The notes under the pieces: generated by a model
Database searches by the model: none
What the model was told of the DNA's origin: nothing
Seen by the model: only the letters and a program-made list of their open reading frames with translations
Position numbers and translations under genes: made by a program
Part shown: one piece after another, positions 1 through 64,000 of the stretch
Layout: every line of letters starts with the position of its first letter
How positions within the stretch are numbered: the stretch's first letter is position 1
Source of the DNA: Escherichia coli
GTDB lineage: Bacteria; Pseudomonadota; Gammaproteobacteria; Enterobacterales; Enterobacteriaceae
NCBI RefSeq assembly: GCF_965641715.1
Contig: NZ_OZ282453.1
Reading direction: 5' to 3' (one strand)
DNA length: 64,000 bases

Positions 1-2
1 CT

Positions 3-1547
<1,545 letters not shown>

Positions 1548-1554
1548 TAGGCCA

Positions 1555-1705
1555 GCACCGATGCCTGATGCGACGCTTGACGCGTCTTATCAGGCCTACG
1601 TATTTCCTGCAATTTATTGAATTTGCACAAATTTGTAGGCTGGATAAGGCGTTCACGCCGCATCCGGCATCTGGGCTCGATTGCCTGACGCGTCTGTTAT
1701 TTCCC
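1555..1705. repeat. REP/BIME cluster (about three palindromic units) in the convergent dtpD-phr junction
   Basis: Imperfect GC-rich palindromes such as gcctgatgcgacgc...gcgtcttatcaggcctac and ggataaggcgttcacgccgcatccggca, typical of E. coli REP elements. Confidence 0.7.
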
Positions 1706-3115
1706 CTTCCGCGCCGCCTCATACGCTGCCAACGTTTGTACTCTCGCCTCTTTGTGCTCGACTATCGGTTGCGGATAATCCAGCTTCACACCTGCTTTCT
1801 GCGCCCACTTCCACGGCTCATGCACCGATTTCCCCGGTACATTGCGTAGTTCCGGTAGCCACTGGCGGATAAACTCGCCTTCGCGGTCAAATTTCTCGCC
1901 CTGGGTTGTCGGGTTGAAAATACGAAAATACGGCGCTGCATCAGTACCCGTAGAAGCCGCCCACTGCCAGCCACCGTTATTAGCTGCCAAATCACCATCA
2001 ATCAGCTGCGACATGAAATATCGCTCGCCTTCGCGCCAGTCGATCAATAAATCTTTCACCAGAAAACTGGCTGTAATCATCCGTAGCCGGTTATGCATCC
2101 AGCCAGTGCTATTAAGCTGACGCATGGCAGCATCGACAATCGGGTATCCCGTTTTGCCTTCCTGCCAGGCCTGTAAATGTGCGGGATTGCTCTGCCACTG
2201 CACACGATCCGTCCAGGCAATAAACGGACAATGTTTACACAACGAGGGGTGATACGTTATCAGGTGACGGTAAAACTCGCGCCAGATCAGCTCACTAAGC
2301 CAGACACTACCGGCCCCACCGTCCAGCGCCTGCGGCTGTTCCGCCAACAAGCGATGCAAACACTGGCGAGGCGATAACCCGCCCGTTGCCAGGCTGGCGG
2401 ACAAACGACTGGTGCCTTCCACTGCCGGAAAATCTCGTTGTTGCTCATATTCTCCGGCACCGTTCTGGCAAAACTGGCGTAATTGCGCAATCGCCGCTTT
2501 TTCTTCCACCGGGAAATGCGCAGTATCGAAAGACTGACGAGGATAATTCAGCGTAATGGATGGCGCGGGCTTTATCGATCCGCTACTACGAACTTTTGGT
2601 GCAGCGACGCACTCCGGCATCCCTTCCCGCAGCCGTTTCAGCCAGGCATTCTTAAAAGGCGTAAAGACTTTGTACATCTCATGATTGCCGGTCATCACCG
2701 CGCCAGGCGGCAGGATCACGCTGTCATCAAATCCTTCACACACCACGTTACGCAGCGTTCTCTCAACCTGCACATCCCGCGCCCGCTCATTCACCTCATA
2801 CTGATAGTTATAAAAAAGATGAGTAACGCTGTTTTCCGCGCACACCTGTTTAACTATTTCGACGCTGGCGGCAAAGTCATCCACTTCACGGAACAATAAA
2901 GGAATGCCTTTTTCCGCCAGCGCGATTTGTAGCCCGTTCAGTTGAGCATTGATAAGTTCAGCCTGACGCGGCGACATATTATGCGCCGCCCACTGGCGTG
3001 GTGTAGCGATATACAACGCCAGCACGCGTGCAGACGAATTGCGGCAGGCGGCAGCCAGCGCGAGATTATCATGCAGACGTAAATCCTGGCGAAACCAGAC
3101 CAGATGGGTAGTCAT
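1697..3115 (-). CDS. phr: deoxyribodipyrimidine photolyase (472 aa)
   Basis: ORF begins MTTHLVWFRQDLRLHDN and contains the FAD-binding C-terminal photolyase motifs; its start overlaps the ybgA stop by 4 nt. Confidence 0.95.
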   Translation of the reverse strand: MTTHLVWFRQDLRLHDNLALAAACRNSSARVLALYIATPRQWAAHNMSPRQAELINAQLNGLQIALAEKGIPLLFREVDDFAASVEIVKQVCAENSVTHLFYNYQYEVNERARDVQVERTLRNVVCEGFDDSVILPPGAVMTGNHEMYKVFTPFKNAWLKRLREGMPECVAAPKVRSSGSIKPAPSITLNYPRQSFDTAHFPVEEKAAIAQLRQFCQNGAGEYEQQRDFPAVEGTSRLSASLATGGLSPRQCLHRLLAEQPQALDGGAGSVWLSELIWREFYRHLITYHPSLCKHCPFIAWTDRVQWQSNPAHLQAWQEGKTGYPIVDAAMRQLNSTGWMHNRLRMITASFLVKDLLIDWREGERYFMSQLIDGDLAANNGGWQWAASTGTDAAPYFRIFNPTTQGEKFDREGEFIRQWLPELRNVPGKSVHEPWKWAQKAGVKLDYPQPIVEHKEARVQTLAAYEAARKGK

Positions 3116-3621
3116 AAAACTCCTGAATGGCGCAAGTTAATCACACGCGGCCAAAGTTCGAAATAACGCTGCCCTGAAAGCCAGGCGTCAGGATAAAGCG
3201 CCATATAGTGTTTGATACGCATCAGCGGCGCAAGAAGCGGTTGCTCGCCACGGCGATAACTGTCGATAAGCGCCGCCAGCTGCTGGCGTTCTGTGGCATC
3301 AATATGCGGGCGAAAATACCCCTGAACGTGCATCAAAACGTTGGTGTGATCGCGCGGGTTGGCGGGATGAGAAAGCAAAACAATTACGCGTTGGCGGTAC
3401 TGGCTGTAAAAATCATCCAGATTTTGCCACTGGTGAATATCAGCCACGAACGGGCCAAGTTTGCGGTATTCCGGCTGGGAATGAGCCAGAAAGACGAGTT
3501 TATAGCGGCTGTGATAATCGAGAAGCGCCCCGCGCGTTAAGCCATGTTCTTTCAGTCGATGTAACTCATGAAGGGCGAAGATACGGATTAGGGTGCTGTC
3601 ATCAAATCGTTGCTGATTCAT
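3112..3621 (-). CDS. ybgA: DUF1722 protein, cotranscribed with phr (169 aa from internal Met; track ORF extends to 3711)
   Basis: Start chosen at MNQQRFDDSTL to match the recognised YbgA length; 4-nt overlap with the phr start. Confidence 0.8.
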   Translation of the reverse strand: MNQQRFDDSTLIRIFALHELHRLKEHGLTRGALLDYHSRYKLVFLAHSQPEYRKLGPFVADIHQWQNLDDFYSQYRQRVIVLLSHPANPRDHTNVLMHVQGYFRPHIDATERQQLAALIDSYRRGEQPLLAPLMRIKHYMALYPDAWLSGQRYFELWPRVINLRHSGVL

Positions 3622-3721
3622 TACTGCTCCTGAACGGTTTACAGGAGTAAGTGTAGACGGCGAAAAGAAAAAACCGCCAGCGTTTCCACTAGCGGTTTTC
3701 AATGTATTCAAAACTCAGCAA

Positions 3722-3928
3722 TCAGTAAAAATCACCGGTTGCCTTTTCGGCCTGATCCATCCAAACCGGTTTATCGCTGGTTTTCGACCAGACGCGATGC
3801 AGGTAGCTGTAAAAGCGGGCGCGGTCTTTCCAGAAAAGCATGAAAGGCAGCGCCAGAACGCCCGCTGCAACCGCATAAGTACGGCGTAAAAAGATAAGCC
3901 ATGCAGGATATTCTCTGTAGAGTTCCAT
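3722..3928 (-). CDS. ybfA: small DUF2517 membrane-associated protein (68 aa)
   Basis: 68-aa [19 protein letters not shown]... recognised as YbfA, divergent from kdpF. Confidence 0.8.
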
Positions 3929-4134
3929 ACTTTTCTCCCCCTTTTGTATCTACCCGGTGAATGGCACCGGAAAATGAATTTGTTTATCTGATGAAAATAG
4001 TACCGCCTTTTGTGTAATTTCACTACTCATCCGACCACTTATTTTTGCTTATTGATGGTTTATTTACATTCACCCTGTAATTAAGTTACACAAAAGTTAA
4101 ATTAATACTAAACATTAGTTAAATCATGGCTTTT

Positions 4135-4168
4135 GCCATTTTTATACTTTTTTTACACCCCGTCCGCA
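4135..4168 (+). promoter_or_regulatory. kdpFABC promoter-proximal KdpE operator (T-rich site)
   Basis: Sequence ttttatacttttttacaccccgtccg about 70 bp upstream of the kdpF start resembles the known KdpE-binding site; lies in an AT-rich divergent intergenic region. Confidence 0.5.
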
Positions 4169-4239
4169 GATTTTTGCGAAATCTTTGCAGCCAGAATTCT
4201 ACCCTTCCGGTATCACTTTTAGGCCACTGGAGGTGCACT

Positions 4240-4329
4240 GTGAGTGCAGGCGTGATAGCCGGCGTGTTGCTGGTGTTTTTATTACTGGGTTATCTGGTTT
4301 ATGCCCTGATCAATGCGGAGGCATTCTGA
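4240..4329 (+). CDS. kdpF: K+-transporting ATPase small subunit KdpF (29 aa, GTG start)
   Basis: In-frame GTG gives [29 protein letters not shown]; stop overlaps the kdpA ATG by 1 nt. Confidence 0.8.
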
Positions 4330-6002
4330 TGGCTGCGCAAGGGTTCTTACTGATTGCCACGTTTTTACTGGTATTAATGGTGCTGGCGCGTCCTTTAGGC
4401 AGCGGGCTGGCGCGGCTGATTAATGACATTCCTCTTCCAGGTACAGCGGGCGTTGAACGTATACTCTTTCGTTTACTTGGCGTCTCTGACCATGAGATGA
4501 ACTGGAAGCAATATCTTTGTGCCATTCTCGGCCTGAACATGCTGGGGCTGGCGGTGCTGTTTTTTATGTTGCTCGGTCAGCACTATCTGCCGCTTAATCC
4601 ACAGCAGTTGCCGGGGCTGTCGTGGGATCTGGCGCTCAATACCGCCGTCAGCTTTGTCACGAATACCAACTGGCAATCTTATAGCGGTGAAACCACGTTG
4701 AGCTATTTCAGCCAGATGGCGGGCTTAACGGTGCAAAACTTTCTTTCTGCCGCCAGCGGGATTGCGGTGATTTTTGCCCTCATTCGTGCATTTACCCGCC
4801 AGAGCATGAGCACACTCGGGAATGCCTGGGTCGATCTGCTACGCATCACGTTATGGGTGCTCGTCCCTGTGGCGTTGGTGATCGCACTGTTTTTTATTCA
4901 ACAAGGTGCGCTGCAAAACTTTCTGCCCTATCAGGCAGTGAATACCGTTGAAGGAGCGCAACAGCTGTTACCAATGGGTCCGGTGGCTTCTCAGGAAGCG
5001 ATCAAGATGCTCGGTACTAACGGCGGTGGCTTCTTTAATGCCAACTCGTCGCATCCGTTTGAAAACCCAACCGCACTGACCAACTTCGTGCAGATGCTGG
5101 CGATCTTCTTGATCCCAACAGCGCTGTGCTTTGCCTTTGGTGAAGTGACGGGCGATCGCCGCCAGGGGCGCATGTTGCTGTGGGCGATGTCAGTGATTTT
5201 TGTCATCTGCGTAGGCGTGGTGATGTGGGCAGAAGTTCAGGGTAATCCTCATCTGCTGGCGCTCGGCGCAGACAGCAGCATCAATATGGAAGGTAAAGAG
5301 AGCCGTTTCGGCGTGCTGGTCAGTAGCCTGTTTGCGGTCGTGACTACGGCGGCGTCCTGTGGCGCGGTGATTGCGATGCATGATTCGTTTACCGCTCTCG
5401 GTGGCATGGTGCCGATGTGGCTGATGCAAATTGGTGAAGTGGTATTCGGCGGTGTCGGTTCTGGTCTTTACGGCATGATGCTGTTTGTCCTGCTGGCGGT
5501 GTTTATTGCCGGGCTGATGATTGGTCGTACACCGGAATATCTGGGTAAAAAAATCGACGTACGTGAGATGAAACTGACTGCACTGGCGATTCTGGTCACC
5601 CCGACGCTGGTGCTGATGGGCGCGGCGCTGGCAATGATGACCGACGCCGGACGTAGCGCCATGCTCAACCCTGGCCCGCATGGTTTTAGCGAAGTGCTGT
5701 ACGCCGTGTCATCCGCCGCTAACAACAACGGCAGCGCCTTTGCCGGATTAAGCGCCAACTCTCCGTTCTGGAACTGTTTACTGGCGTTCTGCATGTTTGT
5801 CGGTCGCTTCGGAGTGATTATCCCGGTGATGGCAATTGCCGGTTCGCTGGTAAGTAAAAAGAGCCAACCCGCCAGCTCCGGCACGCTGCCAACGCACGGC
5901 CCGCTGTTTGTTGGCCTGTTAATCGGCACCGTGTTGCTGGTTGGCGCACTGACCTTTATCCCTGCCCTGGCGCTTGGTCCGGTGGCGGAATATCTCTCCT
6001 GA
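4329..6002 (+). CDS. kdpA: K+-transporting ATPase subunit A (557 aa)
   Basis: Internal Met [16 protein letters not shown] matches the KdpA N-terminus; the track ORF carries a 48-codon upstream extension. Confidence 0.95.
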
Positions 6003-6024
6003 TGATATTGAGTGAGCACTGAAT

Positions 6025-8073
6025 ATGAGTCGTAAACAACTGGCGCTATTCGAACCAACACTTGTCGTTCAGGCGCTGAAAGAAGCGGTGAAAAAATTAA
6101 ACCCGCAGGCGCAATGGCGCAATCCGGTGATGTTTATCGTCTGGATCGGCAGTCTGCTGACCACCTGTATTAGCATCGCGATGGCAAGCGGCGCGATGCC
6201 TGGCAATGCGCTGTTTAGCGTGGCCATTAGCGGCTGGCTGTGGGTCACCGTACTGTTCGCTAATTTCGCCGAGGCGCTGGCAGAAGGCCGCAGTAAAGCG
6301 CAGGCCAACAGCCTGAAAGGGGTGAAAAAAACTGCTTTTGCTCGCAAGCTGCGCGAACCGAAATATGGCGCTGTGGCAGACAAAGTTCCTGCCGATCAAC
6401 TGCGTAAAGGTGACATCGTGCTGGTAGAAGCTGGCGATATTATCCCCTGCGATGGTGAAGTCATTGAAGGCGGCGCATCGGTCGATGAAAGCGCCATCAC
6501 CGGGGAATCGGCACCGGTGATCCGTGAATCCGGTGGCGATTTTGCCTCCGTCACTGGCGGCACGCGTATTCTTTCTGACTGGCTGGTGATTGAGTGTAGC
6601 GTTAACCCCGGCGAGACATTTCTGGATCGGATGATCGCGATGGTGGAAGGCGCACAGCGACGTAAAACGCCGAACGAGATTGCCCTGACCATCCTGCTGA
6701 TTGCCCTGACTATCGTCTTTTTACTGGCAACCGCCACGCTGTGGCCGTTTTCCGCGTGGGGCGGTAATGCAGTCAGTGTAACGGTACTGGTGGCGCTGCT
6801 GGTCTGTCTGATCCCAACCACTATTGGCGGCCTGTTGTCAGCGATCGGCGTCGCCGGGATGAGTCGGATGCTGGGCGCGAATGTGATTGCCACCAGCGGA
6901 CGTGCAGTTGAAGCGGCGGGTGACGTTGACGTCCTGCTGCTGGATAAAACCGGCACCATCACACTCGGTAACCGTCAGGCGTCGGAGTTTATCCCCGCGC
7001 AGGGCGTGGATGAAAAAACGCTGGCTGACGCCGCACAACTGGCTTCGCTGGCTGATGAAACGCCGGAAGGCCGCAGTATTGTGATCCTCGCCAAGCAGCG
7101 TTTTAACCTGCGCGAGCGCGATGTGCAGTCGCTCCATGCCACCTTTGTACCGTTTACTGCGCAAAGCCGGATGAGCGGGATCAACATCGACAACCGCATG
7201 ATCCGTAAAGGTTCTGTCGATGCCATTCGCCGCCATGTTGAGGCTAACGGTGGTCACTTCCCTGCCGATGTTAATCAAAAAGTCGATCAGGTTGCGCGTC
7301 AGGGGGCCACGCCGCTGGTGGTGGTGGAAGGTTCTCGTGTGCTGGGCGTTATTGCGCTGAAAGATATCGTTAAAGGCGGCATTAAAGAACGCTTCGCGCA
7401 ACTGCGCCAAATGGGCATTAAAACGGTGATGATTACCGGCGATAACCGTCTGACTGCCGCCGCCATTGCCGCGGAAGCGGGTGTCGATGATTTTCTCGCC
7501 GAAGCGACACCAGAGGCCAAGCTGGCATTGATCCGTCAGTATCAGGCGGAAGGCCGTTTGGTGGCGATGACCGGCGATGGCACCAACGATGCTCCGGCGC
7601 TGGCGCAAGCAGATGTCGCGGTGGCGATGAACTCTGGTACTCAGGCGGCGAAAGAAGCGGGCAATATGGTGGATCTCGACTCTAACCCGACCAAGTTGAT
7701 CGAGGTGGTGCATATTGGCAAACAGATGCTGATGACCCGTGGCTCGCTGACCACCTTCAGCATTGCCAACGATGTGGCGAAATACTTCGCCATTATTCCG
7801 GCGGCGTTCGCGGCAACGTATCCGCAGTTAAATGCGCTGAACATCATGCGCCTGCATTCGCCCGACTCCGCCATTCTCAGTGCGGTGATTTTCAACGCCT
7901 TGATTATCGTCTTTTTGATTCCCCTGGCGTTAAAAGGCGTGAGTTATAAACCGCTTACCGCTTCTGCCATGTTGCGCCGTAACTTATGGATTTACGGTCT
8001 GGGTGGGCTGCTGGTGCCGTTTATTGGTATCAAAGTCATTGATTTACTGCTGACCGTTTGCGGTCTGGTGTGA
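6025..8073 (+). CDS. kdpB: K+-transporting P-type ATPase catalytic subunit B (682 aa)
   Basis: P-type ATPase motifs DKTGTIT and TGDGTNDAP present in the ORF. Confidence 0.96.
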
Positions 8074-8081
8074 GGTTTACC

Positions 8082-8654
8082 ATGAGTGGATTACGTCCGG
8101 CATTATCGACATTTATCTTTCTGTTATTGATTACTGGCGGCGTTTACCCGCTGCTGACCACCGCGCTGGGGCAATGGTGGTTTCCCTGGCAGGCCAACGG
8201 TTCGTTGATCCGTGAAGGTGATACGGTGCGCGGTTCGGCATTAATCGGGCAGAATTTTACCGACAACGGCTATTTTCAGGGTCGCCCGTCGGCAACGGCA
8301 GAAATGCCCTATAATCCACAGGCTTCTGGCGGGAGCAATCTGGCAGTCAGTAACCCCGAGCTGGATAAACAGATAGCCGCACGCGTTGCCGCATTACGGG
8401 CCGCTAACCCGGATGCCAGCACGAGCGTTCCGGTTGAACTGGTGACGGCATCGGCAAGCGGGCTGGACAATAACATCACCCTACAAGCGGCGGCCTGGCA
8501 GATCCCACGCGTAGCGAAAGCGCGTAATCTCAGCGTTGAACAGCTCACGCAACTGATCGCAAAATACAGCCAACAACCACTGGTGAAATATATCGGCCAG
8601 CCGGTCGTCAACATTGTCGAACTCAATCTGGCGCTGGATAAACTTGATGAATAA
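8082..8654 (+). CDS. kdpC: K+-transporting ATPase subunit C (190 aa)
   Basis: Internal Met [16 protein letters not shown] matches the KdpC N-terminus. Confidence 0.9.
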
Positions 8655-11331
8655 CGAACCCTTACGTCCCGACCCCGATCGTCTGCTGGAACAAACTGCC
8701 GCGCCGCATCGGGGGAAGCTGAAAGTTTTCTTCGGTGCCTGCGCAGGCGTCGGGAAGACCTGGGCGATGCTGGCAGAAGCCCAGCGACTGCGGGCGCAAG
8801 GGCTGGATATTGTGGTTGGCGTGGTAGAAACCCACGGGCGGAAAGATACCGCCGCCATGCTGGAAGGGCTGGCTGTTCTGCCGCCAAAACGCCTGGCGTA
8901 CCGTGGGCGGCACATCAGCGAGTTTGATCTCGATGCCGCCCTCGCCCGCCGTCCGGCGCTGATCTTAATGGACGAACTGGCGCACAGTAATGCGCCAGGT
9001 TCTCGTCATCCTAAACGCTGGCAGGATATCGAAGAACTGCTGGAAGCTGGCATTGATGTTTTCACAACCGTCAACGTTCAGCATCTGGAAAGTCTGAATG
9101 ATGTGGTCAGCGGCGTCACCGGAATTCAGGTACGGGAAACCGTGCCCGATCCTTTTTTCGATGCCGCCGACGACGTGGTGCTGGTGGACTTGCCCCCGGA
9201 CGATCTGCGCCAGCGGCTGAAAGAAGGCAAAGTCTATATTGCCGGGCAGGCGGAGCGCGCCATTGAACATTTTTTCCGCAAAGGCAATCTGATCGCCCTG
9301 CGCGAACTGGCACTGCGCCGTACTGCCGATCGCGTTGATGAGCAAATGCGCGCCTGGCGGGGGCATCCTGGCGAAGAGAAAGTGTGGCACACGCGCGACG
9401 CGATCCTTTTATGCATCGGCCATAACACCGGCAGCGAAAAACTGGTCCGCGCGGCGGCGCGGCTGGCGTCACGGCTGGGGAGCGTCTGGCACGCGGTGTA
9501 TGTTGAAACCCCTGCCCTGCATCGCTTACCGGAGAAAAAACGTCGGGCAATTCTCAGCGCCTTACGTCTGGCGCAGGAGCTGGGCGCGGAGACGGCAACA
9601 CTTTCTGATCCAGCGGAAGAGAAAGCGGTAGTGCGTTATGCCCGTGAACATAATCTCGGCAAGATTATTCTCGGTCGCCCAGCCTCGCGCCGCTGGTGGC
9701 GTCGGGAAACGTTTGCTGACCGACTGGCGCGCATCGCCCCCGATCTCGATCAGGTGCTGGTCGCGCTTGATGAACCACCCGCCCGCACGATTAACAACGC
9801 GCCGGATAGCCGCTCTTTTAAAGACAAGTGGCGGGTACAGATTCAGGGATGCGTGGTTGCCGCCGCGTTATGCGCCGTTATCACCTTAATTGCCATGCAG
9901 TGGCTGATGGCGTTTGATGCCGCCAACCTGGTGATGCTGTATCTACTTGGCGTGGTGGTGGTGGCGCTATTTTATGGACGCTGGCCTTCGGTGGTTGCTA
10001 CCGTCATTAATGTGGTGAGTTTCGATCTCTTTTTTATCGCCCCACGCGGCACGCTCGCCGTCTCTGATGTGCAATATCTGCTGACCTTCGCGGTGATGTT
10101 AACCGTCGGGCTGGTGATCGGGAACCTTACTGCTGGCGTGCGTTATCAGGCGCGGGTAGCCCGTTACCGCGAACAACGCACACGGCACTTATATGAAATG
10201 TCGAAAGCTCTGGCTGTGGGCCGCAGTCCGCAGGACATCGCCGCCACCAGCGAACAATTTATTGCCTCCACGTTTCATGCCCGCAGTCAGGTGTTGTTGC
10301 CCGATGACAACGGTAAATTGCAGCCGTTAACACATCCGCAAGGAATGACGCCGTGGGACGATGCCATCGCGCAGTGGAGTTTTGATAAAGGCCTGCCTGC
10401 GGGTGCGGGCACCGACACGTTACCCGGCGTGCCGTACCAGATTTTGCCGTTAAAAAGCGGTGAGAAAACCTACGGGCTGGTGGTGGTGGAACCGGGGAAT
10501 CTGCGTCAGTTGATGATCCCGGAACAGCAGCGCCTGCTGGAGACGTTTACGCTGTTAGTCGCCAATGCGCTTGAGCGGCTGACGCTGACCGCCAGCGAAG
10601 AACAGGCGCGGATGGCAAGCGAACGTGAACAGATCCGCAACGCCCTGCTGGCGGCGCTTTCGCATGATTTACGCACTCCGCTTACGGTGCTGTTTGGTCA
10701 GGCAGAAATCTTAACGCTCGATCTGGCAAGCGAAGGATCACCCCACGCCCGCCAGGCCAGCGAGATTCGTCAGCATGTGCTGAACACTACCCGACTGGTG
10801 AATAATCTACTGGATATGGCGCGAATTCAGTCCGGCGGCTTTAATTTGAAGAAAGAGTGGTTAACGCTGGAAGAAGTAGTCGGCAGCGCGCTGCAAATGC
10901 TGGAACCGGGTTTATCGTCGCCCATCAATCTTTCTCTGCCAGAACCGCTGACCTTAATCCACGTTGACGGGCCACTCTTTGAACGGGTGCTGATTAATCT
11001 GCTGGAGAACGCGGTGAAATATGCGGGTGCGCAGGCCGAAATTGGTATCGATGCCCACGTTGAGGGCGAAAATCTACAACTGGATGTCTGGGATAACGGC
11101 CCCGGTCTTCCGCCAGGCCAGGAGCAGACGATATTTGATAAGTTTGCTCGCGGGAATAAAGAGTCGGCAGTACCGGGGGTAGGGCTTGGACTGGCAATTT
11201 GTCGGGCGATAGTGGATGTACACGGGGGCACTATTACCGCGTTCAACCGACCGGAAGGTGGTGCCTGTTTTCGTGTTACACTTCCCCAGCAAACTGCCCC
11301 TGAACTTGAAGAATTTCATGAGGATATGTGA
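8647..11331 (+). CDS. kdpD: sensor histidine kinase KdpD (894 aa)
   Basis: Starts [14 protein letters not shown]; N-terminal KdpD domain with P-loop GACAGVGKT, four TM helices and a C-terminal HisKA/HATPase region; 8-nt overlap with kdpC. Confidence 0.93.
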
Positions 11332-12005
11332 CAAACGTTCTGATTGTTGAAGATGAACAGGCTATTCGTCGCTTTCTGCGCACGGCGCTGGAGGGCGACG
11401 GGATGCGCGTCTATGAGGCCGAAACGCTGCAACGCGGCTTGCTGGAAGCGGCTACCCGTAAGCCAGATTTGATTATTCTCGATCTCGGCCTGCCCGATGG
11501 TGATGGGATTGAGTTTATCCGCGACCTGCGCCAGTGGAGCGCGGTGCCGGTGATTGTGCTTTCCGCACGCAGCGAAGAGAGCGACAAAATCGCCGCGCTG
11601 GATGCCGGAGCGGATGATTATCTAAGTAAGCCGTTTGGCATTGGCGAATTGCAGGCCCGTCTGCGCGTCGCTTTACGCCGCCACTCCGCCACCGCCGCGC
11701 CCGATCCGCTGGTGAAATTTTCCGATGTTACCGTCGATTTAGCCGCCCGCGTGATTCACCGGGGTGAGGAAGAGGTGCATCTCACCCCGATTGAGTTTCG
11801 CCTGCTGGCAGTGCTGCTCAACAACGCCGGAAAAGTGCTCACCCAGCGCCAACTCCTTAACCAGGTGTGGGGGCCAAACGCGGTCGAACACAGTCATTAT
11901 TTGCGTATTTATATGGGGCATCTGCGACAAAAACTGGAGCAGGATCCCGCCCGCCCCCGCCATTTCATTACCGAAACCGGTATTGGGTATCGGTTTATGC
12001 TTTAG
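11328..12005 (+). CDS. kdpE: OmpR-family response regulator KdpE (225 aa)
   Basis: Receiver domain plus winged-helix output domain; 4-nt overlap with the kdpD stop. Confidence 0.95.
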   Translation: MTNVLIVEDEQAIRRFLRTALEGDGMRVYEAETLQRGLLEAATRKPDLIILDLGLPDGDGIEFIRDLRQWSAVPVIVLSARSEESDKIAALDAGADDYLSKPFGIGELQARLRVALRRHSATAAPDPLVKFSDVTVDLAARVIHRGEEEVHLTPIEFRLLAVLLNNAGKVLTQRQLLNQVWGPNAVEHSHYLRIYMGHLRQKLEQDPARPRHFITETGIGYRFML

Positions 12006-12296
12006 GGGTTGAAATGCCGGATGCGGCGTAAACGCCTTATCCAGCCTACTCATCGTCCCGTAGGCATGATAAGACGCGTCAGCGTCGCATCAGGCATGGC
12101 TCTGTGAATAACGTCGGCAAAAACTGGAAAAAGACCCCGCCCTCGCCATTTCATTACCGAAACCGGTATTGGGTATCGGTTTATGCTTTAGGGGCTGACT
12201 TGCCGGATGCGGCGTGAACGCCTTATCCAGCCTACTCATCGTCCCGTAGGCATGATAAGACGCGTCAGCGTCGCATCAGGCATTGGCACTCATGGC
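11928..12296. repeat. tandem imperfect direct repeat of about 170 bp (kdpE 3' end plus REP), two copies about 18 bp apart
   Basis: Copy A (about 11928-12099) spans the last about 78 bp of kdpE plus a REP; copy B (about 12118-12296) repeats it at roughly 90% identity with a 1-nt indel that shifts the frame of the kdpE-like part. Confidence 0.7.
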
Positions 12297-12304
12297 TAAA
12301 TATT

Positions 12305-12799
12305 TTAATGTGTATTTATCGCTTTCAACTCTTGCTGGCATTTTTCTGACTGGCAGCGTCGCAACTCAATAATCCCGACATGCATCATCGAGCCAATAAA
12401 GCCGCTTTCGCTGACATAATCCTCATTAACTATCGGTCGAGTGCCGGGCTTGCCCTGGCAAACCAGCATAAAAAATGAGGTGTAGCACTGCCAGCCGGGA
12501 TTTAAACCGGCTTTTTCTTGTGCTGACATATCGTGAAGATAAATAAGTTCTTTTTCGTTCCCGCCTGACAACTGCCAGCGGCGGGTATTATCAGGTAAGT
12601 TATCGCTACAACAATTTGTCTTACACCGGGAAGGCGCAATATTTACCGCAATGCTACCCTTTAACCCTCTGGTTTTATCTTTAGGGGTCAGTAACCAGTC
12701 GCCAGCTAATGATGATTGTTCAGGTTGGGCACATGCAGTCAGCAGTAGTGTGGCGGCAATGAATGTTACTCTTACGACCAGACTCCTTTTGGTCTTCAT
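12305..12799 (-). CDS. ybfP: lipoprotein YbfP (164 aa)
   Basis: Signal peptide with lipobox LLTAC; sequence recognised as YbfP. Confidence 0.85.
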   Translation of the reverse strand: MKTKRSLVVRVTFIAATLLLTACAQPEQSSLAGDWLLTPKDKTRGLKGSIAVNIAPSRCKTNCCSDNLPDNTRRWQLSGGNEKELIYLHDMSAQEKAGLNPGWQCYTSFFMLVCQGKPGTRPIVNEDYVSESGFIGSMMHVGIIELRRCQSEKCQQELKAINTH

Positions 12800-12850
12800 T
12801 TTGAATTCCCTTGAGCTATTCAGTTTGTTGGCAAAGTGCGCGTTGTTTTT

Positions 12851-12885
<35 letters not shown>

Positions 12886-12931
12886 AAATGATGCAAATTC
12901 AATATATTGCACCATCAGGCAGTCATACGTA

Positions 12932-12966
12932 AAAAAGGGCGATCTTGCGACCGCCCTTTTTTTATT
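12932..12966 (-). terminator. putative bidirectional intrinsic terminator downstream of pgm
   Basis: aaaaaagggcgatcttgcgaccgcccttttttt: GC stem flanked by an A-run and a T-run. Confidence 0.5.
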
Positions 12967-12974
12967 AAATGTGT

Positions 12975-14615
12975 TTACGCGTTTTTCAGAACTTCGCTAA
13001 CAATCTCAACCGCTTCTTTCTCAATCTGCTTGCGATGTTCTTCACCGAGGAAGCTTTCGCAGTAGATCTTATATGCGTCTTCCGTGCCTGACGGACGCGC
13101 GGCGAACCAGCCGTTGTCAGTCATCACTTTCAGACCGCCAATAGAAGCACCGTTGCCCGGAGCAGCTGTCAGGCGCGCGGTGATCGGGTCACCTGCCAGG
13201 GTGCTGGCGCTCACCATTTCCGGAGACAGCTTAGACAGCGCCGCTTTTTGTGCGGAAGTCGCAGCTGCCTGCAAACGGTTGTAGCTCGGCGCACCAAAGC
13301 GTTTTGCCAGTTCGTTGTAGTGTTCCTGCGGGTTCTTACCGGTGACAGCGGTGATTTCCGCCGCGAGCAGACACATGATGATGCCGTCTTTGTCGGTGGA
13401 CCACGGCGTGCCGTCGAAACGCAGGAAGGAAGCCCCTGCGCTCTCTTCGCCGCCAAAGCCGAAGCTGCCGTCGAACAGACCATCAACAAACCATTTGAAA
13501 CCTACCGGGACTTCTACCAGTTTACGGCCCAAGTCGTTGACCACACGGTCGATCATCGCAGATGAAACCAGCGTTTTACCGACGGCAACATCTTTGCCCC
13601 ACTGCGGACGATGCTGGAACAGGTAATTGATCGCCACCGCCAGGTAGTGGTTCGGATTCATCAAACCTGCCGGAGTGACGATACCGTGACGGTCATAATC
13701 CGGGTCGTTAGCAAACGCCAGATCGAACTTATCACGCAGTGCCAGCAGGCCTGCCATTGCACACTCAGAGGAGCAGTCCATACGGATCGCGCCGTCTTTA
13801 TCAAGGTGCATAAAGCGGAAGGTTTGATCGACCTGATCGTTAACGATAGTCAGGTTGAGGTTGTAATACTCGCCAATACGCTTCCAGTATTCGATACCGG
13901 AACCGCCCAGCGGATCAACGCCAAGCGTCAGGCCCGCTTTCTGAATCGCCGCCATATCAACGATATCGGCCAGCCCTTCCACGAACGGCTGCACCAGATC
14001 CTGCTCTTTCACATGACCGGATGCCATCGCTTCGTCGAGGGAGATACGCTTCACGCCTTTCAGGCCATCGGCCAGCAGTGCGTTGGCACGATCTTCCACC
14101 ACTTTAGTGACGTTGGTATCAGCCGGGCCACCATTTGGCGGATTGTACTTGATACCACCATCTTCCGGCGGGTTATGGGACGGTGTAATAACGATACCGT
14201 CTGCCAGCGGGCCACCTTTTTTATTGTGAACCAGGATGGCATTGGAAACGGCAGGCGTCGGGGTGAAGCCATTGTTTTCCTGCACAATAACATCTACGCC
14301 GTTCGCTGCCAGCACTTCCAGAACGGAAATAAATGCAGGTTCGGACAGGGCGTGAGTATCTTTACCCACATAGCAAGGGCCAGTGATGCCGTTTTTCGCA
14401 CGTTCTTCAGCAATTGCCTGAGCGATCGCCAGAATGTGCGGCTCGTTAAAGCTGTGGCGCGCTGCACTGCCACGGTGACCGGAAGTACCGAATTTCACCG
14501 CGTGCTCCGCATTCCCTGCTTCTGGTTTCAGTACATAATATTGCGCCGTCAGTTGGGCGACGTTAATCAAATCACTCTGTTGTGCAGGTTGGCCTGCACG
14601 ATTGTGGATTGCCAT
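12975..14615 (-). CDS. pgm: phosphoglucomutase (546 aa)
   Basis: Starts [12 protein letters not shown]; active-site region TPSHNP present; the track ORF has a 17-codon upstream extension. Confidence 0.95.
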
Positions 14616-14640
14616 TGCTTTGTCCTTTGTCTGCAACGTT

Positions 14641-15186
14641 TTAGATAGTTCCGCAAACCTTCTCAATCAATTCCGCCGGGAATTGCATCGACTGCATGAT
14701 GTGTTCGATCATGCTGCATTTACGGCCGGTGTTGGTGTTGGTGATCACCCAATACGGCGTGCCTGGCACATGTTTCGGCTTGGTCTGATTACCATTTTTC
14801 AGCAGCGTTTGTTCATCTGCCGCAAAGTAAACGCGTGTACGACCGTGCAACGATTCCGTTGCTTCGGCAAACGCCTGGGCGTCAAGAGAATATAGTGTAG
14901 ACAACAGCAGCATAAAGCGATTGACCGCTCGCTTTTGCTCTGCGTATTCATCCGAAAGCAGAAGTTCACGCATTGCGCGAACCTTGTCTTTAATCGTTTT
15001 GACCGGCTTCGCTTCGACGATAGCAGGTGACGCAACGCGAACCTCTTTCGTCACCGGAGCAGCAGGCTGTGATGCGGCGGAAAATTTCAACATACGCCGT
15101 AAAATGTCGGATGCGCTCTCGCCGATATGCTTAGTGTGGCTGGCAATATAGCTGTAGAGTTCATCATCAACTTCAATCGTTTTCAT
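14641..15186 (-). CDS. seqA: negative modulator of replication initiation SeqA (181 aa)
   Basis: Internal Met [18 protein letters not shown] matches the SeqA N-terminus; 25 bp upstream of pgm (seqA-pgm operon). Confidence 0.9.
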
Positions 15187-15370
15187 CTTAATCCAGTGCA
15201 GTGTCTTAGCTGAATACAAGTCGCCAGGAGTATATGAATAAATCCCGGCAGCGGATAGCGTCAAGCCTGGCTTGCAGAAAAACTCGGAATAAACCTTATT
15301 TGTTGCAGCCCTGTGGCACAATGGTCAACATAATACCCTAACCCGACAACGCGAAAAAAAGAACTTTGCC

Positions 15371-16135
15371 ATGAAATTGAATATCCGCGCGCAAACTGCA
15401 CAAAACCAGCACAATAATTCTCCCATCGTTCTTGTCCATGGTCTGTTTGGCAGCCTCGACAACCTTGGCGTACTGGCTCGCGATCTGGTAAACGATCACA
15501 ATATCATCCAGGTTGATATGCGTAACCACGGTCTTTCACCGAGAGATCCGGTAATGAATTACCCGACGATGGCGCAGGATCTTGTTGATACCCTGGATGC
15601 ACTGCAGATCGACAAAGCAACATTTATCGGTCACTCCATGGGCGGTAAAGCGGTAATGGCACTTACTGCACTGGCCCCCGATCGCATCGATAAACTGGTG
15701 GCGATCGATATCGCACCGGTCGACTATCACGTACGCCGTCATGATGAGATTTTCTCGGCTATCAACGCGGTCAGTGAATCGGACGCACAAACTCGCCAGC
15801 AAGCAGCAGCAATAATGCGCCAGCATCTTAATGAAGAAGGGGTGATTCAGTTTCTGTTGAAATCTTTTGTTGACGGGGAGTGGCGCTTTAACGTGCCGGT
15901 ATTGTGGGATCAGTATCCGCATATTGTGGGTTGGGAGAAAATCCCGGCATGGGATCACCCTGCCCTGTTTATCCCTGGTGGTAATTCTCCGTATGTTAGC
16001 GAGCAGTACCGTGATGATTTACTGGCACAATTTCCACAGGCACGGGCGCATGTGATTGCAGGCGCGGGTCACTGGGTCCATGCTGAAAAACCGGATGCGG
16101 TATTACGCGCTATCCGTCGCTATCTCAATGATTAA
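15371..16135 (+). CDS. ybfF: alpha/beta-hydrolase esterase YbfF (254 aa)
   Basis: GHSMGG nucleophile elbow; full-length ORF. Confidence 0.9.
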   Translation: MKLNIRAQTAQNQHNNSPIVLVHGLFGSLDNLGVLARDLVNDHNIIQVDMRNHGLSPRDPVMNYPTMAQDLVDTLDALQIDKATFIGHSMGGKAVMALTALAPDRIDKLVAIDIAPVDYHVRRHDEIFSAINAVSESDAQTRQQAAAIMRQHLNEEGVIQFLLKSFVDGEWRFNVPVLWDQYPHIVGWEKIPAWDHPALFIPGGNSPYVSEQYRDDLLAQFPQARAHVIAGAGHWVHAEKPDAVLRAIRRYLND

Positions 16136-16274
16136 CGCAACTGATTAAAAACCCAGCGTCCGCGTCGCTTTCCGCGCGTGGGCGTTGGCGTGACTCATCG
16201 CGCTGATGTATTATGGCGCGCTATCCATCCGGGCAGAGGCCTGGCTGATTGTTTCCCCCGAAGTCACCAAGATC

Positions 16275-16568
16275 ATGGCCAAAGAACAAACGGACCGTAC
16301 GACATTAGATCTGTTCGCGCACGAGCGTCGACCGGGACGACCGAAAACTAATCCGCTTTCGCGCGATGAACAGCTGCGTATTAATAAACGCAACCAACTA
16401 AAACGCGACAAAGTACGTGGCCTTAAGCGTGTCGAACTGAAGCTGAACGCGGAAGCTGTCGAGGCGCTGAACGAGCTGGCGGAATCGCGCAATATGAGCC
16501 GTAGCGAACTGATCGAAGAGATGTTAATGCAGCAACTGGCGGCGCTGCGTAGTCAGGGCATCGTTTAA
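16275..16568 (+). CDS. ybfE: small DNA-damage-inducible protein YbfE (97 aa from internal Met)
   Basis: Start at MAKEQTDRTT by recognised length; basic helical protein. Confidence 0.75.
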   Translation: MAKEQTDRTTLDLFAHERRPGRPKTNPLSRDEQLRINKRNQLKRDKVRGLKRVELKLNAEAVEALNELAESRNMSRSELIEEMLMQQLAALRSQGIV

Positions 16569-16706
16569 ATTTCCACTTTCATGTAGCACAGTGTGCAGTC
16601 CTGCTCGTTTGCTGATTCCGCAAGACTGCCTGTTCTGCTATGATTGCCTTTATCCGTGGGCAATTTCCCCCCCCATTTCAATAAGTTTCAAGAGGTTATT
16701 TCACTC

Positions 16707-17237
16707 ATGGCTATCACTGGCATCTTTTTCGGCAGCGACACCGGTAATACCGAAAATATCGCAAAAATGATTCAAAAACAGCTTGGTAAAGACGTTGCCG
16801 ATGTCCATGACATTGCAAAAAGCAGCAAAGAAGATCTGGAAGCTTATGACATTCTGCTGCTGGGCATCCCAACCTGGTATTACGGCGAAGCGCAGTGTGA
16901 CTGGGATGACTTCTTCCCGACTCTCGAAGAGATTGATTTCAATGGCAAACTGGTTGCGCTGTTTGGTTGTGGTGACCAGGAAGATTACGCCGAATATTTC
17001 TGCGACGCATTGGGCACCATCCGCGACATCATTGAACCGCGCGGTGCAACCATCGTTGGTCACTGGCCAACTGCGGGCTATCATTTCGAAGCATCAAAAG
17101 GTCTGGCAGATGACGACCACTTTGTCGGTCTGGCTATCGACGAAGACCGTCAGCCGGAACTGACCGCTGAACGTGTAGAAAAATGGGTTAAACAGATTTC
17201 TGAAGAGTTGCATCTCGACGAAATTCTCAATGCCTGA
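16707..17237 (+). CDS. fldA: flavodoxin 1 (176 aa)
   Basis: Starts [20 protein letters not shown], the flavodoxin FMN-binding loop. Confidence 0.95.
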
Positions 17238-17243
17238 TGTGAT

Positions 17244-17272
17244 GCGGCGTAGACTCATGTCTACGCCGTATT
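17244..17272 (+). terminator. hairpin downstream of fldA (partial terminator or attenuator)
   Basis: gcggcgtagactcatgtctacgccgta inverted repeat. Confidence 0.4.
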
Positions 17273-17442
17273 AATAGATAATGCCAATCAAAATAATTGC
17301 TACAAATTTGTAACTTTTGCTGTTGTACCTGTACAATGTCCCGGTGTTCAAGTGGCCTTGCCGTTGTAAATGTAAGCTGTGCCACGTTTTTATTAACAAT
17401 ATTTGCCAGGGACTTGTGGTTTTCATTTAGGCGTGGCAATTC

Positions 17443-17461
17443 TATAATGATACGCATTATC
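17443..17461. promoter_or_regulatory. Fur-box-like sequence at the uof start
   Basis: tataatgatacgcattatc matches 16 of 19 positions of the Fur consensus gataatgataatcattatc. Confidence 0.45.
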
Positions 17462-17533
17462 TCAAGAGCAAATTCTGTCACTTCTTCTAATGAAGTGAAC
17501 CGCTTAGTAACAGGACAGATTCCGCATGACTGA
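17447..17533 (+). CDS. uof: upstream-of-fur leader peptide (28 aa)
   Basis: ATG at 17447 gives MIRIISRANSVTSSNEVNRLVTGQIPHD; ends 8 nt inside the fur ORF (translational coupling). Confidence 0.7.
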   Translation: MIRIISRANSVTSSNEVNRLVTGQIPHD

Positions 17534-17972
17534 TAACAATACCGCCCTAAAGAAAGCTGGCCTGAAAGTAACGCTTCCACGTTTAAAAATCCTGGAAGTT
17601 CTTCAGGAGCCGGACAACCATCACGTCAGTGCGGAAGATTTATACAAACGTCTGATCGATATGGGTGAAGAAATTGGTCTGGCTACGGTATATCGCGTAC
17701 TGAACCAGTTTGACGACGCTGGTATCGTCACCCGCCACAATTTTGAAGGCGGTAAATCCGTATTTGAACTGACACAGCAACATCACCACGATCACCTGAT
17801 CTGCCTCGACTGCGGCAAGGTTATCGAATTTAGTGATGATTCCATCGAAGCGCGTCAGCGTGAAATTGCCGCAAAACATGGCATTCGCCTGACTAACCAC
17901 AGTCTCTATCTTTACGGTCACTGTGCCGAAGGCGATTGCCGCGAAGATGAGCACGCGCACGAAGGCAAATAA
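17526..17972 (+). CDS. fur: ferric uptake regulator Fur (148 aa)
   Basis: MTDNNTALKKAGLKVTLPRLKILEVL..., with HHHDH and CxxC metal-binding motifs. Confidence 0.97.
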   Translation: MTDNNTALKKAGLKVTLPRLKILEVLQEPDNHHVSAEDLYKRLIDMGEEIGLATVYRVLNQFDDAGIVTRHNFEGGKSVFELTQQHHHDHLICLDCGKVIEFSDDSIEARQREIAAKHGIRLTNHSLYLYGHCAEGDCREDEHAHEGK

Positions 17973-17985
17973 GCCAGTCTGAACG

Positions 17986-18016
17986 AGAAAAGCCAACCTG
18001 CGGGTTGGCTTTTTTA
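17986..18016. terminator. bidirectional intrinsic terminator between convergent fur and chiQ
   Basis: aaagccaacctgcgggttggctttttt: perfect 9-bp stem plus T-run. Confidence 0.7.
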
Positions 18017-18055
18017 TGCAAGGGAAATAAGAAAAGCGAGAGTTACAGCTCTCAC

Positions 18056-18382
18056 TTATTTGTTATTACTGCGAATTTCCTGCCAGACCTTATCACAATC
18101 GGCTTTCACCGCCTGATCATTTCCGGTTTGCGTTGCACGCAGACACTGCTGATAATCCAGTACGCGGACACTTTCCTGGTCGGCAAACTGCTGATGTTGT
18201 TTCTCTTTCTTCAGCACGTTTAACACGCTCTGGCAGGCTTCAATTTTTTCCGGCGAACCTTGCGCGGTGTTGATACAGGCGCTGTATGCCTCTTTCAGAC
18301 GACTGTCTTCCTGTGGCGCGGTTGATTGCGCACAAGCTACCAGCCCCGATGCCATCATGGCGATGAGAATCAGTTTTTTCAT
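18056..18382 (-). CDS. chiQ: lipoprotein ChiQ (108 aa)
   Basis: Signal peptide with lipobox LVAC; immediately downstream of chiP. Confidence 0.85.
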   Translation of the reverse strand: MKKLILIAMMASGLVACAQSTAPQEDSRLKEAYSACINTAQGSPEKIEACQSVLNVLKKEKQHQQFADQESVRVLDYQQCLRATQTGNDQAVKADCDKVWQEIRSNNK

Positions 18383-18431
18383 AGCAAATTCCTCAAACGT
18401 GCGGCAGGCACAAAACCTGCCGCGTCGGGCA

Positions 18432-19838
18432 TCAGAAGATGGTGAATGGTGCGATTACCATAAATTTCACGTCGCGCTCATCCTGGAAGATGTTACCGTA
18501 ACCGCCACCCCAGCTTGGGATGTCGGAGTGGTTGTCGTATTCGGTGAAGTGCAGTTTGAACATCGTGCCTTTGGCGCGACCGTCCTGAATGGTGTAGACC
18601 GCATCCAGGCTGTATGCAGACTCTTCAATAGTCCGGTTTTTGTCGTAGTACGCATCCGGATTGCTCTGCCAAGTCGCAGGTTTAGCATCCCATGCGTAAA
18701 CGTAGGAAGCGCCGATGGCGAAGCCTGGAAGATTCCAGTTTTTCAGGTCATACATCGCACCGAAGAAGACCGCTTTTTCGCCGTTGGCGTTGAAGTCAGA
18801 ACGGTTATCCCACCAGATATCCAGGCGGCCGTTGGAAGAAGCGTAGGTTGGAGTCATACGTTGCAGGAAGTATCCCTGCTGACCTTCAGCCTTAACCCAG
18901 GTGCCTTCGAGGCGCAAATCCACTACGTCAGCCGCCCGGTAACCAAAGGTCAACGCTTGCAGCCAGGCGGTGCCGTCATAAAGATCGTTGACGCTGCGAT
19001 CGTCAACTTTATCGCGCGTACCGTAGAACTGGTAGCTGGTGGTTAACGGGCTACCGGCGATATCAAATTTGTAGCTGGCTTTGGCAAAGTATTGATCGAT
19101 ATACCCTTCCGCCTGACCAAATGCCGCTTCCAGTACGAAGTTATTTTTGAAGTCGTATTTCGCACCAAGGGAGTGCAGATAATCAACTTTGGTGGTTTTA
19201 TCGTTCTGATAAAACTCATCCATTTCCAGATGCCACGGTGCTTTGTATTCGTTGGTCCACATGTAGGAGAAACTCAACGCACCAGCATCGCCGTAATCAA
19301 AATTCGCTCCGGCTTCCGCACCCTGATAAGTACCCGGCATAAAGCTCCAGTGAGGCGCTAACAGCGTCTGACCGGTTGGCTGAATATAACCTGCCCTCGC
19401 CCAAACCGGACCGTATTTAAATTTGGCCGCAGCTTTATACAGGCTTATACCGCTTTTGTCGCCGGACCAGTCTTCGTCATAGGCTTTATTACTTTTTGAA
19501 AACGCGATTTCGTTCGGGTGAGAGCTGTCGCCGTTTTCCGCCATTTCAATCGCCGTAAACGCAGCAATATCAAGGCCGAACATATCAGCAGCATAACCGG
19601 ACTGAAAATCGAGGTTGGCATTCCAGGTGGAGTGAGAAAGGTTGGTTTTGTATTTGTCGCCGTCGGTAACATCTTTACGGTCGCGTTCACGCTGCCAGTA
19701 ATATATACCGCCGGTTAAGGTTGAATCGTCGATGAATCCTTCGGCGCGAGCCTCCGGCATTGCCATAAAGCCCGACATTGCTGTAACACCGGCGATAGCC
19801 AGCGCCAGCGTACTACGTTTGCCACTAAACGTACGCAT
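18432..19838 (-). CDS. chiP: chitooligosaccharide outer-membrane porin ChiP (468 aa)
   Basis: Signal peptide, OprD-like beta-barrel, C-terminal aromatic residue (ends ...APFTIF). Confidence 0.93.
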
Positions 19839-20219
19839 GGGTTAATCCTCTTTGACGTATAAATTGCTGCACCAAAGGTGAACAGCGAAAAAAAATAAAA
19901 ATTAAAAAAGTAGCGTTGAGAAAAGTCTCGCTGACTACAGGAACAGACTATTTTTCGCGACGCGAATTATCAATCTCTTTCTGTAACCAGAATGTAAGAA
20001 CATGAGCAACCGCACATATTTTGATGATTTTTGTTACAAGGCTTAAGTTTGCGGTTGAAAGGCTTGCAGAAGAATAAAAGCGTGAATTTCCAGCAAGATG
20101 AAAGCGGTTACATTTTATTTAATTATGTTTTGTTATTTTAAATTTATTTTATGGATAAATTGCGAAGCGGAATTAATTCGCGAAGAAAAGCAGAAAAAAC
20201 GCCGCTGAACGCGGCGTTT

Positions 20220-20410
20220 TGGATTGTTTGCATATTTCTTGCCGGATGCGGCGTGAACGCCTTATCCGGCCTACAAAAGCACGCAAACTCAATATATTGC
20301 AGAGATCATGTAGGCCTGATAAGCGTAGCGCATCAGGCAATTTAGCGTTTGAAACTGTTTGTCTGTTCCTTGCCGGATGCGACGTAAACGCCCCATCCGG
20401 CATAGCGAAA
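20220..20410. repeat. BIME/REP cluster (at least three REP units) between glnS and the chiP promoter
   Basis: gccggatgcggcgtgaacgccttatccggcctac, gtaggcctgataagcgtagcgcatcaggca and gccggatgcgacgtaaacgccccatccggca. Confidence 0.75.
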
Positions 20411-20417
20411 CTTAAAA

Positions 20418-22082
20418 TTACTCGCCAACTTTCGCCCAGGTATCACGCAGCCCAACGGTGCGGTTAAATACCGGTTTTTCGGCAGTGGAATGGCGGCTAT
20501 CGAGGCAGAAGTAACCTTCACGCTCAAACTGGAATGCTTTACCCGCAACCGCATCTTTCAGCGACGGTTCAGCAAAGCCCTGTTTGATCACCAGCGATTC
20601 CGGGTTAATCACCGACAGGAAATCATCCGCAGCACCAGGGTTCGGCACACTGAACAGACGGTCATACAAACGGATTTCAACCGGCAGCGCATGTGCCGCG
20701 CTCACCCAGTGAATAACACCTTTGACTTTACGACCATCTGCCGGATCTTTACTTAAGGTATCGGCGTCATAAGTACAGAAGATGGTGGTGATATTACCTT
20801 CGGCATCTTTCTCGACGCGTTCTGCCTTAATCACATAAGCATTACGCAGACGCACTTCTTTACCGAGCACCAGACGTTTGTACTGCTTGTTAGCTTCTTC
20901 GCGGAAATCGGCGCGATCGATCCAAATCTCACCGCTAAACGGCACCTGACGGCTCCCCATTTCCGGTTTGTTCGGATGGTTCGGCATGGTGACCATTTCG
21001 CCTTCGCCCTGATAGTTTTCGATAACCAGTTTCACCGGATCGATAACCGCCATTGCGCGCGGCGCATTTTCGTTGAGATCTTCACGGATGCAGGATTCCA
21101 GCGACGCCATCTCAATGGTGTTGTCCTGCTTGGTCACGCCGATGCGTTTGCAGAACTCACGAATAGAAGCCGCAGTGTAACCACGACGACGCAGACCGGA
21201 AATGGTCGGCATTCGCGGGTCATCCCAGCCTTCAACGTGCTTGTCGGTCACCAGCAGGTTCAGCTTACGCTTGGACATCACAGTGTATTCCAGATTCAGG
21301 CGCGAGAATTCGTACTGGCGCGGGTGAACAGGAATGGTGATGTTGTCCAGCACCCAGTCGTACAGGCGACGGTTGTCCTGGAACTCAAGCGTACACAGAG
21401 AGTGCGTAATACCTTCCAGCGCATCGCTGATGCAATGGGTGAAGTCGTACATCGGGTAGATGCACCACTTGTTGCCAGTCTGGTGGTGTTCAGCAAATTT
21501 AATGCGGTACAGCACCGGATCGCGCATTACGATAAATGGCGACGCCATGTCGATTTTCGCACGCAGGCAGGCTTTACCTTCTTCAAAACCGCCGGTACGC
21601 ATTTTCTCGAACAGCGCCAGGTTCTCTTCAACGCTACGGTCGCGGTACGGGCTGTTTTTACCAGGCTGCGTCAGGGTGCCGCGGTATTCGCGGATCTGTT
21701 CCGGCGTCAGTTCATCAACGTACGCCAGGCCTTTATTGATCAGTTCGATCGCATAGGCGTGGAGCTGATCAAAATAATCGGAGGAGTAACGGACGTTACC
21801 AGACCAGTGAAAACCTAACCACTCAACGTCGTTTTTGATCGAATCGACATACTCGATATCTTCTTTTACCGGGTTAGTGTCGTCGAAACGCAGGTTGCAC
21901 TGGCCTTTATAGTCCTGGGCGATCCCGAAGTTCAGGCAGATAGATTTCGCATGGCCAATATGCAGATAGCCATTCGGCTCCGGCGGGAAACGGGTGTGTA
22001 CTGTGGTGTGCTTACCACTGGCCAGATCTTCATCGATGATCTGACGAATAAAGTTAGTCGGGCGGGCTTCTGCCTCACTCAT
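20418..22082 (-). CDS. glnS: glutaminyl-tRNA synthetase (554 aa)
   Basis: [17 protein letters not shown]...; class I HIGH (HIGH) and KMSKS-like (VMSKR) motifs. Confidence 0.97.
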
Positions 22083-22301
22083 CGTGGATTCCTCAAAGCG
22101 TAAACAACGTATAACGGCGTATGATCTTATAAGCGGGACAGGCTGACAACTGTTAGTTAGCGAAAAAGTGGTTTTGCGTAAGATATTGGGGCGTTTTCTG
22201 CGCTACAGCCAGCAGATCCTCGCGCTGGAGACGTAAGGCCAAACGTCGCCAGCCTGACGCGTTTATTAAATTTCCGGATGAGCTGGCCGCAGAGTCGTAG
22301 A

Positions 22302-23063
22302 TTAATCCGCTATGATTAAACGCGTCGACAAGGACGCCAGCGTTTTGCGCGTCTGCCCATCAAGCTGATTATCCGTAATAATCTCTGTCAGTTCATTAAG
22401 ATGCGCGATATTAAACAGCGACCATGAACCGTATTTTGAGCTGTCAGCCAGGAGAATTTTGCGCGAAGCATGCGCGATAAGATCGCGTTTTAGTGCGGCT
22501 TTCTCTTCCGTGGGTGCTGTAATACCCTTTTCAAGATCCCAGCTGTTACAGCTTAAAAATGCCACGTCCGGCCAGGTATTTTGCAGCATTTTACGACCAT
22601 GTTCGCCAATGCAGGACTGGCTGGAGTCGTCGATACGTCCGCCGATAATCGTCACTTCAATCTGCTTGAATTCAGCCAAAAAAAGCGCGATATGCAGGTC
22701 GCTGGTGATCACGCGAAGCGGTAAATGGGTAATCTGCCGCGCAAGTTCAATCATTGTCGTACCGGCATCAAGGACGACGGAATCCCCCGCTTTGACCATT
22801 GACGCCGCTGCGCTGGCGATGGCATGTTTTTCCGCCAGGCTGCGCTGCATTTTCTCATGGGTAGTCGGTTGGGTAGGAATAAACCGGTTGAGGGTCACAC
22901 CGCCGTGTGTACGGCTGATAACACCCTGCTCATCGAGTTTTATCAGGTCTCGACGAATCGTGGCCGGCGACGCATTGGTTACCGCCACCAGCTCATCAAC
23001 GGTGACCAGATTATGGCTTTTCAGGTAATCCATGATCTGCTCTAACCGGTTATATCCCTTCAT
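22302..23063 (-). CDS. DeoR/GlpR-family transcriptional regulator (253 aa)
   Basis: N-terminal HTH ([30 protein letters not shown]) and C-terminal DeoR-type sugar-phosphate-binding domain; last gene of a three-gene leftward operon. Confidence 0.8.
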
Positions 23064-23064
23064 T

Positions 23065-24051
23065 TTATTCTCGCGAAATCTGCATTGCTAACTGGATGGA
23101 AACTGCCATGCTCTCAGACTTGGCTTTTCCTGTCCAGGCAATATCAAATGCGGTGCCGTGGTCGGCAGAAGTACGAATAAATGGCAACCCGGCGGTGATA
23201 TTCACCCCATCATAAAATCCAAGCAGTTTTAAAGGGATATGCCCCTGATCGTGGTACATAGCCACCACCATATCGAATAGCCCTTCATGGCACTGCATGA
23301 ACACGGTATCTGGCGGGCACGGGCCAGTAACATCAATATCTTCGGCCTGCATTGCTTCAATCGCAGGTGCGATAATCTCGATTTCCTCAGTGCCGAATAA
23401 ACCGTGTTCCCCTGCATGTGGATTTACACCCGCCACGGCAATACGCGGACGCTCAATACCGACACGTTTCAGGAAGTGGTTCGCAACTCGAATAACCGTT
23501 TTGACCCTTTCACCGTTCAATGTATCCAGGAATTTACGCAGTGAGATGTGAGTCGAAATATGGATAACCTTGAGCTTATCGGTATAGAGCACCATCGCGT
23601 ACTCTTTGCTGCCGGTAAGATGGGCCAGCAATTCCGTATGGCCAGGATAGTTATGCCCGCCAAGATGCAGCGCTTCTTTATTCAACGGCGCAGTGGCTAT
23701 GGCTTTCACCTCGCCTGATAAGGCCAGGGCCGTTGCACGTTTGATACAGCGATACGCTAAATCGCCTGCCGCAGCCTGTACCACTCCGGGTGTCAGCGCA
23801 TCGGGGTTAGCCAGCGGCTCATCCATCACGTTAATCACGCCGGGAGCAAAGTGGGCGTCGCACACCTTTTGAATGACGCGTAACTCTGTCTGCGGCGTGA
23901 TATTCATCGCCATAATACGTCGTAACGTGCGCACACAGCCCACCACCACCACCGGGGCACCAGCAAGCCCGGCTTCGCTCAGGGATTTAATAATGATCTC
24001 CGGGCCAATACCCGCCGGATCGCCCATCGTTACCGCAATAATATTATTCAC
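23065..24051 (-). CDS. PdxA-family NAD-dependent dehydrogenase, PdxA2-like (328 aa)
   Basis: Whole-length resemblance to 4-hydroxythreonine-4-phosphate dehydrogenase ([23 protein letters not shown]); starts 8 nt inside the upstream kinase gene. Confidence 0.75.
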
Positions 24052-25282
24052 TACGCTTCTCCTCGATAAAATTCAGAACCTGATGCAACGTGGTCTCATC
24101 GCCAAACCCACCGGCTTTCGTCATCACCGAACGGGACCAGACGCCGCCCAGAAAGTGACCGTATGGAACGCACTGCGCCACCTTCCCCGTAATACGAAAC
24201 CCGGTCGCACCTAACGCACTGGCTGTTGCCATTGCGACATCGCCACCAGAGAGATAAAGGGCATCAGGGGTGACACGAAGCAGAACTTGCCGGGTAAGTT
24301 CGCCAAGAAACCGGCAAATTTTTTCCCCAAGCGCAGCGCGACTCATCTGCCAACGCTGGCAAAGGGTGTCGATATGGTGCCTTGCTTCAGAATCGGTACA
24401 GGTGTGGACAATGCAGTGGTCCCCTTTCTGTAAGGCCTGCACAATACGCGCGTCATAGCCCCTGGCGTTGCCTGCCAGAATGTGTTCAACATCGACGTAT
24501 ATCTGTGTGATACGTGAGTGTGAATGCAGTGTGGCGATCTGCCGTTGAGCGATTTCGCTCATTGAACCAATAATGGCCAGCACGGTGGGTGGCGGCATAA
24601 TCGCCGAGCGCCGGGCAACGGCATCACAAATACCAGCGGAGCCGACCAGCAGCAGCGGTTGTTTAGCCTGCATCACAGCGGCAGCGATGCAATCCAGGTC
24701 GCTGTCCGTCTGCGCATCCATCACCCCAATCCACGGTTGCTCACGAGACAAATGGCTGAGCTCAGAAACTGTAACGGGCTGGCATGGAATGGCCGTCTGC
24801 AACCGAATGATGTCCGCAATTCGTGCGCTCATTACCGGGGTTTTTGGATCGCTGGCAAACTCGGTTTCCGTTAGCCGCACGCCGTTTACCCGACACTCAC
24901 CGTCCACCGTGGTCCTTCCCACCTGGGGAAATGCGGGGGCAACCACTGCGCCCGTTATGCCGCATGCCTGCATCAGGGCTTCAATTTCTGCGCCGATATT
25001 CCCTCGCAGCGTGGAATCTATCTTTTTAATCATGAGCGGCGGGTTATTCGCCAGAGGGAGATGACTCATCAGCGAGGTCATTTTCATCGCGGCCTGCTTA
25101 GGATCCATCGCCCGACTGTCGCTATTAATCACCCATACGCTTGCATCACCGTGATAAGGCGTTGCAAAGGCCACATCAACCGTATGTCCCACCTGCGCCA
25201 GGCTTACTCCTGCGTCGTTGGCCCCTGTGAAATCATCGGCAACGACGAGAATGCTCGGCTTAGTGATTCCCTTTTCCATCAT
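24044..25282 (-). CDS. four-carbon acid-sugar kinase family protein, DUF1537/OtnK-DtnK-like (about 412 aa)
   Basis: N-terminal hallmark ILVVADDFTGANDAGV; start set at the ATGATG doublet preceded by GGAG (track ORF runs to a TTG at 25321). Confidence 0.7.
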   Translation of the reverse strand: MMEKGITKPSILVVADDFTGANDAGVSLAQVGHTVDVAFATPYHGDASVWVINSDSRAMDPKQAAMKMTSLMSHLPLANNPPLMIKKIDSTLRGNIGAEIEALMQACGITGAVVAPAFPQVGRTTVDGECRVNGVRLTETEFASDPKTPVMSARIADIIRLQTAIPCQPVTVSELSHLSREQPWIGVMDAQTDSDLDCIAAAVMQAKQPLLLVGSAGICDAVARRSAIMPPPTVLAIIGSMSEIAQRQIATLHSHSRITQIYVDVEHILAGNARGYDARIVQALQKGDHCIVHTCTDSEARHHIDTLCQRWQMSRAALGEKICRFLGELTRQVLLRVTPDALYLSGGDVAMATASALGATGFRITGKVAQCVPYGHFLGGVWSRSVMTKAGGFGDETTLHQVLNFIEEKRSE

Positions 25283-25448
25283 CACTCCAGGTTGTTTTAT
25301 GATGACAATGATTATATTCAATCACGATTGATTAAATGTGAGCAAGTTCAAGTTATTAATCACTCGAATAAATTATAAAATTAGGCCATGTTACGTAGAC
25401 AACGGTATTTTGAATGATTGATTTCAATCACGAGAAGAGAGGTTATTT
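25283..25448. promoter_or_regulatory. divergent promoter/operator region of the island
   Basis: AT-rich 166-bp spacer between divergent operons containing TCAATCAC-GATTGATT (25318-25333) and its permuted inverted-repeat form GATTGATT-TCAATCAC (25416-25432). Confidence 0.5.
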
Positions 25449-26606
25449 GTGGTAATTATCAATAGCACGATACTGAGCGGCGCAGGCGCTATCCCTTCCC
25501 TGACGTCGCTCTTACCCGGCGTCAGAAAATTGCTGCTGGTCACAGACAGCAATATTGCGCAGCTTAACGGAGTGCAGCAGATTCGCGCCTTACTGGAAAA
25601 GCACTGCCCGCAGGTGAGCGTTATCGATAATGTGCCTGCAGAGCCTACGCATCATGATGTGCGCCAGCAAATGGCGACCCTCGGCAACGCGTCGTTTGAT
25701 GTAGTAGTGGGCGTCGGCGGCGGCAGCGTGCTGGATGTCGCAAAACTGTTGTCGGTGCTTTGTCACCCCGATTCACCGGGGCTGGATGCGCTGCTTGCCG
25801 GTGAAAAACCGACGCAGCGGGTGCAATCATGGTTGATTCCTACAACCGCCGGTACCGGCTCAGAAGCCACGCCAAATGCGATTCTGGCGATCCCTGAACA
25901 AAGCACGAAGGTGGGTATTATTTCTCCGGTGCTGCTACCGGATTATGTGGCACTTTTCCCCGAGCTGACCACCAGCATGCCCGCACATATTGCAGCGTCT
26001 ACGGGCATTGATGCGCTTTGTCACTTACTGGAGTGTTTTACCGCGACCGTGGCAAATCCGGTCAGCGATAACGCGGCGCTAACCGGGTTAAGTAAGCTTT
26101 TCCGGCATATTCAACCCGCCGTGAACGATCCTCAGGATCTGCGCGCAAAACTGGAAATGCTGTGGGCGTCTTACTATGGCGGCGTAGCGATAACCCATGC
26201 GGGCACGCACCTGGTCCATGCGCTCTCCTACCCGTTAGGCGGCAAATATCACCTGCCGCACGGTGTGGCGAATGCCATCTTGCTGGCACCGTGCATGGCG
26301 GTTGTTCGCCCCTGGGCGGTCGAGAAATTTGCCCAGGTCTGGGATTGCATTCCCGATGCGGATACATCCTTGAGCGCGGAAGAGAAATCTCACGCTCTGG
26401 TGGCCTGGCTACAGGCATTAGTCAATCAACTCAAGCTGCCCAACAATCTCGCGGATCTTGGCGTACCGCCAGATGATATTACGTCTCTTAGCGCGGCGGC
26501 ACTGAACGTGAAGCGCCTGATGAACAATTCCCCCTGCCAACTGAATCAGCGGGACGTGCAGGCCATTTACCAAACGCTGTTTCCGCAACATCAATTTAAG
26601 GAGTAA
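25449..26606 (+). CDS. iron-containing (group III) alcohol dehydrogenase (385 aa, GTG start)
   Basis: GGGS NAD(P)-binding motif (VVGVGGGSVLDVAKL) and His-rich metal site (HALSYPLGGKYHLPHG); RBS agagagg upstream. Confidence 0.75.
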   Translation: MVIINSTILSGAGAIPSLTSLLPGVRKLLLVTDSNIAQLNGVQQIRALLEKHCPQVSVIDNVPAEPTHHDVRQQMATLGNASFDVVVGVGGGSVLDVAKLLSVLCHPDSPGLDALLAGEKPTQRVQSWLIPTTAGTGSEATPNAILAIPEQSTKVGIISPVLLPDYVALFPELTTSMPAHIAASTGIDALCHLLECFTATVANPVSDNAALTGLSKLFRHIQPAVNDPQDLRAKLEMLWASYYGGVAITHAGTHLVHALSYPLGGKYHLPHGVANAILLAPCMAVVRPWAVEKFAQVWDCIPDADTSLSAEEKSHALVAWLQALVNQLKLPNNLADLGVPPDDITSLSAAALNVKRLMNNSPCQLNQRDVQAIYQTLFPQHQFKE

Positions 26607-26609
26607 ATC

Positions 26610-27497
26610 ATGCCAAAAACCATTGAAGGTGTATTAACCGCCATCGTCACCCCGTTTACCGCGACCGGCGTCCTGAATCTCCCGGCGTTAAAAGTGCAGG
26701 TTAATCGCCAACTGGAAGCCGGTAACGCGATTTTTTGCGGCGGCACCAACGGCGAGTTTTTTGTGTTGAACGAACAGGAGAAGCTCAGCGTTACGCAAAC
26801 CTGCGTGGATGAAGTGGCTGGCCGCGCACCGGTCGTGGCGCACATTGGTGAGATCTCGACGCGCGAAACCATTCGTCTGGGTCAGCAGATTGAAAAACTG
26901 GGCGTTGATGCGGTATCGGTCATTACCCCGTACTTTGTACCGCTAAAACAGGAAGAGCTGATTGCCCATTACACCGCAATTGCCGACGCACTAAGCATTC
27001 CCATGTTTCTCTATAACATCCCGGCCCGCACCGGCAATACGATTCAGCCGGAAACCGCGCGCGCTCTGGCGTCGCATCCCAATATCATTGGGATTAAAGA
27101 CAGCGCCGGAAGCTACGAAAGCCTGAAGGGTTTTCTCGATGCTGTGCGCAACATTGACGGCTTTAATGTGCTCAACGGCCCGGATTCGCTGATCCATAAA
27201 GGGTTTGTCGAGGGGTGTTCAGCCTGTATTTCCGGGCTCGCCAACGTCGCGCCGCGAGAAATCAATGCCATCTGGTCTCGCTTCCATGCCGGTGATATTG
27301 AAGGATCGTATCAGGCACAGGAGAGTGTGACTGGCCTGCGTACCGATCTTTATAAAGTAGCATTCTCCCCAGCTGCGGTGAAAAAAGCGTTGCAGCTTAT
27401 GGGGCATGATGTTGGTGATAGCCGCTACGCGGTTAATTTCACGCCTGAACAGATCAGCGAGATTCAACAAATTATTCGTCATTATCACATTAATTAA
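26610..27497 (+). CDS. DapA/NanA-family Schiff-base aldolase/lyase (295 aa)
   Basis: GVLTAIVTPF N-terminal motif, GGTNGEF, and Schiff-base lysine context IIGIKDSAG; starts 3 nt after the ADH stop. Confidence 0.75.
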   Translation: MPKTIEGVLTAIVTPFTATGVLNLPALKVQVNRQLEAGNAIFCGGTNGEFFVLNEQEKLSVTQTCVDEVAGRAPVVAHIGEISTRETIRLGQQIEKLGVDAVSVITPYFVPLKQEELIAHYTAIADALSIPMFLYNIPARTGNTIQPETARALASHPNIIGIKDSAGSYESLKGFLDAVRNIDGFNVLNGPDSLIHKGFVEGCSACISGLANVAPREINAIWSRFHAGDIEGSYQAQESVTGLRTDLYKVAFSPAAVKKALQLMGHDVGDSRYAVNFTPEQISEIQQIIRHYHIN

Positions 27498-27556
27498 ATT
27501 AACTCTATTATCCAGCCCGCTATAACGTATAGATAAAGAGAATAAAGGATTACCCC

Positions 27557-28315
27557 ATGTTTTTGTGGTTTATGCAGCCAGATATCTGGCTCACTTTAAT
27601 TACCCTCACCTTTCTGGAAATTATTCTCGGGGTGGATAATATTATTTTTCTTTCACTGGTGGTGGCAAAACTTCCGTTATCACAACAAAATATGGCGCGT
27701 AAACTGGGTTTAAGCTGCGCGATGATTATGCGGATATTATTGCTGATATCCATTGCGTGGCTTTCACATATTACCCAGCCGCTTTTTACCGTGCTGGCGC
27801 TGGAGATTTCGTTCCGCACGTTGATTCTACTCGGGGGCGGGCTGTTCCTGATTTATAAAGCGATACAGGAGATACGCGAAGAGTTGTCGCCCGCGCAGGA
27901 AGACGCGCATGGCAGCGGGTCGCGGCAGCTGTCGCTGTGCGGTGCTATCGTACAGATAATGCTGCTGGATATTGTGTTCAGCCTGGACTCGGTGATCACC
28001 GCCGTCGGCCTTTCTCAGCATATATTTATTATGATTGCTGCCGTCATGATTGCCGTTGGCATCATGATGTTTGCGGCGAAAACCATTGGTGACTTCGTGA
28101 ACGCGACGCCATCGATAAAAATACTGGCGTTAACCTTTTTATTATTTGTCGGCGTATTGTTGGTTGCCGATAGCCTCAATATTCATATTGCCAAAGAGTA
28201 TCTCTACTTCGCGATATTTTTCTCATTAAGCGTGGAGACACTCAATATTTTCCGTGAAAGAAGACATAAAAAAGTTTCGACATCGATCGAAACGCATGAA
28301 TCGAACTCGCATTAA
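27557..28315 (+). CDS. TerC-family integral membrane protein (252 aa)
   Basis: About seven hydrophobic helices with two DN/DS-type motifs (LGVDNIIFLSL, FSLDSVITAVG) typical of TerC/YgdQ-like proteins. Confidence 0.55.
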   Translation: MFLWFMQPDIWLTLITLTFLEIILGVDNIIFLSLVVAKLPLSQQNMARKLGLSCAMIMRILLLISIAWLSHITQPLFTVLALEISFRTLILLGGGLFLIYKAIQEIREELSPAQEDAHGSGSRQLSLCGAIVQIMLLDIVFSLDSVITAVGLSQHIFIMIAAVMIAVGIMMFAAKTIGDFVNATPSIKILALTFLLFVGVLLVADSLNIHIAKEYLYFAIFFSLSVETLNIFRERRHKKVSTSIETHESNSH

Positions 28316-28350
28316 TAAATCTATTACCGACTTTAAGATGGAGTCTAACT

Positions 28351-29520
28351 ATGTCTGTAGCTCTTATTCGTGACGGCGTCATCCGTCCGTCCGAAAATGA
28401 TTCGCATGTGCTTACCGCCATGCTGCCCTCGTCCTGCCCGCAAAACCACGCGGCGAATATTCTGCCTTTGCCGGATGGCGCGTTAATGTGCGTCTGGTTT
28501 GCGGGAACGCAGGAAGGTATTGCCGATATTTCCGTCTGGGGATCGCGGCTGCCCGCTGGCGGAACGCAGTGGAGCGATGCGGTCAAACTGTCCCACGATG
28601 ACACGCGTTCAGAGCAGAACCCGGTACTGTTTCTCGCACCGGATAACGTGCTGTGGCTGCTATGGACCGCACAAATATCCGGTAATCAGGACACCGCCAT
28701 CGTCCGCTACCGTAAGTCAGACGACCTCGGACAAACCTGGGGCGAGATTGCCACGCTGCTCGATAAACCCGGCACGTTCATTCGCCAGCCGATCACGGTG
28801 CTTGATAACGGCAACTGGCTGCTGCCCGTCTTTTATTGCCGTACCCAACCCGGTGAAAAATGGGTCGGCAATGATGATATCAGCGCAGTGAAAATTTCCG
28901 CTGACGGTGGTCACTCATGGCGCGATGTCGAGGTGCCGCAAAGTCTCGGCTGCGTTCATATGAATATCACAATGCTGCACGACGGTACGTTGGCTGCTCT
29001 CTTTCGCAGCCGTTGGGCAGACAACATCTATATCAGCCATTCTGCGGACCACGGCGAGAGCTGGTCGGTGCCGCAAGCAACCGAACTGCCCAACAACAAT
29101 TCGTCTATTCAGGTGACGACGCTTGCCAGCGGTGAGCTGGCGCTGGTGTACAACGCAATGAGTGCGGCAGGCGCAGTAGAACGTCGCGCGTCGCTGTATG
29201 ACGAAATCGACGATGGCGACGACAGTCGCAAAGAACCCACAGCCGTTGGACGCTCCGCTTTCTGGGGTGCCCCGCGCGCGCCGATGACGGTAGCGATTTC
29301 TGCCGATGGCGGGAAAAGCTGGCCGTGGCGGCGCAATCTCGATGAAGGCGATGGCTACTGCATGACCAACAATTCGCTGGAAAAGCTAAATCGCGAGTTC
29401 TCCTACCTCAGTATCAAACAAAGCCCGGACGGTACGCTGCATATCGCTTACACCTGGTGGCGTCAGGCCATCAAGTACGTGCGCATCTCCCCCGAGTGGG
29501 TTAAGGGGCAGGCATTATGA
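28351..29520 (+). CDS. BNR/Asp-box repeat sialidase-like protein, predicted cytoplasmic (389 aa)
   Basis: Four S-x-D-x-G-x-[TS]-W Asp-boxes (SDDLGQTW, SADGGHSW, SADHGESW, SADGGKSW); N-terminal IRP (FRIP-like); no signal peptide. Confidence 0.75.
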   Translation: MSVALIRDGVIRPSENDSHVLTAMLPSSCPQNHAANILPLPDGALMCVWFAGTQEGIADISVWGSRLPAGGTQWSDAVKLSHDDTRSEQNPVLFLAPDNVLWLLWTAQISGNQDTAIVRYRKSDDLGQTWGEIATLLDKPGTFIRQPITVLDNGNWLLPVFYCRTQPGEKWVGNDDISAVKISADGGHSWRDVEVPQSLGCVHMNITMLHDGTLAALFRSRWADNIYISHSADHGESWSVPQATELPNNNSSIQVTTLASGELALVYNAMSAAGAVERRASLYDEIDDGDDSRKEPTAVGRSAFWGAPRAPMTVAISADGGKSWPWRRNLDEGDGYCMTNNSLEKLNREFSYLSIKQSPDGTLHIAYTWWRQAIKYVRISPEWVKGQAL

Positions 29521-29987
29521 TTATCGGGAATCTCAACCATTTGTCACAGGCGGGGCTTCCCGCTGGCGTGAAAAATATTCTGCTGCGCCCGGAATGTTCG
29601 TTACGGGCGTTATCCGCCAGAGAGGACGGTCGCTGGCAACTGGAAGGATGCCGGTGGTTCTGCACGCTGGGCCTTTCAGACACGCAGCCCGCCGATCTCC
29701 GGCATACGGAGTATCACCATCTGTGGGCCGATATTCAGGTGGTGATTGCCGGTTGTGAGGGCATTAATGCGGGGACGCGGCCCGTAGCGCAGGAAAGCGA
29801 TGAAGAACGTAAGCCCGATCTGTTTATCGCCCCATCCCCTGAAAACAGTGTCGCAATCACCTTACACCCCGGTGATTTCGCCGTCTTTATGCCAGAAGAA
29901 CCCCATCAGGCGCTGTGCGCGGTTGGCGCGGCCACGTCAGTACGTAAAGCGGTCTTTAAGGTACCGCGCGACATGCTGGAAGCCTAA
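29517..29987 (+). CDS. YhcH/YjgK/YiaL (DUF386) family protein (156 aa)
   Basis: Size and N-terminal pattern (MIIGNLNHLSQAGLP...) typical of the DUF386 family found in sialic-acid and beta-galactoside operons; ATGA overlap with the BNR gene. Confidence 0.65.
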   Translation: MIIGNLNHLSQAGLPAGVKNILLRPECSLRALSAREDGRWQLEGCRWFCTLGLSDTQPADLRHTEYHHLWADIQVVIAGCEGINAGTRPVAQESDEERKPDLFIAPSPENSVAITLHPGDFAVFMPEEPHQALCAVGAATSVRKAVFKVPRDMLEA

Positions 29988-30000
29988 AAGGAGAGAAAAA

Positions 30001-31281
30001 ATGACAATGGAAATGATCCTGGCATTAGGAATACTGGTCCTGATGATCGTGCTGATCATGTCGGACAAAATGCCCTTTGGCGCACCGCCACTGCTTGCGT
30101 GTTTATTGCTGGTTGTCTCGGGGCTGTCGACGGTTCAACAGGCTTTTGCCGGATTCGTCAATCCAAGCGTGGTGATGATTGCAGGGTTTATGGTGGTGAT
30201 GGCTGCGCTACAAAAAACCCGGCTTATCAGCAACGTTAAATCTGCGATGATAAGCCTGGTCAATAAAGGCAGTTACCGCAGTTATGGGCTGTTGTTAGTC
30301 ATCGTTATGCTGGGCGCCAGTCTTGCCGGCACCGGCGCGACGGGTTATTACGTGCTGATTCTGTCTCTGGTATCCACCATTCCGTACAGTAAAAAGCTAC
30401 CAACATCGAAATTGATGATGCCACTGGGATTTGCCACCAACCATCCGCTTCTTCCTATCAATCTCGCGCTTCTCTTTGGCGTCACGGCGACCGTACTCGA
30501 AACAGCCGGTTTTCATCAGGAGATTTCGATGGGGCGCTTTGCGCTGGTGAATCTCGTCATGTCAGCGGCTTTTCTGGCGTGGAGTCTGATTGCCTACCGT
30601 TTTCTTCCGGATCATCCCATTGCGGATGCTTCCGAGGATGCGCTGGCCGCACGCGAAGAAACGTTTAACGCCCTTCCTGCCTGGAAAGAGTATTGCACCA
30701 TCGCCGCATTCGCCGTCAGCGTTATCGGCATGATGCTGATGAATATGCTGGGTAATATCGCCTTCGTTATTCCAGGCCTTGCGGGTGCGTTTGTTCTGAT
30801 GATCGATGTACTGGACTTTAAAGAAGTTCGCGATCATATGGGGGCACCGGTCATTTTAATGATGGCGGGGGTGATCGGTGTGGCTGATGCGCTGGCTGGC
30901 ACCGGCTTTACGGCAATGGTAGGCGATGCCGTTGCAGGTGTGCTCGGGTCTGGCGTCTCACCGTTTGTATTTATTGTCGCCTTTGCTTTACTTACCAGTA
31001 CCTGCGCCACCTTCACGGGTTCGAATATGGGGTCAGTCTATATTTTTGCCCCCATCGCCATTGCCGCCTGTACTAGCCTTGGGCTTAACCCGACCGCTGC
31101 CGCGATTGCGGTGGTGATTTCTGGCTGGAATGGCGGCTATATGCCTATTGACGGAATGCCAGCCATGATCCTCGGAATGGGGAAATACAAACTTCCCGAA
31201 TTCTGGGTGTTCTCTGTACCAATGTATCTCATCCGCATTCTGGCGCTTTGTGCAGGCGCTGTTTTTATCTTCCCAATGTAA
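30001..31281 (+). CDS. anion permease of the ion-transporter superfamily, GntP/CitMHS-like (426 aa)
   Basis: ATG at 30001 preceded by aaaggagag; 10-12 hydrophobic segments with two-repeat architecture; the track ORF (29800) carries a spurious upstream extension. Confidence 0.6.
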   Translation: MTMEMILALGILVLMIVLIMSDKMPFGAPPLLACLLLVVSGLSTVQQAFAGFVNPSVVMIAGFMVVMAALQKTRLISNVKSAMISLVNKGSYRSYGLLLVIVMLGASLAGTGATGYYVLILSLVSTIPYSKKLPTSKLMMPLGFATNHPLLPINLALLFGVTATVLETAGFHQEISMGRFALVNLVMSAAFLAWSLIAYRFLPDHPIADASEDALAAREETFNALPAWKEYCTIAAFAVSVIGMMLMNMLGNIAFVIPGLAGAFVLMIDVLDFKEVRDHMGAPVILMMAGVIGVADALAGTGFTAMVGDAVAGVLGSGVSPFVFIVAFALLTSTCATFTGSNMGSVYIFAPIAIAACTSLGLNPTAAAIAVVISGWNGGYMPIDGMPAMILGMGKYKLPEFWVFSVPMYLIRILALCAGAVFIFPM

Positions 31282-31290
31282 TCTCAGACA

Positions 31291-31326
31291 AAAAAAGCGG
31301 CAGAGAAGATCCCTGCCGCTTTTTAT
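31291..31326. terminator. bidirectional intrinsic terminator at the island/nagE junction
   Basis: aaaaaagcggcagagaagatccctgccgcttttt: 7-bp GC stem flanked by an A-run and a T-run. Confidence 0.7.
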
Positions 31327-31329
31327 TGT

Positions 31330-31362
31330 TGAATGCGACGCTGCCGTGTCGCATCAGGCATG
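31330..31362. repeat. REP-like palindromic fragment
   Basis: gaatgcgacgctgccgtgtcgcatcaggcatg. Confidence 0.45.
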
Positions 31363-31369
31363 AAGCAGA

Positions 31370-33316
31370 TTACTTTTTGATTTCATACAGCGGTGTTTGA
31401 CCCGCCACAACATGGCCCTGAGCTTTAATGATCAAGCCACTGAAATCGTCGATATTACTGCAAACCACTGGGCTAATCATCGAGCGGGCGTTAGCGTTCA
31501 GGTAATCCAGATCCATTTCCAGAATCGGTTGTCCTGCGCTTACCTGCGCGCCCTCTTCCACCAGACGTTTAAAGCCTTTACCTTCCAGCGCTACGGTATC
31601 GATACCCATATGGACGACGATCTCCGCGCCTTTTTCGGTTTCCAGGCAGAACGCGTGGTTGGTGTTGAAGATTTTCACGATTGTCCCTGCGGCTGGTGAT
31701 ACGACGATTTTATCTGTCGGTTTCACCGCCACACCGTCACCCACTGCTTTGCTGGCGAATGCTTCGTCAGGAACCTGATCCAGTGCCACGACATCACCGG
31801 TAATCGGCGATACCAGCTCCGCGATAGATACCGCGTTTGGTACAGCCTGCGGTTTTGCTACAGGAGCGGCAGTTGCCGGAGTTGCTTCAGCAGAGGCAGC
31901 TGCTACCGGGCCACGGGCAACGACTTTCTTCATCGCATCGCCGATGGATTCTGCTTTCGCGCCAACAATCACCTGAATAGTCTGTTTGTTCAGTTTTACT
32001 ACACCAGAAGCACCCAGACGTTTACACATCGTATCGTTAACGCGGGCAGAGTCAGCCACTGTAAGGCGCAGACGGGTGATACAGGCGTCAATTGCTTTCA
32101 GGTTGTCAGTGCCGCCAACCGCAGCAATATAGTTGGTCGCCAGTTGATTGAGGCCTTCTTCAGTGTTGCTGTTGGCTTCTTCAGTAACGATCTCGTCTTC
32201 TTTATCTTCACGACCCGGCGTTTTCAGGTTGAACATGCGGATAACCAAACTGAACACCACGAAGTAGATAGCGAAGAAGACAACACCCATCACCAGCAGC
32301 ATCCAGACGTTCTGGCTGGCGGCCGGCAGGTTATACATCAACGCGTAGTCGATAGCCCCCGCAGAGAAAGAGAAGCCGGCATGGATACCCAGCAGCGTTG
32401 CCACAAACAGGCTGATACCGGTCAGCAGTGCGTGCAGGAGGTACAGCAGCGGTGCAAGGAACATGAACAGGAATTCCAGCGGCTCAGTCACACCGGTCAG
32501 GAACGCAGTAACAGCAACAGAAAGCAGCATCCCGCCAACCATCGGACGACGCTCTTTCGGTGCTGCGAAGTACATCGCCAGCGCCGCCCCCGGCAGACCG
32601 AACATCATGATCGGGAAGAAGCCGGACATGAACATCCCCGCGGTGCCGTCACCGGCATAGAAGCGGTTGATATCACCGTGGAAAACCGTACCCGCCGCGT
32701 TGGTGAATTCACCAATCTGGAACCAGGCGATGGTGTTCAGCACCTGATGCAGACCGGTTGGGATCAGCAGACGGTTGATGAAACCAAAGATACCGGAACC
32801 CAGCGCGCCCGCAGAAACGATCCACTCGCCGCCTGCATGGATAGCGTGCTGTACCGGCGGCCAGACGTAACCAAAAATGGCCGCCAGCACCAGACAGAAG
32901 AAGCCGGTGGCGATCGGCACAAAGCGTTTGCCGCCGAAGAAGCTCAGGAAGTCCGGCAGTTTAATATCGGACCAACGGTTATAGGCTGCGCCACCAACCA
33001 GACCGGTAATGATACCCGCCAGTACACCCATGTTAATTTCTGGGTTGATGGTCACCATCGCTTTGGTTAACACAAAGTAACCTACCGCACCCGCCAGCGC
33101 CGCCGCACCTGCGCTGTCTTTCGACCAGCTGGATGCCACACCGATGGCGAAGATTAATGCGAGGTTATCAAAAATCGCACCGCCCGCCTGGGCAATAAAC
33201 GCAACGTTAAGTAAATCTGGCTGACCGAATCGCAGCAACAGTGCCGCCACCGGCAGCACCGCGATAGGGAGCTGTAACGCCCTACCGAGTCGCTGGAAAA
33301 AACCTAAAATATTCAT
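31370..33316 (-). CDS. nagE: PTS N-acetylglucosamine-specific EIICBA component (648 aa)
   Basis: MNILGFFQRLGRALQLPIAVLP...; EIIC membrane domain, EIIB cysteine region, EIIA C-terminus. Confidence 0.96.
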   Translation of the reverse strand: MNILGFFQRLGRALQLPIAVLPVAALLLRFGQPDLLNVAFIAQAGGAIFDNLALIFAIGVASSWSKDSAGAAALAGAVGYFVLTKAMVTINPEINMGVLAGIITGLVGGAAYNRWSDIKLPDFLSFFGGKRFVPIATGFFCLVLAAIFGYVWPPVQHAIHAGGEWIVSAGALGSGIFGFINRLLIPTGLHQVLNTIAWFQIGEFTNAAGTVFHGDINRFYAGDGTAGMFMSGFFPIMMFGLPGAALAMYFAAPKERRPMVGGMLLSVAVTAFLTGVTEPLEFLFMFLAPLLYLLHALLTGISLFVATLLGIHAGFSFSAGAIDYALMYNLPAASQNVWMLLVMGVVFFAIYFVVFSLVIRMFNLKTPGREDKEDEIVTEEANSNTEEGLNQLATNYIAAVGGTDNLKAIDACITRLRLTVADSARVNDTMCKRLGASGVVKLNKQTIQVIVGAKAESIGDAMKKVVARGPVAAASAEATPATAAPVAKPQAVPNAVSIAELVSPITGDVVALDQVPDEAFASKAVGDGVAVKPTDKIVVSPAAGTIVKIFNTNHAFCLETEKGAEIVVHMGIDTVALEGKGFKRLVEEGAQVSAGQPILEMDLDYLNANARSMISPVVCSNIDDFSGLIIKAQGHVVAGQTPLYEIKK

Positions 33317-33473
33317 CTTATTCCCCCTACGAGAACCCTATTTGGCTCGTTTAAAGCCGTATTTTTATTTTGCTGCAAATTGTACTGCCGATGTTCTGTA
33401 ATCAGATTGTTAGATCATCTGCTACAGAGTGTGTGAAAATTTAATTCGTATCGCAAATTAAACGCGTGTCTTT

Positions 33474-33489
33474 TGTGAGTTTTGTCACC
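33474..33489. promoter_or_regulatory. CRP-binding-site-like palindrome in the nagE-nagB divergent control region
   Basis: tgtgagttttgtcacc matches the TGTGA-N6-TCACA consensus; the nag regulon is known to be CRP- and NagC-controlled. Confidence 0.6.
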
Positions 33490-33648
33490 AAATATCGTTA
33501 TCATCACTCCCTTTTACTGGCTAAACCAGAAAACTTATTTTATCATTCAAAAAATCAGGTCGGATTGACGCCTGTCTGCGCAAATCCAGGTTACGCTTAA
33601 AGATGCCTAATCCGCCAACGGCTTACATTTTACTTATTGAGGTGAATA

Positions 33649-35657
<2,009 letters not shown>

Positions 35658-35665
35658 GAGAAAGT

Positions 35666-36886
35666 ATGACACCAGGCGGACAAGCTCAGATAGGTAATGT
35701 TGATCTCGTAAAACAGCTTAACAGCGCGGCGGTTTATCGCCTGATTGACCAGTACGGGCCAATCTCGCGGATTCAGATTGCCGAGCAAAGCCAGCTTGCC
35801 CCCGCCAGCGTAACCAAAATTACGCGTCAGCTTATCGAACGCGGGCTGATCAAAGAAGTTGATCAGCAGGCCTCCACCGGGGGCCGCCGCGCTATCTCCA
35901 TCGTCACCGAAACCCGCAATTTCCACGCAATCGGTGTACGGCTTGGTCGTCACGACGCCACCATCACCCTGTTTGATCTCAGCAGCAAAGTGCTGGCAGA
36001 AGAACATTACCCGCTGCCGGAACGTACCCAGCAAACGCTGGAACATGCCCTGTTGAATGCCATTGCTCAGTTTATTGATAGCTACCAGCGCAAACTGCGC
36101 GAGCTGATCGCGATTTCGGTGATCCTGCCAGGACTTGTTGACCCGGACAGCGGAAAAATTCATTACATGCCGCATATTCAGGTAGAAAACTGGGGGCTGG
36201 TAGAAGCTCTGGAAGAACGTTTTAAAGTGACCTGTTTCGTTGGTCACGATATCCGTAGTCTGGCGCTGGCGGAGCACTACTTCGGTGCAAGTCAGGATTG
36301 CGAAGACTCCATTCTGGTGCGTGTCCATCGCGGAACCGGGGCCGGGATTATCTCTAACGGGCGCATTTTTATTGGCCGCAACGGCAACGTCGGTGAAATT
36401 GGCCATATTCAGGTCGAACCGCTGGGTGAACGCTGCCACTGCGGCAACTTTGGCTGCCTGGAAACTATCGCTGCCAACGCCGCTATTGAACAACGGGTGT
36501 TGAATCTGTTAAAGCAGGGCTACCAGAGCCGCGTGCCGCTGGACGACTGCACCATCAAAACTATCTGCAAAGCCGCGAACAAAGGCGATAGCCTGGCCTC
36601 GGAAGTGATTGAGTATGTCGGTCGTCATCTGGGCAAAACCATCGCCATTGCTATCAACTTATTTAATCCGCAAAAAATTGTTATTGCCGGTGAAATCACC
36701 GAAGCCGATAAAGTGCTGCTCCCTGCTATTGAAAGCTGCATTAATACCCAGGCGCTGAAGGCGTTTCGTACTAATCTGCCGGTGGTACGTTCTGAGCTGG
36801 ATCACCGCTCGGCAATCGGCGCTTTTGCGCTGGTAAAACGCGCCATGCTCAACGGTATTTTGCTCCAGCATTTGCTGGAAAATTAA
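35666..36886 (+). CDS. nagC: ROK-family transcriptional repressor NagC (406 aa)
   Basis: N-terminal HTH plus ROK domain with CxCGxxGC zinc motif (CHCGNFGC). Confidence 0.96.
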   Translation: MTPGGQAQIGNVDLVKQLNSAAVYRLIDQYGPISRIQIAEQSQLAPASVTKITRQLIERGLIKEVDQQASTGGRRAISIVTETRNFHAIGVRLGRHDATITLFDLSSKVLAEEHYPLPERTQQTLEHALLNAIAQFIDSYQRKLRELIAISVILPGLVDPDSGKIHYMPHIQVENWGLVEALEERFKVTCFVGHDIRSLALAEHYFGASQDCEDSILVRVHRGTGAGIISNGRIFIGRNGNVGEIGHIQVEPLGERCHCGNFGCLETIAANAAIEQRVLNLLKQGYQSRVPLDDCTIKTICKAANKGDSLASEVIEYVGRHLGKTIAIAINLFNPQKIVIAGEITEADKVLLPAIESCINTQALKAFRTNLPVVRSELDHRSAIGAFALVKRAMLNGILLQHLLEN

Positions 36887-36933
36887 TGTGCTTTTATAGT
36901 GGCGCTTATTGTTGTCAATATTCTGGGTAGTCC

Positions 36934-37686
36934 ATGACCATTAAAAATGTAATTTGCGATATCGACGGCGTGCTGATGCACGATAACGTCGCCGTACCGG
37001 GTGCAGCGGAATTTTTGCACGGGATTATGGATAAAGGCCTGCCGCTGGTGTTGCTGACCAACTATCCTTCGCAGACCGGGCAAGATCTGGCGAACCGCTT
37101 TGCCACTGCCGGTGTCGATGTACCTGACAGCGTGTTTTATACCTCTGCGATGGCGACCGCCGATTTCCTGCGTCGCCAGGAAGGCAAGAAAGCGTATGTG
37201 GTGGGCGAAGGCGCACTGATTCATGAACTGTACAAAGCCGGTTTCACTATTACCGATGTGAACCCTGATTTTGTGATTGTTGGCGAAACGCGTTCCTACA
37301 ACTGGGACATGATGCATAAAGCGGCCTATTTCGTCGCTAACGGTGCACGCTTTATCGCCACCAACCCGGATACTCACGGGCGCGGTTTTTATCCGGCCTG
37401 TGGCGCGTTGTGTGCAGGGATTGAGAAAATCTCCGGGCGCAAACCGTTCTATGTTGGTAAGCCGAGTCCGTGGATTATCCGCGCGGCATTAAACAAAATG
37501 CAGGCACATTCGGAAGAAACGGTGATTGTCGGCGATAACCTGCGTACCGATATTCTGGCCGGCTTCCAGGCAGGTCTGGAGACGATTCTGGTGCTTTCTG
37601 GTGTTTCGTCGCTCGACGATATCGACAGTATGCCTTTCCGCCCCAGCTGGATTTACCCGTCAGTCGCTGAAATCGACGTTATCTGA
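36934..37686 (+). CDS. nagD: HAD-family UMP phosphatase (250 aa)
   Basis: HAD motif I (ICDIDGVLM); last gene of nagBACD. Confidence 0.93.
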   Translation: MTIKNVICDIDGVLMHDNVAVPGAAEFLHGIMDKGLPLVLLTNYPSQTGQDLANRFATAGVDVPDSVFYTSAMATADFLRRQEGKKAYVVGEGALIHELYKAGFTITDVNPDFVIVGETRSYNWDMMHKAAYFVANGARFIATNPDTHGRGFYPACGALCAGIEKISGRKPFYVGKPSPWIIRAALNKMQAHSEETVIVGDNLRTDILAGFQAGLETILVLSGVSSLDDIDSMPFRPSWIYPSVAEIDVI

Positions 37687-37687
37687 A

Positions 37688-37722
37688 TAGCAACCACGTC
37701 TCAGGACGTGGTTTCTTATTTT
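37688..37722 (+). terminator. intrinsic terminator of nagBACD
   Basis: aaccacgtctcaggacgtggtttcttattttt: 9-bp perfect stem plus T-run. Confidence 0.75.
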
Positions 37723-37942
37723 TACCCATCATTAAAATCATCCCATTCAATAAAACCCGCCAAAAATTATCGATCCATCAATAAATACATCACCGTACCC
37801 TCCTCTTTTTCACAAATCAGCAATCACCATTACGTTTTTTATTTTTTCACCGCCAAATCGCTTGCGCATAGTGCTGCTTTGCGGCATTTTTTTAAACAAG
37901 CAAACACAACAAGCAACAAATACCAGGTTAACGGAGAAGGTT

Positions 37943-39607
37943 ATGTGTTCAATTTTTGGCGTATTCGATATCAAAACAGACGCAGTTGAGCTGCGTAAGA
38001 AAGCACTCGAGCTGTCACGCCTGATGCGTCATCGTGGCCCGGACTGGTCCGGTATTTATGCCAGTGATAACGCCATTCTCGCCCACGAACGTCTGTCAAT
38101 TGTTGACGTTAACGCGGGGGCGCAACCTCTCTACAACCAACAAAAAACCCACGTACTGGCGGTAAACGGTGAAATCTACAACCACCAGGCATTGCGCGCT
38201 GAATATGGCGATCGTTATCAGTTCCAGACAGGGTCTGACTGTGAAGTGATCCTCGCGCTGTATCAGGAAAAAGGGCCGGAATTTCTCGACGACTTGCAGG
38301 GCATGTTTGCCTTTGCCCTGTACGACAGCGAAAAAGATGCCTACCTGATTGGTCGTGACCATCTGGGGATCATCCCACTGTATATGGGCTATGACGAACA
38401 TGGTCAGCTGTATGTGGCCTCAGAAATGAAAGCCCTCGTGCCGGTATGCCGCACGATTAAAGAGTTCCCGGCGGGGAGCTATTTGTGGAGTCAGGACGGC
38501 GAAATCCGTTCTTATTATCATCGCGACTGGTTCGACTACGATGCGGTGAAAGATAATGTGACCGACAAAAACGAACTGCGTCAGGCACTGGAAGATTCCG
38601 TTAAAAGCCATCTGATGTCTGATGTGCCTTACGGTGTGCTGCTTTCTGGTGGTCTGGATTCCTCAATTATTTCCGCTATCACCAAGAAATACGCAGCCCG
38701 TCGCGTGGAAGATCAGGAACGCTCTGAAGCCTGGTGGCCGCAGTTACACTCCTTTGCTGTAGGTCTGCCGGGCTCACCGGATCTTAAAGCAGCCCAGGAA
38801 GTGGCAAACCATCTGGGCACGGTGCATCACGAAATTCACTTCACTGTACAGGAAGGTCTGGATGCCATCCGCGACGTGATTTACCACATCGAAACCTATG
38901 ATGTGACCACTATTCGCGCTTCAACACCGATGTATTTAATGTCGCGTAAGATCAAAGCGATGGGCATTAAAATGGTGCTGTCCGGTGAAGGTTCTGATGA
39001 AGTGTTCGGCGGTTATCTTTACTTCCACAAAGCACCGAATGCCAAAGAACTGCATGAAGAGACGGTGCGTAAACTGCTGGCCCTGCATATGTATGACTGC
39101 GCGCGTGCCAACAAAGCGATGTCAGCCTGGGGCGTGGAAGCACGCGTTCCGTTCCTCGACAAGAAATTCCTCGACGTGGCGATGCGCATTAACCCGCAGG
39201 ATAAAATGTGCGGTAACGGCAAGATGGAAAAACACATCCTGCGTGAATGTTTTGAGTCATACCTGCCCGCAAGCGTGGCCTGGCGGCAGAAAGAGCAGTT
39301 CTCCGATGGCGTCGGTTACAGTTGGATCGACACCCTGAAAGAAGTGGCGGCGCAGCAGGTTTCTGATCAACAGCTGGAAACTGCCCGCTTCCGCTTCCCG
39401 TACAACACACCGAGCTCAAAAGAAGCGTATCTGTACCGGGAGATCTTTGAAGAACTATTCCCGCTTCCGAGCGCCGCTGAGTGCGTGCCGGGCGGTCCTT
39501 CCGTCGCGTGTTCTTCCGCTAAAGCGATCGAATGGGATGAAGCGTTCAAGAAAATGGACGATCCGTCTGGTCGCGCGGTTGGTGTTCACCAGTCGGCGTA
39601 TAAGTAA
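37943..39607 (+). CDS. asnB: asparagine synthetase B, glutamine-hydrolysing (554 aa)
   Basis: Starts MCSIFGVFDIK (N-terminal Cys nucleophile); PP-loop SGGLDSS; the track ORF (TTG at 37862) is an upstream extension. Confidence 0.95.
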   Translation: MCSIFGVFDIKTDAVELRKKALELSRLMRHRGPDWSGIYASDNAILAHERLSIVDVNAGAQPLYNQQKTHVLAVNGEIYNHQALRAEYGDRYQFQTGSDCEVILALYQEKGPEFLDDLQGMFAFALYDSEKDAYLIGRDHLGIIPLYMGYDEHGQLYVASEMKALVPVCRTIKEFPAGSYLWSQDGEIRSYYHRDWFDYDAVKDNVTDKNELRQALEDSVKSHLMSDVPYGVLLSGGLDSSIISAITKKYAARRVEDQERSEAWWPQLHSFAVGLPGSPDLKAAQEVANHLGTVHHEIHFTVQEGLDAIRDVIYHIETYDVTTIRASTPMYLMSRKIKAMGIKMVLSGEGSDEVFGGYLYFHKAPNAKELHEETVRKLLALHMYDCARANKAMSAWGVEARVPFLDKKFLDVAMRINPQDKMCGNGKMEKHILRECFESYLPASVAWRQKEQFSDGVGYSWIDTLKEVAAQQVSDQQLETARFRFPYNTPSSKEAYLYREIFEELFPLPSAAECVPGGPSVACSSAKAIEWDEAFKKMDDPSGRAVGVHQSAYK

Positions 39608-39611
39608 GAAA

Positions 39612-39650
39612 TGCGAAACAGCCCCGGTGAAATCCGGGGCTGTTTCAGTT
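39612..39650 (+). terminator. intrinsic terminator of asnB
   Basis: aaacagccccggtgaaatccggggctgtttcagtt. Confidence 0.7.
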
Positions 39651-39917
39651 ATTGAGGTGCTTGTTGATTCTGATATGCAGTAAGGAAATGTTCCGGGTTT
39701 GCCACATCACTGTTTGACAACTCATCACTGTAGGCCAGTATTTCATAGATTAATTTCCCACCACTATTGTTAAATTCCGAATTTCATCCTGTATGACAAA
39801 AGAATGGCTATAGGGTGGGAAAAAACACAAAGTAAACAATAATTGACGAATATAGCGCCACGCTGTTCGCAACCTAACCAAACAGTCACTTTCGAGCAAT
39901 TTTCCTTGAAAAAGAGG

Positions 39918-39953
39918 TTGACGCTGCAAGGCTCTATACGCATAATGCGCCCC
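39918..39953 (+). promoter_or_regulatory. metT tRNA-operon promoter (-35 TTGACG, 17-bp spacer, -10 CATAAT, GC-rich discriminator)
   Basis: ttgacgctgcaaggctctatacgcataatgcgcccc about 35 nt upstream of the first tRNA; a GC-rich discriminator is typical of stringently controlled stable-RNA promoters. Confidence 0.65.
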
Positions 39954-39986
39954 GCAACGCCGATAAGGTATCGCGAAAAAAAAGAT

Positions 39987-40063
39987 GGCTACGTAGCTCA
40001 GTTGGTTAGAGCACATCACTCATAATGATGGGGTCACAGGTTCGAATCCCGTCGTAGCCACCA
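39987..40063 (+). tRNA. metT: tRNA-Met (elongator, anticodon CAT)
   Basis: ggctacgtagctcagttggttagagc...gtcgtagccacca; cloverleaf with CAT anticodon and encoded CCA. Confidence 0.95.
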
Positions 40064-40071
40064 TCTTTTTT

Positions 40072-40156
40072 GCGGGAGTGGCGAAATTGGTAGACGCACC
40101 AGATTTAGGTTCTGGCGCCGCAAGGTGTGCGAGTTCAAGTCTCGCCTCCCGCACCA
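40072..40156 (+). tRNA. leuW: tRNA-Leu (anticodon TAG), class II with long variable arm
   Basis: gcgggagtggcgaaattggtagacgc...ctcgcctcccgcacca, 85 nt. Confidence 0.93.
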
Positions 40157-40179
40157 TTCACCAGAAAGCGTTGTACGGA

Positions 40180-40254
40180 TGGGGTATCGCCAAGCGGTAA
40201 GGCACCGGTTTTTGATACCGGCATTCCCTGGTTCGAATCCAGGTACCCCAGCCA
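40180..40254 (+). tRNA. glnU: tRNA-Gln (anticodon TTG)
   Basis: tggggtatcgccaagcggtaaggcaccggtttttgataccgg...cccagcca. Confidence 0.93.
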
Positions 40255-40288
40255 TCTTCTTCGAGTAAGTGGTTCACCGCCCGGTTAT

Positions 40289-40363
40289 TGGGGTATCGCC
40301 AAGCGGTAAGGCACCGGTTTTTGATACCGGCATTCCCTGGTTCGAATCCAGGTACCCCAGCCA
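40289..40363 (+). tRNA. glnW: tRNA-Gln (anticodon TTG), identical copy of glnU
   Basis: Identical 75-nt sequence to the glnU copy. Confidence 0.93.
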
Positions 40364-40378
40364 TCGAAGAAACAATCT

Positions 40379-40455
40379 GGCTACGTAGCTCAGTTGGTTA
40401 GAGCACATCACTCATAATGATGGGGTCACAGGTTCGAATCCCGTCGTAGCCACCA
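40379..40455 (+). tRNA. metU: tRNA-Met (elongator, anticodon CAT), identical copy of metT
   Basis: Identical 77-nt sequence to metT. Confidence 0.93.
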
Positions 40456-40501
40456 AATTCTGAGTGTGTCGAATATGTTCGGCAAATTCAAAACCAATTT
40501 G

Positions 40502-40576
40502 TTGGGGTATCGCCAAGCGGTAAGGCACCGGATTCTGATTCCGGCATTCCGAGGTTCGAATCCTCGTACCCCAGCC
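40502..40576 (+). tRNA. glnV: tRNA-Gln (anticodon CTG)
   Basis: tggggtatcgccaagcggtaaggcaccggattctgattccgg...cccagcca. Confidence 0.93.
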
Positions 40577-40614
40577 AATTTATTCAAGACGCTTACCTTG
40601 TAAGTGCACCCAGT

Positions 40615-40689
40615 TGGGGTATCGCCAAGCGGTAAGGCACCGGATTCTGATTCCGGCATTCCGAGGTTCGAATCCTCGTACCCCAGCCA
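40615..40689 (+). tRNA. glnX: tRNA-Gln (anticodon CTG), identical copy of glnV
   Basis: Identical 75-nt sequence to glnV. Confidence 0.93.
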
Positions 40690-40691
40690 CA

Positions 40692-40722
40692 TTAAAAAAG
40701 CTCGCTTCGGCGAGCTTTTTGC
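40692..40722 (+). terminator. intrinsic terminator of the tRNA operon
   Basis: aaaaaagctcgcttcggcgagctttttgc: 6-bp stem, tetraloop, T-run. Confidence 0.8.
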
Positions 40723-40740
40723 TTTTCTGCGTTCATTCAA

Positions 40741-40835
40741 TGTCGAATGCGATGTTGACACGTCTTATCCTTCAATGTCGGATGCGACGCTGCCGCGTCT
40801 TATCCGACCTACGGTTGGCACGCATCCGGCAATGT
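40741..40835. repeat. REP/BIME cluster between the tRNA operon and ubiF
   Basis: tgtcgaatgcgatgttgacacgtcttatcc..., gtcggatgcgacgctgccgcgtcttatccgacctac and cgcatccggca. Confidence 0.7.
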
Positions 40836-40842
40836 TGTAAGG

Positions 40843-42018
40843 CTACAACCCTAACGCATATTTCAGCGCCTGACGTTTCAACACGCCAGCACGCTCCGCC
40901 GCCATCAAACCAAGATTACGCACAAAACGCAGCGGCGGCAGATTATTACTGAATCCGGCATAAAACAGATCCATACCGCTCTGCATAATGAAGTTATCCG
41001 CCATGCGCCGCATCTGGTAACGCTTGAGGACAGGATAACTGGCCCACGCTTCGCTGTAGCTGCGGGCATTCACCAGAACATCAATCAGGGCATCGACATC
41101 ACGATAACCAAGATTCACCCCCTGCCCCGCCAGCGGATGGATGGTATGCGCGGCATCGCCCACCAGCGCAAGCCCTGGCTGCACATACTGCAACGCATGG
41201 CGACGCGTCAGCGGAAACGCACCAGCGGCAAGCGGTGTAACGTAACCCAGACGCGACGGGAAATGCTTCGCGATTTCCGCCTGGAGCTGTGCCATATTCA
41301 TATTCTGCAACTGGCGAATACGCGCCGGAGAGTCATACCACACCAGCGATGCCCAGTTATCAAACAACGGCAGAAACGCACGCGGTCCGTCCGGAGTAAA
41401 TTGCTGCCAGGTGCTATCGCCGGGATCGTTCTCGCACTGGACGCTAATCAACATGCACGACTGCGCATACTGCCATGCATGAACGCCAATTCCCGCCATC
41501 TGCCGCACCTGCGAATTTGCGCCGTCGGCACCAATCACCAGCTTCGCGCGAATCACTTCACCGCCTTTCAGCTCCAGCTCCTGAAGATCATTATCTCGAT
41601 GTAATGCAATCAGCGAGCCTGGCACACGTAACGTTACTTTCGGATGCGCTTCCAGCGCCTGCCACAATGCCTGTTGCAGGACAGTGTTTTCTACCATATA
41701 GCCAAGCAACGGCAACTTTAATTCGGCTGCGTCAAATACCACATGCGCCGTTTCCCACTCCCACGTTTCCAGTCTGCGGTAAGGATGGCAACGCATAGCC
41801 TGTACTGCATCCCAGACCCCTAACCCTTTAAGCAATGATACCGAAGCCGCGCTGATCGCCGAGATCCGCACGTCCGGTTGGCTATCAGCGACAAACGGTG
41901 CAGGTTCTGCGTGCTCGATCACCGTTACCGTAAATCCGTGCTGTGCCAGCCCCAGCGCCAGTGCGCCGCCGACCATTCCTCCGCCGACAATGGCAATTTC
42001 CGTTGGTTGATTTGTCAT
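40843..42018 (-). CDS. ubiF: FAD-dependent ubiquinone-biosynthesis monooxygenase UbiF (391 aa; track ORF starts 2 codons upstream)
   Basis: MTNQPTEIAIVGGGMVGGALA Rossmann FAD-binding fold; class A flavin monooxygenase. Confidence 0.93.
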   Translation of the reverse strand: MTNQPTEIAIVGGGMVGGALALGLAQHGFTVTVIEHAEPAPFVADSQPDVRISAISAASVSLLKGLGVWDAVQAMRCHPYRRLETWEWETAHVVFDAAELKLPLLGYMVENTVLQQALWQALEAHPKVTLRVPGSLIALHRDNDLQELELKGGEVIRAKLVIGADGANSQVRQMAGIGVHAWQYAQSCMLISVQCENDPGDSTWQQFTPDGPRAFLPLFDNWASLVWYDSPARIRQLQNMNMAQLQAEIAKHFPSRLGYVTPLAAGAFPLTRRHALQYVQPGLALVGDAAHTIHPLAGQGVNLGYRDVDALIDVLVNARSYSEAWASYPVLKRYQMRRMADNFIMQSGMDLFYAGFSNNLPPLRFVRNLGLMAAERAGVLKRQALKYALGL

Positions 42019-42163
42019 GGTCAATCATCCTGTTAGCAATATGCTTTAAGTTTACAGGATTTTTACCCCCAAGGGCTGATAACGCTCATACTGGTCACAA
42101 CGGCAGCAAAGCATTACACTATGCGCCCTGCATTCCTGGCTACTATTTCGCAAGAGCAAGTCG

Positions 42164-43588
42164 ATGACCAAAAAACTCCATATTAAAACCTGGGGCTGTC
42201 AGATGAACGAGTACGATTCATCGAAGATGGCCGATCTGCTGGATGCCACCCACGGCTATCAACTGACCGACGTGGCGGAAGAAGCGGATGTGCTGCTGCT
42301 GAACACCTGCTCAATCCGCGAGAAGGCTCAGGAAAAAGTCTTCCATCAGTTGGGTCGCTGGAAACTGTTAAAAGAGAAGAATCCAGACCTGATTATCGGC
42401 GTCGGTGGCTGCGTGGCATCGCAAGAAGGCGAGCACATTCGCCAGCGCGCCCACTATGTCGATATTATTTTTGGGCCGCAAACGCTGCACCGTCTGCCGG
42501 AGATGATCAACTCCGTGCGCGGCGACCGCAGCCCGGTTGTAGATATCAGCTTCCCGGAAATCGAGAAGTTTGACCGTCTGCCGGAACCGCGCGCCGAAGG
42601 GCCGACCGCGTTTGTCTCCATCATGGAAGGCTGCAATAAATATTGCACCTACTGCGTGGTGCCTTACACCCGTGGTGAAGAAGTAAGCCGTCCGTCCGAC
42701 GATATTCTGTTTGAGATTGCCCAGCTTGCGGCTCAGGGCGTGCGTGAAGTCAACCTGCTCGGTCAGAACGTGAACGCCTGGCGTGGTGAAAACTACGACG
42801 GCACCACCGGATCGTTTGCCGATCTGTTGCGTCTGGTTGCTGCGATCGACGGGATCGATCGTATTCGCTTTACCACCAGCCATCCGATCGAATTCACCGA
42901 CGATATCATCGAAGTGTATCGCGACACGCCGGAGCTGGTGAGCTTCCTGCACCTGCCGGTACAGAGTGGTTCCGATCGCATTCTGAACCTGATGGGACGT
43001 ACCCATACGGCGCTGGAGTACAAAGCGATCATCCGTAAACTGCGTGCGGCGCGTCCAGATATTCAGATCAGTTCTGATTTCATCGTTGGCTTCCCTGGCG
43101 AAACCACCGAAGACTTCGAGAAAACGATGAAGCTGATTGCCGACGTCAATTTCGACATGAGCTACAGCTTTATCTTCTCTGCACGTCCGGGTACACCAGC
43201 CGCCGATATGGTTGATGATGTTCCGGAAGAAGAGAAGAAGCAGCGTCTGTATATTCTGCAAGAACGTATCAATCAGCAAGCGATGGCGTGGAGCCGCCGG
43301 ATGCTCGGCACCACCCAGCGTATTCTGGTAGAAGGTACATCGCGTAAGAGCATCATGGAACTTTCCGGGCGTACGGAAAATAACCGCGTGGTCAACTTCG
43401 AAGGCACGCCGGATATGATCGGTAAATTCGTCGATGTAGAAATTACCGACGTCTACCCGAACTCTCTGCGCGGTAAAGTGGTGCGAACTGAAGATGAAAT
43501 GGGTCTGCGCGTGGCAGAAACACCAGAATCGGTGATTGCCCGTACTCGCAAAGAAAACGACCTTGGCGTGGGTTATTATCAGCCGTAA
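42164..43588 (+). CDS. miaB: tRNA-i6A37 methylthiotransferase MiaB (474 aa)
   Basis: UPF0004 N-domain, radical-SAM CxxxCxxC (CNKYCTYC), TRAM C-terminus. Confidence 0.96.
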
Positions 43589-43740
43589 TTCTCAGGTCCG
43601 CCGTTCCGGTGGGCCTTGTTTTTTCTCTCTTTATCCCCATCTTTATCGCAATGCTTGCGCCTTTTTCCTGTGGCGTGAATAATTTCCTTATAGGCCGGTG
43701 AATGTTCAGCTTCCGGCGGCATACAGATAAGAGGAACGGT

Positions 43741-44781
43741 TTGAACATAGACACTCGCGAAATCACCCTGGAGCCAGCAGACAACGCGCGTCTGTTGAGC
43801 CTGTGCGGCCCGTTTGATGACAACATCAAGCAGCTCGAACGCCGTCTCGGCATCGAGATCAATCGCCGCGATAACCACTTTAAACTGACCGGCCGTCCGA
43901 TTTGCGTCACCGCTGCGGCAGACATTCTGCGTAGCCTGTATGTCGATACTGCCCCGATGCGCGGTCAGATTCAGGATATCGAACCGGAACAGATCCACCT
44001 TGCGATTAAAGAAGCGCGGGTATTGGAGCAAAGTGCGGAGAGCGTGCCGGAGTACGGCAAAGCGGTCAATATCAAAACCAAACGCGGCGTAATTAAGCCG
44101 CGCACGCCAAACCAGGCGCAGTACATCGCCAATATTCTCGACCATGACATTACCTTCGGCGTTGGCCCGGCGGGTACGGGTAAAACCTACCTGGCAGTGG
44201 CTGCGGCAGTTGATGCCCTGGAGCGTCAGGAAATTCGCCGTATTCTGCTGACTCGTCCGGCGGTCGAAGCCGGTGAGAAACTGGGCTTCCTGCCTGGCGA
44301 TTTAAGCCAGAAAGTAGACCCGTATCTGCGCCCACTGTACGACGCGCTGTTTGAAATGCTGGGCTTTGAGAAAGTCGAGAAACTGATTGAGCGCAACGTT
44401 ATTGAAGTCGCGCCGCTGGCCTATATGCGTGGTCGTACGCTGAATGACGCCTTTATCATTCTCGATGAGAGCCAGAACACCACCATCGAACAGATGAAGA
44501 TGTTCCTGACCCGTATCGGTTTTAACTCAAAAGCGGTTATCACCGGCGACGTCACACAGATCGACCTGCCGCGTAATACTAAATCAGGCTTACGTCATGC
44601 CATCGAAGTGCTGGCCGATGTCGAAGAGATCAGCTTTAACTTCTTCCACAGCGAAGACGTGGTTCGTCACCCGGTGGTGGCGCGTATCGTTAACGCCTAT
44701 GAAGCCTGGGAAGAAGCCGAACAAAAACGTAAAGCGGCGCTGGCGGCAGAACGCAAGCGCGAAGAACAGGAACAAAAATGA
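43741..44781 (+). CDS. ybeZ: PhoH-like ATPase YbeZ (346 aa, TTG start)
   Basis: Walker A GPAGTGKT; start set at the TTG giving (M)[11 protein letters not shown] by recognised length (track ORF begins 13 codons upstream). Confidence 0.8.
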
Positions 44782-45245
44782 GTCAGGTGATCCTCGATTT
44801 ACAACTGGCATGTGAAGACAACTCCGGATTGCCGGAAGAGAGCCAGTTTCAAACATGGCTGAATGCGGTGATCCCGCAGTTTCAGGAAGAGTCGGAAGTG
44901 ACGATTCGCGTGGTCGATACCGCCGAAAGCCACAGTCTCAATCTGACCTATCGCGGTAAGGATAAGCCGACCAACGTGCTCTCCTTCCCGTTTGAAGTGC
45001 CGCCTGGCATGGAGATGTCGCTACTGGGCGATCTGGTTATCTGCCGTCAGGTGGTTGAGAAGGAAGCTCAGGAGCAAGGCAAACCACTGGAGGCGCACTG
45101 GGCGCATATGGTGGTGCACGGCAGTCTGCATTTGTTAGGTTACGATCACATCGAAGATGACGAAGCAGAAGAAATGGAAGCCCTCGAAACAGAGATTATG
45201 CTTGCTCTGGGCTATGAGGATCCGTACATTGCCGAGAAAGAATAA
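44778..45245 (+). CDS. ybeY: endoribonuclease YbeY (155 aa)
   Basis: HxxxHxxxH zinc motif ([11 protein letters not shown]); 4-nt overlap with ybeZ. Confidence 0.95.
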
Positions 45246-45334
45246 TTTGCCAGGCATTTGACTGGCAGACGTCCCCGCCGTTGGTGATTAACGACGGCGT
45301 TTTGATTAACTAACATGAGAACCCATACGACGCC

Positions 45335-46213
45335 ATGAGCGACGACAATTCACACAGTAGTGACACGATAAGCAACAAGAAGGGATTTTTCTCCCTGTTA
45401 CTCAGCCAACTTTTCCACGGTGAACCGAAAAACCGTGACGAACTGCTGGCGCTGATCCGTGATTCCGGGCAGAACGACCTTATCGACGAAGATACGCGCG
45501 ATATGCTCGAAGGGGTGATGGACATCGCAGACCAACGCGTCCGCGACATCATGATCCCCCGCTCCCAGATGATTACCCTGAAACGCAACCAGACGCTGGA
45601 CGAATGCCTTGATGTCATCATCGAGTCCGCCCACTCACGTTTCCCGGTGATTAGCGAAGACAAAGATCACATTGAAGGGATTCTGATGGCGAAAGACTTG
45701 CTGCCGTTTATGCGCAGCGATGCTGAAGCCTTCAGCATGGACAAAGTGTTACGTCAGGCGGTTGTCGTTCCTGAAAGTAAGCGCGTAGACCGGATGCTGA
45801 AAGAGTTTCGCTCTCAGCGTTACCACATGGCGATCGTTATTGACGAATTCGGTGGGGTTTCCGGTCTGGTAACCATTGAAGACATCCTGGAACTGATTGT
45901 TGGTGAGATTGAAGACGAATATGACGAAGAAGATGATATCGACTTCCGTCAGCTGAGTCGTCATACCTGGACCGTGCGCGCACTGGCTTCCATTGAAGAC
46001 TTCAACGAAGCGTTCGGCACCCACTTTAGCGATGAAGAAGTCGACACTATCGGTGGTCTGGTGATGCAGGCATTTGGGCATCTTCCGGCACGTGGCGAAA
46101 CCATCGACATCGACGGTTACCAGTTCAAAGTGGCGATGGCCGACAGTCGGCGTATTATTCAGGTTCATGTCAAAATCCCGGATGACTCACCCCAGCCGAA
46201 GCTGGATGAATAA
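45335..46213 (+). CDS. corC: CBS-pair/CorC-domain Mg2+/Co2+ efflux-associated protein (292 aa)
   Basis: Tandem CBS domains plus C-terminal CorC_HlyC domain. Confidence 0.93.
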
Positions 46214-46237
46214 AACCGAAACTGGATAGATAACTAC

Positions 46238-47776
46238 ATGGCTTTTGCCTCATTAATTGAACGCCAGCGCATTCGCCTGCTGCTGGCGTTATTATTCGGT
46301 GCCTGCGGAACGCTGGCCTTCTCTCCTTACGATGTCTGGCCTGCGGCGATTATTTCGCTGATGGGGCTTCAGGCGCTGACCTTTAATCGCCGTCCACTCC
46401 AGTCTGCCGCTATTGGCTTTTGCTGGGGATTTGGCCTCTTTGGCAGCGGTATTAACTGGGTCTATGTCAGCATCGCGACCTTTGGCGGAATGCCTGGCCC
46501 GGTTAACATCTTCCTGGTGGTACTGCTGGCGGCGTATTTGTCGCTGTATACCGGACTGTTTGCTGGCGTGCTGTCGCGTCTGTGGCCGAAAACCACCTGG
46601 CTGCGCGTGGCGATTGCCGCTCCTGCTCTCTGGCAAGTGACCGAGTTTCTGCGCGGTTGGGTGCTGACTGGCTTCCCGTGGTTACAGTTCGGCTATAGCC
46701 AGATTGATGGCCCGTTAAAAGGGCTGGCACCGCTAATGGGCGTGGAAGCCATTAACTTCCTGCTGATGATGGTTAGCGGCCTGCTGGCACTGGCGTTAGT
46801 CAAACGCAACTGGCGTCCGCTGGTGGTGGCCGTCGTGCTGTTTGCCCTTCCCTTCCCGCTGCGTTACATCCAGTGGTTTACCCCGCAACCGGAGAAAACC
46901 ATTCAGGTTTCGATGGTTCAGGGCGATATTCCGCAATCGCTGAAATGGGACGAAGGCCAGCTTCTTAATACGCTGAAGATTTACTACAACGCAACGGCAC
47001 CGCTGATGGGCAAATCATCGTTGATTATCTGGCCGGAGTCGGCGATAACCGATCTGGAAATTAATCAGCAACCGTTCCTCAAAGCACTGGACGGTGAGTT
47101 GCGTGATAAAGGTAGCTCGCTGGTCACCGGGATTGTCGACGCGCGTCTCAATAAGCAGAACCGCTACGATACCTACAACACCATCATCACGCTGGGTAAA
47201 GGTGCACCGTACAGCTACGAATCAGCCGATCGTTATAACAAAAACCATCTGGTGCCGTTTGGCGAATTTGTCCCGCTGGAGTCGATTCTGCGTCCGTTAG
47301 CACCGTTCTTTGATCTGCCGATGTCGTCGTTCAGCCGTGGGCCATATATCCAGCCGCCGCTGTCGGCAAATGGTATTGAGCTTACTGCGGCTATTTGCTA
47401 CGAGATCATTCTCGGCGAGCAAGTGCGCGATAACTTCCGCCCGGATACCGACTATCTGCTGACTATCTCCAACGATGCGTGGTTTGGTAAGTCTATTGGT
47501 CCATGGCAGCACTTCCAGATGGCGCGAATGCGTGCGCTGGAGCTGGCGCGCCCACTGTTGCGCAGCACCAACAACGGCATTACGGCGGTGATTGGTCCGC
47601 AGGGTGAGATTCAGGCGATGATCCCTCAGTTCACCCGCGAAGTGTTGACCACTAACGTGACGCCGACCACCGGACTCACACCATACGCACGTACCGGCAA
47701 CTGGCCGCTGTGGGTGCTGACGGCACTGTTTGGTTTTGCCGCTGTGCTGATGAGTCTGCGTCAACGACGTAAATAA
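46238..47776 (+). CDS. lnt: apolipoprotein N-acyltransferase (512 aa)
   Basis: N-terminal polytopic membrane domain plus C-terminal nitrilase-like domain with catalytic Cys (AICYE). Confidence 0.95.
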
Positions 47777-47787
47777 TCCCTTCTTAT

Positions 47788-47824
47788 CGTGCCGGAATAC
47801 ATCCCGTATTTCGGCACGCTCACC
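47788..47824 (+). terminator. hairpin terminator downstream of lnt
   Basis: cgtgccggaatacatcccgtatttcggcacg: 13-bp stem with one mismatch. Confidence 0.5.
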
Positions 47825-48172
47825 GGATTTGGCATCAGTGCGTTATCCGGTTAACAAAATTCCCCTATCCAACTTTGGCACATCTATTGCTTTGTTATAC
47901 AAGGCAAAGCTTGAACCAGCATCAGTACAACCCGGTTGCACCACAGCAATTCACCGGTAGCACCAAAAGAGTGCATTTTAAGAATTTTGCTTCGGAATGG
48001 TGCGGCGCACCTCCCAAATATAAACAATAAAACAGCAATATCTTTACATTTAGCCAAACTAAATGTTACCTAACAGGCACAACACTGCACAATAAAGTTG
48101 CAGATGATAACAACACAAACACTCACAACGGGTATCCATGCGTTCTTAACGCAGAAGATAAAGGAGTTGGAT

Positions 48173-49081
48173 ATGCAATTACGTAAACCTGCCACAGCAA
48201 TCCTCGCCCTGGCGCTTTCCGCAGGACTGGCACAGGCAGATGACGCCGCCCCGGCAGCAGGCAGTACGCTGGACAAAATCGCCAAAAACGGTGTGATTGT
48301 CGTCGGTCACCGTGAATCTTCAGTACCTTTCTCTTATTACGACAATCAGCAAAAAGTGGTGGGTTATTCGCAGGATTACTCCAACGCCATTGTTGAAGCA
48401 GTGAAAAAGAAACTCAACAAACCGGACTTGCAGGTGAAACTGATTCCGATCACCTCACAAAACCGTATTCCTCTTCTGCAAAACGGCACTTTCGATTTTG
48501 AATGTGGTTCTACCACCAACAACGTCGAACGCCAAAAACAGGCGGCTTTCTCTGACACTATTTTCGTGGTCGGTACGCGCCTGTTGACCAAAAAGGGCGG
48601 CGATATCAAAGATTTTGCCGACCTGAAAGACAAAGCCGTAGTCGTCACTTCCGGCACTACCTCTGAAGTTTTGCTCAACAAACTGAATGAAGAGCAAAAA
48701 ATGAATATGCGCATCATCAGCGCCAAAGATCACGGTGACTCTTTCCGCACCCTGGAAAGCGGTCGTGCCGTTGCCTTTATGATGGATGATGCCCTGCTGG
48801 CCGGTGAACGTGCGAAAGCGAAGAAACCAGACAACTGGGATATCGTCGGCAAGCCGCAGTCTCAGGAAGCCTACGGTTGCATGTTGCGTAAAGACGATCC
48901 GCAGTTCAAAAAGCTGATGGATGACACTATCGCTCAGGTGCAGACCTCCGGCGAAGCGGAAAAATGGTTTGATAAGTGGTTCAAAAATCCAATTCCGCCG
49001 AAAAACCTGAACATGAATTTCGAACTGTCAGACGAAATGAAAGCACTGTTCAAAGAACCGAATGACAAAGCACTGAACTAA
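48173..49081 (+). CDS. gltI: glutamate/aspartate ABC transporter periplasmic binding protein (302 aa)
   Basis: Starts MQLRKPATAILALALSAGLAQA (signal peptide); the track ORF carries a 25-codon upstream extension. Confidence 0.95.
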   Translation: MQLRKPATAILALALSAGLAQADDAAPAAGSTLDKIAKNGVIVVGHRESSVPFSYYDNQQKVVGYSQDYSNAIVEAVKKKLNKPDLQVKLIPITSQNRIPLLQNGTFDFECGSTTNNVERQKQAAFSDTIFVVGTRLLTKKGGDIKDFADLKDKAVVVTSGTTSEVLLNKLNEEQKMNMRIISAKDHGDSFRTLESGRAVAFMMDDALLAGERAKAKKPDNWDIVGKPQSQEAYGCMLRKDDPQFKKLMDDTIAQVQTSGEAEKWFDKWFKNPIPPKNLNMNFELSDEMKALFKEPNDKALN

Positions 49082-49084
49082 TTA

Positions 49085-49240
49085 CAAGAACCAGGGGCGG
49101 AAATTCTAGCCCTCTCGATTGTTACGTAGCACGGACAGACTATACGCCTGATGGTCGTTCCCCATCGGGCCTGAAAACCGCAATACGCTGGGTAACAATC
49201 TTCGAGGGTAGCAGTTAACGCTGCTACCCTCTTTTTTCTG
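49085..49240 (+). ncRNA. sroC: SroC-type sRNA region in the gltI-gltJ spacer (processed from the gltIJKL mRNA)
   Basis: Position equivalent to the known SroC locus; spacer ends in a strong hairpin gagggtagcagttaacgctgctaccctctttttt (about 49204-49236); exact ends not determinable from sequence. Confidence 0.45.
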
Positions 49241-49250
49241 GAGTAGATTT

Positions 49251-49991
49251 ATGTCTATAGACTGGAACTGGGGTATTTTTTTACAACAAGCCCCGTTCGG
49301 CAACACCACCTATCTTGGTTGGATCTGGAGTGGTTTTCAGGTGACGATCGCTTTGTCGATCTGCGCCTGGATTATCGCTTTCCTCGTCGGTTCATTTTTC
49401 GGCATTTTACGTACCGTTCCAAACCGTTTTCTCTCCGGTCTGGGTACGTTGTATGTCGAACTGTTCCGCAACGTGCCGTTGATTGTGCAATTCTTTACCT
49501 GGTATCTGGTGATCCCGGAGCTGTTGCCGGAGAAAATCGGCATGTGGTTTAAGGCCGAGCTGGATCCCAATATTCAGTTTTTCCTTTCATCCATGCTCTG
49601 CCTGGGGCTGTTTACCGCCGCCCGTGTTTGCGAACAGGTACGCGCCGCCATTCAGTCGCTGCCGCGCGGGCAAAAAAATGCCGCGCTGGCGATGGGGCTG
49701 ACGCTGCCGCAGGCTTACCGCTATGTACTGTTGCCTAATGCTTATCGCGTTATCGTCCCGCCGATGACTTCCGAGATGATGAACCTGGTGAAAAACTCCG
49801 CCATCGCCTCGACTATCGGTCTGGTGGATATGGCGGCGCAGGCGGGTAAATTGCTCGATTACTCGGCCCACGCCTGGGAGTCGTTTACCGCCATCACGCT
49901 GGCGTATGTGTTGATTAACGCGGTTATCATGCTGGTGATGACGCTGGTTGAACGTAAAGTTCGCCTGCCCGGCAACATGGGGGGCAAATAA
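49251..49991 (+). CDS. gltJ: glutamate/aspartate ABC transporter permease (246 aa)
   Basis: [24 protein letters not shown]...; ABC permease signature region. Confidence 0.95.
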
Positions 49992-50665
49992 TGTACGAGT
50001 TTGACTGGAGTTCTATTGTCCCTTCCCTGCCGTATCTGCTGGATGGGCTGGTGATCACCCTGAAAATCACCGTCACGGCAGTCGTGATTGGTATTTTGTG
50101 GGGCACCATGCTGGCGGTGATGCGCTTGTCCAGCTTTGCGCCCGTAGCGTGGTTTGCCAAAGCCTACGTTAACGTATTCCGCTCGATTCCTTTAGTTATG
50201 GTTTTGCTGTGGTTTTACCTGATTGTGCCGGGTTTTCTGCAAAACGTGCTGGGATTATCGCCAAAAAATGATATCCGTTTAATTTCGGCGATGGTGGCGT
50301 TTTCGATGTTTGAAGCGGCCTACTATTCAGAGATTATCCGTGCCGGTATTCAAAGTATTTCTCGTGGTCAGTCGAGCGCCGCGCTGGCGTTGGGAATGAC
50401 TCACTTGCAGTCGATGAAACTGATTATTCTGCCGCAGGCGTTCCGCGCGATGGTGCCGCTGCTGCTCACTCAGGGCATCGTACTGTTCCAGGATACCTCG
50501 CTGGTGTATGTGTTATCTCTGGCCGATTTCTTCCGTACCGCCTCAACCATTGGTGAGCGTGATGGTACGCAGGTTGAGATGATCCTGTTTGCCGGATTTG
50601 TTTATTTCGTTATTAGCCTTAGCGCGTCGTTGTTGGTCAGCTACTTGAAAAGAAGGACAGCATAA
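49991..50665 (+). CDS. gltK: glutamate/aspartate ABC transporter permease (224 aa)
   Basis: Overlaps the gltJ stop by 1 nt; ABC permease. Confidence 0.95.
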
Positions 50666-51390
50666 TGATTACCCTGAAAAATGTTTCAAAATGGTATGGT
50701 CACTTTCAGGTGCTGACCGACTGCTCAACCGAAGTGAAAAAAGGCGAAGTAGTGGTGGTTTGCGGCCCGTCTGGTTCCGGCAAATCAACGCTGATTAAAA
50801 CCGTCAACGGCCTCGAACCTGTGCAGCAAGGTGAAATCACCGTCGATGGTATCGTGGTTAACGACAAGAAAACCGATCTGGCAAAGCTGCGTTCTCGCGT
50901 CGGGATGGTATTCCAGCATTTCGAGCTGTTCCCTCATCTGTCGATTATCGAAAACCTGACCCTGGCGCAGGTGAAAGTGCTTAAACGCGATAAAGCGCCG
51001 GCTCGTGAAAAAGCATTGAAATTGCTGGAGCGCGTGGGACTTTCCGCACATGCCAATAAATTTCCGGCGCAGCTTTCCGGCGGCCAGCAGCAGCGTGTGG
51101 CAATTGCTCGCGCATTGTGTATGGATCCTATTGCGATGCTGTTCGACGAACCCACATCGGCACTAGACCCGGAGATGATCAACGAAGTACTGGACGTGAT
51201 GGTGGAACTGGCGAACGAGGGGATGACCATGATGGTGGTGACCCACGAAATGGGCTTTGCCCGTAAAGTGGCGAATCGGGTGATCTTTATGGATGAGGGT
51301 AAAATTGTCGAAGACTCGCCGAAAGACGCTTTCTTCGATGATCCGAAATCGGACCGCGCAAAAGACTTCCTCGCGAAAATCCTGCATTAA
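50665..51390 (+). CDS. gltL: glutamate/aspartate ABC transporter ATP-binding protein (241 aa)
   Basis: Walker [13 protein letters not shown] signature LSGGQQQR, Walker [12 protein letters not shown]. Confidence 0.96.
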
Positions 51391-51394
51391 TCAC

Positions 51395-51425
51395 TCTGGC
51401 GCGCATACCCAATTGCGCGCCATCT
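51395..51425 (+). terminator. hairpin terminator downstream of gltL
   Basis: ctggcgcgcatacccaattgcgcgccatc. Confidence 0.5.
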
Positions 51426-51507
51426 CACGCTTTATCGTTTCGCCCCTCGTATCTGTTACATCCTGGCGTTACCCTTGTCGCAAAGAAGCACACAACAAGG
51501 AGCAACA

Positions 51508-52443
51508 ATGGCACTGCCAATTCTGTTAGATTGCGACCCAGGTCATGATGACGCTATCGCAATAGTTCTCGCCCTCGCCTCACCAGAGCTTGATGTCAAA
51601 GCAATTACGTCTTCCGCCGGAAACCAGACACCAGAAAAAACCTTACGCAATGTTCTGCGTATGCTGACCTTGCTTAATCGCACCGATATTCCGGTGGCAG
51701 GCGGCGCGGTAAAACCGTTAATGCGTGAGTTGATTATCGCGGACAATGTGCACGGCGAAAGCGGTCTCGACGGCCCGGCATTACCGGAACCGACGTTTGC
51801 ACCGCAAAAGTGTACGGCGGTGGAGCTGATGGCGAAAACGCTACGTGAAAGTGCGGAACCTGTCACCATTGTTTCTACCGGACCGCAAACTAACGTTGCT
51901 TTGCTGCTCAATAGCCATCCGGAACTGCATAGCAAAATTGCCCGTATCGTGATTATGGGCGGCGCAATGGGGCTGGGTAACTGGACGCCTGCGGCTGAAT
52001 TTAATATTTACGTTGACCCGGAAGCGGCAGAAATTGTATTCCAGTCAGGGATCCCGGTGGTGATGGCCGGTCTGGATGTTACTCACAAAGCACAAATTCA
52101 CGGTGAGGACACCGAGCGTTTCCGCGCGATTGGCAACCCTGTTTCAACCATTGTTGCCGAACTGCTGGATTTCTTCCTCGAATATCATAAAGACGAAAAA
52201 TGGGGCTTTGTCGGCGCACCGCTGCATGACCCATGCACCATCGCCTGGCTGTTGAAACCCGAGTTGTTTACCACTGTTGAGCGCTGGGTTGGCGTGGAAA
52301 CACAGGGGAAATATACCCAGGGGATGACGGTTGTTGATTATTATTATCTGACTGGCAATAAACCGAATGCCACTGTAATGGTCGATGTTGATCGTCAGGG
52401 CTTTGTTGATTTACTGGCTGATCGTCTGAAATTTTACGCTTAA
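51508..52443 (+). CDS. rihA: pyrimidine-specific ribonucleoside hydrolase RihA (311 aa)
   Basis: Starts [18 protein letters not shown] (DxDxxxDD nucleoside hydrolase motif); the track ORF has an 11-codon extension. Confidence 0.95.
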
Positions 52444-52454
52444 CACACGTCATT

Positions 52455-52500
52455 GATTAAGATCACCACGCGTTACCTGGGTGGTCTTAATCTGTTTATC
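52455..52500 (+). terminator. intrinsic terminator downstream of rihA
   Basis: gattaagatcaccacgcgttacctgggtggtcttaatc followed by a T-rich tract. Confidence 0.55.
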
Positions 52501-52526
52501 TCTTTTTCTTTCAAGATATAAATGCA

Positions 52527-54197
52527 ATGGATAATGCAGAACTCGCCATTGGTATCGATCTCGGTACTACCAATAGTTTAATTGCCGTCTGGAAAGACGG
52601 TGCCGCGCAATTAATTCCAAATAAGTTCGGTGAATATTTAACACCATCCATAATTAGCATGGATGAAAATAATCATATTTTAGTCGGAAAACCGGCTGTA
52701 TCACGGCGCACTTCGCATCCGGATAAAACGGCAGCGTTATTTAAACGTGCAATGGGCAGTAATACCAACTGGCGGTTAGGCAGCGACACATTTAACGCGC
52801 CAGAACTGTCCTCTTTGGTATTACGCTCATTAAAAGAAGATGCCGAAGAATTTCTGCAACGTCCGATTAAAGATGTGGTGATCTCTGTTCCGGCTTATTT
52901 CAGCGATGAACAACGCAAGCATACCCGTTTAGCAGCGGAGTTAGCCGGTTTAAATGCGGTACGCTTAATTAATGAACCCACAGCAGCTGCGATGGCGTAT
53001 GGCCTGCATACCCAACAAAATACCCGTTCGCTGGTGTTTGATCTCGGTGGCGGCACGTTTGACGTTACGGTGCTTGAGTACGCCACGCCGGTGATTGAAG
53101 TTCACGCCTCCGCTGGCGACAACTTCCTCGGTGGCGAAGATTTTACCCATATGCTGGTCGATGAGGTTTTAAAACGCGCGGATGTCGCCAGGACCACGCT
53201 TAACGAGAGTGAACTGGCAGCCTTGTATGCCTGTGTGGAAGCGGCAAAATGTAGCAATCAATCGCCAATGCACATTCGCTGGCAGTACCAGGATGAAACG
53301 CGGGAATGCGAATTTTACGAGAACGAACTGGAAGATTTGTGGTTGCCGCTGCTCAATCGCTTGCGAGTGCCGATTGAACAGGCGTTGCGCGATGCGCGTC
53401 TGAAGCCGAGTCAAATCGACAGTCTGGTGCTGGTTGGCGGCGCGTCACAAATGCCGCTGGTGCAGCGAATCGCCGTGCGTCTGTTTGGCAAATTACCGTA
53501 TCAAAGTTACGATCCGAGCACCATTGTCGCGCTGGGCGCAGCAATCCAGGCTGCCTGCCGCTTACGCAGTGAAGATATTGAAGAAGTGATCCTCACTGAT
53601 ATTTGCCCTTACTCGTTGGGCGTTGAGGTTAACCGTCAGGGCGTTTCCGGCATTTTCTCGCCGATTATTGAACGAAACACCACTGTGCCCGTGTCGCGTG
53701 TAGAAACTTATTCAACCATGCACCCGGAACAGGATTCAATTACGGTTAACGTCTATCAGGGAGAAAACCACAAAGTTAAAAACAACATTCTGGTGGAATC
53801 CTTCGATGTGCCGTTGAAGAAAACCGGGGCTTATCAGTCGATTGATATTCGCTTTAGTTATGATATCAACGGTTTGCTTGAAGTTGACGTGCTTCTGGAA
53901 GACGGCAGCGTTAAGTCCAGAGTGATTAACCACAGCCCGGTAACATTGAGCGCGCAGCAGATTGAAGAGAGTCGGACGCGGTTATCCGCATTGAAAATTT
54001 ATCCGCGCGATATGCTCATCAATCGTACCTTTAAAGCCAAACTGGAAGAGTTGTGGGCGCGGGCGCTGGGTGACGAGCGAGAAGAGATTGGCCGGGTGAT
54101 CACCGATTTTGATGCGGCGCTGCAGTCAAACGATATGGCCCGCGTCGATGAGGTCAGGCGGCGGGCGAGCGTTTATTTAGCCATTGAGATCCCATAA
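52527..54197 (+). CDS. hscC: Hsp70-family chaperone HscC (556 aa)
   Basis: Hsp70 ATPase signatures (IGIDLGTTNS, DLGGGTFD); no long C-terminal lid. Confidence 0.95.
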   Translation: MDNAELAIGIDLGTTNSLIAVWKDGAAQLIPNKFGEYLTPSIISMDENNHILVGKPAVSRRTSHPDKTAALFKRAMGSNTNWRLGSDTFNAPELSSLVLRSLKEDAEEFLQRPIKDVVISVPAYFSDEQRKHTRLAAELAGLNAVRLINEPTAAAMAYGLHTQQNTRSLVFDLGGGTFDVTVLEYATPVIEVHASAGDNFLGGEDFTHMLVDEVLKRADVARTTLNESELAALYACVEAAKCSNQSPMHIRWQYQDETRECEFYENELEDLWLPLLNRLRVPIEQALRDARLKPSQIDSLVLVGGASQMPLVQRIAVRLFGKLPYQSYDPSTIVALGAAIQAACRLRSEDIEEVILTDICPYSLGVEVNRQGVSGIFSPIIERNTTVPVSRVETYSTMHPEQDSITVNVYQGENHKVKNNILVESFDVPLKKTGAYQSIDIRFSYDINGLLEVDVLLEDGSVKSRVINHSPVTLSAQQIEESRTRLSALKIYPRDMLINRTFKAKLEELWARALGDEREEIGRVITDFDAALQSNDMARVDEVRRRASVYLAIEIP

Positions 54198-54199
54198 TC

Positions 54200-54245
54200 A
54201 CGGCTGCCGGATGCGGCGTAAATGCTGCATCCGGCATCGGCGCAA
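54200..54245. repeat. REP-like palindrome between convergent hscC and djlC
   Basis: cggctgccggatgcggcgtaaatgctgcatccggcatcggcgc. Confidence 0.6.
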
Positions 54246-54256
54246 AAAACACATCG

Positions 54257-55708
54257 TCAACTAAACACCATCGCGATTTTGCCGAGAGCATAACCTATCA
54301 CCAGCACCGTTAAGCTGATTTTGATAATGCTGGTAATGCTCTGTGGTTTTTCATCCTCATCATTTTTTTCTTCATGGTTTTCAGGTATTGGCTCATCGAC
54401 ATCTTCATCCCCCGGCTCGAGTTTCACTTTCGTCAACAGCATCCGGGTGATAATGGCCTCTAATGGATGAGCATCTCCACCTTCCAGCCTTGTATTAAGA
54501 CGGGCCAGCATCTCTTGTTTCGGAAACGCTTCAAGTACTACCTGTTCCGCTACCCGATACAAATCCAGTAACGGTGAATCTTCTTCTGTCTCGCTACCGA
54601 CTCTCGATTTCCACCACGCCCATGCTTTGCGTTTGAAGAATAGCGACTCAATAAACGATTGACCTAACGGCGATAATTTTCCGCTATGTAAAATTTCCGC
54701 CCATAACAGCCGCGTCCGGGCGCTCTCACCAGGAACATATTTCAGCGGTTGACCTTGCGCATCTACCATGCTCCGCGCTTCGATAACCATCACTAATAAC
54801 GCGAAATAATCCGGGCAATGACGCTTGCTCCACTGCAACAACAAATTATCAGCTTGTGTAGATGGGTAACTTCCCCAGTACGCGCAGAGATCGGCAAGCA
54901 GGCTTTCCCCCTCGCCGCAGTACAAACGTTGTGCACACTGGTAATACCGGGCATCTTCGCTTTCTGGTTCTTCCGTTTGCCACTGTTGGGCAACAGGAAT
55001 GAGTTCCGCCATACCTGTTTGCACCGAGCTGTACCAGCGCAACAGTTTGCGATGTAACTTTGCATCATCAGGAATGAACCACGGACCTTCCATCGCCAAA
55101 AACGCAGTGACATAGTCAGGATGGTAATGGCAGCAACGTTCCAGCGCGAAGTAATATTCAACAGTCTGGTTCTGCAACGCAACGGGATATTCCAGAAGGC
55201 CAAGGAAATCGAAACAATCACCAGCCTGAATGGCCTCAAGAAAAGCCTCCCTTTCTTCCTCATCTATTCCTTCGCTGTCATTAAACGAATGCCAGTTCAA
55301 ACGCTCTGCCAGCAAAGAAGCACAATTTAATGAAAGATATCGCGCTTCTATAGCGATTGCACACAGCGGCCAGCGTAATTGATCGACATCCTCCATGTTC
55401 CAGGTATTTAATTGCTGAATAAATTTCTGCCAGGCGGAAGGCTGAAAACGATCACTTTCTGAATCCAGTAATGTCCTGAATGCACGTAGTATTTCATGTT
55501 CAGCGGCGGCATCTTTTTCTTCATCATCTGCTTCCTCGACAGGATTTACCGCCAGTCGCAGCGCCTCTTCATAGGCCTGGCGTAATGCTTTAAACCCCTG
55601 CGGATCGGTTTCGGGATGACATAACGGTAAGCGAGCAAGATAAGCCTGGCGGATAATGTCTATTTGCGTCGTGCTTTCAATTTCGAGGATTTGCCAACAT
55701 GTTTTCAT
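54257..55708 (-). CDS. djlC: J-domain-like co-chaperone of HscC, tail-anchored (483 aa)
   Basis: N-terminal J-like segment ([33 protein letters not shown]); C-terminal hydrophobic helix ([25 protein letters not shown]). Confidence 0.9.
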
Positions 55709-56412
55709 AGGTCGCTCACATCCTTAAGCGTTACCGGGCATTCAGGCTGGACAGTTAATGGCTGCCAGGGAAGCGTGGCATAGAAACGATCGCTTCCCGC
55801 TGCCAGTTCTTCGAACATACGACTCCCGGCGCTATCGTATTTGTACAGGGTTAGCGCCTCGCGTAGCGAAGTGTTGTCTTCGCACTGAGAAGATTGCCAG
55901 TAGAGACGCCCTAGTGAATAGGCAGAAAAATAGTGCATCCAGCTGTGATAGTAATGGTGAGCTCGTACATAGACGCGCGATTGCAGCCATAAACTCTCGT
56001 CTTCCGTCAGCCACTTGTTGAGCACACCGACCCGTGACAGAAACCCCATTCGAACATAATCCCAAGCTTTGATTCCCCCTTCTCCACAGCACATAGCGGT
56101 TTGGGCAACGAATTGGGTATAAATCAACCCTCTCTCCGAGCCACCAGCAATTAATGCTTTCCACTCTTCAGGGGAAGAGCGATGCCATGTCAGATATAAG
56201 CCAGCTAAATCATTAGCATGACCATCATCAGTCATCTGATAAATAGTCTGAATTAAATCATCACGATTATTTATTCCCCAGGATGATGAGAGATCGAATT
56301 CTTTTATCCCGGTATACATTTTTGGCGAGTCATGCGCGGGTTTGCAACCCTGATTAAGTATTTCCATGGGCGCAGAAAGCGCAAAAAGAAGATATTGTTC
56401 TTCCTTATTCAT
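55705..56412 (-). CDS. ybeU: DUF1266 protein (235 aa), paralog of YbeR
   Basis: 4-nt overlap with djlC; high similarity to the 58501-59208 ORF. Confidence 0.88.
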
Positions 56413-56512
56413 TTGTTAATAATCCCTTAAATGCATTAACTGACTACTTTTTATTATTGATGAGTATAAACTTGACGCTTTCAAAATAAAAAGAAAATCG
56501 AAGCATTCACAC

Positions 56513-57067
56513 ATGAATAAAAAATTAATGTATATATTCGCAATTTTTATAGTTGCAGCAATTACCTGTATTAGCCAACCCAAGAAAACGACGTTGCGTG
56601 ATAAAGCCATGGTGAATTATGCCTTTGATTATTTAAGCTCACCGGGCAGTCTTCCATTCACCACGGCAGCCACGGAGCTTTCCGCGATTCATGGTCACTC
56701 AACGTCGCAATATCGCCTTGGAGAATTTTATCTTCATGGTAGCGACGGTAAACCACTGGATTATACACAGGCGAGATACTGGTATGAGCAATCAGCGGAA
56801 CAGGAAAATCCACGCGCGCAAAGTAAACTGGGGTGGATCTACCTCAAAGGTCTGGGGGTCAAACCCGACACCCGTAAAGCAATTCTCTGGTATAAGGAAG
56901 CAGCTGAACAAGGGTATGCTCATGCTCAATATACTTTAGGTTTGATCTACAGAAATGGCTCAGGTATTAATGTTAACCATTATGAATCTCAAAAATGGTT
57001 AAAACTGGCCGCCAAACAACATTACAAAAATGCGGAAAGATTACTTGCCGGGCTTCCCGCACATTAA
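56513..57067 (+). CDS. ybeT: Sel1-repeat protein with N-terminal signal/anchor (184 aa)
   Basis: Repeated Sel1/TPR-like units ([18 protein letters not shown] etc.). Confidence 0.88.
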
Positions 57068-57076
57068 CGTCGACTG

Positions 57077-58504
57077 TCACCCGAACAGATGGAGTATTTT
57101 CCCTATCAAACCAGCAAAGATAAAAATATAGAAAATAATTTTAATGATGCCCAGACAGCCTGGCCCACCATCGTCAACGGGCATTGGCTGCGGTTGCGGC
57201 TCCGGTTCAACAGTTTGCTTCTCGGTAAAATTCGCCGCCTGAATTAATAATCGACGAATAATTAATGCTTCCAGTGGACAACGATCTTCTGCATCAAGAC
57301 GGCTTACAATCGGCATTAATGATTCTTCTGTAGGTTGGCTGGCCTGCACTAATTGTTTGGCAACTAGATATAATGGCCATAAGGTATGTTCTGTATCACG
57401 CTTGAGTGAGATCCGCGGCTTACGTCCTTTGTGCAAAACCATCTCGACCAGTGAACGCCCCAGAGCAGAGAGTTTTTCATCGCTGAGTATTTCGTATAAA
57501 TGAAAACGCGTACGGGCGCTGTCGCCGGGGATATAAAGTAGCGGTTTTCCCTGATCGTTAACCAGTTCGCGAGCTTCAATCATCATCACCACTAATGGGT
57601 AATAATCGACTCGATGCTGACGGCACCATTGCAACATTAAAGCATCCGCCTGAGTGGAGGGATACTCGTGCCAGTAGTCACAAAGTTCTGCCAGCAGGCT
57701 TTCGCCTTCTCCACAATAGACGCGTTGCGCGTATTCATAATAACGCGCATCTTCATTATCAGGTTCAGCTTCCCGCCACGACCGGGCGTAATCCAGGAGT
57801 TCGGGAATTCCCAGGCGACCTGCGCTATACCAGCGGAGTAAATTTCTGTGCAGTTTTGCATCATCGGGGATAATCACTGCGCGATGTTGCGCTAAATACA
57901 ATGTCAGCCATTCTGGATGCGATGACCAAATCCGAGCGAACATTTGGTAAAAATCGATGGTGTCATTTTGCACGGCAACGGGCAGATGCAGAATGGTCTG
58001 GAAGTTAAAAACATTCCCCTTCGCAATGGCATATAAAAAGGATTCCAGTTCTTCTTCGTCTATTTCCCCGACGTTTTCCTCCTGCAACCACCGCAATCTT
58101 TCTGCTAATAACACCACGCACTCGAAGGATAAATGGGCAGTGTTCATGGCGATTGTGCACAGCGACCAGCGTAATTCATCAATCTCTTCCATCGAGCAAT
58201 AATTTAATTGCTGAATGAATCGCTGCCAGGCGGAGGGCAGAAAACGTTCGCTATCAGAGGCAAGTAACGCACGAAAGGCGAGCAGAATTTCATGTTCTGC
58301 TACCTCATATTCTTCTGGTTGCCAAACAGATTTAGCAGGCGACTGCGCAATCCGTAGCGCCTCCTCATACGCCTGACGAAGTTGTTTAAAACCCTGCGGA
58401 TCGGTTTCTGGATGAAAGGACGGTAACAGCGCCAGATAAGCGCGGCGGATAATATCGACGTCAGTCGTTTCCTCTATGTTGAGGATCTTCCAGCAATTTT
58501 TCAT
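57077..58504 (-). CDS. djlB: J-domain-like co-chaperone of HscC, tail-anchored (475 aa), paralog of DjlC
   Basis: N-terminus [50 protein letters not shown]; C-terminal hydrophobic tail. Confidence 0.9.
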
Positions 58505-59208
58505 AGGTCGCTCATATCCTTAAGCGTTTCCGGGCATGTGGGGTAGTCAGCCAGTGGTTGCCAGGGTAAGGTCGCGTAATATGCATCGTCACTGGCAAAT
58601 AATTGATAAAACATATCATTGCCGGAATCGTCGTATTCTTTACGCGCTAAGAATTCACGTAATAAAGGCAGATTATCATCTTCGGGAGACTGCCAATATT
58701 GCCGACCAAAGGTATAACCGGCAAAGTATTGCCGCCAGTTACTATAATAACGTAGAGCCCGTAGATGAATACGCGACTGGATCCATAGACTTTCTTCTTC
58801 ACTCAACCAGTTATTAAGTACGCCCATTCGACTTAAAAAACCCATCCGGACATAATCCCATGCTTTAATTCCTCCCTCACCACAGCATTCGGCTGTGCTG
58901 GCGACAAATTGCGCATAAGCCTGACCTTGCTCATTTAATTCAGCAAGATAGTCACGCCATTCACATGGAGAATAACGAAACCAGCGGTGATAAAACCCTG
59001 CCAACCGCGCGGCATGACCGTTATCGATCATTCGGTGAATTGTGCGCAGCAGGTCATCACGGTCATCAATTCCCCAGGAGGAAGAAAGGTCAAAAAAGCG
59101 TGTACCTAAATACATTTTGGGTGATGAATGCGAAGGTAAACAGCATTCATTGCGTATTTCCATCGGAGTGGAAAGTGCAAACAATATTTTTTTCGACTCC
59201 ATGTCCAT
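58501..59208 (-). CDS. ybeR: DUF1266 protein (235 aa), paralog of YbeU
   Basis: 4-nt overlap with djlB. Confidence 0.88.
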
Positions 59209-59365
59209 ATAATTTATCCTTAAACATTCATTTAATGAATGTAAACTACATTACGAGGCTCATTTATTTATACTTTTCTGACACAACATAATACGCATAA
59301 AATAAGACTTACGCAAAAACGGAACACATAAAAATATAATATGTTTTATCTGCAACCATAAGGAA

Positions 59366-60349
59366 ATGATAATGATTTTTACGTCAAGTTGCTGCGATAA
59401 TTTGTCAATAGATGAGATTATCGAACGTGCTGAACAAGGCGATAGTGAGGCTCAATATATTGTTGGGTTTTATTATAATCGCGATAGCGCAATTGACTCT
59501 CCGGACGACGAAAAGGCCTTTTACTGGCTGAAGCTGGCCGCTGAGCAAGGTCATTGTGAAGCACAGTATTCCTTAGGGCAAAAGTATACCGAGGATAAAA
59601 GCCGTCATAAAGATAATGAGCAAGCCATCTTCTGGCTGAAAAAAGCTGCCCTACAAGGCCATACTTTCGCTTCCAACGCCCTTGGCTGGATACTGGATCG
59701 TGGAGAAGACCCCAACTATAAAGAAGCGGTTGCCTGGTATCAGATAGCCGCGGAGAGCGGAATGTCTTATGCGCAAAATAATCTTGGGTGGATGTACAGA
59801 AATGGCAACGGAGTCGCACAAGACTATACGCTGGCATTTTTCTGGTACAAACAAGCTGCATTACAAGGCCATAGTGACGCGCAAAACAATCTGGCCGATC
59901 TTTATGAAGACGGAAAAGGCGTTGCTCAAAACAAGACACTCGCCGCATTCTGGTATTTGAAAAGCGCACAGCAGGGTAATCGGCATGCTCAGTTTCAAAT
60001 TGCATGGGATTATAACGCTGGCGAAGGGGTGGACCAGGACTATAAGCAAGCGATGTACTGGTATCTGAAGGCTGCCGCTCAGGGGAGCGTCGGCGCTTAC
60101 GTCAACATCGGTTATATGTATAAACACGGACAAGGCGTTGAGAAAGATTATCAGGTTGCCTTTGAATGGTTTACGAAAGCCGCTGAATGCAATGACGCCA
60201 CTGCCTGGTATAACCTGGCCATTATGTATCACTACGGAGAAGGAAGACCTGTCGATCTCCGACAGGCTCTCGACCTGTATCGTAAAGTTCAGTCATCCGG
60301 AACCAGAGATGTCAGTCAGGAAATTCGTGAGACTGAAGATTTACTGTAG
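59366..60349 (+). CDS. ybeQ: Sel1-repeat protein (about 325-327 aa; start may be 2 codons downstream)
   Basis: Seven or more Sel1-like repeats (AQYxLGxxYxxGxGVxxD). Confidence 0.85.
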   Translation: MIMIFTSSCCDNLSIDEIIERAEQGDSEAQYIVGFYYNRDSAIDSPDDEKAFYWLKLAAEQGHCEAQYSLGQKYTEDKSRHKDNEQAIFWLKKAALQGHTFASNALGWILDRGEDPNYKEAVAWYQIAAESGMSYAQNNLGWMYRNGNGVAQDYTLAFFWYKQAALQGHSDAQNNLADLYEDGKGVAQNKTLAAFWYLKSAQQGNRHAQFQIAWDYNAGEGVDQDYKQAMYWYLKAAAQGSVGAYVNIGYMYKHGQGVEKDYQVAFEWFTKAAECNDATAWYNLAIMYHYGEGRPVDLRQALDLYRKVQSSGTRDVSQEIRETEDLL

Positions 60350-60359
60350 AGATAAAAAC

Positions 60360-60390
60360 AAGGGCCGGGGAATTTCATTCGGCCCATATT
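60360..60390. terminator. bidirectional hairpin between convergent ybeQ and ybeL
   Basis: gggccggggaatttcattcggccc. Confidence 0.5.
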
Positions 60391-60418
60391 CTCTTTATCG
60401 CCGTGCAAAATCAGACTA

Positions 60419-60901
60419 TTACGGCTCGAACGGGCGTCTCTGGAACTGATCATGACCACATTTCGGGCATAGCGTCAGCACTTCCGGTGTGTAGATCGGG
60501 AGATGGAAGTGACATTTCTCGCAGACCAGATTTCCCAGCCCGACCACTTCTCCGCTGTGATAAACCCCATGATGATTGAGGTCCTGGAAAACTTCGCGCC
60601 ATTCAAGCTGCGTTTTATCGGTGATGTCTGCCAGCTCCTGCCACAAGCTTTCTTTAATCACCCGCATAAAGACGCTGTCAGATTCTTCTTTCAGGCTCTC
60701 TTCATAGCTCATGGCGAACTCTTCCAGGTCACGTCTGACAGCTCGCGTCAGCTCATCGACCTCGGTTCGCGTTAACTCCCCTGTTTTTATTACGCGCTCG
60801 CGCGCCTGTTCCACCAGTGCGTCGATATCACGTTCGCCATTGCGCAGGCGTTCGCTCAGTGACGCAACCAGTTCACGGTAATATTGAGCAACCTTGTTCA
60901 T
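60419..60901 (-). CDS. ybeL: DUF1451 zinc-ribbon protein YbeL (160 aa)
   Basis: C-terminal CxxC...CxxC (CEKCHF...CPKCGH). Confidence 0.88.
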   Translation of the reverse strand: MNKVAQYYRELVASLSERLRNGERDIDALVEQARERVIKTGELTRTEVDELTRAVRRDLEEFAMSYEESLKEESDSVFMRVIKESLWQELADITDKTQLEWREVFQDLNHHGVYHSGEVVGLGNLVCEKCHFHLPIYTPEVLTLCPKCGHDQFQRRPFEP

Positions 60902-61136
60902 CGTTTCATCTCCCGGGTCGTTAACTGACTATAATAATAGACGTTCTTTGTTCCTTGCTTTGCTAATACGCCCACAAACTCTGTAAATTAATGTATGAAT
61001 AATCCGGGCATCATTTCAACGTCGAGTGCGCGAAAGGCTGTTTTGACGCGGACGTTTGGGCTATGCTATGCGGATCTGAAAAACCACCTCTAACGCTACT
61101 TTTGTAGCCGTAATGAAAACAGGACCACTGGCTGCC

Positions 61137-63719
61137 ATGCAAGAGCAATACCGCCCGGAAGAGATAGAATCCAAAGTACAGCTTCATTGGGATGAGAAGC
61201 GCACATTTGAAGTAACCGAAGACGAGAGCAAAGAGAAGTATTACTGCCTGTCTATGCTTCCCTATCCTTCTGGTCGACTACACATGGGCCACGTACGTAA
61301 CTACACCATCGGTGACGTGATCGCCCGTTACCAGCGCATGCTGGGCAAAAACGTTCTGCAGCCGATCGGCTGGGACGCGTTTGGTCTGCCTGCGGAAGGC
61401 GCGGCGGTGAAAAACAACACCGCTCCGGCACCGTGGACGTACGACAACATCGCGTATATGAAAAACCAGCTCAAAATGCTGGGCTTTGGTTATGACTGGA
61501 GCCGCGAGCTGGCAACCTGTACGCCGGAATACTACCGTTGGGAACAGAAATTCTTCACCGAGCTGTATAAAAAAGGCCTGGTATATAAGAAGACTTCTGC
61601 GGTCAACTGGTGCCCGAACGACCAGACCGTACTGGCGAACGAACAAGTTATCGACGGCTGCTGCTGGCGCTGCGATACCAAAGTTGAACGTAAAGAGATC
61701 CCGCAGTGGTTTATCAAAATCACTGCTTACGCTGACGAGCTGCTCAACGATCTGGATAAACTGGATCACTGGCCAGACACCGTTAAAACCATGCAGCGTA
61801 ACTGGATCGGTCGTTCCGAAGGCGTGGAAATCACCTTCAACGTTAACGACTATGACAACACGCTGACCGTTTACACTACCCGCCCGGACACCTTTATGGG
61901 TTGTACCTACCTGGCGGTAGCTGCGGGTCATCCGCTGGCGCAGAAAGCGGCGGAAAATAATCCTGAACTGGCGGCCTTTATTGACGAATGCCGTAACACC
62001 AAAGTTGCCGAAGCTGAAATGGCGACGATGGAGAAAAAAGGCGTCGATACTGGCTTTAAAGCGGTTCACCCATTAACGGGCGAAGAAATTCCCGTTTGGG
62101 CAGCAAACTTCGTATTGATGGAGTACGGCACGGGCGCAGTTATGGCGGTACCGGGGCACGACCAGCGCGACTACGAGTTTGCCTCTAAATACGGCCTGAA
62201 CATCAAACCGGTTATCCTGGCAGCTGACGGCTCTGAGCCAGATCTTTCTCAGCAAGCCCTGACTGAAAAAGGCGTGCTGTTCAACTCTGGCGAGTTCAAC
62301 GGTCTTGACCATGAAGCGGCCTTCAACGCCATCGCCGATAAACTGACTGCGATGGGCGTTGGCGAGCGTAAAGTGAACTACCGCCTGCGCGACTGGGGTG
62401 TTTCCCGTCAGCGTTACTGGGGCGCGCCGATTCCGATGGTGACGCTGGAAGACGGTACCGTAATGCCGACCCCGGACGACCAGCTGCCGGTGATCCTGCC
62501 GGAAGATGTGGTGATGGACGGTATTACCAGCCCGATTAAAGCAGATCCGGAGTGGGCAAAAACTACCGTTAACGGTATGCCAGCGCTGCGTGAAACCGAC
62601 ACTTTCGACACCTTTATGGAGTCCTCCTGGTACTATGCGCGCTACACTTGCCCAGAGTACAAAGAAGGTATGCTGGATTCCGAAGCGGCTAACTACTGGC
62701 TGCCGGTGGATATCTACATTGGTGGTATTGAACACGCCATTATGCACCTGCTCTACTTCCGCTTCTTCCACAAACTGATGCGTGATGCAGGCATGGTGAA
62801 CTCTGACGAACCAGCGAAACAGTTGCTGTGTCAGGGTATGGTGCTGGCAGATGCCTTCTACTATGTTGGCGAAAACGGCGAACGTAACTGGGTTTCCCCG
62901 GTTGATGCTATCGTTGAACGTGACGAGAAAGGCCGTATCGTGAAAGCGAAAGATGCGGCAGGCCATGAACTGGTTTATACCGGCATGAGCAAAATGTCCA
63001 AGTCGAAGAACAACGGTATCGACCCGCAGGTGATGGTTGAACGTTACGGCGCGGACACCGTTCGTCTGTTTATGATGTTTGCTTCTCCGGCTGATATGAC
63101 TCTCGAATGGCAGGAATCCGGTGTGGAAGGGGCTAACCGCTTCCTGAAACGTGTCTGGAAACTGGTTTACGAGCACACAGCGAAAGGTGATGTTGCGGCA
63201 CTGAACGTTGATGCGCTGACTGAAGATCAGAAAGCGCTGCGTCGCGATGTGCATAAAACGATCGCTAAAGTGACCGATGATATCGGCCGTCGTCAGACCT
63301 TCAACACCGCAATTGCGGCGATTATGGAGCTGATGAACAAACTGGCGAAAGCACCGACCGATGGCGAGCAGGATCGCGCTCTGATGCAGGAAGCGCTGCT
63401 GGCCGTTGTCCGTATGCTTAACCCGTTCACCCCGCACATCTGCTTCACGCTGTGGCAGGAACTGAAAGGCGAAGGCGATATCGACAACGCGCCGTGGCCG
63501 GTTGCTGACGAAAAAGCGATGGTGGAAGACTCCACGCTGGTCGTGGTGCAGGTTAACGGTAAAGTCCGTGCCAAAATCACCGTTCCGGTGGACGCAACGG
63601 AAGAACAGGTTCGCGAACGTGCTGGCCAGGAACATCTGGTAGCAAAATATCTTGATGGCGTTACTGTACGTAAAGTGATTTACGTACCAGGTAAACTCCT
63701 CAATCTGGTCGTTGGCTAA
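61137..63719 (+). CDS. leuS: leucyl-tRNA synthetase (860 aa)
   Basis: Starts [15 protein letters not shown]; class I HIGH (HMGH) and KMSKS motifs; the track ORF (61113) has an 8-codon extension. Confidence 0.96.
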
Positions 63720-63733
63720 GCGCGGGAGGAAGC

Positions 63734-64000
63734 GTGCGATATCTGGCAACATTGTTGTTATCTCTGGCGGTGTTAATCACCGCCGGGTGTGGCTGGCATC
63801 TGCGTGATACCACGCAGGTTCCTTCCACTATGAAGGTCATGATCCTGGACTCAGGTGATCCGAACGGGCCATTAAGCCGTGCGGTGCGTAACCAGTTACG
63901 TCTGAATGGTGTCGAGTTGCTTGATAAAGAAACCACGCGTAAGGACGTTCCATCCCTGCGTTTGGGTAAAGTGAGCATCGCGAAAGATACCGCATCGGTA
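63734..64000 (+). CDS. lptE: LPS-assembly lipoprotein LptE, 5' partial (GTG start, runs off the window)
   Basis: GTG 15 nt after the leuS stop gives (M)[22 protein letters not shown] with lipobox ITAGC. Confidence 0.8.

Follow-up and report, generated by a model that had tools for sequence, protein, structure and literature searches.

In a 64,000-nucleotide stretch of Escherichia coli DNA (the window), the minus-strand operon dtnK-pdxA2-regulator runs toward the essential gene glnS, with no intrinsic terminator between them. It makes up the right-hand arm of a catabolic island that is already known and was acquired horizontally. We propose that the operon is controlled by the DeoR-family protein that it encodes, that the DNA between the operon and glnS derives from a truncated LysR-family gene, and that Rho releases part of the RNA polymerase that leaves the operon while the remainder continues into glnS. 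Taken as a whole, this is the best explanation that we have, and we consider it somewhat probable.

The first gene of the operon, dtnK (24044–25279, minus strand), encodes a two-domain four-carbon acid-sugar kinase and is annotated as D-threonate kinase. It has two adjacent potential start codons, ATGs at 25282 (taken as the start in the original prediction) and 25279, and its stop codon ends at 24044. The second ATG (giving 411 amino acids) is RefSeq's choice in other strains with identical architecture, and the motif GGAG lies 5 nt upstream of it. DtnK scores 531.7 bits against the NCBIfam model for D-threonate kinase (NF047819; cut-off 450 bits) and just 108.8 bits against the model for 3-oxo-tetronate kinase (cut-off 350 bits). 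The protein contains an N-terminal sugar-binding domain (SBD_N, E = 4.8e-54) and a C-terminal nucleotide-binding domain (NBD_C, E = 6.5e-31), its closest sequence in the PDB is 4xfm (E = 2e-91), and dtnK is the RefSeq name for this gene in syntenic E. coli. The kinase is reported to be only ~40% identical to the characterized DtnK of Salmonella (PMC12928451).

The second gene, pdxA2 (23065–24051, minus strand), starts with GTG and is annotated as D-threonate 4-phosphate dehydrogenase. PdxA2 aligns over its full length (1–326 of 326) to NCBIfam model NF002891 with 680.9 bits (cut-off 583 bits) and contains Pfam's PdxA domain; its gene adjoins the DUF1537 kinase gene. Based on the annotations of these equivalog models, DtnK would phosphorylate D-threonate and PdxA2 would oxidatively decarboxylate the product to DHAP. 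DtnK, from the DUF1537 kinase family, and PdxA2 are reportedly a catabolic pair for D-threonate (Zhang et al. 2016, PNAS; Thiaville et al. 2016, ACS Chem Biol, the second of which PMC12928451 cites). The same two-enzyme module is found here, encoded by adjacent, overlapping genes with a DeoR-type regulator in the cluster. Unlike the known pair, the module here is always linked to a divergent operon with a DHDPS-type aldolase and an Fe-ADH.

The last gene of the operon (22302–23063, minus strand) encodes a transcription regulator of the DeoR/GlpR family, with an HTH_DeoR domain (PF08220, E = 2.7e-19) and a C-terminal DeoRC sensor domain (PF00455, E = 6.1e-48). Because this regulator is under the cut-off of all of the named NCBIfam equivalogs (AgaR, YgbI, GlpR, and others), we describe it as an unnamed member of the family.

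These three genes form one tightly packed unit. As the original prediction stated, the stop of dtnK and the start of pdxA2 overlap by 8 nt (24044–24051, GTGAATAA), and about 1 nt separates the end of pdxA2 from the regulator gene: the TAA of pdxA2 ends at 23065 and the ATG of the regulator gene is at 23063 (TAAaATG). A Shine-Dalgarno sequence, GAGGAG, lies 7 nt upstream of the GTG at 24051. Both junctions are near-identical, base by base, in ~45 enterobacterial genomes from other genera, and the overlap and the 1-nt gap are present in nearly all of the Enterobacteriaceae loci. The junctions fit the translational coupling that was originally suggested. Given their conservation, translation of pdxA2 would start at the GTG that overlaps the dtnK stop, behind the GAGGAG, and the regulator would be translated by re-initiation 1 nt past the pdxA2 stop.

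The region upstream of dtnK contains two putative operators. Both are palindromic and conserved, they are separated by 104 to 106 bp, and one of them covers a likely −10 element. Box O1 (25307–25327; minus-strand sequence TCGTGATTGAATATAATCATT), from the 21-nt repeat family D1, holds a perfect TATAAT at 25316–25311. This is likely the −10 of the dtnK promoter; there is no clear −35 beside it. Box O2 (25413–25433; minus-strand sequence TCGTGATTGAAATCAATCATT) has the core palindrome TGATTGA-aa-TCAATCA, lies 106 bp from O1, and is next to where the divergent Fe-ADH operon begins. O1 is at the same position in 25 of the 26 loci from other genera that we examined, and the spacing from O1 to O2 is 104 to 106 bp (~ten helical turns) in 20/26 loci with both boxes (at most 5 mismatches). 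We infer that the boxes are operators for the DeoR-family protein, with half-sites TGATTGAA..TTCAATCA. The three genes would then be a single transcription unit, and the −10 of its promoter would lie within a palindromic operator of 16 bp. By binding both boxes, the DeoR-family protein probably represses each arm of the island as well as its own gene, and an intermediate of the pathway, for example 4-phospho-D-threonate, probably releases it.

Several features of this proposal resemble the deo, glp, and aga regulons of E. coli, which are controlled by DeoR-family repressors. The combination of HTH_DeoR and DeoRC is common to those repressors and to the regulator here, and the two 16-bp palindromic boxes ~ten helical turns apart recall DeoR, which loops DNA between multiple operators and has the palindrome TGTTAGAA.TTCTAACA. 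In contrast to these regulons, the half-site here is different (TGATTGAA), and the protein scores below the cut-off of each named equivalog. We also considered that the boxes might be binding sites for CRP, whose consensus has 6 nt between half-sites. On inspection, the GTGA and TCAC are 10 nt apart, so the spacing is wrong.

The island as a whole (22171–31296, ~9.1 kb) lies between nagE and glnS and corresponds to the accessory region c0757–c0765 of the UPEC strain CFT073. Its plus strand encodes an Fe-ADH, a DHDPS-family aldolase, TerC, a BNR_2 sialidase-family protein, YhcH, and a SLC13/DASS permease, and its minus strand encodes dtnK-pdxA2-regulator. (We asked if the BNR_2 protein could be a 3-deoxy-lyxo-heptulosaric acid hydrolase of family GH143 and rejected this, as there is no sequence likeness; there are just weak matches to the sialidase NanC.) In site and gene order, c0757–c0765 is the same island as GR 6 (nagE..glnS) of APEC BEN2908. 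GR 6 was catalogued in PMC12928451 and the c0757–c0765 region in PMC2831201, with the genes given as uncharacterised; these papers do not discuss the glnS junction, the LysR relic, or termination.

Of 5426 complete E. coli genomes, 1048 carry the island; it invariably occupies the site from nagE to glnS, and the arrangement is uninterrupted in every one of the 1048. The same cluster is found in 50 loci from other species, in different contexts. Compared to each of those 1048 E. coli copies, the window's copy has an identity of just ~97 to 98%. The right-hand junction of the island is at 22167–22171, ~18 to 22 bp upstream of the −35 of glnS: megablast alignments to island-less genomes begin at 22166 or 22158, and the junction alignments (A1 and A2) share TTTTC(A/G)CTAACTAACAG. 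There is no integrase among the nine ORFs of the island, which all have roles in metabolism, transport, or regulation. Nor is the insertion site a tRNA gene, and inspection of alignments A1 and A2 showed no repeats at either junction.

The gene downstream of the operon, glnS (20418–22082, minus strand; TIGR00440, 1068 bits), encodes glutamine--tRNA ligase. It was originally described as starting ~220 bp past the regulator gene on the same strand, in a spacer with no clear hairpin plus T-run. Both statements were borne out. The untranslated spacer, from the regulator's stop (ending at 22302) to the ATG of glnS at 22082, is 219 nt (22083–22301), and a terminator scan of its minus strand lists no terminator. 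In a second score, which combines hairpin energy with the T-tail, the best values in the spacer are d = −30 to −44, as compared to +46 for the nagE terminator and +19 for the glnS terminator (20218–20198; +36 in a variant run); this score uses d'Aubenton-Carafa coefficients and is calibrated just on terminators within the 64-kb window. Both scans detect the nagE and glnS terminators, which are our positive controls. An intrinsic terminator is absent between the regulator gene and glnS. This is not unusual, as 9 of the 17 same-strand neighbor pairs in the window likewise lack one. We rejected the hairpin GCUGGcGACGU-UUGGCCUU-ACGUCuCCAGC (22253–22224, minus strand; ~−19 kcal/mol with flanks) as a terminator: no U-run follows it, it scores d = −44, and its sequence is a remnant of LysR coding sequence.

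Comparison to other genera suggests where the spacer came from. A convergent gene lies tail-to-tail (−4 to +13 nt) with the regulator gene in Pseudocitrobacter, Citrobacter, Enterobacter, Klebsiella, and others. In many cases this gene encodes a yneJ-like LysR regulator and is next to an aldehyde dehydrogenase gene. When the spacer is compared by blastn to these loci, it matches inside the intact convergent LysR gene, and tblastn with the LysR proteins of two of the loci (L050 and L025) finds fragments in the spacer. The relic of the yneJ-like gene spans 22195–22300 on the plus strand. Within it, 22195–22227 encodes 11 residues that correspond to amino acids 64–74 of the intact LysR gene, 22226–22282 encodes WRRKAKRRQPDAFIKFPDE (~amino acids 267–284), and the stop codon TAG at 22298–22300 is 1 nt from the regulator's stop. 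Judging from these matches, the E. coli spacer is the decayed remnant of the convergent LysR gene. In the ancestral arrangement, the regulator gene would have been tail-to-tail against the convergent gene, as it still is in other genera. The Escherichia island would have been cut within the LysR gene, leaving a relic of ~105 nt with a large internal deletion, which would have been joined ~20 bp upstream of the −35 of glnS. Our proposal explains why there is no terminator before glnS, as the spacer would be what is left of a decayed gene that was formerly convergent with the operon.

The spacer appears to be under no sequence constraint. It is ~80% identical, with indels, to the copy in Escherichia sp. 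MOD1-EC7003, as compared to 97.5% for the adjacent gene and 93.7% for the regulator gene at third codon positions, which the spacer outpaces in its rate of change. The hairpin at 22253–22224 varies by one-sided substitutions alone, and its outer pair is lost in MOD1-EC7003. The fold of the whole spacer is no more stable than those of shuffled sequences (z = 0.11). A search of 21900–25600 against Rfam with a permissive threshold gave a single match, which was at chance level and inside the regulator gene, so no known RNA element is present. All six reading frames of the spacer are interrupted by stops. Among E. coli strains, the spacer is 96 to 99% identical.

In K-12, the nagE terminator lies ~110 bp upstream of the ATG of glnS and ~60 bp upstream of the −35, and it is followed by AT-rich DNA. 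Here, in contrast, the LysR relic takes that position, and the nagE terminator (31297–31319) is kept at the left (far) end of the island. It is usable in both directions: read along with the convergent SLC13 permease gene it scores d = +21, and read along with nagE it scores +46. By this comparison, the strong terminator that shields glnS in K-12 stayed with nagE, 9.1 kb from glnS. From 22158 to the ATG of glnS, the window is identical to K-12, including the promoter, the leader, and the ribosome-binding site (Shine-Dalgarno GAGG at 22094–22091). The promoter (22121–22149, minus strand) comprises a −35 of TTGTCA (22149–22144), a 17-nt spacer, and a −10 of GATCAT (22126–22121), which includes a Dam GATC site; it matches the consensus at 9 of 12 positions. 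We take this to be the mapped, Dam-sensitive glnS promoter reported by Plumbridge and Soll (1987; reference 71 in PMC6681230).

Read-through of operon transcription into glnS is plausible given this arrangement. RNA polymerase that moves past the regulator's stop would meet 219 nt of untranslated RNA, which includes a C-rich, G-poor stretch (22113–22208, minus strand) that spans the island junction and the promoter and leader of glnS. This rut-like stretch could load Rho: 78-nt windows that start from 22208 to 22184 have C/G ratios of 2.0 to 2.67 (the 99th percentile across the whole window is 2.08), and the spacer contains untranslated, C-rich, G-poor RNA of the length expected for Rho (at least ~80 nt). 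Some of the polymerase would probably be released there, and the rest would cross the glnS promoter into glnS. The effect on the level of GlnRS is probably small because the glnS promoter is constitutive and the operon would be repressed in ordinary conditions. Concern for an essential gene also seems weak because read-through would add glnS mRNA with an intact leader and ribosome-binding site; extra transcription of glnS is unlikely to be harmful.

ChIP data for RNA polymerase from CFT073 in rich medium with glucose (PMC9765446) give signals of 0.44 for dtnK, 1.05 for pdxA2, 2.23 for the regulator gene, and 4.08 for glnS; these are gene averages and are not strand-specific. Signals for the left arm of the island are 0.32 to 0.53. 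As gene averages, the low signals on the left arm and on dtnK fit a repressed state in glucose. Our simple model does not predict that the signal should climb along the operon toward glnS without induction. The rise may be spill-over from the peak at the glnS promoter, an unrecognised internal promoter, or antisense transcription. A search for an internal sigma-70 promoter in pdxA2 or the regulator gene gave just weak matches. The ChIP values were the sole experimental data that our literature search turned up; for strains with the island, it yielded no transcript map that separates the strands, and data sets from K-12 do not include this junction.

Alternatively, glnS might be insulated from the island, with Rho ending essentially all operon transcripts in the spacer or the leader so that induction leaves glnS transcription unchanged. 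The long untranslated RNA past the regulator's stop and the C/G ratios between 22208 and 22113, which reach above the window's 99th percentile, are what such insulation would need. Furthermore, no hairpin terminator can have ended the operon in the donor arrangement either; its transcripts must have stopped within RNA antisense to the convergent gene, which is typical Rho territory. Against this, the spacer begins with 90 nt that are rich in G and structured. Also, the C-rich stretch stops ~30 nt short of the ATG of glnS, so release would occur inside the glnS leader or the early coding region, where ribosomes that start at the intact ribosome-binding site can protect the transcript. We consider insulation of this kind to be unlikely, although it is the most serious competitor of partial release by Rho.

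At the other extreme, read-through might be substantial and physiologically meaningful. In the island-bearing (mostly B2) E. coli, synthesis of GlnRS would then in part follow induction of the sugar-acid island, or incoming polymerase would occlude the glnS promoter. There is no intrinsic terminator to stop it; the edge of the island is ~20 bp from the −35, with the AT-rich upstream DNA and the terminator of K-12 replaced; the ChIP signal does not drop from the regulator gene to glnS; and no island-bearing complete genome has an interruption. However, the ChIP values are limited as described above, expression of the operon is likely to be weak given that it forms the repressed arm of an accessory locus and ends in the regulator gene, and the spacer shows no constraint. 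Also, excess GlnRS reportedly mischarges tRNA only with overproduction at plasmid level (Swanson et al. 1988), which counts against strong read-through. Overall, strong read-through seems very improbable. Equally improbable is the related idea that, in about a fifth of E. coli, the arrival of the island rewired how glnS is transcribed, with the terminator and AT-rich DNA lost and inducible read-through or occlusion gained.

Finally, a function for the spacer itself (as a small RNA, a small protein, a hairpin for processing or stability, or a weak non-canonical terminator at 22253–22224) might be suggested by the ~−19 kcal/mol hairpin and by the identity among E. coli strains, but we give it very little credence, as the hairpin lacks a U-tract, the broken reading frames, unexceptional fold, and lack of an Rfam match point the other way, the divergence from MOD1-EC7003 far exceeds that of the adjacent gene, and LysR coding remnants account for the sequence.

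The annotations of the genes were already known, and the island was already catalogued in E. coli. What is new is the conservation of the junctions and of the operator-like boxes in ~45 genomes, the tail-to-tail LysR arrangement elsewhere, the LysR-relic spacer, and the fate of the nagE terminator. In one sense this is of little importance, as the genes are annotated, the island is catalogued, and hairpin-less boundaries between same-strand genes are common. If rewiring were true, then the level of GlnRS in B2/ExPEC strains would respond to the island's substrate, and strong read-through would provide a naturally occurring example in which an aminoacyl-tRNA synthetase is regulated in a strain-specific way. 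The loss of glnS insulation would be historical, due to a truncated convergent gene, rather than adaptive, and it cleanly illustrates how a segment acquired by horizontal transfer can strip a housekeeping gene of its upstream insulation. For this uncharacterised, ExPEC-associated island, our analysis offers a concrete regulatory model, in which there are two conserved putative operators, the last gene of the operon encodes a repressor that regulates itself, and translation is coupled.

On the minus strand of the window, nagE (33316..31370) is followed by the ~9.1-kb accessory island, then glnS (22082..20418), and then chiP. The final three genes of the block ahead of glnS are dtnK, pdxA2, and a regulator gene (25279..22302). 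The dtnK gene, which ends at 24044, encodes a two-domain DUF1537-type kinase that scores 531.7 bits against the NCBIfam equivalog for D-threonate kinase (cut-off 450). The PdxA-family protein aligns end-to-end with NCBIfam's D-threonate 4-phosphate dehydrogenase (680.9 bits, cut-off 583). The regulator (253 amino acids) has a DeoR-type HTH domain and a DeoRC sensor domain. RefSeq annotates the same trio in syntenic E. coli genomes as dtnK, D-threonate 4-phosphate dehydrogenase, and a DeoR/GlpR family regulator. Of the two adjacent ATGs at the kinase start, the original prediction used the first (25282); RefSeq takes the second, whose spacing from GGAG is better.

The kinase and PdxA-like genes do overlap, as had been claimed: pdxA2 starts with a GTG at 24051 and the kinase ORF ends at 24044, so GTGAATAA is common to both genes. 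GAGGAG lies 7 nt upstream of the GTG. One nucleotide separates the end of the pdxA2 stop (23065) from the regulator's ATG (23063), which agrees with the gap of about 1 nt that had been described. Searching with the regulator protein against one genome per species yielded 52 loci, from Enterobacter, Citrobacter, Klebsiella, Leclercia, Kosakonia, Phytobacter, Pseudocitrobacter, and others, plus Vibrio litoralis. Nearly all of these have an aldolase and an iron-dependent alcohol dehydrogenase on one strand and kinase-pdxA2-regulator on the opposite strand. Both junctions are conserved near base-for-base across the loci (GAGGAG-N7-GTGAnTAA and TAAnATG). Judging from this comparison, the tight packing of the operon is more than chance, and the proposed translational coupling seems reasonable.

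The left-arm genes (25449-31281, plus strand) are divergent from the operon (22302-25279, minus strand). The intergenic region (166 bp, 31% G+C) contains two near-identical 21-nt boxes, 106 bp apart, each based on the palindrome TGATTGAA..TTCAATCA. The box that adjoins dtnK holds a perfect TATAAT (25316-25311), and this TATAAT-containing box is present in 25 of the 26 loci from other genera that we examined. Both boxes, at a spacing of 104 to 106 bp and with up to 5 mismatches, are present in 20 of the 26. We infer that the boxes are putative operators of the encoded DeoR-family protein. Their size and symmetry recall the 16-bp operator of DeoR, whose family often loops between operators. We also considered CRP sites, but the half-site spacing is wrong.

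In the window and in the loci L009-L054, an aldolase of the DHDPS/NanA/YagE family and the iron-dependent alcohol dehydrogenase are always divergently linked to dtnK-pdxA2-regulator. Often linked as well are a YhcH anomerase-like protein, a cytoplasmic BNR_2 sialidase-family protein, and a transporter that varies (SLC13/DASS, SSF or MFS). This gene content suggests a pathway in which a 2-keto-3-deoxy acid sugar would be converted to pyruvate and a 4-carbon aldehyde-acid, and the latter to D-threonate and then to DHAP. We speculate that the sugar is DHA (3-deoxy-D-lyxo-heptulosaric acid, from pectin RG-II): by stereochemical reasoning, aldol cleavage and aldehyde reduction of DHA would give exactly D-threonate. 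We found no paper in the literature that describes DHA catabolism, and the BNR_2 protein does not match the solved DHA hydrolase family in sequence. If the DHA route is true, it would be a natural source for D-threonate.

Of 5426 complete E. coli genomes, 1048 have the island between nagE and glnS, and the regulator-glnS spacer is uninterrupted in all of them. In CFT073, the island is c0757-c0765 and glnS is c0766. A 2010 comparative study classed c0757-c0765 as UPEC-associated (PMC2831201). A 2026 paper reports nagE..glnS as an uncharacterised region, GR 6, that is common to BEN2908, APEC O1, RS218, IHE3034, CFT073, and LF82 (PMC12928451). Neither paper discusses the junction with glnS. The operon is an uncharacterised member of a known operon kind, within a catalogued island. 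None of the 1048 complete-genome copies exceeds 97.7% identity to the island in the window, although the window's glnS is 99.6% identical to that of K-12. The regulator gene is 97.9% identical to its counterpart on a contig of a "Citrobacter sp." gut MAG and 97.5% identical to that of Escherichia sp. MOD1-EC7003, so the two are about equally distant. Together, these identities suggest a distinct allele of the island or recombination at the locus. Between its glnS and chiP, CFT073 carries an IS200C transposase gene (4808-5266 of its locus, L005) that neither the window nor SCU-485 has.

The original prediction put the end of the regulator gene about 220 bp before glnS, with no clear hairpin and T-run between them. 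The distance is 219 nt (stop ending at 22302, ATG at 22082), and neither terminator search found a terminator in the spacer (22083-22301). A consensus scan reported no terminator-like site on its minus strand. We also applied a discriminant (d) that combines hairpin energy and the T-tail to every hairpin end in the region. It used d'Aubenton-Carafa coefficients and was calibrated only on terminators within the window (d = +46 for nagE and +19 to +36 for glnS). The best hairpins in the spacer had d = -30 to -44. The spacer's fold was no more stable than that of shuffled sequence (z = 0.11), and the spacer matched no Rfam family. The absence of a terminator between these genes is not unusual: in the window, 9 of 17 same-strand neighbor pairs (gaps of 50 to 700 nt) lack a positive-scoring site, in a survey with crude gene calls and some true operon partners.

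Given the short distance and the lack of an intrinsic terminator, read-through from the operon into glnS is plausible. The glnS leader and ribosome-binding site would be complete in such transcripts, so read-through would add to GlnRS synthesis and would not harm the gene. Swanson et al. are said to have found in 1988 that excess GlnRS causes mischarging only at large overproduction. Occlusion of the glnS promoter by incoming polymerase could also offset the gain, so we expect a small net effect. It is possible that glnS is insulated by Rho acting on the untranslated, C-rich transcript: 219 nt would be untranslated, and C/G ratios of 2.0 to 2.67, which exceed the window's 99th percentile, occur in 78-nt segments that start between 22208 and 22184. 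RNA with high C/G has a composition associated with Rho loading. However, the C/G-high stretch ends ~30 nt before the glnS start codon, and ribosomes at the intact glnS ribosome-binding site could shield read-through transcripts. Read-through into glnS is probably inconsequential, and physiologically meaningful coupling of the operon and glnS is very unlikely.

The one experimental resource that we found for this question is RNAP beta ChIP from CFT073 in glucose rich defined medium, given as gene-averaged, non-strand-specific IP/input (PMC9765446, Data set S1). These values were 0.32 to 0.53 for c0757-c0762, 0.44 for dtnK, 1.05 for pdxA2, 2.23 for the regulator gene, and 4.08 for glnS. The low signal in dtnK and the left arm fits with repression. 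Across the uninduced operon, the signal climbs stepwise toward glnS (c0763-c0766, or 25279-20418 in the window). Three sources could account for the climb: signal spreading from the peak at the glnS promoter, a weak promoter within the operon that serves the regulator, or antisense transcription; we found no convincing sigma-70 match inside pdxA2 or the regulator gene. H-NS bound strongly in CFT073 to the TerC-family gene midway along the left arm (c0760; window 27557-28315; IP/input of 26.1) and was raised at the adjoining aldolase gene (c0761; window 26610-27497; 6.4), with background levels on the remaining island genes. Among the versions of the cluster, only those of Escherichia, Klebsiella, Kluyvera, and Pseudocitrobacter have TerC, which suggests that it was inserted into the left-arm operon later.

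The spacer itself is a gene relic, which would account for its lack of a terminator. We scored the downstream neighbor of the regulator gene in 44 loci from other species: in almost all, it is an ORF on the opposite strand that starts -4 to +13 nt from the regulator's stop. In Citrobacter youngae and Pseudocitrobacter vendiensis, a 290-amino-acid LysR-family regulator, very like E. coli YneJ, lies near there, and a divergent aldehyde dehydrogenase comes after it. Using blastn against these loci, the E. coli spacer matches within that LysR gene. Using tblastn with the LysR proteins, we found two plus-strand pieces: 22195-22227 (amino acids 64-74, 11/11 identical) and 22226-22282 (WRRKAKRRQPDAFIKFPDE, about amino acids 267-284). 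The second piece continues to a TAG (22298-22300), one nucleotide off the regulator's stop. So the spacer is the original tail-to-tail junction plus a decayed LysR gene, which by these alignments is missing ~190 internal codons as well as its first ~60 codons. MOD1-EC7003 has the same regulator-spacer-glnS order. Identity is 97.5% for the regulator genes (93.7% at third codon positions) but falls to ~80%, with indels, for the island-derived part of the spacer; this divergence fits unconstrained pseudogene DNA.

The window's alignment to island-less genomes begins only at 22166 or 22158. When K-12, O157, and SCU-313 are aligned with the window, the right island junction falls at ~22167-22171, and 18 to 22 bp separate it from the downstream glnS -35 (TTGTCA, 22149-22144; the -10 is GATCAT, 22126-22121). 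Just before the -35, K-12 has AT-rich, UP-element-like DNA (GATTATCAATTTTAAAAAACTAACAG; 2960-3010 of its locus, L002), and the island puts CGCAAAACCACTTTTTCGCTAACTAACAG in its place (window 22150-22200). A third variant occurs in O157 and SCU-313, both of which lack the island. Because of these lineage variants, glnS promoter strength may differ, independent of read-through.

In K-12, the nagE stop is followed by a REP-like hairpin, a strong terminator, ~50 bp of AT-rich DNA, and the glnS promoter. In the window, the nagE terminator remains beside nagE (31297-31319), where it doubles as the terminator of the convergent SLC13 permease gene, which lies at the left end of the island; in the permease direction it scores d = +21. 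So the left arm finishes at a terminator that works both ways, and the right arm has nothing at its end. We propose that a horizontally acquired catabolic island was cut within the convergent LysR gene and came to rest against the glnS promoter, and that the resident terminator stayed at the island's other end. The real content of the operon/glnS arrangement would then be historical, from the truncation and landing of the island.

Follow-up and report, generated by a model that had tools for sequence, protein, structure and literature searches.

Most characterised members of the DeoR/GlpR family are repressors; one DeoR-family protein that activates is FucR. For DeoR, the deo literature describes cooperative binding, DNA looping and a sugar phosphate as inducer. 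GlpR is a DeoR/GlpR-family repressor of a catabolic pathway with the product of the pathway's own kinase as inducer, and in the divergent glpTQ-glpACB region multiple GlpR operators are interleaved with CRP sites and looping has been proposed. A further family member, YgbI, is linked to the DUF1537-family four-carbon acid-sugar kinase cluster ygbJKLMN in E. coli K-12. Finally, in the repression loops of gal (OE-OI) and lac (O1-O3), operators are located about ten helical turns apart around a promoter and a CRP site.

The locus considered here would combine several of these elements within one divergent spacer. Judged from sequence, the repeats in this spacer are most likely the docking sites of a DeoR-family repressor encoded by the same island, placed around a shared CRP site. 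In the literature searched, no prior description of this regulator, its operator or the operator sequences was found.

The island, its genes and its regulator

The spacer is located inside a nine-gene island between glnS (20418-22082, minus strand) and nagE (31370-33316, minus strand) of the window, i.e. the whole 64-kb stretch of E. coli DNA that was analysed. The spacer is best read as controlling both arms of a catabolic island that comprises the following genes:

22302-23063, minus strand: DeoR/GlpR-family regulator of 253 aa (Pfam), presumed repressor, last leftward gene
23065-24051, minus strand: pdxA2, D-threonate 4-phosphate dehydrogenase (NCBIfam NF002891, 681 bits, cut-off 583)
24044-25279, minus strand: dtnK, D-threonate kinase of the DUF1537 family, first leftward gene (NCBIfam NF047819, 532 bits, cut-off 450)
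25449-31281, plus strand: rightward operon of six genes, namely
25449-26606, plus strand: iron-containing alcohol dehydrogenase (Fe-ADH, hereafter ADH), GTG start at 25449
26610-27497, plus strand: DapA/NanA-like aldolase
27557-28315, plus strand: TerC-family membrane protein
28351-29520, plus strand: sialidase-family/BNR protein
29517-29987, plus strand: YhcH/YjgK/YiaL protein
30001-31281, plus strand: SLC13 permease

In the leftward arm, dtnK and pdxA2 overlap by 8 nt and the pdxA2 stop is followed by the regulator start after only 1 bp. Since the genes overlap or practically abut in this way, the regulator would be co-transcribed with the kinase, and no intergenic room is left for a separate regulator promoter. 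The dtnK start at 25279 is equivalent to the RefSeq start, with an alternative ATG at 25282.

Of 5,426 complete E. coli genomes, 1,047 (about one fifth) carry the whole island, with identities of up to 95.3%. Its carriers include CFT073, E2348/69, BEN2908 and a Nissle-derived SYNB strain, B2 strains of model pathogenic or probiotic-derived type. For BEN2908, the island has been listed as 'GR 6 nagE..glnS', an uncharacterised sugar-metabolism region, in a 2026 genome paper which does not mention the regulation of GR 6 (PMC12928451). In the same strain, the regulator shares 32.5% identity with YgbI (PMC12928451).

Both domains of the DeoR/GlpR family are found in the regulator by Pfam, an N-terminal HTH_DeoR domain (PF08220, residues 6-59, E = 6.4e-19) and a C-terminal DeoRC sugar-phosphate sensor domain (PF00455, residues 77-232, E = 9.8e-48). 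Its sole relative in the PDB is the C-terminal domain of E. coli DeoR (7l6l). Among the NCBIfam equivalog models for AgaR, YgbI, GlpR, SrlR, UlaR, FucR and DeoR, none assigns the protein, as all of them score below their cut-offs. The best two scores are obtained with AgaR (173 bits, cut-off 260) and YgbI (170 bits, cut-off 400), and the models for DeoR and E. coli-type GlpR yield 84 bits (cut-off 244) and 99 bits (cut-off 331), respectively. Because even the best two scores stay under the equivalog cut-offs, the regulator is neither AgaR nor YgbI and, by its sequence, is a member of an uncharacterised DeoR/GlpR subfamily. The 14-residue segment of its recognition helix is essentially invariant among 48 orthologues.

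Operator-like palindromes in the spacer

The spacer had originally been predicted to carry two repeats composed of the same two 8-mers in swapped order. Upon re-checking of positions in the window, TCAATCACGATTGATT was located at 25318-25333 as predicted, and GATTGATTTCAATCAC at 25416-25431, its true end being one base short of the 25432 originally given. The predicted spacer length of 166 bp holds if ATG 25282 is taken as the dtnK start (169 bp with the RefSeq-equivalent ATG 25279). The repeats indeed lie within the predicted 15-35 bp of the start codons, with 35 bp to the dtnK start and 17 bp to the ADH GTG at 25449, and the DeoR-family gene does come last in the leftward operon. Looked for beyond the spacer, the single 8-mers occur near expectation and are, each taken alone, unremarkable in the 64-kb window (five matches with 2.5 expected, and four with 3.0 expected). 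The exact skeleton TGATT-N6-AATCA, on the other hand, is confined to the spacer, where both of its two occurrences in 64 kb are found.

Chance formation of the repeats was assessed in 50,000 dinucleotide-preserving shuffles of the 166-bp spacer, which has an A+T content of 69%. Swapped adjacent 8-mers in non-overlapping copies appeared in two of these shuffles, two non-overlapping 5-N6-5 palindromes with a common arm in four, and a non-overlapping direct repeat of at least 11 nt in 376. Together with the skeleton count in 64 kb, these shuffles rule out a chance origin of the repeat arrangement. An origin from a mobile element or repeat family was rejected too, as the spacer is single-copy in all 1,047 carrier genomes.

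The functional units within the spacer were delimited by comparison of related loci. A scan of one genome per species gave 52 loci encoding a relative of the regulator (66-99% identity), and in 46 of these the core of ADH-aldolase and divergent DtnK-PdxA2-DeoR genes is syntenic. Footprints were taken from the alignment of the spacers of the syntenic loci, which are 154-177 bp long in almost all cases. Block conservation is expressed as mean identity to the window base over 21 genus-level representatives; the species entering these values, and likewise the spacing statistics given below, are related and not phylogenetically independent. Three units stand out as operator elements:

25309-25324, no strand assigned: site 1a, 16-bp operator TGATTATATTCAATCA, mean identity 0.99, invariant in all Enterobacteriaceae loci
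25328-25334, no strand assigned: site 1b, third half-site TTGATTA, abutting the CRP-like box described below, mean identity 0.93
25415-25430, no strand assigned: site 2, 16-bp operator TGATTGATTTCAATCA, mean identity 0.82 (right arm 0.96, left arm 0.83)

In comparison, the DNA between conserved blocks reaches 0.36-0.54, and the two flanking genes, over their first codons, 0.40 and 0.70. Sites 1a and 2 are footprints kept across about 45 species, and the conserved unit is the 16-bp palindrome TGATT-N6-AATCA, found in the same register at 25309-25324 and 25415-25430 with the consensus TGATTrAWnTyAATCA. The control region accordingly contains two copies of a palindromic operator of about 16 bp and, in addition, the half-site at 25328-25334.

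The E. coli version of site 2, TGATTGAATTCAATCA, is perfectly palindromic. Variants among genera comprise, besides TGATTGAATTCAATCA, also TGATTAAATTTAATCA, TGAGCGAAATCAATCA and TGATTGAAATTAATCA, in which positions 1-3 are always TGA and positions 12-16 always AATCA. In 23 of 23 distinct variants, the outer arms TGA...TCA are constant and inner positions differ, as is typical of a site bound by a dimer. Strict symmetric covariation was not found at operator positions 6 and 11, where G/C and A/T were observed along with the mixed combinations G/T and A/C. Enterobacter and Citrobacter have a degenerate left arm in site 2 (TGAGCGA), and a good site 2 is missing from the syntenic loci of Klebsiella sp. 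BIGb0407 and Pantoea sp. IMH.

Recovery of the sites was examined with a log-odds matrix built from 19 distinct site-2 variants found in other genera, with the window and its close relatives excluded. When the 64-kb window was scanned with this matrix, site 2 came out on top (24.8-25.9 bits), followed by site 1a (22.7 bits) and, at a distance, the next match (14.5 bits), and the maxima in shuffled windows averaged 14.0 bits with a top value of 19.4 bits. In 45 of 47 syntenic loci, neither site falls below 20 bits. Altogether, the search for further sites covered 64 kb of this genome and about 12 kb per related locus. Some genera additionally have an operator-like sequence within the regulator gene. 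Since site 1a is recovered by a matrix made from site 2 alone, the 16-mer at 25309-25324 is the equivalent of site 2, in agreement with the 21-nt direct repeat AATGATTATATTCAATCACGA / AATGATTGATTTCAATCACGA present in the spacer.

This result changes the geometry that had been proposed, i.e. two permuted repeats of which one is everted and the other inverted. The true partner of site 2 starts 9 bp to the left of 25318-25333, and the pair formerly regarded as the first site consists of the right arm of site 1a plus site 1b (half-sites 2 and 3). Hence, the permuted appearance is a by-product of a left operator with three half-sites. In the window and in E. coli, the pair at 25318-25333 does form a good everted palindrome (E. 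coli form TCAATCATGATTGA); in Citrobacter, Klebsiella and others, the same pair reads TCAATCACATTTGATT or TCAATCACAATTGATT and is no good inverted repeat. The permuted geometry was therefore rejected as functional unit, the everted pair being no inverted repeat in many genera and 25309-25324 invariant. A fourth half-site, TTAATCAC at 25356-25363, was likewise discarded as it is present in the window without conservation in other genera.

Further afield, the motif is found again where close relatives of the regulator are encoded. In Vibrio litoralis (regulator 67% identical), the order is TGATTAAACTTAATCA-ttt-TGATTA, then TGAGAgcaagaTCAAA, then TGATTGAAATAAATCA, so that site 1b is present there as well. 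In Actinobacillus porcinus (regulator 66% identical), the operon is rearranged and one-directional, and its promoter region displays, in the same order, TGATTAAAAATAATCA, TGATTATAAAAAATCA and the CRP-like TGTGAcgaagaTCACG. Here, the counterpart of site 1b is a full second 16-mer, TGATTATAAAAAATCA. Motif and regulator thus co-occur across three families. As negative controls, three single cases are available: the Ralstonia enzyme cluster, with a regulator of only 34% identity, in which the motif was not found; the Rhizobium enzyme cluster, where the region shown includes no DeoR gene and the motif does not exceed chance; and a plasmid copy in Pantoea stewartii that has lost the regulator and kept site 1a and the CRP box, and in which site 2 has decayed to 12.5 bits. 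Conserved footprints, matrix recovery, co-occurrence in Actinobacillus and the invariant recognition helix all point, on comparative grounds, to operators of the operon-encoded DeoR protein and to autoregulation, as the original prediction had put forward; what had to be redrawn was the definition of the sites.

Binding of the palindromes by an unlinked factor instead of the island's regulator, be it Fur or another global regulator, appears quite unlikely. The sites are AT-rich, like those of many global regulators, and 14 of 19 positions of the Fur consensus are matched at 25298-25316, a stretch that runs into the left end of site 1a. The left half of this match, however, is unconserved (identity 0.51), and the Fur consensus is matched equally well or better at 11 positions of the window, for which reasons a Fur box at 25298-25316 was rejected. 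Moreover, the arms TGATT/AATCA are separated by 6 bp here, compared to 1 bp between TGAT and ATCA in a Fur box. It also speaks against an unlinked factor that the motif travels with the regulator gene into Vibrio and the rearranged Actinobacillus operon and occurs nowhere else in the window.

CRP-like box, predicted promoters and a proposed switch

Between the two operators, two further conserved blocks are present:

25334-25355, no strand assigned: CRP-like box AAATGTGAGCAAGTTCAAGTTA, TGTGA-N6-TCAAG, centre at 25344.5, matching the 22-bp CRP consensus (TGTGA-N6-TCACA) at 16 of 22 positions
25337-25352: CRP-like core TGTGAGCAAGTTCAAG of this box, mean identity 0.91
25367-25385, plus strand: Box B AATAAATTATAAAATTAGG, aligned block AATAAATTATAAA(A)TTAG, mean identity 0.80

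The CRP-like box is the best match to the CRP consensus in the 64-kb window, and its distance to site 1a is fixed at 28 bp in 44 of 44 loci. In Actinobacillus, the corresponding box agrees with nine of ten core positions. Conservation of the GCAAG spacer within the box goes beyond CRP's own requirement, so that a different protein, or one in addition to CRP, may use the box.

Box B contains TATAAA (25374-25379, plus strand), the first base of which is 29.5 bp from the CRP centre, and the TATACT hexamer of Actinobacillus is located at the same distance of 29.5 bp. TATAAA is the predicted -10 element of the ADH promoter, with transcription starting near 25386. On the minus strand, a perfect TATAAT at 25316-25311 (ATTATA 25311-25316 on the plus strand) lies inside site 1a and begins 28.5 bp from the CRP centre; it is the predicted -10 element of the dtnK promoter, with a start near 25304. 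Both starts follow from the usual -12 to -7 placement of a -10 hexamer. If these hexamers are the -10 elements, the CRP centre would be at about -41.5 for ADH and at about -40.5 for dtnK, i.e. in class II geometry for both. No promoter with both hexamers was detected in the spacer, as expected for activator-dependent promoters. An alternative leftward promoter, based on the minus-strand TATAAT in Box B (25377-25372), was dismissed since its -35 region is unconserved and CRP would be bound downstream of the start. The CRP-like box and the two putative -10 elements were absent from the original prediction, and they give the sites a mechanistic meaning.

In this predicted geometry, site 1a spans -5 to -20 of the dtnK promoter and site 2 about +30 to +45 of the ADH transcript, which places site 1a, site 1b and site 2 at repressor positions. 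Part of the conservation of site 1a may be due to the embedded -10 hexamer rather than to the operator. Carried further, this would turn all blocks into mere promoter elements (-10 hexamers, UP-like AT tracts and a CRP site), with the similarity of the repeats being incidental and no dedicated operator present. The TATAAT inside site 1a and the conservation of Box B, which holds no repeat, would fit such an explanation. Site 2, in contrast, lies at least 36 bp downstream of the sole plausible rightward -10 element, has no promoter-like hexamers and is nevertheless conserved at 0.96 in its right arm. Furthermore, neither the recovery of site 1a by a matrix from site 2 only nor the dimer-site pattern of invariant outer arms and variable inner positions is explained in this way, and a locally encoded regulator without an operator would be unusual. 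A spacer made up of promoter elements alone is hence considered very unlikely.

A conserved element within the predicted ADH leader could also act as RNA, and site 2 is able to form a 6-bp stem there. An RNA hairpin contributing to stability or attenuation, instead of a DNA site, is nonetheless highly improbable and was rejected as an explanation: the leader folds no better than its shuffled versions (z = 0.23), an Rfam search gave no match (best E = 0.75), and natural variants break the pairing without compensation, as TGAGCGAAATCAATCA keeps five and TGACAAAATGCAATCA three of seven pairs. In addition, site 1a is positioned upstream of the predicted dtnK transcription start.

Considering DNA sites for the DeoR-family protein, an activating role at one or both promoters, as in the case of FucR, has to be weighed as well. 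Neither promoter has a recognisable -35 element, which implies that some activator is required, and the left cluster, at about -77 to -52 relative to the predicted ADH promoter, would be suitably placed for an activator. Yet the CRP-like box in class II position for both promoters already explains the missing -35 elements, and the overlap of site 1a with the predicted dtnK -10 as well as the placement of site 2 downstream of the predicted ADH start are those of a repressor. An activator role thus fits the site positions less well than a repressor role and, given the habits of the family, is regarded as unlikely.

Additional information is provided by the spacing of the operators. From the start of site 1a to the start of site 2, the distance is 106 bp in the window and 103-106 bp (sd 1.0) in 44 enterobacterial loci. 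The stretch between Box B and site 2, including 25390-25410, is unconserved in sequence, and yet the distance between the sites is constrained. The flanks vary more, with standard deviations of 3.7 for dtnK to site 1a and 3.1 for site 2 to the ADH start. A protein bridge spanning both operators would call for about ten helical turns. In Vibrio, the spacing is 92 bp, a non-integral number of turns. Looping between the operators may take place, in line with the spacing of 103-106 bp in related species; the 92 bp of Vibrio fit it less well.

Taking these observations together, it is likely that the DeoR-family repressor binds both operators and controls its own synthesis. According to this proposal, the island's protein would recognise the 16-bp palindrome at two places about ten helical turns apart. 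The left operator with its three half-sites would overlap the -10 element predicted for dtnK-pdxA2-deoR, and a repressor bound there would switch off the leftward operon together with its own synthesis, resulting in negative autoregulation. The right operator would sit in the early transcribed region of ADH, at about +30 to +45. Both operators would bracket the single CRP site, and with CRP centred at -41.5/-40.5, one CRP dimer could activate both promoters, which lack -35 elements, at high cAMP. If a repressor oligomer were to join the operators, the CRP site and the ADH promoter would lie within the resulting loop. As for the inducer, other DeoR/GlpR regulators suggest the phosphorylated product of the kinase as the probable candidate, either 4-phospho-D-threonate or a closely related compound.

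A more elaborate version would combine, all jointly, one CRP dimer and a DeoR loop of about 105 bp with two class II promoters and register-dependent anti-activation. In this version, the -10 hexamers of the back-to-back promoters would begin 58 bp apart, and the loop would join an operator of three half-sites to one of two half-sites, thereby controlling both operons at once. The middle half-site would be shared by two mutually exclusive registers, an inverted one (25309-25324) and an everted one (25320-25333), the latter abutting the CRP box and competing with the activator. That all of these parts apply together is rather doubtful; if true, the island, with its enrichment in B2-type extraintestinal E. 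coli, would possess a compact and symmetric 'one activator, one loop, two operons' switch.

Comparison with described systems

Among described systems, deo of E. coli, with its operators O1, O2 and OE, offers close parallels. Both regulators consist of a DeoR-type HTH and a DeoRC sensor domain. Upstream of deoC in K-12, the sequences TGTTAGAATTCTAACA and TGTTAGAATACTAACA, which are bound by DeoR, are found 599 bp apart in a 16-bp palindromic layout. The same layout is present in the E. coli form of site 2, TGATTGAATTCAATCA, which is identical to TGTTAGAATTCTAACA at 12 of 16 positions. Likewise, several operators per control region are combined with a CRP-dependent promoter in deo, as they are here with a predicted one. 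In contrast to deo, the operators described here are only about 105 bp apart, the regulator gene belongs to a regulated operon, two divergent operons are involved and the left operator contains three half-sites. The regulator itself is a distant paralogue of DeoR (84 bits against the model cut-off of 244).

With GlpR, as generally described, the locus would share the repressor family, induction by a kinase product, the interleaving of operators with CRP sites in a divergent region, and repression with proposed looping. GlpR operators, however, are tandem arrays of half-sites with a different sequence, glpR is located outside the operons it controls, and the regulator considered here attains 99 bits with the GlpR model at a cut-off of 331. 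By sequence, AgaR (173 bits) and YgbI (170 bits) are the closest named regulators. Whereas the regulator gene of this island closes the kinase operon, ygbI stands apart and is transcribed divergently.

For the metabolically unassigned island common in B2-type E. coli, the operator motif, a candidate repressor and the predicted CRP dependence are of practical use. Should the proposed switch apply, deletion of the regulator or mutation of the operators should turn the pathway on. Screening with the DeoRC domain could reveal the inducer and, through it, a pathway intermediate, and the matrix could serve to search complete genomes for further members of the regulon.

Regarding overall architecture, gal and lac are similar in having one operator upstream and one in the early transcribed region. 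Their repressors belong to the LacI/GalR family, in contrast to the one considered here, for which looping is suggested by the spacing of 103-106 bp. All in all, the proposed switch would represent a tidy and expected example of the DeoR/GlpR type, well supported by comparative evidence but conventional.

An operator-like element within the regulator gene

Scoring with the site-2 matrix, a log-odds matrix built from site-2 variants of other genera, highlighted a 16-mer located inside the gene of the DeoR/GlpR-family regulator:

22930-22945 in the window, minus strand (6119-6134 in the related loci L005-L050): operator-like 16-mer within the regulator gene

It covers codons 40-45, which encode LIKLDQ within the recognition helix of the regulator itself. 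The operator-like form TGATTAARCTCGATCA, scoring 19-22 bits, is the spelling of these codons in about 30 genera, while the window and E. coli carry the weaker form TGATAAAACTCGATGA. Modal-codon use at these positions amounts to 0.78 versus a gene mean of 0.64. This spelling is suggestive, though not decisive, and may reflect either an intragenic auxiliary operator or coincidence.

Further signals in the spacer and divergence of the island

Two other signals are found in the divergent spacer. At 25298-25316, TATGATGACAATGATTATA matches 14 of 19 positions of the Fur consensus and extends from the left into site 1a, one of the predicted operators; the left half of this match is not conserved in other genera. 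The second signal is the six-base spacer GCAAGn of the CRP-like box (25337-25352), which is near-invariant from Escherichia to Vibrio in all syntenic loci. Such conservation exceeds what would be expected from the demands of CRP binding alone, and hence these bases may be under some further constraint.

At the genome level, none of 5,426 complete E. coli genomes matches the island (22200-31400) at more than 95.3% identity, whereas the adjoining chiP-glnS flank (18432-22082) reaches up to 99.0%. The window therefore either carries an allele of the island that is divergent or stems from a lineage that complete genomes cover poorly. The same flank finds a median of 39 matching places per E. coli genome and must thus, as judged from these matches, hold a short repeat of dispersed type, for which a REP/BIME-type element in the chiP-glnS gap is a candidate.

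Rearranged and distant clusters in other species

Further observations concern three loci outside E. coli:

L055, 3948-4450: plasmid copy of the cluster, Pantoea stewartii pDSJ10
L052, 1143-1400: interval with a short reading frame directly 3' of the operator/CRP region, Actinobacillus porcinus
L056, 1730-1905: palindromes ahead of a one-directional operon, Ralstonia solanacearum megaplasmid

The pDSJ10 copy lacks the regulator and most of dtnK. Its site 1a and CRP box are intact, the decayed site 2 reads TGAAGAATTTCAGTCA and scores 12.5 bits, and in the right arm a sodium:solute symporter and an SDR replace TerC and SLC13. In A. porcinus, the short frame begins with MELLIIADDFTGANDTGVQF, an N-terminal start typical for DUF1537 kinases, and stops ahead of a PdxA-like gene at 1397; this frame is possibly a kinase gene that was truncated or split, and a full-length DUF1537-like gene follows further along (3388-4629). 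The R. solanacearum operon reads dapA-adh-(766-aa gene)-symporter-hydrolase-DeoR, the 766-aa gene possibly being a kinase-dehydrogenase fusion. Its DeoR is a distant paralogue, 34% identical to the island regulator, and the upstream palindromes GATCGAATCGATC, ATCAAAATTTGAT and TTGATCGTTTCAATCA, which are unlike those of the island, may be the operators of this paralogue.

What the first reader, a model, noticed from the sequence alone, without database searches (positions are those of the whole stretch)
27557..28315. TerC-family membrane protein inside a catabolic operon
A seven-helix TerC/YgdQ-like protein is encoded between the lyase and the BNR gene, with short gaps (60 and 36 bp), so it is probably cotranscribed. 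TerC-family proteins are usually linked to metal (Mn/Ca) or tellurite handling, not sugar catabolism. The operon already has a separate permease. The role here is unexplained; one guess is metal supply to the Fe-ADH.
Basis: inference. Interest (0 to 1): 0.5.

Follow-up and report, generated by a model that had tools for sequence, protein, structure and literature searches.

The report
TerC metal exporter inside acid-sugar operon
A spare copy of a membrane metal-ion exporter (TerC/YgdQ type) is a fixed, selected part of an uncharacterised acid-sugar breakdown operon, and across bacteria it appears only where the operon uses a carboxylate-type importer, which suggests it handles metal ions that accompany the sugar acid.

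Summary
Window 27557-28315 (+) encodes a 252-aa, seven-helix TerC-family protein (Pfam 155 bits). It lies 59 nt after a DHDPS-type aldolase gene and 35 nt before a sialidase-fold gene, with no terminator or riboswitch.

It is a diverged paralogue (about 62% identity) of the core E. coli gene ygdQ. The acidic residues needed for Mn2+ export in Alx are intact, and dN/dS is 0.07-0.15.

The gene belongs to a nine-gene mobile module between glnS and nagE, present in 1047 of 5426 complete E. coli genomes. The module ends in D-threonate kinase and D-threonate-4-phosphate dehydrogenase.

Comparing 93 related clusters gave the main result.
- TerC tracks the importer, not the Fe-ADH. It is absent from all 63 clusters with an SSF symporter.
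- It is present in all 11 proteobacterial clusters with the SLC13 permease.
- It was recruited at least three more times: Aeromonas (next to SLC13), Propionivibrio (TTT), Formivibrio (TAXI-TRAP) and Marinobacterium (ABC).

Best reading (confidence about 0.4): it is the divalent-cation return limb of uptake of a metal-chelating sugar acid. I found no description of this TerC context. Interest is moderate to high.

The parts
22302..23063 (-). DeoR-family regulator of the module
   Evidence: Pfam HTH_DeoR plus DeoRC. Conserved next to pdxA2 in most related clusters.
23065..24051 (-). pdxA2, D-threonate 4-phosphate dehydrogenase
   Evidence: NCBIfam equivalog NF002891, 680.9 bits against a cutoff of 583.
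24044..25279 (-). dtnK, D-threonate kinase (DUF1537 family)
   Evidence: NCBIfam equivalog NF047819, 531.8 bits against a cutoff of 450. RefSeq names it dtnK.
25280..25448 (.). Divergent intergenic region, presumed promoter/operator for both transcription units
   Evidence: Position only, between the divergent dtnK and Fe-ADH genes. Not analysed further.
25449..26606 (+). Iron-type alcohol dehydrogenase, first gene of the plus-strand unit
   Evidence: Pfam Fe-ADH plus ADH_Fe_C. Below every NCBIfam equivalog cutoff.
26610..27497 (+). DHDPS/NanA-family pyruvate aldolase (the 'lyase')
   Evidence: Pfam DHDPS, 208.9 bits. Below the dapA and nanA equivalog cutoffs.
27498..27556 (+). 59-nt spacer with the AAGGA ribosome-binding site for the TerC gene; no terminator
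   Evidence: Sequence. RNA fold z-score -0.19. No Rfam match.
27557..28315 (+). TerC-family membrane protein, a YgdQ paralogue (the finding)
   Evidence: Pfam TerC, 155 bits. Seven helices. E21, D27, N28, D138, D144 and S145 are invariant, including in Alx. dN/dS 0.07-0.15.
28351..29520 (+). Cytoplasmic sialidase-fold (BNR_2) protein
   Evidence: Pfam BNR_2, 212 bits. AF2 pLDDT 93.5. Best PDB matches are GH33 sialidases, TM about 0.7, 12-17% identity. No signal peptide by inspection.
29517..29987 (+). YhcH/YjgK/YiaL (DUF386) protein, related to N-acetylneuraminate anomerase
   Evidence: Pfam DUF386; TIGR00022 above cutoff; anomerase equivalog below cutoff.
30001..31281 (+). SLC13/CitMHS-like ion-transporter-superfamily permease, the importer that co-varies with TerC
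   Evidence: Pfam CitMHS 86.6 bits and Na_sulph_symp 49.2 bits. Start codon checked. RefSeq name 'SLC13 family permease'. Terminator-like hairpin at 31241-31271.

Best explanation
The gene encodes a diverged extra copy of the housekeeping YgdQ protein, a TerC-family divalent-cation exporter. It is co-transcribed as a fixed part of a catabolic module for an acidic ulosonic-type sugar. That module runs: permease, sialidase-fold enzyme, YhcH-type anomerase, NanA-like aldolase, Fe-ADH, D-threonate kinase, D-threonate-4-P dehydrogenase.

Its job is tied to uptake, not to the enzymes. When the acid is imported by a carboxylate-type carrier (here the SLC13/CitMHS-like permease), TerC pumps a divalent cation (Ca2+ or Mn2+) back across the inner membrane. 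That cation either entered with the chelating acid or is needed at the periplasmic face to form the transported complex. Sugar-acid uptake therefore does not load the cytoplasm with metal.

Shown here: family, topology, intact metal-site residues, purifying selection, a fixed place in the module, co-variation with importer class, and repeated independent recruitment.

Inferred: which ion is moved, the direction of transport, and the coupling to the permease.
For: 1. TerC family with seven helices. The residues matching Alx E86, D92, D216 and D222, which are needed for Mn2+ export, are invariant.
2. Purifying selection like its neighbours. It is full length in 1046 of the 1047 E. coli genomes that carry the island.
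3. The same module with TerC occurs in Escherichia, Salmonella salamae, the Klebsiella oxytoca group, Kluyvera, Metakosakonia and Citrobacter rodentium, at different chromosomal sites. Scandinavium encodes close orthologues of both TerC and SLC13 on one contig, but its gene order was not examined.
4. Across 93 related clusters, TerC is present in 0 of 63 with an SSF symporter and 11 of 14 with this SLC13. The three exceptions are all Firmicutes. K. aerogenes (SSF, no TerC) and the K. oxytoca group (SLC13 plus TerC) hold the two versions at the same chromosomal site.
5. Independent recruitments:
- Aeromonas places a different YgdQ-type TerC directly after SLC13. It is 81% identical to K-12 YgdQ and 58% to this protein. 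Its GC is 40%, against 45-51% for the cluster and 57-64% for the host.
- YjbE-type TerCs sit in the clusters of Propionivibrio (TctABC importer), Formivibrio (directly after a TAXI-TRAP permease) and Marinobacterium (directly after an ABC importer).
6. Literature:
- A ygdQ knockout loses Ca-carboxylate-driven CaCO3 precipitation, in a model that needs an unidentified Ca2+ exporter (PMC12707652).
- ygdQ is among the mRNAs most affected by MgrR, an sRNA induced at low Mg2+/Ca2+ (PMC6239178).
- TerC MeeY is proposed to work with the SwrC transporter to metalate its acidic cargo (PMC12096827).
- CitMHS carriers import metal-citrate complexes (established knowledge).
Against: - No transport or metal data exist for this protein or for YgdQ.
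- The permease is only a distant IT-superfamily member (CitMHS 86 bits, DASS 57 bits against a cutoff of 198.6), so metal-complex transport is a guess.
- Three Firmicute clusters carry a 76-78% identical SLC13 without TerC.
- Several TRAP, TTT and ABC clusters also lack TerC (L044, L045, L057).
- TerC also anti-correlates with the SDR gene of the SSF-type clusters, so the real variable could be the substrate form rather than the importer.
- TRAP and SSF carriers both use Na+, so cation co-import alone does not separate the classes.
- Co-transcription was not measured.
Confidence: 0.4

Rival explanations
1. General metal-homeostasis valve, not linked to the importer. Catabolism of the acid salt alkalinises the cytoplasm or raises free Mn2+/Ca2+, and an Alx-like exporter is co-induced to compensate.
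For: Alx exports Mn2+ mainly at alkaline pH (PMC10197570). The metal-site residues are conserved. Recurrent linkage to the pathway.
Against: This does not explain why none of the 63 SSF-type clusters has a TerC, although about 46 of them encode the same enzyme set. It also does not explain why TerC sits directly beside transporter genes in Aeromonas, Formivibrio and Marinobacterium. No Mn riboswitch is present.
Confidence: 0.15
2. It transports an organic solute. It could be an auxiliary importer for the sugar acid, occupying the slot held by the SSF carrier elsewhere, or a safety-valve exporter for a toxic intermediate such as a tetronate or aldehyde-acid.
For: It occupies exactly the DHDPS-BNR slot that holds the SSF transporter in the other variant. 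TerC belongs to the LysE superfamily, which includes amino-acid exporters (established knowledge).
Against: All acidic and polar residues of the TerC metal site are kept. No TerC member is known to carry an organic substrate. The module already has a dedicated permease that is itself tied to this pathway across phyla. In Aeromonas the SSF slot is simply empty and TerC sits elsewhere.
Confidence: 0.12
3. One reading: it supplies or balances metal for a cytoplasmic enzyme of the operon (Fe-ADH, or the metal-dependent PdxA2).
For: Fe-ADH and PdxA-type enzymes need divalent metals (established knowledge). The genes are in one module.
Against: Fe-ADH and PdxA2 are present in dozens of clusters without TerC. 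C. rodentium keeps TerC but has lost pdxA2 and dtnK. Characterised TerC proteins export metal from the cytoplasm (PMC10197570, PMC10550928).
Confidence: 0.05
4. Hitchhiker: a ygdQ duplicate that landed in the operon and has no role in the pathway.
For: Some carriers show decay of the module: IS1 in the TerC gene of BEN2908, and deletion fusions P0043 and P0465.
Against: dN/dS is 0.07-0.15 across genera. The gene is retained in 1046 of 1047 E. coli carriers. It is kept even in the reduced C. rodentium cluster. There are at least four independent TerC recruitments to the same pathway, where chance predicts far fewer than one (my estimate).
Confidence: 0.08

Closest known systems
[quoted passage not shown]
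   Same: About 62% identity over the full length. Same seven-helix layout and the same E/D-N and D/D-S motifs.
   Different: YgdQ is a core gene (5425 of 5426 genomes) at mutH-ygdQ-ygdR. This copy is accessory (1047 of 5426) and sits inside a catabolic operon. There are 14 fixed clade-specific differences, including loss of two acidic residues at the predicted periplasmic face (D88T, D154Q). It also has a longer C-terminal tail.
E. coli Alx and Bacillus subtilis MeeF/MeeY (characterised TerC Mn2+ exporters and metallochaperones)
   Same: Same Pfam family. The residues equivalent to Alx E86, D92, D216 and D222 are conserved. The MeeY-SwrC precedent shows a TerC proposed to work with a small-molecule transporter (PMC12096827).
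   Different: Only 22% identity to Alx, which has nine helices against seven here. No yybP-ykoY riboswitch. Below the NCBIfam YkoY, YjbE and Alx subfamily cutoffs. The partner here is an importer in a catabolic operon.
E. coli nan system for sialic acid (NanA lyase, YhcH/NanQ anomerase, NanC KdgM-type porin, sialidases)
   Same: The module combines a sialidase-fold enzyme, a YhcH-family protein and a NanA-family aldolase. The Aeromonas version adds a KdgM/NanC-family porin.
   Different: All nan equivalog scores are below cutoff. The downstream steps are Fe-ADH, D-threonate kinase and PdxA2 instead of ManNAc kinase and epimerase. No TerC is part of nan.
CitMHS metal-citrate carriers (B. subtilis CitM/CitH)
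   Same: The permease matches the Pfam CitMHS model best, at 86.6 bits. Carriers of that family import carboxylate-divalent-metal complexes (established knowledge).
   Different: It is a distant member only. No solved or characterised close relative was found. Metal dependence is untested.

Membership tests
TerC family (Pfam PF03741) | Profile score above the curated threshold over the whole domain | tested here: met
   155.2 bits against a cutoff of 27.8; residues 15-205 match profile positions 1-177 of 178.
TerC family (Pfam PF03741) | Seven transmembrane helices in the short members | tested here: met
   The AF2 model has seven long helices at pLDDT 72. PMC10550928 states that TerC proteins have seven TM segments.
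TerC family (Pfam PF03741) | Conserved intramembrane acidic/polar metal-site residues in two helices | tested here: met
   E21, D27 and N28 (helix 1) and D138, D144 and S145 (helix 4) are invariant with YgdQ and Alx. Their Alx equivalents are required for Mn2+ export.
TerC family (Pfam PF03741) | Divalent-metal export activity | not testable with these tools
   Needs genetics, ICP-MS or transport assays.
YgdQ orthologue | The single-copy gene at the mutH-ygdQ-ygdR locus | tested here: not met
   ygdQ lies at that locus in K-12 and is present in 5425 of 5426 genomes. This gene lies between glnS and nagE, is 62% identical and has 14 fixed differences. It is therefore a paralogue.
NCBIfam riboswitch-linked TerC subfamilies (YkoY TIGR03716, YjbE TIGR03717, Alx TIGR03718) | Score above the subfamily cutoff | tested here: not met
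   84.1 against 138.5 and 66.7 against 134.8, with no Alx hit. By contrast, the TerCs of L047, L049 and L091 pass the YjbE cutoff.
yybP-ykoY (Mn2+) riboswitch-controlled exporters | Riboswitch in the 5' leader | tested here: not met
   No Rfam match at E <= 1 in 22000-31500. The spacer is 59 nt.
Tellurite-resistance ter operon (terZABCDE) | Neighbouring ter genes | tested here: not met
   All neighbours are catabolic or regulatory genes.
   TerC is the only Pfam family hit, and only TerC subfamilies hit in NCBIfam.
D-threonate catabolic pathway (DtnK plus PdxA2), for the module | Both equivalog models above cutoff, with adjacent genes | tested here: met
   531.8 against 450 and 680.9 against 583; the genes overlap by 8 nt.
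GH33 sialidase, for the neighbouring BNR gene | Six-bladed propeller fold, plus the Arg triad, Tyr and Glu catalytic set | tested here: inconclusive
   The fold matches GH33 at TM about 0.7 and E = 1e-16. Several invariant Arg residues and a near-invariant Tyr352 exist, but they were not mapped onto the active site.

The most novel reading that the evidence does not exclude
YgdQ- and YjbE-type TerC proteins are dedicated partners of carboxylate importers. They cycle a divalent cation (Ca2+ or Mn2+) across the inner membrane so that a metal-chelating plant sugar acid can be taken up.

The module itself would be an undescribed pathway for the pectin (rhamnogalacturonan-II) sugar 3-deoxy-D-lyxo-heptulosaric acid. 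The steps would be: ketosidase, anomerase, aldolase to pyruvate plus a C4 aldehyde-acid, Fe-ADH reduction to D-threonate, then DtnK and PdxA2 to DHAP plus CO2. By my Fischer-projection reasoning the stereochemistry gives D-threonate.

This would give the first physiological role for YgdQ and a natural source for D-threonate.
Probability: 0.25. Interest if true: 0.8.

Novelty: new variant of a known kind. Interest (0 to 1): 0.6.

Why it matters
TerC proteins are found in many bacteria, yet their physiological role in Gram-negative bacteria is poorly defined. YgdQ is still listed as uncharacterised in E. coli (PMC11551758).

This is a natural experiment. The same pathway exists with and without a TerC, and the difference follows the type of importer. 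That turns the question of what YgdQ-type TerC proteins are for into a testable one: a deletion, an importer swap and metal measurements on one substrate.

The module is also a marker island of extraintestinal and B2-type E. coli (GR 6 in PMC12928451). It is shared with many plant-associated and gut bacteria, so knowing its substrate bears on niche adaptation.

Tried and rejected
- Riboswitch or other RNA element upstream of TerC: none at E <= 1.
- Internal terminator or promoter isolating the gene: consensus hits equal shuffled expectation. The flanking spacers are no more structured than shuffles.
- Solved relatives of TerC: none by sequence, and none by fold at E < 0.2.
- Solved relatives of the permease: none.
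- Remnants of the SSF or SDR genes in the spacers of the TerC-type module: none. The long Klebsiella spacer looks like an ERIC-type repeat, identified by eye only.
- Plasmid carriage of the gene: none. Plasmid-collection hits are YgdQ-like genes at 60% identity or less, mostly in mislabelled chromosomes.
- Literature:
  - No paper in the held library links TerC with this cluster.
  - None links the heptulosaric acid with D-threonate.
  - None describes what feeds DtnK/PdxA2 here.
  - Thiaville et al. 2016 could not be read.
  - The first literature search was swamped by telomerase TERC papers.
- GH143 (Bacteroides Dha-hydrolase) as the closest fold of the BNR protein: not seen. All 50 listed matches are GH33 sialidases or sialidase-based constructs. 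The Dha idea therefore rests on pathway logic and taxon distribution only.
- TerC correlating with Fe-ADH or PdxA2: rejected by the cluster table.

Full report
**Observation**

The ORF at 27557-28315 (+) encodes 252 aa. An AAGGA ribosome-binding site lies 8 nt before the ATG. Its only Pfam match is TerC (PF03741), at 155.2 bits against a cutoff of 27.8. NCBIfam finds only the TerC subfamilies YkoY and YjbE, both below cutoff. An AlphaFold2 model built on 28 sequences (pLDDT 72) shows seven long helices.

The gene lies 59 nt after a DHDPS-family gene and 35 nt before a BNR_2 gene. RefSeq annotates the same ORF as 'TerC family protein' in E. coli.

**Setting**

The window is an Escherichia chromosome. 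Its glnS is at most 99.2% identical to E. coli genomes, and the island is 95.4% identical. A nine-gene insert sits between glnS and nagE.

- Minus strand: a DeoR regulator, pdxA2 (D-threonate-4-phosphate dehydrogenase, equivalog 681 against 583 bits) and dtnK (D-threonate kinase, 532 against 450 bits).
- Plus strand: Fe-ADH, a DHDPS/NanA-type aldolase, TerC, a sialidase-fold protein, a YhcH/DUF386 protein and an SLC13/CitMHS-like permease.

The island is in 1047 of 5426 complete E. coli genomes. It is the uncharacterised 'GR 6 nagE..glnS' region shared by ExPEC, APEC and AIEC strains (PMC12928451).

**Is the gene isolated from the operon?**

There is no sign that it is.
- Terminator- and promoter-like hits in 22000-31500 equal the shuffled expectation, and none lies in either spacer on the plus strand.
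- The two spacers fold no better than shuffles, with z = -0.19 and +0.71.
- No Rfam family, including the Mn2+ riboswitch typical of several TerC genes, matches at E <= 1.
- The best terminator-like hairpin lies at the end of the permease gene, at 31241-31271.

Transcription itself was not measured.

**What the protein is**

Its closest relatives outside the module are YgdQ proteins at about 60-62% identity. ygdQ is a core gene at mutH-ygdQ-ygdR, present in 5425 of 5426 genomes. The island gene is therefore an extra paralogue.

E21, D27 and N28 in helix 1, and D138, D144 and S145 in helix 4, are invariant across the island clade, YgdQ and Alx. Their Alx counterparts (E86, D92, D216, D222) are required for Mn2+ export (PMC10197570).

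Fourteen positions are fixed differently between the island clade and the YgdQ clade. Two of them lose acidic residues (D88T, D154Q) at what the model and the positive-inside rule place on the periplasmic side (the topology is inferred).

dN/dS is 0.066 against E. coli and 0.08-0.15 against Klebsiella, Salmonella and Kluyvera, like the neighbouring genes. No solved structure resembles the protein by sequence or fold.

**Comparative genomics**

The same module, with TerC in the same slot, occurs in Salmonella enterica subsp. salamae, the Klebsiella oxytoca group, Metakosakonia, Kluyvera and, in reduced form, Citrobacter rodentium. In these it sits at a different chromosomal site, near marC/marR.

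I anchored on the sialidase-fold protein and fetched 80 further loci from one-genome-per-species data. I then tabulated neighbours by tblastn and a TerC HMM.

Most clusters have a different layout: Fe-ADH, DHDPS, SSF symporter, BNR, DUF386, SDR. These come from Klebsiella aerogenes, Pantoea, Yersinia, Leclercia, Enterobacter, Kosakonia, Pectobacterium, Dickeya, Erwinia, Gilliamella, Bradyrhizobium, Burkholderia, Azospirillum and Bacillus. None of these 63 SSF clusters has a TerC. K. aerogenes (SSF type) and the K. oxytoca group (TerC plus SLC13 type) carry the two versions at the same chromosomal site.

| Importer in cluster | Clusters with TerC | Note |
|---|---|---|
| SSF symporter | 0 of 63 | Many taxa |
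| SLC13 permease | 11 of 14 | The three without TerC are all Firmicutes |
| TAXI-TRAP | 1 of 3 | Formivibrio; not Vibrio or Lonepinella (filed Lonepinella under TTT) |
| TTT (TctABC) | 1 of 2 | Propionivibrio soli; not the Rhodocyclaceae MAG |
| Other or unknown | 1 of 11 | Marinobacterium (ABC) |

(Counts.)

All 11 proteobacterial clusters with this SLC13 permease have a TerC. The three Firmicute clusters that carry a 76-78% identical SLC13 do not (Paenibacillus, Anaeromicropila, Bacillus salacetis).

**Independent recruitments**

- **Aeromonas enteropelogenes.** The acquired cluster reads BNR, DUF386, SLC13, TerC, KdgM porin.
  - This TerC is 81% identical to K-12 YgdQ and 58% to the window protein.
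  - TerC and KdgM have 39-40% GC. The rest of the cluster has 45-51% and the host genes 57-64%, so the pair was added separately.
- **Propionivibrio soli.** A YjbE-subfamily TerC follows the Fe-ADH, in a cluster served by TctABC.
- **Formivibrio.** A YjbE-type TerC follows a TAXI-TRAP permease directly.
- **Marinobacterium rhizophilum.** A YjbE-type TerC follows an ABC importer.

The three YjbE-type proteins are 23-29% identical to the window protein and 34-49% identical to each other.

Outside the clusters, only one TerC gene, an Alx-like one, turned up in all the flanking DNA examined (L086). Bacteria carry a few TerC genes per several thousand genes. At least four separate recruitments to one pathway is therefore far above chance. 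That is my rough estimate, not a formal test.

**Consequences for the interpretations**

TerC follows the importer class, not the Fe-ADH. The Fe-ADH is present in clusters of both types (in about 46 of the 63 SSF clusters). C. rodentium keeps TerC while lacking pdxA2, dtnK and DUF386. Known TerC proteins export metal from the cytoplasm and have a conserved metal site, and there is no evidence that they transport tellurite (PMC10550928). All enzymes of the module lack signal peptides by inspection. Feeding metal to the Fe-ADH is therefore unlikely.

**Best-supported mechanism**

TerC is the divalent-cation limb of uptake. The carboxylate-type importer takes up a metal-chelating sugar acid. TerC returns the metal to the periplasm, or supplies it there.

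Supporting hints from the literature:
- A ygdQ knockout loses CaCO3 precipitation in a screen. The model for that screen is uptake of calcium carboxylates followed by Ca2+ export through an unidentified transporter (PMC12707652).
- ygdQ is one of the two mRNAs most affected by MgrR, an sRNA induced at low Mg2+/Ca2+ (PMC6239178).
- B. subtilis MeeY is proposed to act with the SwrC pump to metalate its acidic cargo (PMC12096827).
- The permease matches the CitMHS model best, and carriers of that family move metal-citrate complexes (established knowledge).

Weak points:
- The permease is only a distant family member.
- The Firmicute clusters, and some TRAP and TTT clusters, lack TerC.
- TerC also anti-correlates with the SDR gene, so substrate form could be the real variable.
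- There are no functional data.

I put this reading at about 0.4.

**What the module may degrade (side result, inferred)**

A sialidase fold, a YhcH anomerase-type protein and a NanA-type aldolase point to an ulosonic acid. A D-threonate end-pathway needs a C4 fragment, and so a C7 acid.

3-deoxy-D-lyxo-heptulosaric acid from rhamnogalacturonan II would give pyruvate plus a C4 aldehyde-acid. Reduction of that product by an Fe-ADH yields D-threonate, by my Fischer-projection reasoning. The scheme parallels the glucarate route (GarL, GarR, GarK).

The taxa that carry the cluster are largely plant-associated or pectin-degrading. They include Pectobacterium, Dickeya, Erwinia, Pantoea, Bradyrhizobium, Azospirillum, Paenibacillus and Gilliamella. 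One version adds a KdgM-family porin. A dicarboxylate would also fit SLC13, TTT and TAXI-TRAP carriers and would chelate Ca2+.

No paper in the held library connects these. The fold search did not single out the Bacteroides Dha-hydrolase family.

**Verdict**

The finding is real and more interesting than a stray membrane protein. It is a selected YgdQ paralogue whose presence is tied to how an uncharacterised sugar-acid pathway imports its substrate. It is a new variant of a known kind. Its mechanism is plausible but untested.

Noticed in passing
window 22302-31281: The whole nine-gene module looks like an undescribed pathway from a seven-carbon ulosonic diacid to D-threonate and then DHAP. 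The candidate substrate is 3-deoxy-D-lyxo-heptulosaric acid of pectin RG-II. The genes point to that route, the stereochemistry is consistent with it, and the taxa that carry the module are largely plant-associated or pectin-degrading. No literature was found.
   Followed up: partly
L062:11337-12623, L093:9001-10281, L094:9001-10284: The SLC13 permease is 76-78% identical between Enterobacteriaceae and Firmicutes (Paenibacillus, Anaeromicropila, Bacillus salacetis). The enzymes in the same clusters are only 24-62% identical, with the sialidase-fold protein highest in Paenibacillus. This suggests cross-phylum transfer of the single transporter gene into resident clusters.
   Followed up: partly
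L095:10403-11939: In Aeromonas enteropelogenes the acquired cluster ends with a YgdQ-type TerC and a KdgM/NanC-family porin. Both have about 40% GC, lower than the rest of the island (45-51%) and the host (57-64%).
   Followed up: yes
L004:7720-8000 and L012:8981-9210: In the Klebsiella oxytoca group the DHDPS-TerC spacer is 230-280 bp and looks like an ERIC-type enterobacterial repetitive element. This was recognised by eye, not tested. The window has only 59 nt there.
   Followed up: no
H29 (E. coli BEN2908); L003:8792-9963; L006:5886-7031; L092; P0043; P0465: There are signs of decay of the module in some lineages:
- IS1 inserted in the TerC gene of BEN2908.
- A split BNR gene in S. salamae.
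- A split Fe-ADH in Metakosakonia.
- C. rodentium lacks deoR, pdxA2, dtnK and DUF386.
- In-frame TerC-BNR and TerC-SLC13 fusion proteins in E. coli-like sequences that look like internal deletions.
   Followed up: partly
window 20418-31400: The island in this window is only 95.4% identical to the best of the 1047 E. coli copies (TerC gene 90-95.5%). The flanking glnS reaches 99.2%. The source is a divergent Escherichia lineage, or it carries a divergent island allele.
   Followed up: partly
P0037 and P0038 (metagenome proteins): Two TerC sequences look mosaic. One has island-type residues in the N-terminal half and YgdQ-type residues in the C-terminal half, and the other is the reverse. This could be recombination between the paralogues or an assembly chimera.
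   Followed up: no
window 39987-40686, 49077-49239, 1592-1634: Ordinary features elsewhere in the window: a cluster of seven tRNA genes, sroC sRNA, and ES036/CssrF sRNA (Rfam gathering hits).
   Followed up: no
L060-L068, L072, L079 (Bradyrhizobium): Many Bradyrhizobium loci keep only the triad of SSF symporter, sialidase-fold protein and SDR. The aldolase, Fe-ADH and D-threonate genes are not nearby. These three genes may form a separable front-end unit whose chemistry is unknown.
   Followed up: no

Follow-up and report, generated by a model that had tools for sequence, protein, structure and literature searches.

An accessory island between glnS and nagE

The window, a 64,000-nucleotide stretch of an Escherichia coli contig, carries a 9.1-kb accessory island that holds an entire gene cluster, including a gene for a protein with BNR repeats (Table 1). 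The flanking genes, glnS and nagE, are adjacent in E. coli PapM-32-1, and the island is found in 1048 of 5426 complete E. coli genomes (19%).

Table 1. Features of the island and of the BNR protein, in window coordinates (aa, residues of the BNR protein)
Feature	Position	Strand	Remarks
Accessory island with the whole cluster, between glnS and nagE	22167..31286	.	Homology breaks at 22166/31287
DeoR/GlpR-family regulator	22302..23063	-	NCBIfam DeoR-family matches, closest AgaR/YgbI, all below cut-off
D-threonate 4-phosphate dehydrogenase (PdxA2)	23065..24051	-	NF002891 equivalog, 680.9 bits (cut-off 583)
D-threonate kinase DtnK (DUF1537)	24044..25321	-	NF047819 equivalog, 531.7 bits (cut-off 450)
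Iron-containing alcohol dehydrogenase (Fe-ADH)	25449..26606	+	Fe-ADH family
DHDPS/NanA-family class I (pyruvate) aldolase	26610..27497	+	Below the dapA cut-off (189.6 vs 206)
TerC-family membrane protein	27557..28315	+	Weak YkoY/YjbE TerC matches
Cytoplasmic sialidase-fold (BNR_2) protein	28351..29520	+	389 aa, ATG start
IRP tripeptide, aa 11-13	28381..28389	+	Chance resemblance, not the FRIP motif
His33, at the FRIP-arginine position of GH33	28447..28449	+	hhalign starts at A34 = NanH I38
Asp-box 1	28717..28740	+	SDDLGQTW, aa 123-130
Asp-box 2	28897..28920	+	SADGGHSW, aa 183-190
Asp-box 3	29041..29064	+	SADHGESW, aa 231-238
Asp-box 4	29299..29322	+	SADGGKSW, aa 317-324
Tyr352-Leu353	29404..29409	+	Tyr352 nearly invariant, near the GH33 nucleophile position
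YhcH/YjgK/YiaL-family protein (NanQ-like anomerase or ring opener)	29517..29987	+	TIGR00022, 97 bits (cut-off 45.5)
SLC13/DASS-family anion permease	30001..31281	+	Weak TIGR00785 match; SLC13 family permease in RefSeq

The genes from the Fe-ADH to the permease follow one another with intergenic gaps of 3, 59, 35, -4 and 13 nt, confirming the operon with a permease that the first-pass annotation had described. The BNR gene has a ribosome-binding site (GGAG) 8 nt before its ATG, its reading frame is intact, and its stop codon overlaps the start of the YhcH-type gene (ATGA), to which it is translationally coupled; an AGGAG precedes the ATG of the permease. The dtnK and pdxA2 pair is transcribed divergently, and both products score above the equivalog cut-offs for the D-threonate enzymes, D-threonate being the tetronate for which they are named. 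RefSeq annotates the kinase gene of E. coli as dtnK, with a start at the equivalent of position 25279.

The remaining enzymes are placed at family level. None of the matches of the Fe-ADH reaches its cut-off; 4-hydroxybutyrate dehydrogenase and lactaldehyde reductase are among the best partial ones. Relatives of the aldolase in the PDB are DHDPS, YagE and NanA, and its scores against the two NanA models (148.4 bits against a cut-off of 281, and 114.3 against 382) are both below cut-off. Likewise, the YhcH-type protein matches its family model and falls short of the NanQ equivalog (94.3 bits, cut-off 160). The sialic acid genes nanE, nanK and nanT are all absent from among the neighbours of the BNR gene. 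The sialic-acid context implied by the first-pass annotation is not borne out, given an aldolase below both NanA cut-offs and the absence of nanE and nanK.

A sialidase fold with an altered set of catalytic positions

In-frame stops upstream of the ATG rule out a longer N-terminus for the BNR protein. A hydropathy check found no signal peptide or lipobox: residues 1-42 are polar, without a hydrophobic core, and the most hydrophobic 11-residue stretch within residues 1-70 reaches a Kyte-Doolittle value of 1.49 inside the first propeller strand. By this check the protein is cytoplasmic and not secreted, as the first-pass annotation had it.

The four canonical Asp-boxes reported earlier are exact matches to S-x-D-x-G-x-T/S-W, beginning at residues 123, 183, 231 and 317; shuffling the protein yields one or more such boxes in only 1% of cases. 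A degenerate fifth box (residues 65-74) aligns with the first box of Salmonella NanH. The clan-level Pfam family BNR_2 matches the protein end to end (E 1.4e-62), and the six-bladed beta-propeller catalytic domain that characterizes GH33 is present. In a profile-to-sequence comparison the best PDB match is the GH181 Akkermansia sialidase Am1547 (8HLS, 8AXS, 9EOB; E 2e-17), and NanB, NanC and IT-sialidase are among the structural matches. No curated NCBIfam sialidase model matches at E <= 0.001, and 20 longer homologues, checked for domain fusions, contain BNR domains only.

To map residues, we aligned the BNR family profile by hhalign with one made from 19 GH33 sequences, and counted conservation in 118 BNR homologues, down to 30% identity; an hhalign with NanH alone was blade-shifted (probability 42%) and was discarded. 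The first-pass annotation had let its sialidase reading stand or fall with the GH33 catalytic residues, and these prove to be partly lost and partly kept. His33, in the sequence NHAAN, lies opposite NanH R37, so that the arginine triad with its F/YRIP arginine is incomplete; it is His in 116 of the 118 homologues. The second and third arginines, NanH R246 and R309, align with Arg219 and Arg309. NanH E231, the glutamate partner of the nucleophilic tyrosine, is replaced by His203 (His in 104 and Gln in 14 of the 118), breaking the GH33 pair, and the acid/base aspartate, D62, is replaced conservatively by Glu55, which is kept in all 118. Asp100 and Glu361 of NanH correspond to Asn90 and Thr368. 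For the tyrosine itself the register is ambiguous by two residues, with hmmsearch placing Tyr352 there and hhalign Phe350; an hhalign of the C-terminal region (probability 14%) leaves the two registers split. The "FRIP-like IRP" noted earlier is present as letters and does not hold as a motif, given that its Arg12 is kept in just 51 of 118 homologues, that it lies upstream of the stretch aligned with GH33, and that the FRIP position is occupied by His33. An N-terminal sub-profile run against the PDB returned mainly Asp-box matches, with no clear register for the FRIP region.

At sialidase active-site positions, His33, Glu55, Asn90, Arg219, Arg309, Arg145, Arg221, Arg371 and Tyr352 are nearly invariant, and Arg219, Arg309 and further invariant arginines (for carboxylates), together with Glu55, His33, His203 and Tyr352, are candidate residues of a predicted pocket. 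Invariant T106, Q108 and Q113 lie in a stretch aligned with the NanH region that we take to be the N-acetyl pocket. The protein is real and sialidase-shaped, and it lacks part of the sialidase catalytic set.

These results bear on two alternatives. A genuine GH33 exo-alpha-sialidase acting in the cytoplasm on imported sialosides, the main reading of the first-pass annotation, is very improbable: it is opposed by His33 and His203 at the arginine and glutamate positions, by the ambiguous tyrosine register, by the lack of a match to any NCBIfam sialidase model, by the polar residues in the stretch aligned with the N-acetyl pocket, by an aldolase and YhcH protein scoring below the NanA and NanQ cut-offs without nanE, nanK or nanT, and by C4 acid-sugar enzymes as the partners conserved across phyla. 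The other option in the first-pass annotation, that this is not a simple exo-sialidase, is supported; the intramolecular trans-sialidase or hydratase activity it gave as an example would be a minority alternative only. Even less probable is a dead or purely binding propeller, or a gene decaying in this strain. The replaced canonical residues would fit such a pseudoenzyme, as would Leu353 beside Tyr352, a substitution that is specific to the window allele and might be impairing; at this position proline is nearly invariant in the other homologues. Against it stand about 20 positions invariant over 118 sequences, charged residues at active-site positions among them, the intact and translationally coupled reading frame, and the retention of the gene in the cluster across phyla.

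Conserved neighbours and a candidate pathway for Dha

The gene cluster is widely conserved, across phyla. In 80 genomes or loci with a BNR gene, counting neighbours within 8 kb, the gene is co-localised in at least six gene orders with genes for the aldolase (59 loci), Fe-ADH (57), PdxA2 (56), DtnK (55) and YhcH protein (39), and with a DeoR/GlpR regulator in 38. A distant locus, L086, has a matching gene set around a 44%-identical BNR homologue, and a TerC gene occurs there as well as in L003, L039, L040 and L043. A short-chain dehydrogenase/reductase (SDR) gene, absent from the window, is present in 47 of the 80 loci, and in the PDB its products have no matches beyond generic FabG-like reductases; some loci combine BNR, SSS and SDR genes without aldolase or kinase genes within 8 kb. 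The gene contexts of the distant homologues P0178, P0185 and P0247 are uninformative or eukaryotic.

The importers beside the BNR gene vary, being of the SLC13/DASS, TAXI-TRAP-like, TTT-like, SSS or Opp-type ABC kind, where the TAXI-TRAP and TTT labels derive from protein size, membrane-span counts and sequence inspection rather than from a family search. All except the ABC systems belong to families that typically import di/tricarboxylates or organic anions. GH28 polygalacturonase-like genes adjoin the cluster in four loci, and many of the bacteria with the gene live with plants or break down pectin, among them Pectobacterium, Dickeya, Pantoea, Gilliamella, Bacillus, Paenibacillus, Bradyrhizobium and Azospirillum.

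The cluster points to a seven-carbon dicarboxylic ulosonic acid, not Neu5Ac, as its substrate, and degradation of the rare seven-carbon pectin sugar acid Dha by way of D-threonate is moderately supported. Dha is 3-deoxy-D-lyxo-hept-2-ulosaric acid, a constituent of the pectin rhamnogalacturonan-II (RG-II). Our preferred reading, which we hold tentatively, is that the BNR protein is the cytoplasmic first enzyme of a conserved module for the catabolism of a seven-carbon 3-deoxy-2-ulosaric acid, most likely Dha. A small anionic Dha glycoside, for example Araf-(1->5)-Dha from side chain D or a ketoside of Dha, would be imported by the SLC13 permease in the window, and elsewhere by SSS, TAXI-TRAP, TTT or Opp-type ABC systems. 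The BNR protein could then strip the glycosidic substituent in a sialidase-type central pocket, leaving free Dha whose ring the YhcH-like protein would open; the DHDPS-type aldolase would cleave Dha to pyruvate and D-threuronate (2,3-dihydroxy-4-oxobutanoate), the Fe-ADH would act as a semialdehyde reductase to give D-threonate, and DtnK with PdxA2 would yield DHAP and CO2. Dha as substrate and each reaction upstream of DtnK/PdxA2 are what we infer here; the route from D-threonate to DHAP is established (PMC10079672). By our derivation, C3-C4 cleavage of D-lyxo Dha followed by reduction of the aldehyde would give exactly D-threonate, one tetronate of four. RG-II chain D can be freed by brief heating (preprint 10.64898/2026.03.13.711244).

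Other substrates and chemistries fit this gene set less well. A cluster for a different 3-deoxy-ulosonic acid (KDN, 3-deoxy-heptulosonate, or Kdo derived from LPS or RG-II), with the BNR protein as the matching ketosidase, for instance a Kdo hydrolase, is improbable: the sugar produced by aldol cleavage is D-arabinose for Kdo and mannose for KDN, which leaves the DtnK/PdxA2 pair and the semialdehyde-reductase-like Fe-ADH unexplained, and importers of the di/tricarboxylate type favour a dicarboxylate. Kdo, KDN, Neu5Ac, hexuronates and hexarates were rejected as substrates on carbon count, since they yield no C4 acid with a pyruvate aldolase. A beta-eliminative lyase acting on Araf-Dha was also discarded, its product lacking the 2,3-diol needed by DtnK/PdxA2. 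The BNR protein could instead be a beta-L-arabinofuranosidase that removes Araf from O-5 of imported Araf-(1->5)-Dha, with Dha as the aglycone, which we consider rather unlikely; the Dha pathway would then stand, with a different bond being cut.

The strongest competitor, itself unlikely, is a non-glycosidase: a hydratase, anomerase or ring opener acting, before the aldolase, on free imported Dha or on a monosaccharide-sized derivative (anhydro, 2,3-unsaturated or lactone). Sialidases hydrate Neu5Ac2en and open 2,7-anhydro-Neu5Ac, which counts in its favour, as does His in place of the catalytic Arg and Glu. The cargo of SSS, DASS, TAXI-TRAP and TTT importers is usually a small anion; most linked transporters are of types that as a rule move anions the size of a monosaccharide, and import of free Dha would make a glycosidase unnecessary. 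On the other side, 39 of the 80 loci already have an anomerase of the YhcH type, a 390-residue propeller for mutarotation alone seems uneconomical, and we know of no natural anhydro or unsaturated Dha derivative. The Dha reading is further weakened by the loss of the glutamate of the canonical nucleophile pair and the split tyrosine register, by P353L beside Tyr352 in the window allele, by the frequent SDR, which has no step in the proposed route, by the loci with BNR, SSS and SDR genes without aldolase or kinase, and by the status of Dha as a minor plant sugar whose supply to E. coli is putative.

It is conceivable, with somewhat less confidence than we place in the Dha module itself, that the His33/His203 clade with its extra invariant arginines forms a new family within the sialidase clan, resembling glycoside hydrolases, and opens what would be the first bacterial pathway of Dha catabolism to be described, supplying natural D-threonate for DtnK/PdxA2. 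If so, the fate of Dha after breakdown of RG-II, a pectin domain of diet and soil, would become testable, as would the role of the widespread cytoplasmic proteins that thousands of genomes label "sialidase family proteins". A natural origin of D-threonate would explain the retention of DtnK/PdxA2 in enteric and plant-associated bacteria, and a Dha route would be placed in gut E. coli, plant pathogens, bee-gut symbionts and rhizobia. The reading would also correct the misleading "exo-alpha-sialidase" annotation in E. coli, which suggests host-glycan foraging, and the known sialidase-fold enzymes would gain one in which His is substituted into the catalytic centre. One study reported that the cluster region co-occurs with colibactin-carrying genomes (PMC9125672), so the island, carried by about one in five E. 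coli genomes, may serve niche adaptation through cross-feeding on plant fibre.

Comparison with known systems

We found no description of the cluster in the searchable literature on Dha/Kdo catabolism, D-threonate kinase or heptulosaric acid, and its parts can be set beside several characterized systems. In contrast to the GH33 sialidases of Salmonella (NanH, 3SIL) and Micromonospora viridifaciens (1EUS/1EUR), to which it is 13-19% identical, the BNR protein is cytoplasmic, has His33, His203, Glu55, Asn90 and Thr368 at catalytic-region positions with an uncertain tyrosine register, carries the extra invariant Arg145, Arg221 and Arg371, and lies in a genomic context unrelated to sialic acid. 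The human cytosolic sialidase Neu2, also of GH33, has the canonical catalytic residues and, unlike the BNR gene, no link to an acid-sugar operon. With GH181 Am1547 the BNR profile aligns over blades 3-6, two arginines included. The GH143 Dha-hydrolase domain of Bacteroides thetaiotaomicron BT1020 (5MQS) is reported to be a five-bladed propeller with a Tyr/Glu pair, and is fused to a GH142 arabinofuranosidase. The BNR protein differs from it in being single-domain, cytoplasmic and nearer to GH33, and in having His for the Glu of that pair.

At the pathway level, glucarate and galactarate are degraded by the GarL aldolase, the tartronate-semialdehyde reductase GarR and the kinase GarK. This pathway, one carbon shorter, resembles the proposed one in splitting a keto-deoxy aldaric acid into pyruvate and an acid semialdehyde that is then reduced and phosphorylated; it uses other enzyme families, ends in a C3 rather than a C4 product and has no glycosidase-like first step. 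For sialic acid, E. coli employs the NanA aldolase and the NanQ/YhcH anomerase (PMC8141875). The cluster would follow the same order, from import through ring opening to a class I pyruvate aldolase, with the same enzyme families, whereas its proteins fall below the NanA and NanQ cut-offs and C4 acid-sugar enzymes stand downstream in place of nanE/nanK. Catabolism of D-threonate by DtnK and PdxA2 is credited by citing papers to Zhang et al. (2016, PNAS). The searchable literature yielded no natural upstream source of D-threonate and no link to the neighbours in the cluster; the DtnK and PdxA2 of the window, both above their equivalog cut-offs, are shared with that system.

Fold and catalytic centre of the BNR protein

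The sialidase-fold ORF of the window (the BNR protein) lies where the first-pass annotation placed it. It runs for 389 codons from an ATG with GGAG 8 nt upstream; in-frame stops just 5' of the ATG make a longer N-terminus impossible. The Pfam BNR_2 model matches over its full length (E 1.4e-62), and no NCBIfam model matches the protein. The four Asp-boxes of that annotation are indeed present as exact S-x-D-x-G-x-(T/S)-W motifs at residues 123, 183, 231 and 317; only 1% of shuffled versions of this protein contain even one. A degenerate fifth box that it did not list (SRLPAGGTQW, residues 65-74) lines up column by column with Asp-box 1 (ARSTDGGKTW) of NanH, a GH33 sialidase from Salmonella. 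By hydropathy, residues 1-42 are polar without a hydrophobic core, so this N-terminus shows no sign of a Sec, Tat or lipoprotein signal, in agreement with the proposed lack of a signal peptide. The supposed FRIP-like IRP motif did not hold up: Arg12 is found in only 51 of 118 homologues and lies outside the sialidase-homologous region.

Sequence identity between the BNR protein and its structural matches is 12-19% throughout. We aligned a GH33 profile built from 19 sequences with the BNR family profile using hhalign (probability 98.5%, E 3e-15), mapped residues from a NanH sequence checked against PDB 3SIL, and counted conservation in the 118 homologues, which extend down to about 30% identity. 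The triad arginines R246 and R309 of NanH correspond to Arg219 (117/118) and Arg309 (114/118), and the acid/base D62 to Glu55, present in all homologues. The FRIP arginine R37 is matched by His33 (116/118), and E231, the partner of the tyrosine, by His203 (His in 104 homologues, Gln in the remaining 14). D100 aligns with Asn90 (117/118) and E361 with Thr368, followed by an inserted Arg371 (116/118); Arg221 (117/118) and Arg145 (112/118) are also conserved. The nucleophile, Tyr342 in NanH, falls at Phe350 by hhalign and at Tyr352 by an independent hmmsearch against GH181 structures. These two residues lie on the same strand, two residues apart; position 350 varies (Phe, Tyr or Leu), and Tyr352 is found in 114/118.

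The GH33 catalytic residues on which the sialidase reading had been made to depend are thus retained at the two triad positions and replaced at the FRIP arginine and the glutamate partner. Judged from these alignments, the protein has a sialidase fold and uses the same propeller face, and of the features that define GH33 two are missing: the arginine of the FRIP motif and the Tyr/Glu pair. We assign it to the sialidase structural clan as a distinct, uncharacterised clade with a modified catalytic centre. A true sialidase is unlikely, given this altered catalytic set, neighbours that are not nan genes, and an aldolase and a YhcH protein that score below the NanA and NanQ cut-offs, respectively. 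In the window allele, the residue directly after the nearly invariant Tyr352 is Leu ('SYPS' to 'SYLS'), whereas Pro occupies this position in 115/118 homologues, including other E. coli alleles; the enzyme of this strain may be impaired or changed by Leu353.

The operon and its island in E. coli

The BNR gene is one of six tightly packed, co-directional genes, confirming its placement in an operon with a permease, which is of the SLC13 type. A mechanically called permease ORF (29800-31281) starts at an ATG that would give a 188-nt overlap with the YhcH gene; the true start is likely the ATG that follows AGGAG and agrees with RefSeq E. coli annotation.

Coordinates of features in the window
Feature	Position	Strand	Remark
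Accessory island	22167-31286		9.1 kb, between glnS and nagE
Fe-ADH	25449-26606	+	
DHDPS-family aldolase	26610-27497	+	
TerC	27557-28315	+	
BNR protein	28351-29520	+	ATG start
Degenerate Asp-box	28543-28572		
Codon of Leu353	29407-29409		
YhcH-family protein	29517-29987	+	start overlaps BNR stop as ATGA
SLC13 permease	30001-31281	+	

In E. coli PapM-32-1, glnS and nagE are adjacent, and homology to this empty site stops at window positions 22166 and 31287; the cluster is therefore an accessory island, which stands in place of 35 bp of the PapM-32-1 spacer and carries no mobility genes. It is found, always on the chromosome, in 1048 of 5426 complete E. coli genomes, and the BNR gene is annotated in E. 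coli as 'sialidase family protein' beside 'D-threonate kinase' and 'D-threonate 4-phosphate dehydrogenase'. The window copy is ~94.5% identical to that in the 1047 other genomes and its nagE flank is 93% identical, against 99% for the glnS flank and up to 99.2% for glnS itself, which suggests an old divergent allele or a recombination import. The flanking core genes are ordinary for E. coli, as is the low-GC stretch at 54-61 kb, the usual hscC/ybeQ/djlBC region. A pangenome study names a 'D-threonate metabolism region' among those co-occurring with colibactin-carrying genomes (PMC9125672).

Conservation of the gene neighbourhood

Scanning one genome per species gave 580 relatives, of which we examined the best 80 loci. 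Their hosts include Enterobacterales (among them Pectobacterium, Dickeya, Pantoea, Erwinia, Kosakonia and Klebsiella), Gilliamella, Pasteurellaceae, Vibrio, Rhodocyclales, Burkholderia, Bradyrhizobium, Azospirillum, Methylobacterium, Roseomonas, Bacillus and Paenibacillus. In these 80 loci the BNR gene is accompanied by homologues of the aldolase (59), Fe-ADH (57), PdxA2 (56), DtnK (55), YhcH (39) and a DeoR regulator (38); the order of the genes takes at least six forms. A BNR homologue of only 44% identity, from a metagenomic genome (L086), has genes for PdxA, DHDPS, Fe-ADH, a DUF1537 kinase and TerC around it. The TerC gene of the window operon also recurs in L003, L039, L040 and L043 as well as L086, including distantly related versions of the cluster; TerC proteins are not known to act in sugar-acid catabolism.

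Transporters vary. An SSS symporter lies directly upstream in 48 of the best 80 loci, an SLC13/DASS transporter is found in the window and a few others, and two distant loci carry an ABC system of the Opp type; other transporters were taken to be TAXI-TRAP and TTT systems, judging by the size of the proteins, their number of membrane spans and inspection of their sequences. A classical SDR of roughly 226-260 aa, absent from the window, follows the BNR/YhcH genes in 47/80 loci (L004-L034 and others), occurring in 36/47 loci with an SSS transporter and 0/4 with SLC13.

In four loci the cluster borders on GH28 polygalacturonase-like genes. Four loci of Pantoea and Enterobacter cancerogenus (L020, L022, L023 and L049) combine SSS, BNR and SDR genes without those for aldolase, kinase and PdxA2; nearby lie a LysR regulator, a sugar ABC transporter, a tartrate dehydrogenase that passes its curated cut-off and, in L022 and L023, a polygalacturonase-like GH28 gene. 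This arrangement may represent an alternative lower pathway via a C4 dicarboxylate. Two homologues of 36-40% identity in a eukaryotic assembly (L083 and L087, GCA_001247695.2) are intron-containing genes of 9-11 kb; the BNR family is therefore not limited to bacteria. Among solved structures, PDB 9JRR (E 5e-23) is nearest to the YhcH-like protein, nearer than Haemophilus YhcH; the entry is named only 'DUF386 domain-containing protein' and may come from a related pathway.

A proposed route for Dha

DtnK and PdxA2 of the window pass the curated cut-offs of the equivalog models for D-threonate kinase and D-threonate-4-phosphate dehydrogenase, activities that together convert D-threonate to DHAP (PMC10079672). 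For a class I pyruvate aldolase to feed a C4 acid, a seven-carbon 2-keto-3-deoxy dicarboxylate is required; Kdo and KDN are unlikely substrates, since their aldol cleavage yields sugars of five or six carbons. The natural compound of the required type is 3-deoxy-D-lyxo-hept-2-ulosaric acid (Dha), in side chain D of the pectin rhamnogalacturonan-II (RG-II). The aldolase would cleave Dha at C3-C4 to pyruvate and D-threuronate, whose aldehyde would be reduced to D-threonate. By our own stereochemical derivation (Fischer projection, C4 and C5 hydroxyls left, C6 right), D-threonate is the one of four possible tetronates that fits the activities assigned to the kinase and the dehydrogenase. The Fe-ADH is similar to 4-hydroxybutyrate dehydrogenase and lactaldehyde reductase, which reduce a terminal aldehyde on a short chain, and di- or tricarboxylates are the usual cargo of several transporter families found with the cluster. 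YhcH proteins open the sialic acid ring for NanA (PMC8141875). All three components are consistent with the Dha route.

The BNR reaction is the weakest link. The gene is nearly always beside a transporter gene and upstream of YhcH, suggesting that its product is the first to act on what is imported; in that case the cell would take up a Dha conjugate and not free Dha. We favour a reaction in which the protein would free Dha from a small glycoside in a sialidase-type pocket, with both carboxylates held by Arg219, Arg309 and further invariant Arg residues, and chemistry by Glu55, His33, His203 and Tyr352. The protein could cut the ketosidic bond at C2, like sialidases and GH143, or instead the Araf-(1->5) bond, since GH93 provides an example of arabinofuranoside chemistry on the same fold. 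Bacteroides possesses a sialidase-like Dha-hydrolase, GH143 (PMC6811678), and brief heating releases chain D (Araf-Dha) from RG-II (preprint 10.64898/2026.03.13.711244). The main rival to this deglycosylation, a non-glycosidase acting on free Dha or a derivative, draws on the usual substrates of most of these transporters, which are anions of monosaccharide size.

The BNR protein is very probably part of a module that breaks down an acid sugar and feeds into the D-threonate route. That Dha is its substrate we regard as an evenly balanced proposition, and the full statement, a Dha module with a deglycosylating BNR protein, is offered more tentatively. The conserved pathway around the gene has apparently not been described before; the literature searched on heptulosaric acid, Kdo, Dha and D-threonate describes no Dha catabolic pathway. 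The proposal makes a specific claim that is inexpensive to check; if true, it connects the breakdown of RG-II with the origin of D-threonate and with a large group of wrongly annotated 'sialidases'. Its logic is that of the glucarate pathway (GarL, GarR, GarK), from which the proposed Dha route differs by one extra carbon.

Follow-up and report, generated by a model that had tools for sequence, protein, structure and literature searches.

The feature at positions 39918-40722 of the 64,000-nucleotide stretch of Escherichia coli DNA analysed here (the window) is the long-known seven-tRNA metT operon of this species (metT-leuW-glnUW-metU-glnVX), in its ordinary form. Taken together, the observations make it very likely that this known operon has a single promoter, that its array grew stepwise and that its copies were homogenised, probably by gene conversion and selection. 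The operon is also called the supB-E tRNA operon, and its sequence was reportedly first determined by Nakajima, Ozeki and Shimura (1981). It has since been characterised experimentally, including its processing, essentiality and suppressor alleles; the copy in the window holds nothing new and carries little weight as a discovery.

The tRNA genes were called with ARAGORN and with the Rfam tRNA model RF00005 (gathering score of 29). RF00005 gave seven matches on the plus strand, all exceeding the threshold (57.6 to 71.1 bits; E-values of 1e-11 to 1e-14), and the ARAGORN anticodons agreed with these matches for all seven genes. A preliminary description had proposed a seven-tRNA operon at 39918-40722 and had specified the isotypes, anticodons, order and identical pairs of its genes. 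Each of these points was upheld by ARAGORN, RF00005 and direct comparison of the sequences; the coordinates were accurate, and calling the isotypes and anticodons again, which could have refuted the proposal, revealed no disagreement. The gene names were confirmed by synteny with K-12 MG1655, as follows:

39987-40063, plus strand: metT, elongator tRNA-Met(CAU) (ARAGORN, RF00005; synteny with K-12 b0673).
40072-40156, plus strand: leuW, tRNA-Leu(UAG) (ARAGORN, RF00005; synteny with K-12 b0672).
40180-40254, plus strand: glnU, tRNA-Gln(UUG) (ARAGORN, RF00005; synteny with K-12 b0670).
40289-40363, plus strand: glnW, tRNA-Gln(UUG), identical to glnU (ARAGORN, RF00005, direct comparison; synteny with K-12 b0668).
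40379-40455, plus strand: metU, elongator tRNA-Met(CAU), identical to metT (ARAGORN, RF00005, direct comparison; synteny with K-12 b0666).
40503-40577, plus strand: glnV, tRNA-Gln(CUG), wild-type anticodon at 40535-40537 (ARAGORN, RF00005; synteny with K-12 b0665).
40615-40689, plus strand: glnX, tRNA-Gln(CUG), identical to glnV, wild-type anticodon at 40647-40649 (ARAGORN, RF00005, direct comparison; synteny with K-12 b0664).

The plus-strand order between 39987 and 40689, Met(CAU)-Leu(UAG)-Gln(UUG)x2-Met(CAU)-Gln(CUG)x2, is that of K-12 b0673 to b0664. The genes are separated by spacers of 8 to 47 nt, and the CCA end is gene-encoded in all seven. The UUG and CUG glutamine genes differ at seven positions, namely the wobble base and three two-sided base-pair swaps (30:38, 49:63 and 50:62, gene numbering).

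The open reading frame at 37862-39607 (plus strand) is asnB, located upstream and on the same strand as the operon, and the convergent open reading frame at 40843-42024 (minus strand), located downstream, is ubiF. These assignments were based on colinearity with the annotated K-12 and Combat11I9 regions and on tblastn matches to annotated loci. Gene order and flanks correspond to K-12 NC_000913.3, 696430-697133. The identification could have failed on the cloverleaf model or on the neighbouring genes; all seven tRNAs fit the former, and asnB and ubiF were found on either side. Between 39600 and 40900, the listing of open reading frames contained no candidate protein gene, only mechanical frames overlapping the tRNA genes. 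The operon was matched in 5424 of 5426 complete E. coli genomes, with at least 99% identity in 5116, and a single place covered at least 80% of the query in 5356 of the 5424 genomes with a match. The nearest complete genomes were 99.8% identical (over 1201 and 831 bases). In one E. coli genome, CEA224S (NZ_CP166080.1), precisely the seven tRNA genes are missing; given that the operon is essential, an assembly artefact is the likely cause. The plasmid collection provided no evidence for a mobile copy of the operon; most of the matches were to records that bear a plasmid label but are of chromosome size or are chromosome fragments.

Signals for transcription and processing were assigned at the following positions:

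39909-39913, plus strand: A-tract directly 5' of the -35 hexamer, putative proximal UP-element subsite (conservation).
39918-39946, plus strand: sigma-70 promoter, with -35 hexamer TTGACG (39918-39923), 17-bp spacer and -10 hexamer CATAAT (39941-39946) (promoter scan, 10 of 12 matches).
39947-39969, plus strand: GC-rich discriminator and start of the transcribed leader, GCGCCCCGCAACGCCGATAAGGT (near-invariance in five families).
40578-40614, plus strand: glnV-glnX spacer, made up of a single-stranded A/U-rich part and, 3' of it, a small hairpin, CGCTTA...TAAGTG (RNAalifold).
40695-40730, plus strand: intrinsic terminator, AAAAAGCUCGC-UUCG-GCGAGCUUUUU, then GCUUUUCUGC (hairpin of 11 pairs with a 4-base loop, and U-run).

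The combination TTGACG-17-CATAAT was the sole sigma-70-like site detected by the promoter scan between 39000 and 41500. The promoter proposed in the preliminary description was thus recovered with all its elements, a -35 hexamer matching at five of six positions, a 17-bp spacer and a GC-rich discriminator, and so was the strong terminator proposed 3' of glnX, in the form of a stable GC-rich hairpin with a T-run directly after it. The hairpin (40695-40720) had a folding energy of -17.9 kcal/mol (z = -4.2), a stability that no shuffled sequence out of 200 attained. Among the aligned Enterobacterales loci, both promoter hexamers were invariant from Escherichia to Budvicia; the -35 hexamer reads TTGACG in Yersinia, Arsenophonus and Klebsiella and TTGACT in Providencia. 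The terminator 3' of the last glutamine gene was also conserved in other genera, with two-sided changes in Enterobacter (GCCCGC..GCGGGC). Conservation of promoter and terminator spans the Enterobacteriaceae, Erwiniaceae, Yersiniaceae, Budviciaceae and Morganellaceae. The A-tract upstream of the -35 hexamer (AAAAA, 39909-39913) was invariant in nine of nine aligned Enterobacterales loci, the adjacent bases being variable, and recurred in Yersinia, Providencia, Arsenophonus and Klebsiella; it is possibly a proximal UP-element subsite. The sequence GCGCCCCGC follows the -10 hexamer, and GCGCCCC, which comes directly after this hexamer, is identical to the discriminator of K-12 tyrT. A GC-rich discriminator of this kind is typical of stable-RNA promoters controlled by growth rate and ppGpp. 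Transcription would start at about G39954; the +1 position of tyrT is the equivalent G. The precursor used in vitro in PMC3985628 starts at CGCAACGCC.

As judged from the sequence, the promoter at 39918-39946 would drive all seven tRNA genes, and transcription from about 39954 to the hairpin and U-run at about 40720-40730 would generate one precursor about 770 nt long. Co-transcription of the seven genes as one polycistronic precursor fits the presence of one promoter-like site, one terminator and short spacers. In K-12, northern analysis revealed one polycistronic precursor, which is processed by RNase E and RNase P; the terminator is carried by the full-length transcript and taken off by RNase E, which also separates glnV from glnX (PMC2241853). 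The transcript of the operon would be expected to follow the route published for K-12, in which RNase E removes the terminator and cuts 3' of metU (PMC2241853; PMC3985628), the upstream tRNAs are next released from one another by RNase P, which also generates all mature 5' ends, and exonucleases trim the 3' ends to the encoded CCA. For the glnV-glnX spacers of seven Enterobacteriaceae, RNAalifold predicted a hairpin of six pairs, three of which were changed on both sides and none of which was broken, with the exception of one gap. This hairpin may be connected with cleavage by RNase E. Every elongator tRNA-Met gene and all four tRNA-Gln genes of K-12 belong to the operon, as does the tRNA-Leu(UAG) gene; the operon is essential (PMC11480407).

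The designation of glnV as the classical supE locus in the preliminary description agrees with the old nomenclature (glnV44 being supE44) but not with the position of the CTA anticodon in sequenced strains. At least 40 K-12 laboratory derivatives carry this anticodon in the distal copy, glnX (100% match), and only two K-12 laboratory genomes, J53 (NZ_CP028702.1) and ATCC 98082 (NZ_CP034658.1), in the proximal copy, glnV. PMC4444293, citing Singaravelan et al. 2010, reassigns the sequenced supE44 lesion to glnX. The lesion is a G-to-A change equivalent to position 40649 of the window, and users of the designation glnV44/supE44 should note that it affects the distal copy in most sequenced laboratory strains. 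Conversion between the identical glnV and glnX could have moved the CTA allele in J53 and ATCC 98082, where an independent mutation or misassembly are the alternatives, and the copy number varies among natural isolates; both would fit recombination on a short timescale. The CCGATAAGG leader motif, common to metT and tyrT, and the covarying glnV-glnX spacer hairpin are candidate processing or regulatory signals. We consider it doubtful, on balance, that the array is an active short-timescale site of unequal recombination and gene conversion and that the leader motif and the spacer hairpin are undescribed signals.

The identity of the paired copies has probably been maintained by gene conversion in combination with purifying selection. 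The CUG genes differ at 4 to 10 positions between genera, and both copies are identical within the genomes of Escherichia, Klebsiella, Citrobacter and Kluyvera. One type of CUG gene is common to Escherichia, Klebsiella and Superficieibacter, and another to Citrobacter and Kluyvera; in Enterobacter and Lelliottia the two CUG copies differ. Likewise, both UUG copies carry the pair change G5A:C68T in Tatumella, as they do in Yersinia. Strong purifying selection since an old duplication could in principle have preserved identity in the absence of gene conversion: tRNAs evolve under tight constraint, one Gln(UUG) sequence is shared by Escherichia, Citrobacter, Enterobacter, Klebsiella and Serratia, and a single elongator Met core sequence recurs in much of the Gammaproteobacteria among the matches listed. 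However, selection alone would require parallel identical substitutions in both copies, case by case, to account for the lineage-specific changes shared by the two CUG copies in the four genera mentioned above and for the double change shared by the UUG copies of Tatumella and Yersinia. We therefore regard this explanation as unlikely and retain conversion combined with selection. A literature search on the concerted evolution of E. coli tRNA operons returned nothing specific to the metT locus, which provides a compact case of concerted evolution of tRNA genes.

The origin of the array was examined by comparison with relatives, for which at least 120 genome stretches were scanned and about 20 Enterobacterales loci were compared, four of these loci coming from records labelled as plasmids. 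E. albertii, Citrobacter, Enterobacter and Klebsiella share the seven-gene layout. At the asnB-ubiF locus, Yersinia, Serratia oryzae and Tatumella harbor Met-Leu-Gln-Gln-Met-Gln(CUG), and the array of Providencia is Met-Leu-Gln-Gln-Met-Gln(UUG). Budvicia contains Met-Leu-Gln-Gln followed by a second promoter, which is a copy of the first, and Met-Leu-Gln. The array is Met-Leu-Gln(-Gln) in more distant Gammaproteobacteria and Met-Gln-Gln-Met-Leu-Gln, adjoining ubiF, in Zobellella. Array size varies further, from two genes in Rahnella bruchi to five in Arsenophonus, six in E. coli strain 361 and eight in Superficieibacter, where the Gln(CUG) genes number three and their spacer is repeated exactly. 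Among the sampled matches listed, the gene next after Met was Leu(UAG) in 44 loci and Gln in 23. These arrangements suggest that Leu is part of the recurrent unit and that the seventh gene is a later addition in the Enterobacteriaceae.

The array may accordingly have expanded in situ from an old gammaproteobacterial core, Met-Leu-Gln(-Gln). A second Met gene and one Gln gene would have been added to the core, the added Gln gene would have switched its anticodon from UUG to CUG, and the CUG gene would have been doubled in the Enterobacteriaceae. Comparison of the layouts favors this stepwise growth over duplication of a single Met-Gln-Gln block. Several points bear against the stepwise scenario: the taxa sampled are few, the six genes of Yersinia, Serratia and Tatumella could mean that a seventh was lost, arrays of this type readily gain and lose genes, and the phylogenetic signal in 75-nt genes is small.

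The preliminary description had instead envisaged an ancient tandem duplication of a Met-Gln-Gln unit followed by divergence of the anticodons. The latter part is plausible, Providencia holding UUG where others hold CUG; the former was not borne out as stated. Under such a duplication, the second Gln pair would have changed from UUG to CUG and leuW would have been inserted into the first unit, or else the unit contained Leu and its second copy lost it. The symmetrical layout of the array in the window and the identity of its Met genes and Gln pairs speak for this explanation, as does the existence of Met-Gln-Gln runs (in Zobellella, next to ubiF). Repeats within the window end 2 to 9 bases from the gene borders; their weak extension past the genes, with six of nine bases alike upstream of both Met genes, is a further point in its favor. 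However, alignment of the spacers, the check that had been suggested for the duplication, revealed no significant similarity among 21 pairs within the window, the best p values (0.028 and 0.041) not being significant after multiple testing. Whole numbers of a Met-Gln-Gln unit were not encountered in relatives, which carried Met-Leu-Gln-Gln-Met-Gln, Met-Leu-Gln-Gln plus Met-Leu-Gln, or Met-Leu-Gln(-Gln) instead. The widespread adjacency is Met-Leu-Gln rather than Met-Gln-Gln, a single Gln follows the second Met in four genera outside the Enterobacteriaceae (Yersinia, Serratia, Tatumella and Providencia), and in Budvicia the second unit, Met-Leu-Gln, has a promoter copy of its own. A tandem duplication of truly recent date also has a different appearance, as illustrated by Superficieibacter. 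Duplication of a Met-Gln-Gln block is thus very unlikely. The symmetrical gene order alone is not evidence for it, and the loci of related genera point to stepwise growth followed by homogenisation.

Recent duplication within Escherichia, to which the complete identity of each pair and the known gain and loss of copies at this locus (the third CUG gene of Superficieibacter, the missing gene of strain 361) could be attributed, was rejected as the source of copy identity and is extremely improbable, since the spacers of the window are mutually unrelated, the seven-gene layout occurs in the four other taxa listed above, and orthology of the glnU-glnW and metU-glnV spacers extends across genera of the Enterobacteriaceae (p < 0.001 to 0.004). 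The glnV-glnX spacer is a positional homologue, which speaks for concerted evolution of the two genes on either side of it. Local alignment of the window copy with those of E. albertii, Enterobacter and Klebsiella was not significant (p of 0.6 to 0.8), and the homology is based on the conserved ends and the covarying hairpin of the multiple alignment.

Comparison with known systems places the window closest to the K-12 metT operon, which has the same seven genes, order, anticodons, asnB/ubiF flanks, promoter and terminator sequences, each tRNA sequence being identical to the window copy. The differences are confined to the spacers (a one-T indel at 40065 between metT and leuW, and changes at 40270, 40464 and 40468) and to an upstream single-nucleotide polymorphism at 39810; none of them is expected to have a functional effect. 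The six-gene arrays of Yersinia pseudotuberculosis, Serratia oryzae, Tatumella ptyseos and Providencia alcalifaciens share with E. coli the promoter, the discriminator, the leader motif and the first five genes, but the second Met gene is followed by a single Gln gene where E. coli has two. In the first three, the position between asnB and ubiF and the terminator 3' of the last Gln gene are also as in E. coli. In Providencia, in contrast, the last Gln gene is UUG rather than CUG and the array is flanked by nag genes; no terminator was evident in its 60-base trailer.

The third comparison is with tyrT (tyrTV) of K-12, a textbook example of a stringently controlled promoter and the one on which the GC-rich discriminator was defined. 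As at metT, the -10 hexamer of tyrT is followed by GCGCCCCGC and, in the early leader, by CCGATAAGG. The elements ATGCGCCCCGC and CCGATAAGG match exactly between the two promoters (pattern ATGCGCCCCGC..C.CCGATAAGG), whereas the 5 to 6 bases between them differ, as do the -35 hexamer (TTTACA in tyrT, TTGACG in metT), the upstream sequence and the remainder of the leader. By its sequence class, the metT promoter may be growth-rate-dependent and subject to negative control by ppGpp/DksA.

The operon in the window is the metT tRNA operon already known from E. coli; all of its testable defining features were found. Seven genes were called by ARAGORN, and all of them were matched by the Rfam tRNA model (57.6-71.1 bits; gathering score, 29).

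tRNA genes of the operon (ARAGORN and Rfam tRNA model)
39987-40063, plus strand, tRNA-Met(CAT)
40072-40156, plus strand, tRNA-Leu(TAG)
40180-40254, plus strand, tRNA-Gln(TTG)
40289-40363, plus strand, tRNA-Gln(TTG)
40379-40455, plus strand, tRNA-Met(CAT)
40503-40577, plus strand, tRNA-Gln(CTG)
40615-40689, plus strand, tRNA-Gln(CTG)

The CCA end is encoded in all seven genes, which are separated by spacers of 8, 23, 34, 15, 47, and 37 nt. Direct comparison showed 100% identity within the Met, Gln(UUG), and Gln(CUG) pairs. The two Gln types differ at seven positions, corresponding to the wobble base and to three base pairs altered on both sides (30:38 in the anticodon stem; 49:63 and 50:62 in the T stem). 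These results agree with the genes and coordinates of the preliminary description. Open reading frames listed over the region were only mechanical overlaps with the tRNA genes.

The region is colinear with positions 696430-697133 of E. coli K-12 MG1655, where the annotated minus-strand genes from ubiF to asnB are glnX, glnV, metU, glnW, glnU, leuW, and metT. All differences from K-12 are located outside the tRNA genes: the metT-leuW spacer is one T shorter, and substitutions are present at 40270, 40464, 40468, and, upstream, at 39810. An 831-bp operon query matched 5424 of 5426 complete E. coli genomes (top identity of 99.8%), with a single place covering at least 80% of the query in 5356 of the former.

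In K-12, the seven genes and the terminator are transcribed together as a single polycistronic RNA. RNase E takes off the terminator and cleaves on the downstream side of metU, RNase P cuts the upstream tRNAs apart and generates mature 5' ends, and 3' ends are completed by RNases T, PH, and D (PMC2241853; PMC3985628). The glnV-glnX spacer (40578-40614) comprises an A/U-rich 5' part followed by a small hairpin, in which three of six pairs have changes on both sides among seven Enterobacteriaceae. This hairpin could be a determinant of the reported RNase E cut between glnV and glnX.

The K-12 unit, which contains all metT/U(CAU), leuW(UAG), glnU/W(UUG), and glnV/X(CUG) genes, could not be deleted without a complementing plasmid (PMC11480407). 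In the complete-genome assembly of E. coli strain CEA224S (NZ_CP166080.1, positions 3060-3100 of the stretch compared, corresponding to window 39986-40690), promoter, leader, and terminator are retained and exactly the seven tRNA genes are absent (junction ...GAAAAAAAAGA|CATTAAAAAAGC...). No second operon-matching place was found in this record. Given that K-12 requires this unit (PMC11480407), the absence is most likely an assembly artefact. The natural isolate 361 (NZ_CM132949.1, positions 1588-2178 of the stretch compared) has six tRNA genes, with one Gln(CUG), compatible with loss of a copy through recombination between glnV and glnX, which are identical.

The preliminary description suggested that the repeated layout arose by tandem duplication of a Met-Gln-Gln unit. 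The check proposed there detected no duplicated spacer sequence among the 21 spacer pairs of the window (best p values of 0.028 and 0.041), and the repeats end 2-9 bases from the gene borders. Species-representative genomes were scanned with the elongator tRNA-Met core, providing at least 120 stretches, and ARAGORN was run on the loci. Among the matches listed, the array adjoins ubiF in Colwellia, Idiomarina, Marisediminitalea, Zobellella, and Vibrio; across Enterobacterales it lies between asnB and ubiF. Because this placement is common to them, the arrays are positional homologues.

Gene order in related arrays
Many Alteromonadales and Gilliamella (among the matches listed): Met-Leu-Gln or Met-Leu-Gln-Gln
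Budvicia: Met-Leu-Gln-Gln, second promoter copy, Met-Leu-Gln; all Gln UUG
Providencia: Met-Leu-Gln-Gln-Met-Gln(UUG)
Yersinia, Serratia oryzae, Tatumella ptyseos: Met-Leu-Gln-Gln-Met-Gln(CUG)
Arsenophonus: Met-Leu-Gln-Gln-Gln(CUG)
Rahnella bruchi: Met-Gln
E. albertii, Citrobacter, Enterobacter, Klebsiella: same seven genes as the window
Superficieibacter: eight genes, including three Gln(CUG); spacer repeated exactly

Among the matches listed, the gene after Met is Leu(UAG) in 44 loci and Gln in 23. The negative spacer comparison and the other arrangements in relatives argue against block duplication. The simplest reading, which we regard as reasonably probable from a direct comparison of about twenty Enterobacterales loci, is that the array began as a Met-Leu-Gln(-Gln) core and grew stepwise. 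A second Met and one Gln would have been gained, the anticodon of the added Gln would have changed from UUG to CUG, and the CUG gene would then have been duplicated in Enterobacteriaceae.

Several arrays have particular features. Superficieibacter electus (comparison stretch L016, 119-481) contains three identical Gln(CUG) genes with an exactly repeated 69-nt spacer, which is how a recent tandem duplication looks at this locus, in contrast to the window. In Budvicia diplopodorum (L036, 10850-11071, minus strand), the 222-nt gap between tRNA genes four and five holds a second promoter-like copy (TTGACG...GATAATGCGCTGCGCAA), and the entire transcription unit, including the promoter, appears to have been duplicated. 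The asnB-ubiF interval of Rahnella bruchi (L020, 7874-8069) contains only Met-Gln(UUG); either Leu(UAG) and any further Gln genes are located elsewhere in the genome or the array has contracted. In Escherichia albertii (L014, 8783-8886), leuW and glnU are 104 nt apart rather than 23 nt; the 81-nt insert starts with TGGGGCATATC, resembling a tRNA-Gln 5' end, is not called as a tRNA by ARAGORN, and may be a decayed gene remnant.

At the loci examined, both CUG genes are identical and of the window type in E. albertii, Klebsiella, and Superficieibacter, identical and of another type (5 differences relative to E. coli) in Citrobacter and Kluyvera, and of two different types in Enterobacter and Lelliottia. 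In Tatumella and Yersinia, both UUG copies harbor the double change G5A:C68T. Purifying selection alone would require parallel identical changes in both copies. Identity within genomes and difference between genera, alongside a homologous spacer with conserved ends and a small hairpin, form the pattern characteristic of gene conversion. This argument is somewhat weakened because local alignments of the glnV-glnX spacer between genera were mostly non-significant; orthology is clear for the glnU-glnW and metU-glnV spacers.

glnV and glnX of the window both have the wild-type CTG anticodon. The assignment of supE to glnV stands as the traditional name, but the usual physical mutation site is glnX: a distal-copy query (glnV-glnX spacer, glnX with CTA, and trailer) matched at 100% in at least 40 K-12 derivatives, including C600, DH5alpha, DH1, RR1, and ER2796. 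The ER2796 genome paper (PMC4444293) locates supE44 in glnX (b0664) and credits this earlier reassignment to Singaravelan et al. 2010. The proximal-copy query (CTA in glnV) matched at 100% only in the K-12-type genomes J53 (NZ_CP028702.1) and ATCC 98082 (NZ_CP034658.1, positions 905-979 of stretch L125), possibly reflecting gene conversion between identical copies, independent mutation, or misassembly.

The last tRNA gene is followed by a terminator, AAAAAGCTCGC-TTCG-GCGAGCTTTTT, then GCTTTTCTGC (-17.9 kcal/mol; z = -4.2; none of 200 shuffles as stable). In most genera examined, a terminator is likewise present after the last Gln gene, and the Enterobacter hairpin is maintained through changes on both sides. 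The interval from the terminator to the ubiF end (40733-40830) contains REP-like elements, including GGATGCGACGCTGCCGCGTCTTATCC (40780-40805), which matches a REP-type pattern with six occurrences in the window and none in shuffles, and a direct repeat (TCATTCAATGTCG and TCCTTCAATGTCG, at 40733 and 40768). On the other flank, a strong 14-pair hairpin at 39614-39647 (GAAACAGCCCCGG...CCGGGGCTGTTTC; listed by the scan on the minus strand), directly past the asnB stop codon, is probably the asnB terminator.

The promoter proposed in the preliminary description, like its terminator, was recovered: TTGACG-17-CATAAT (39918-39946), directly followed by GCGCCCCGC, was the sole sigma-70-like site found by the promoter scan in 39000-41500. 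The metT promoter is strongly conserved. Across nine aligned Enterobacterales loci, there is almost no variation in the two hexamers (-35 TTGACG and -10 CATAAT) or in the 23 bases that come after them (GCGCCCCGCAACGCCGAT-AAGGT), and the flanks are variable, with the same conservation in Yersinia, Providencia, Arsenophonus, and Klebsiella. Transcription would start at about G39954, and a conserved A-tract (39909-39913) may have an UP-like role. The block CACGCTGTTCGCAACCTAACCAAACAGTCAC (39862-39893), 25-55 bp upstream of the -35, is near-invariant across Enterobacteriaceae genera and is a candidate FIS-binding or upstream activating region. From sequence resemblance, the metT promoter is predicted to be under ppGpp/DksA control: tyrT is a standard stringently controlled stable-RNA promoter, and the K-12 tyrT and metT promoters have the -10, discriminator, and early-leader motif in common, with exact matches over ATGCGCCCCGC and CCGATAAGG and differences in the intervening 5-6 bases.
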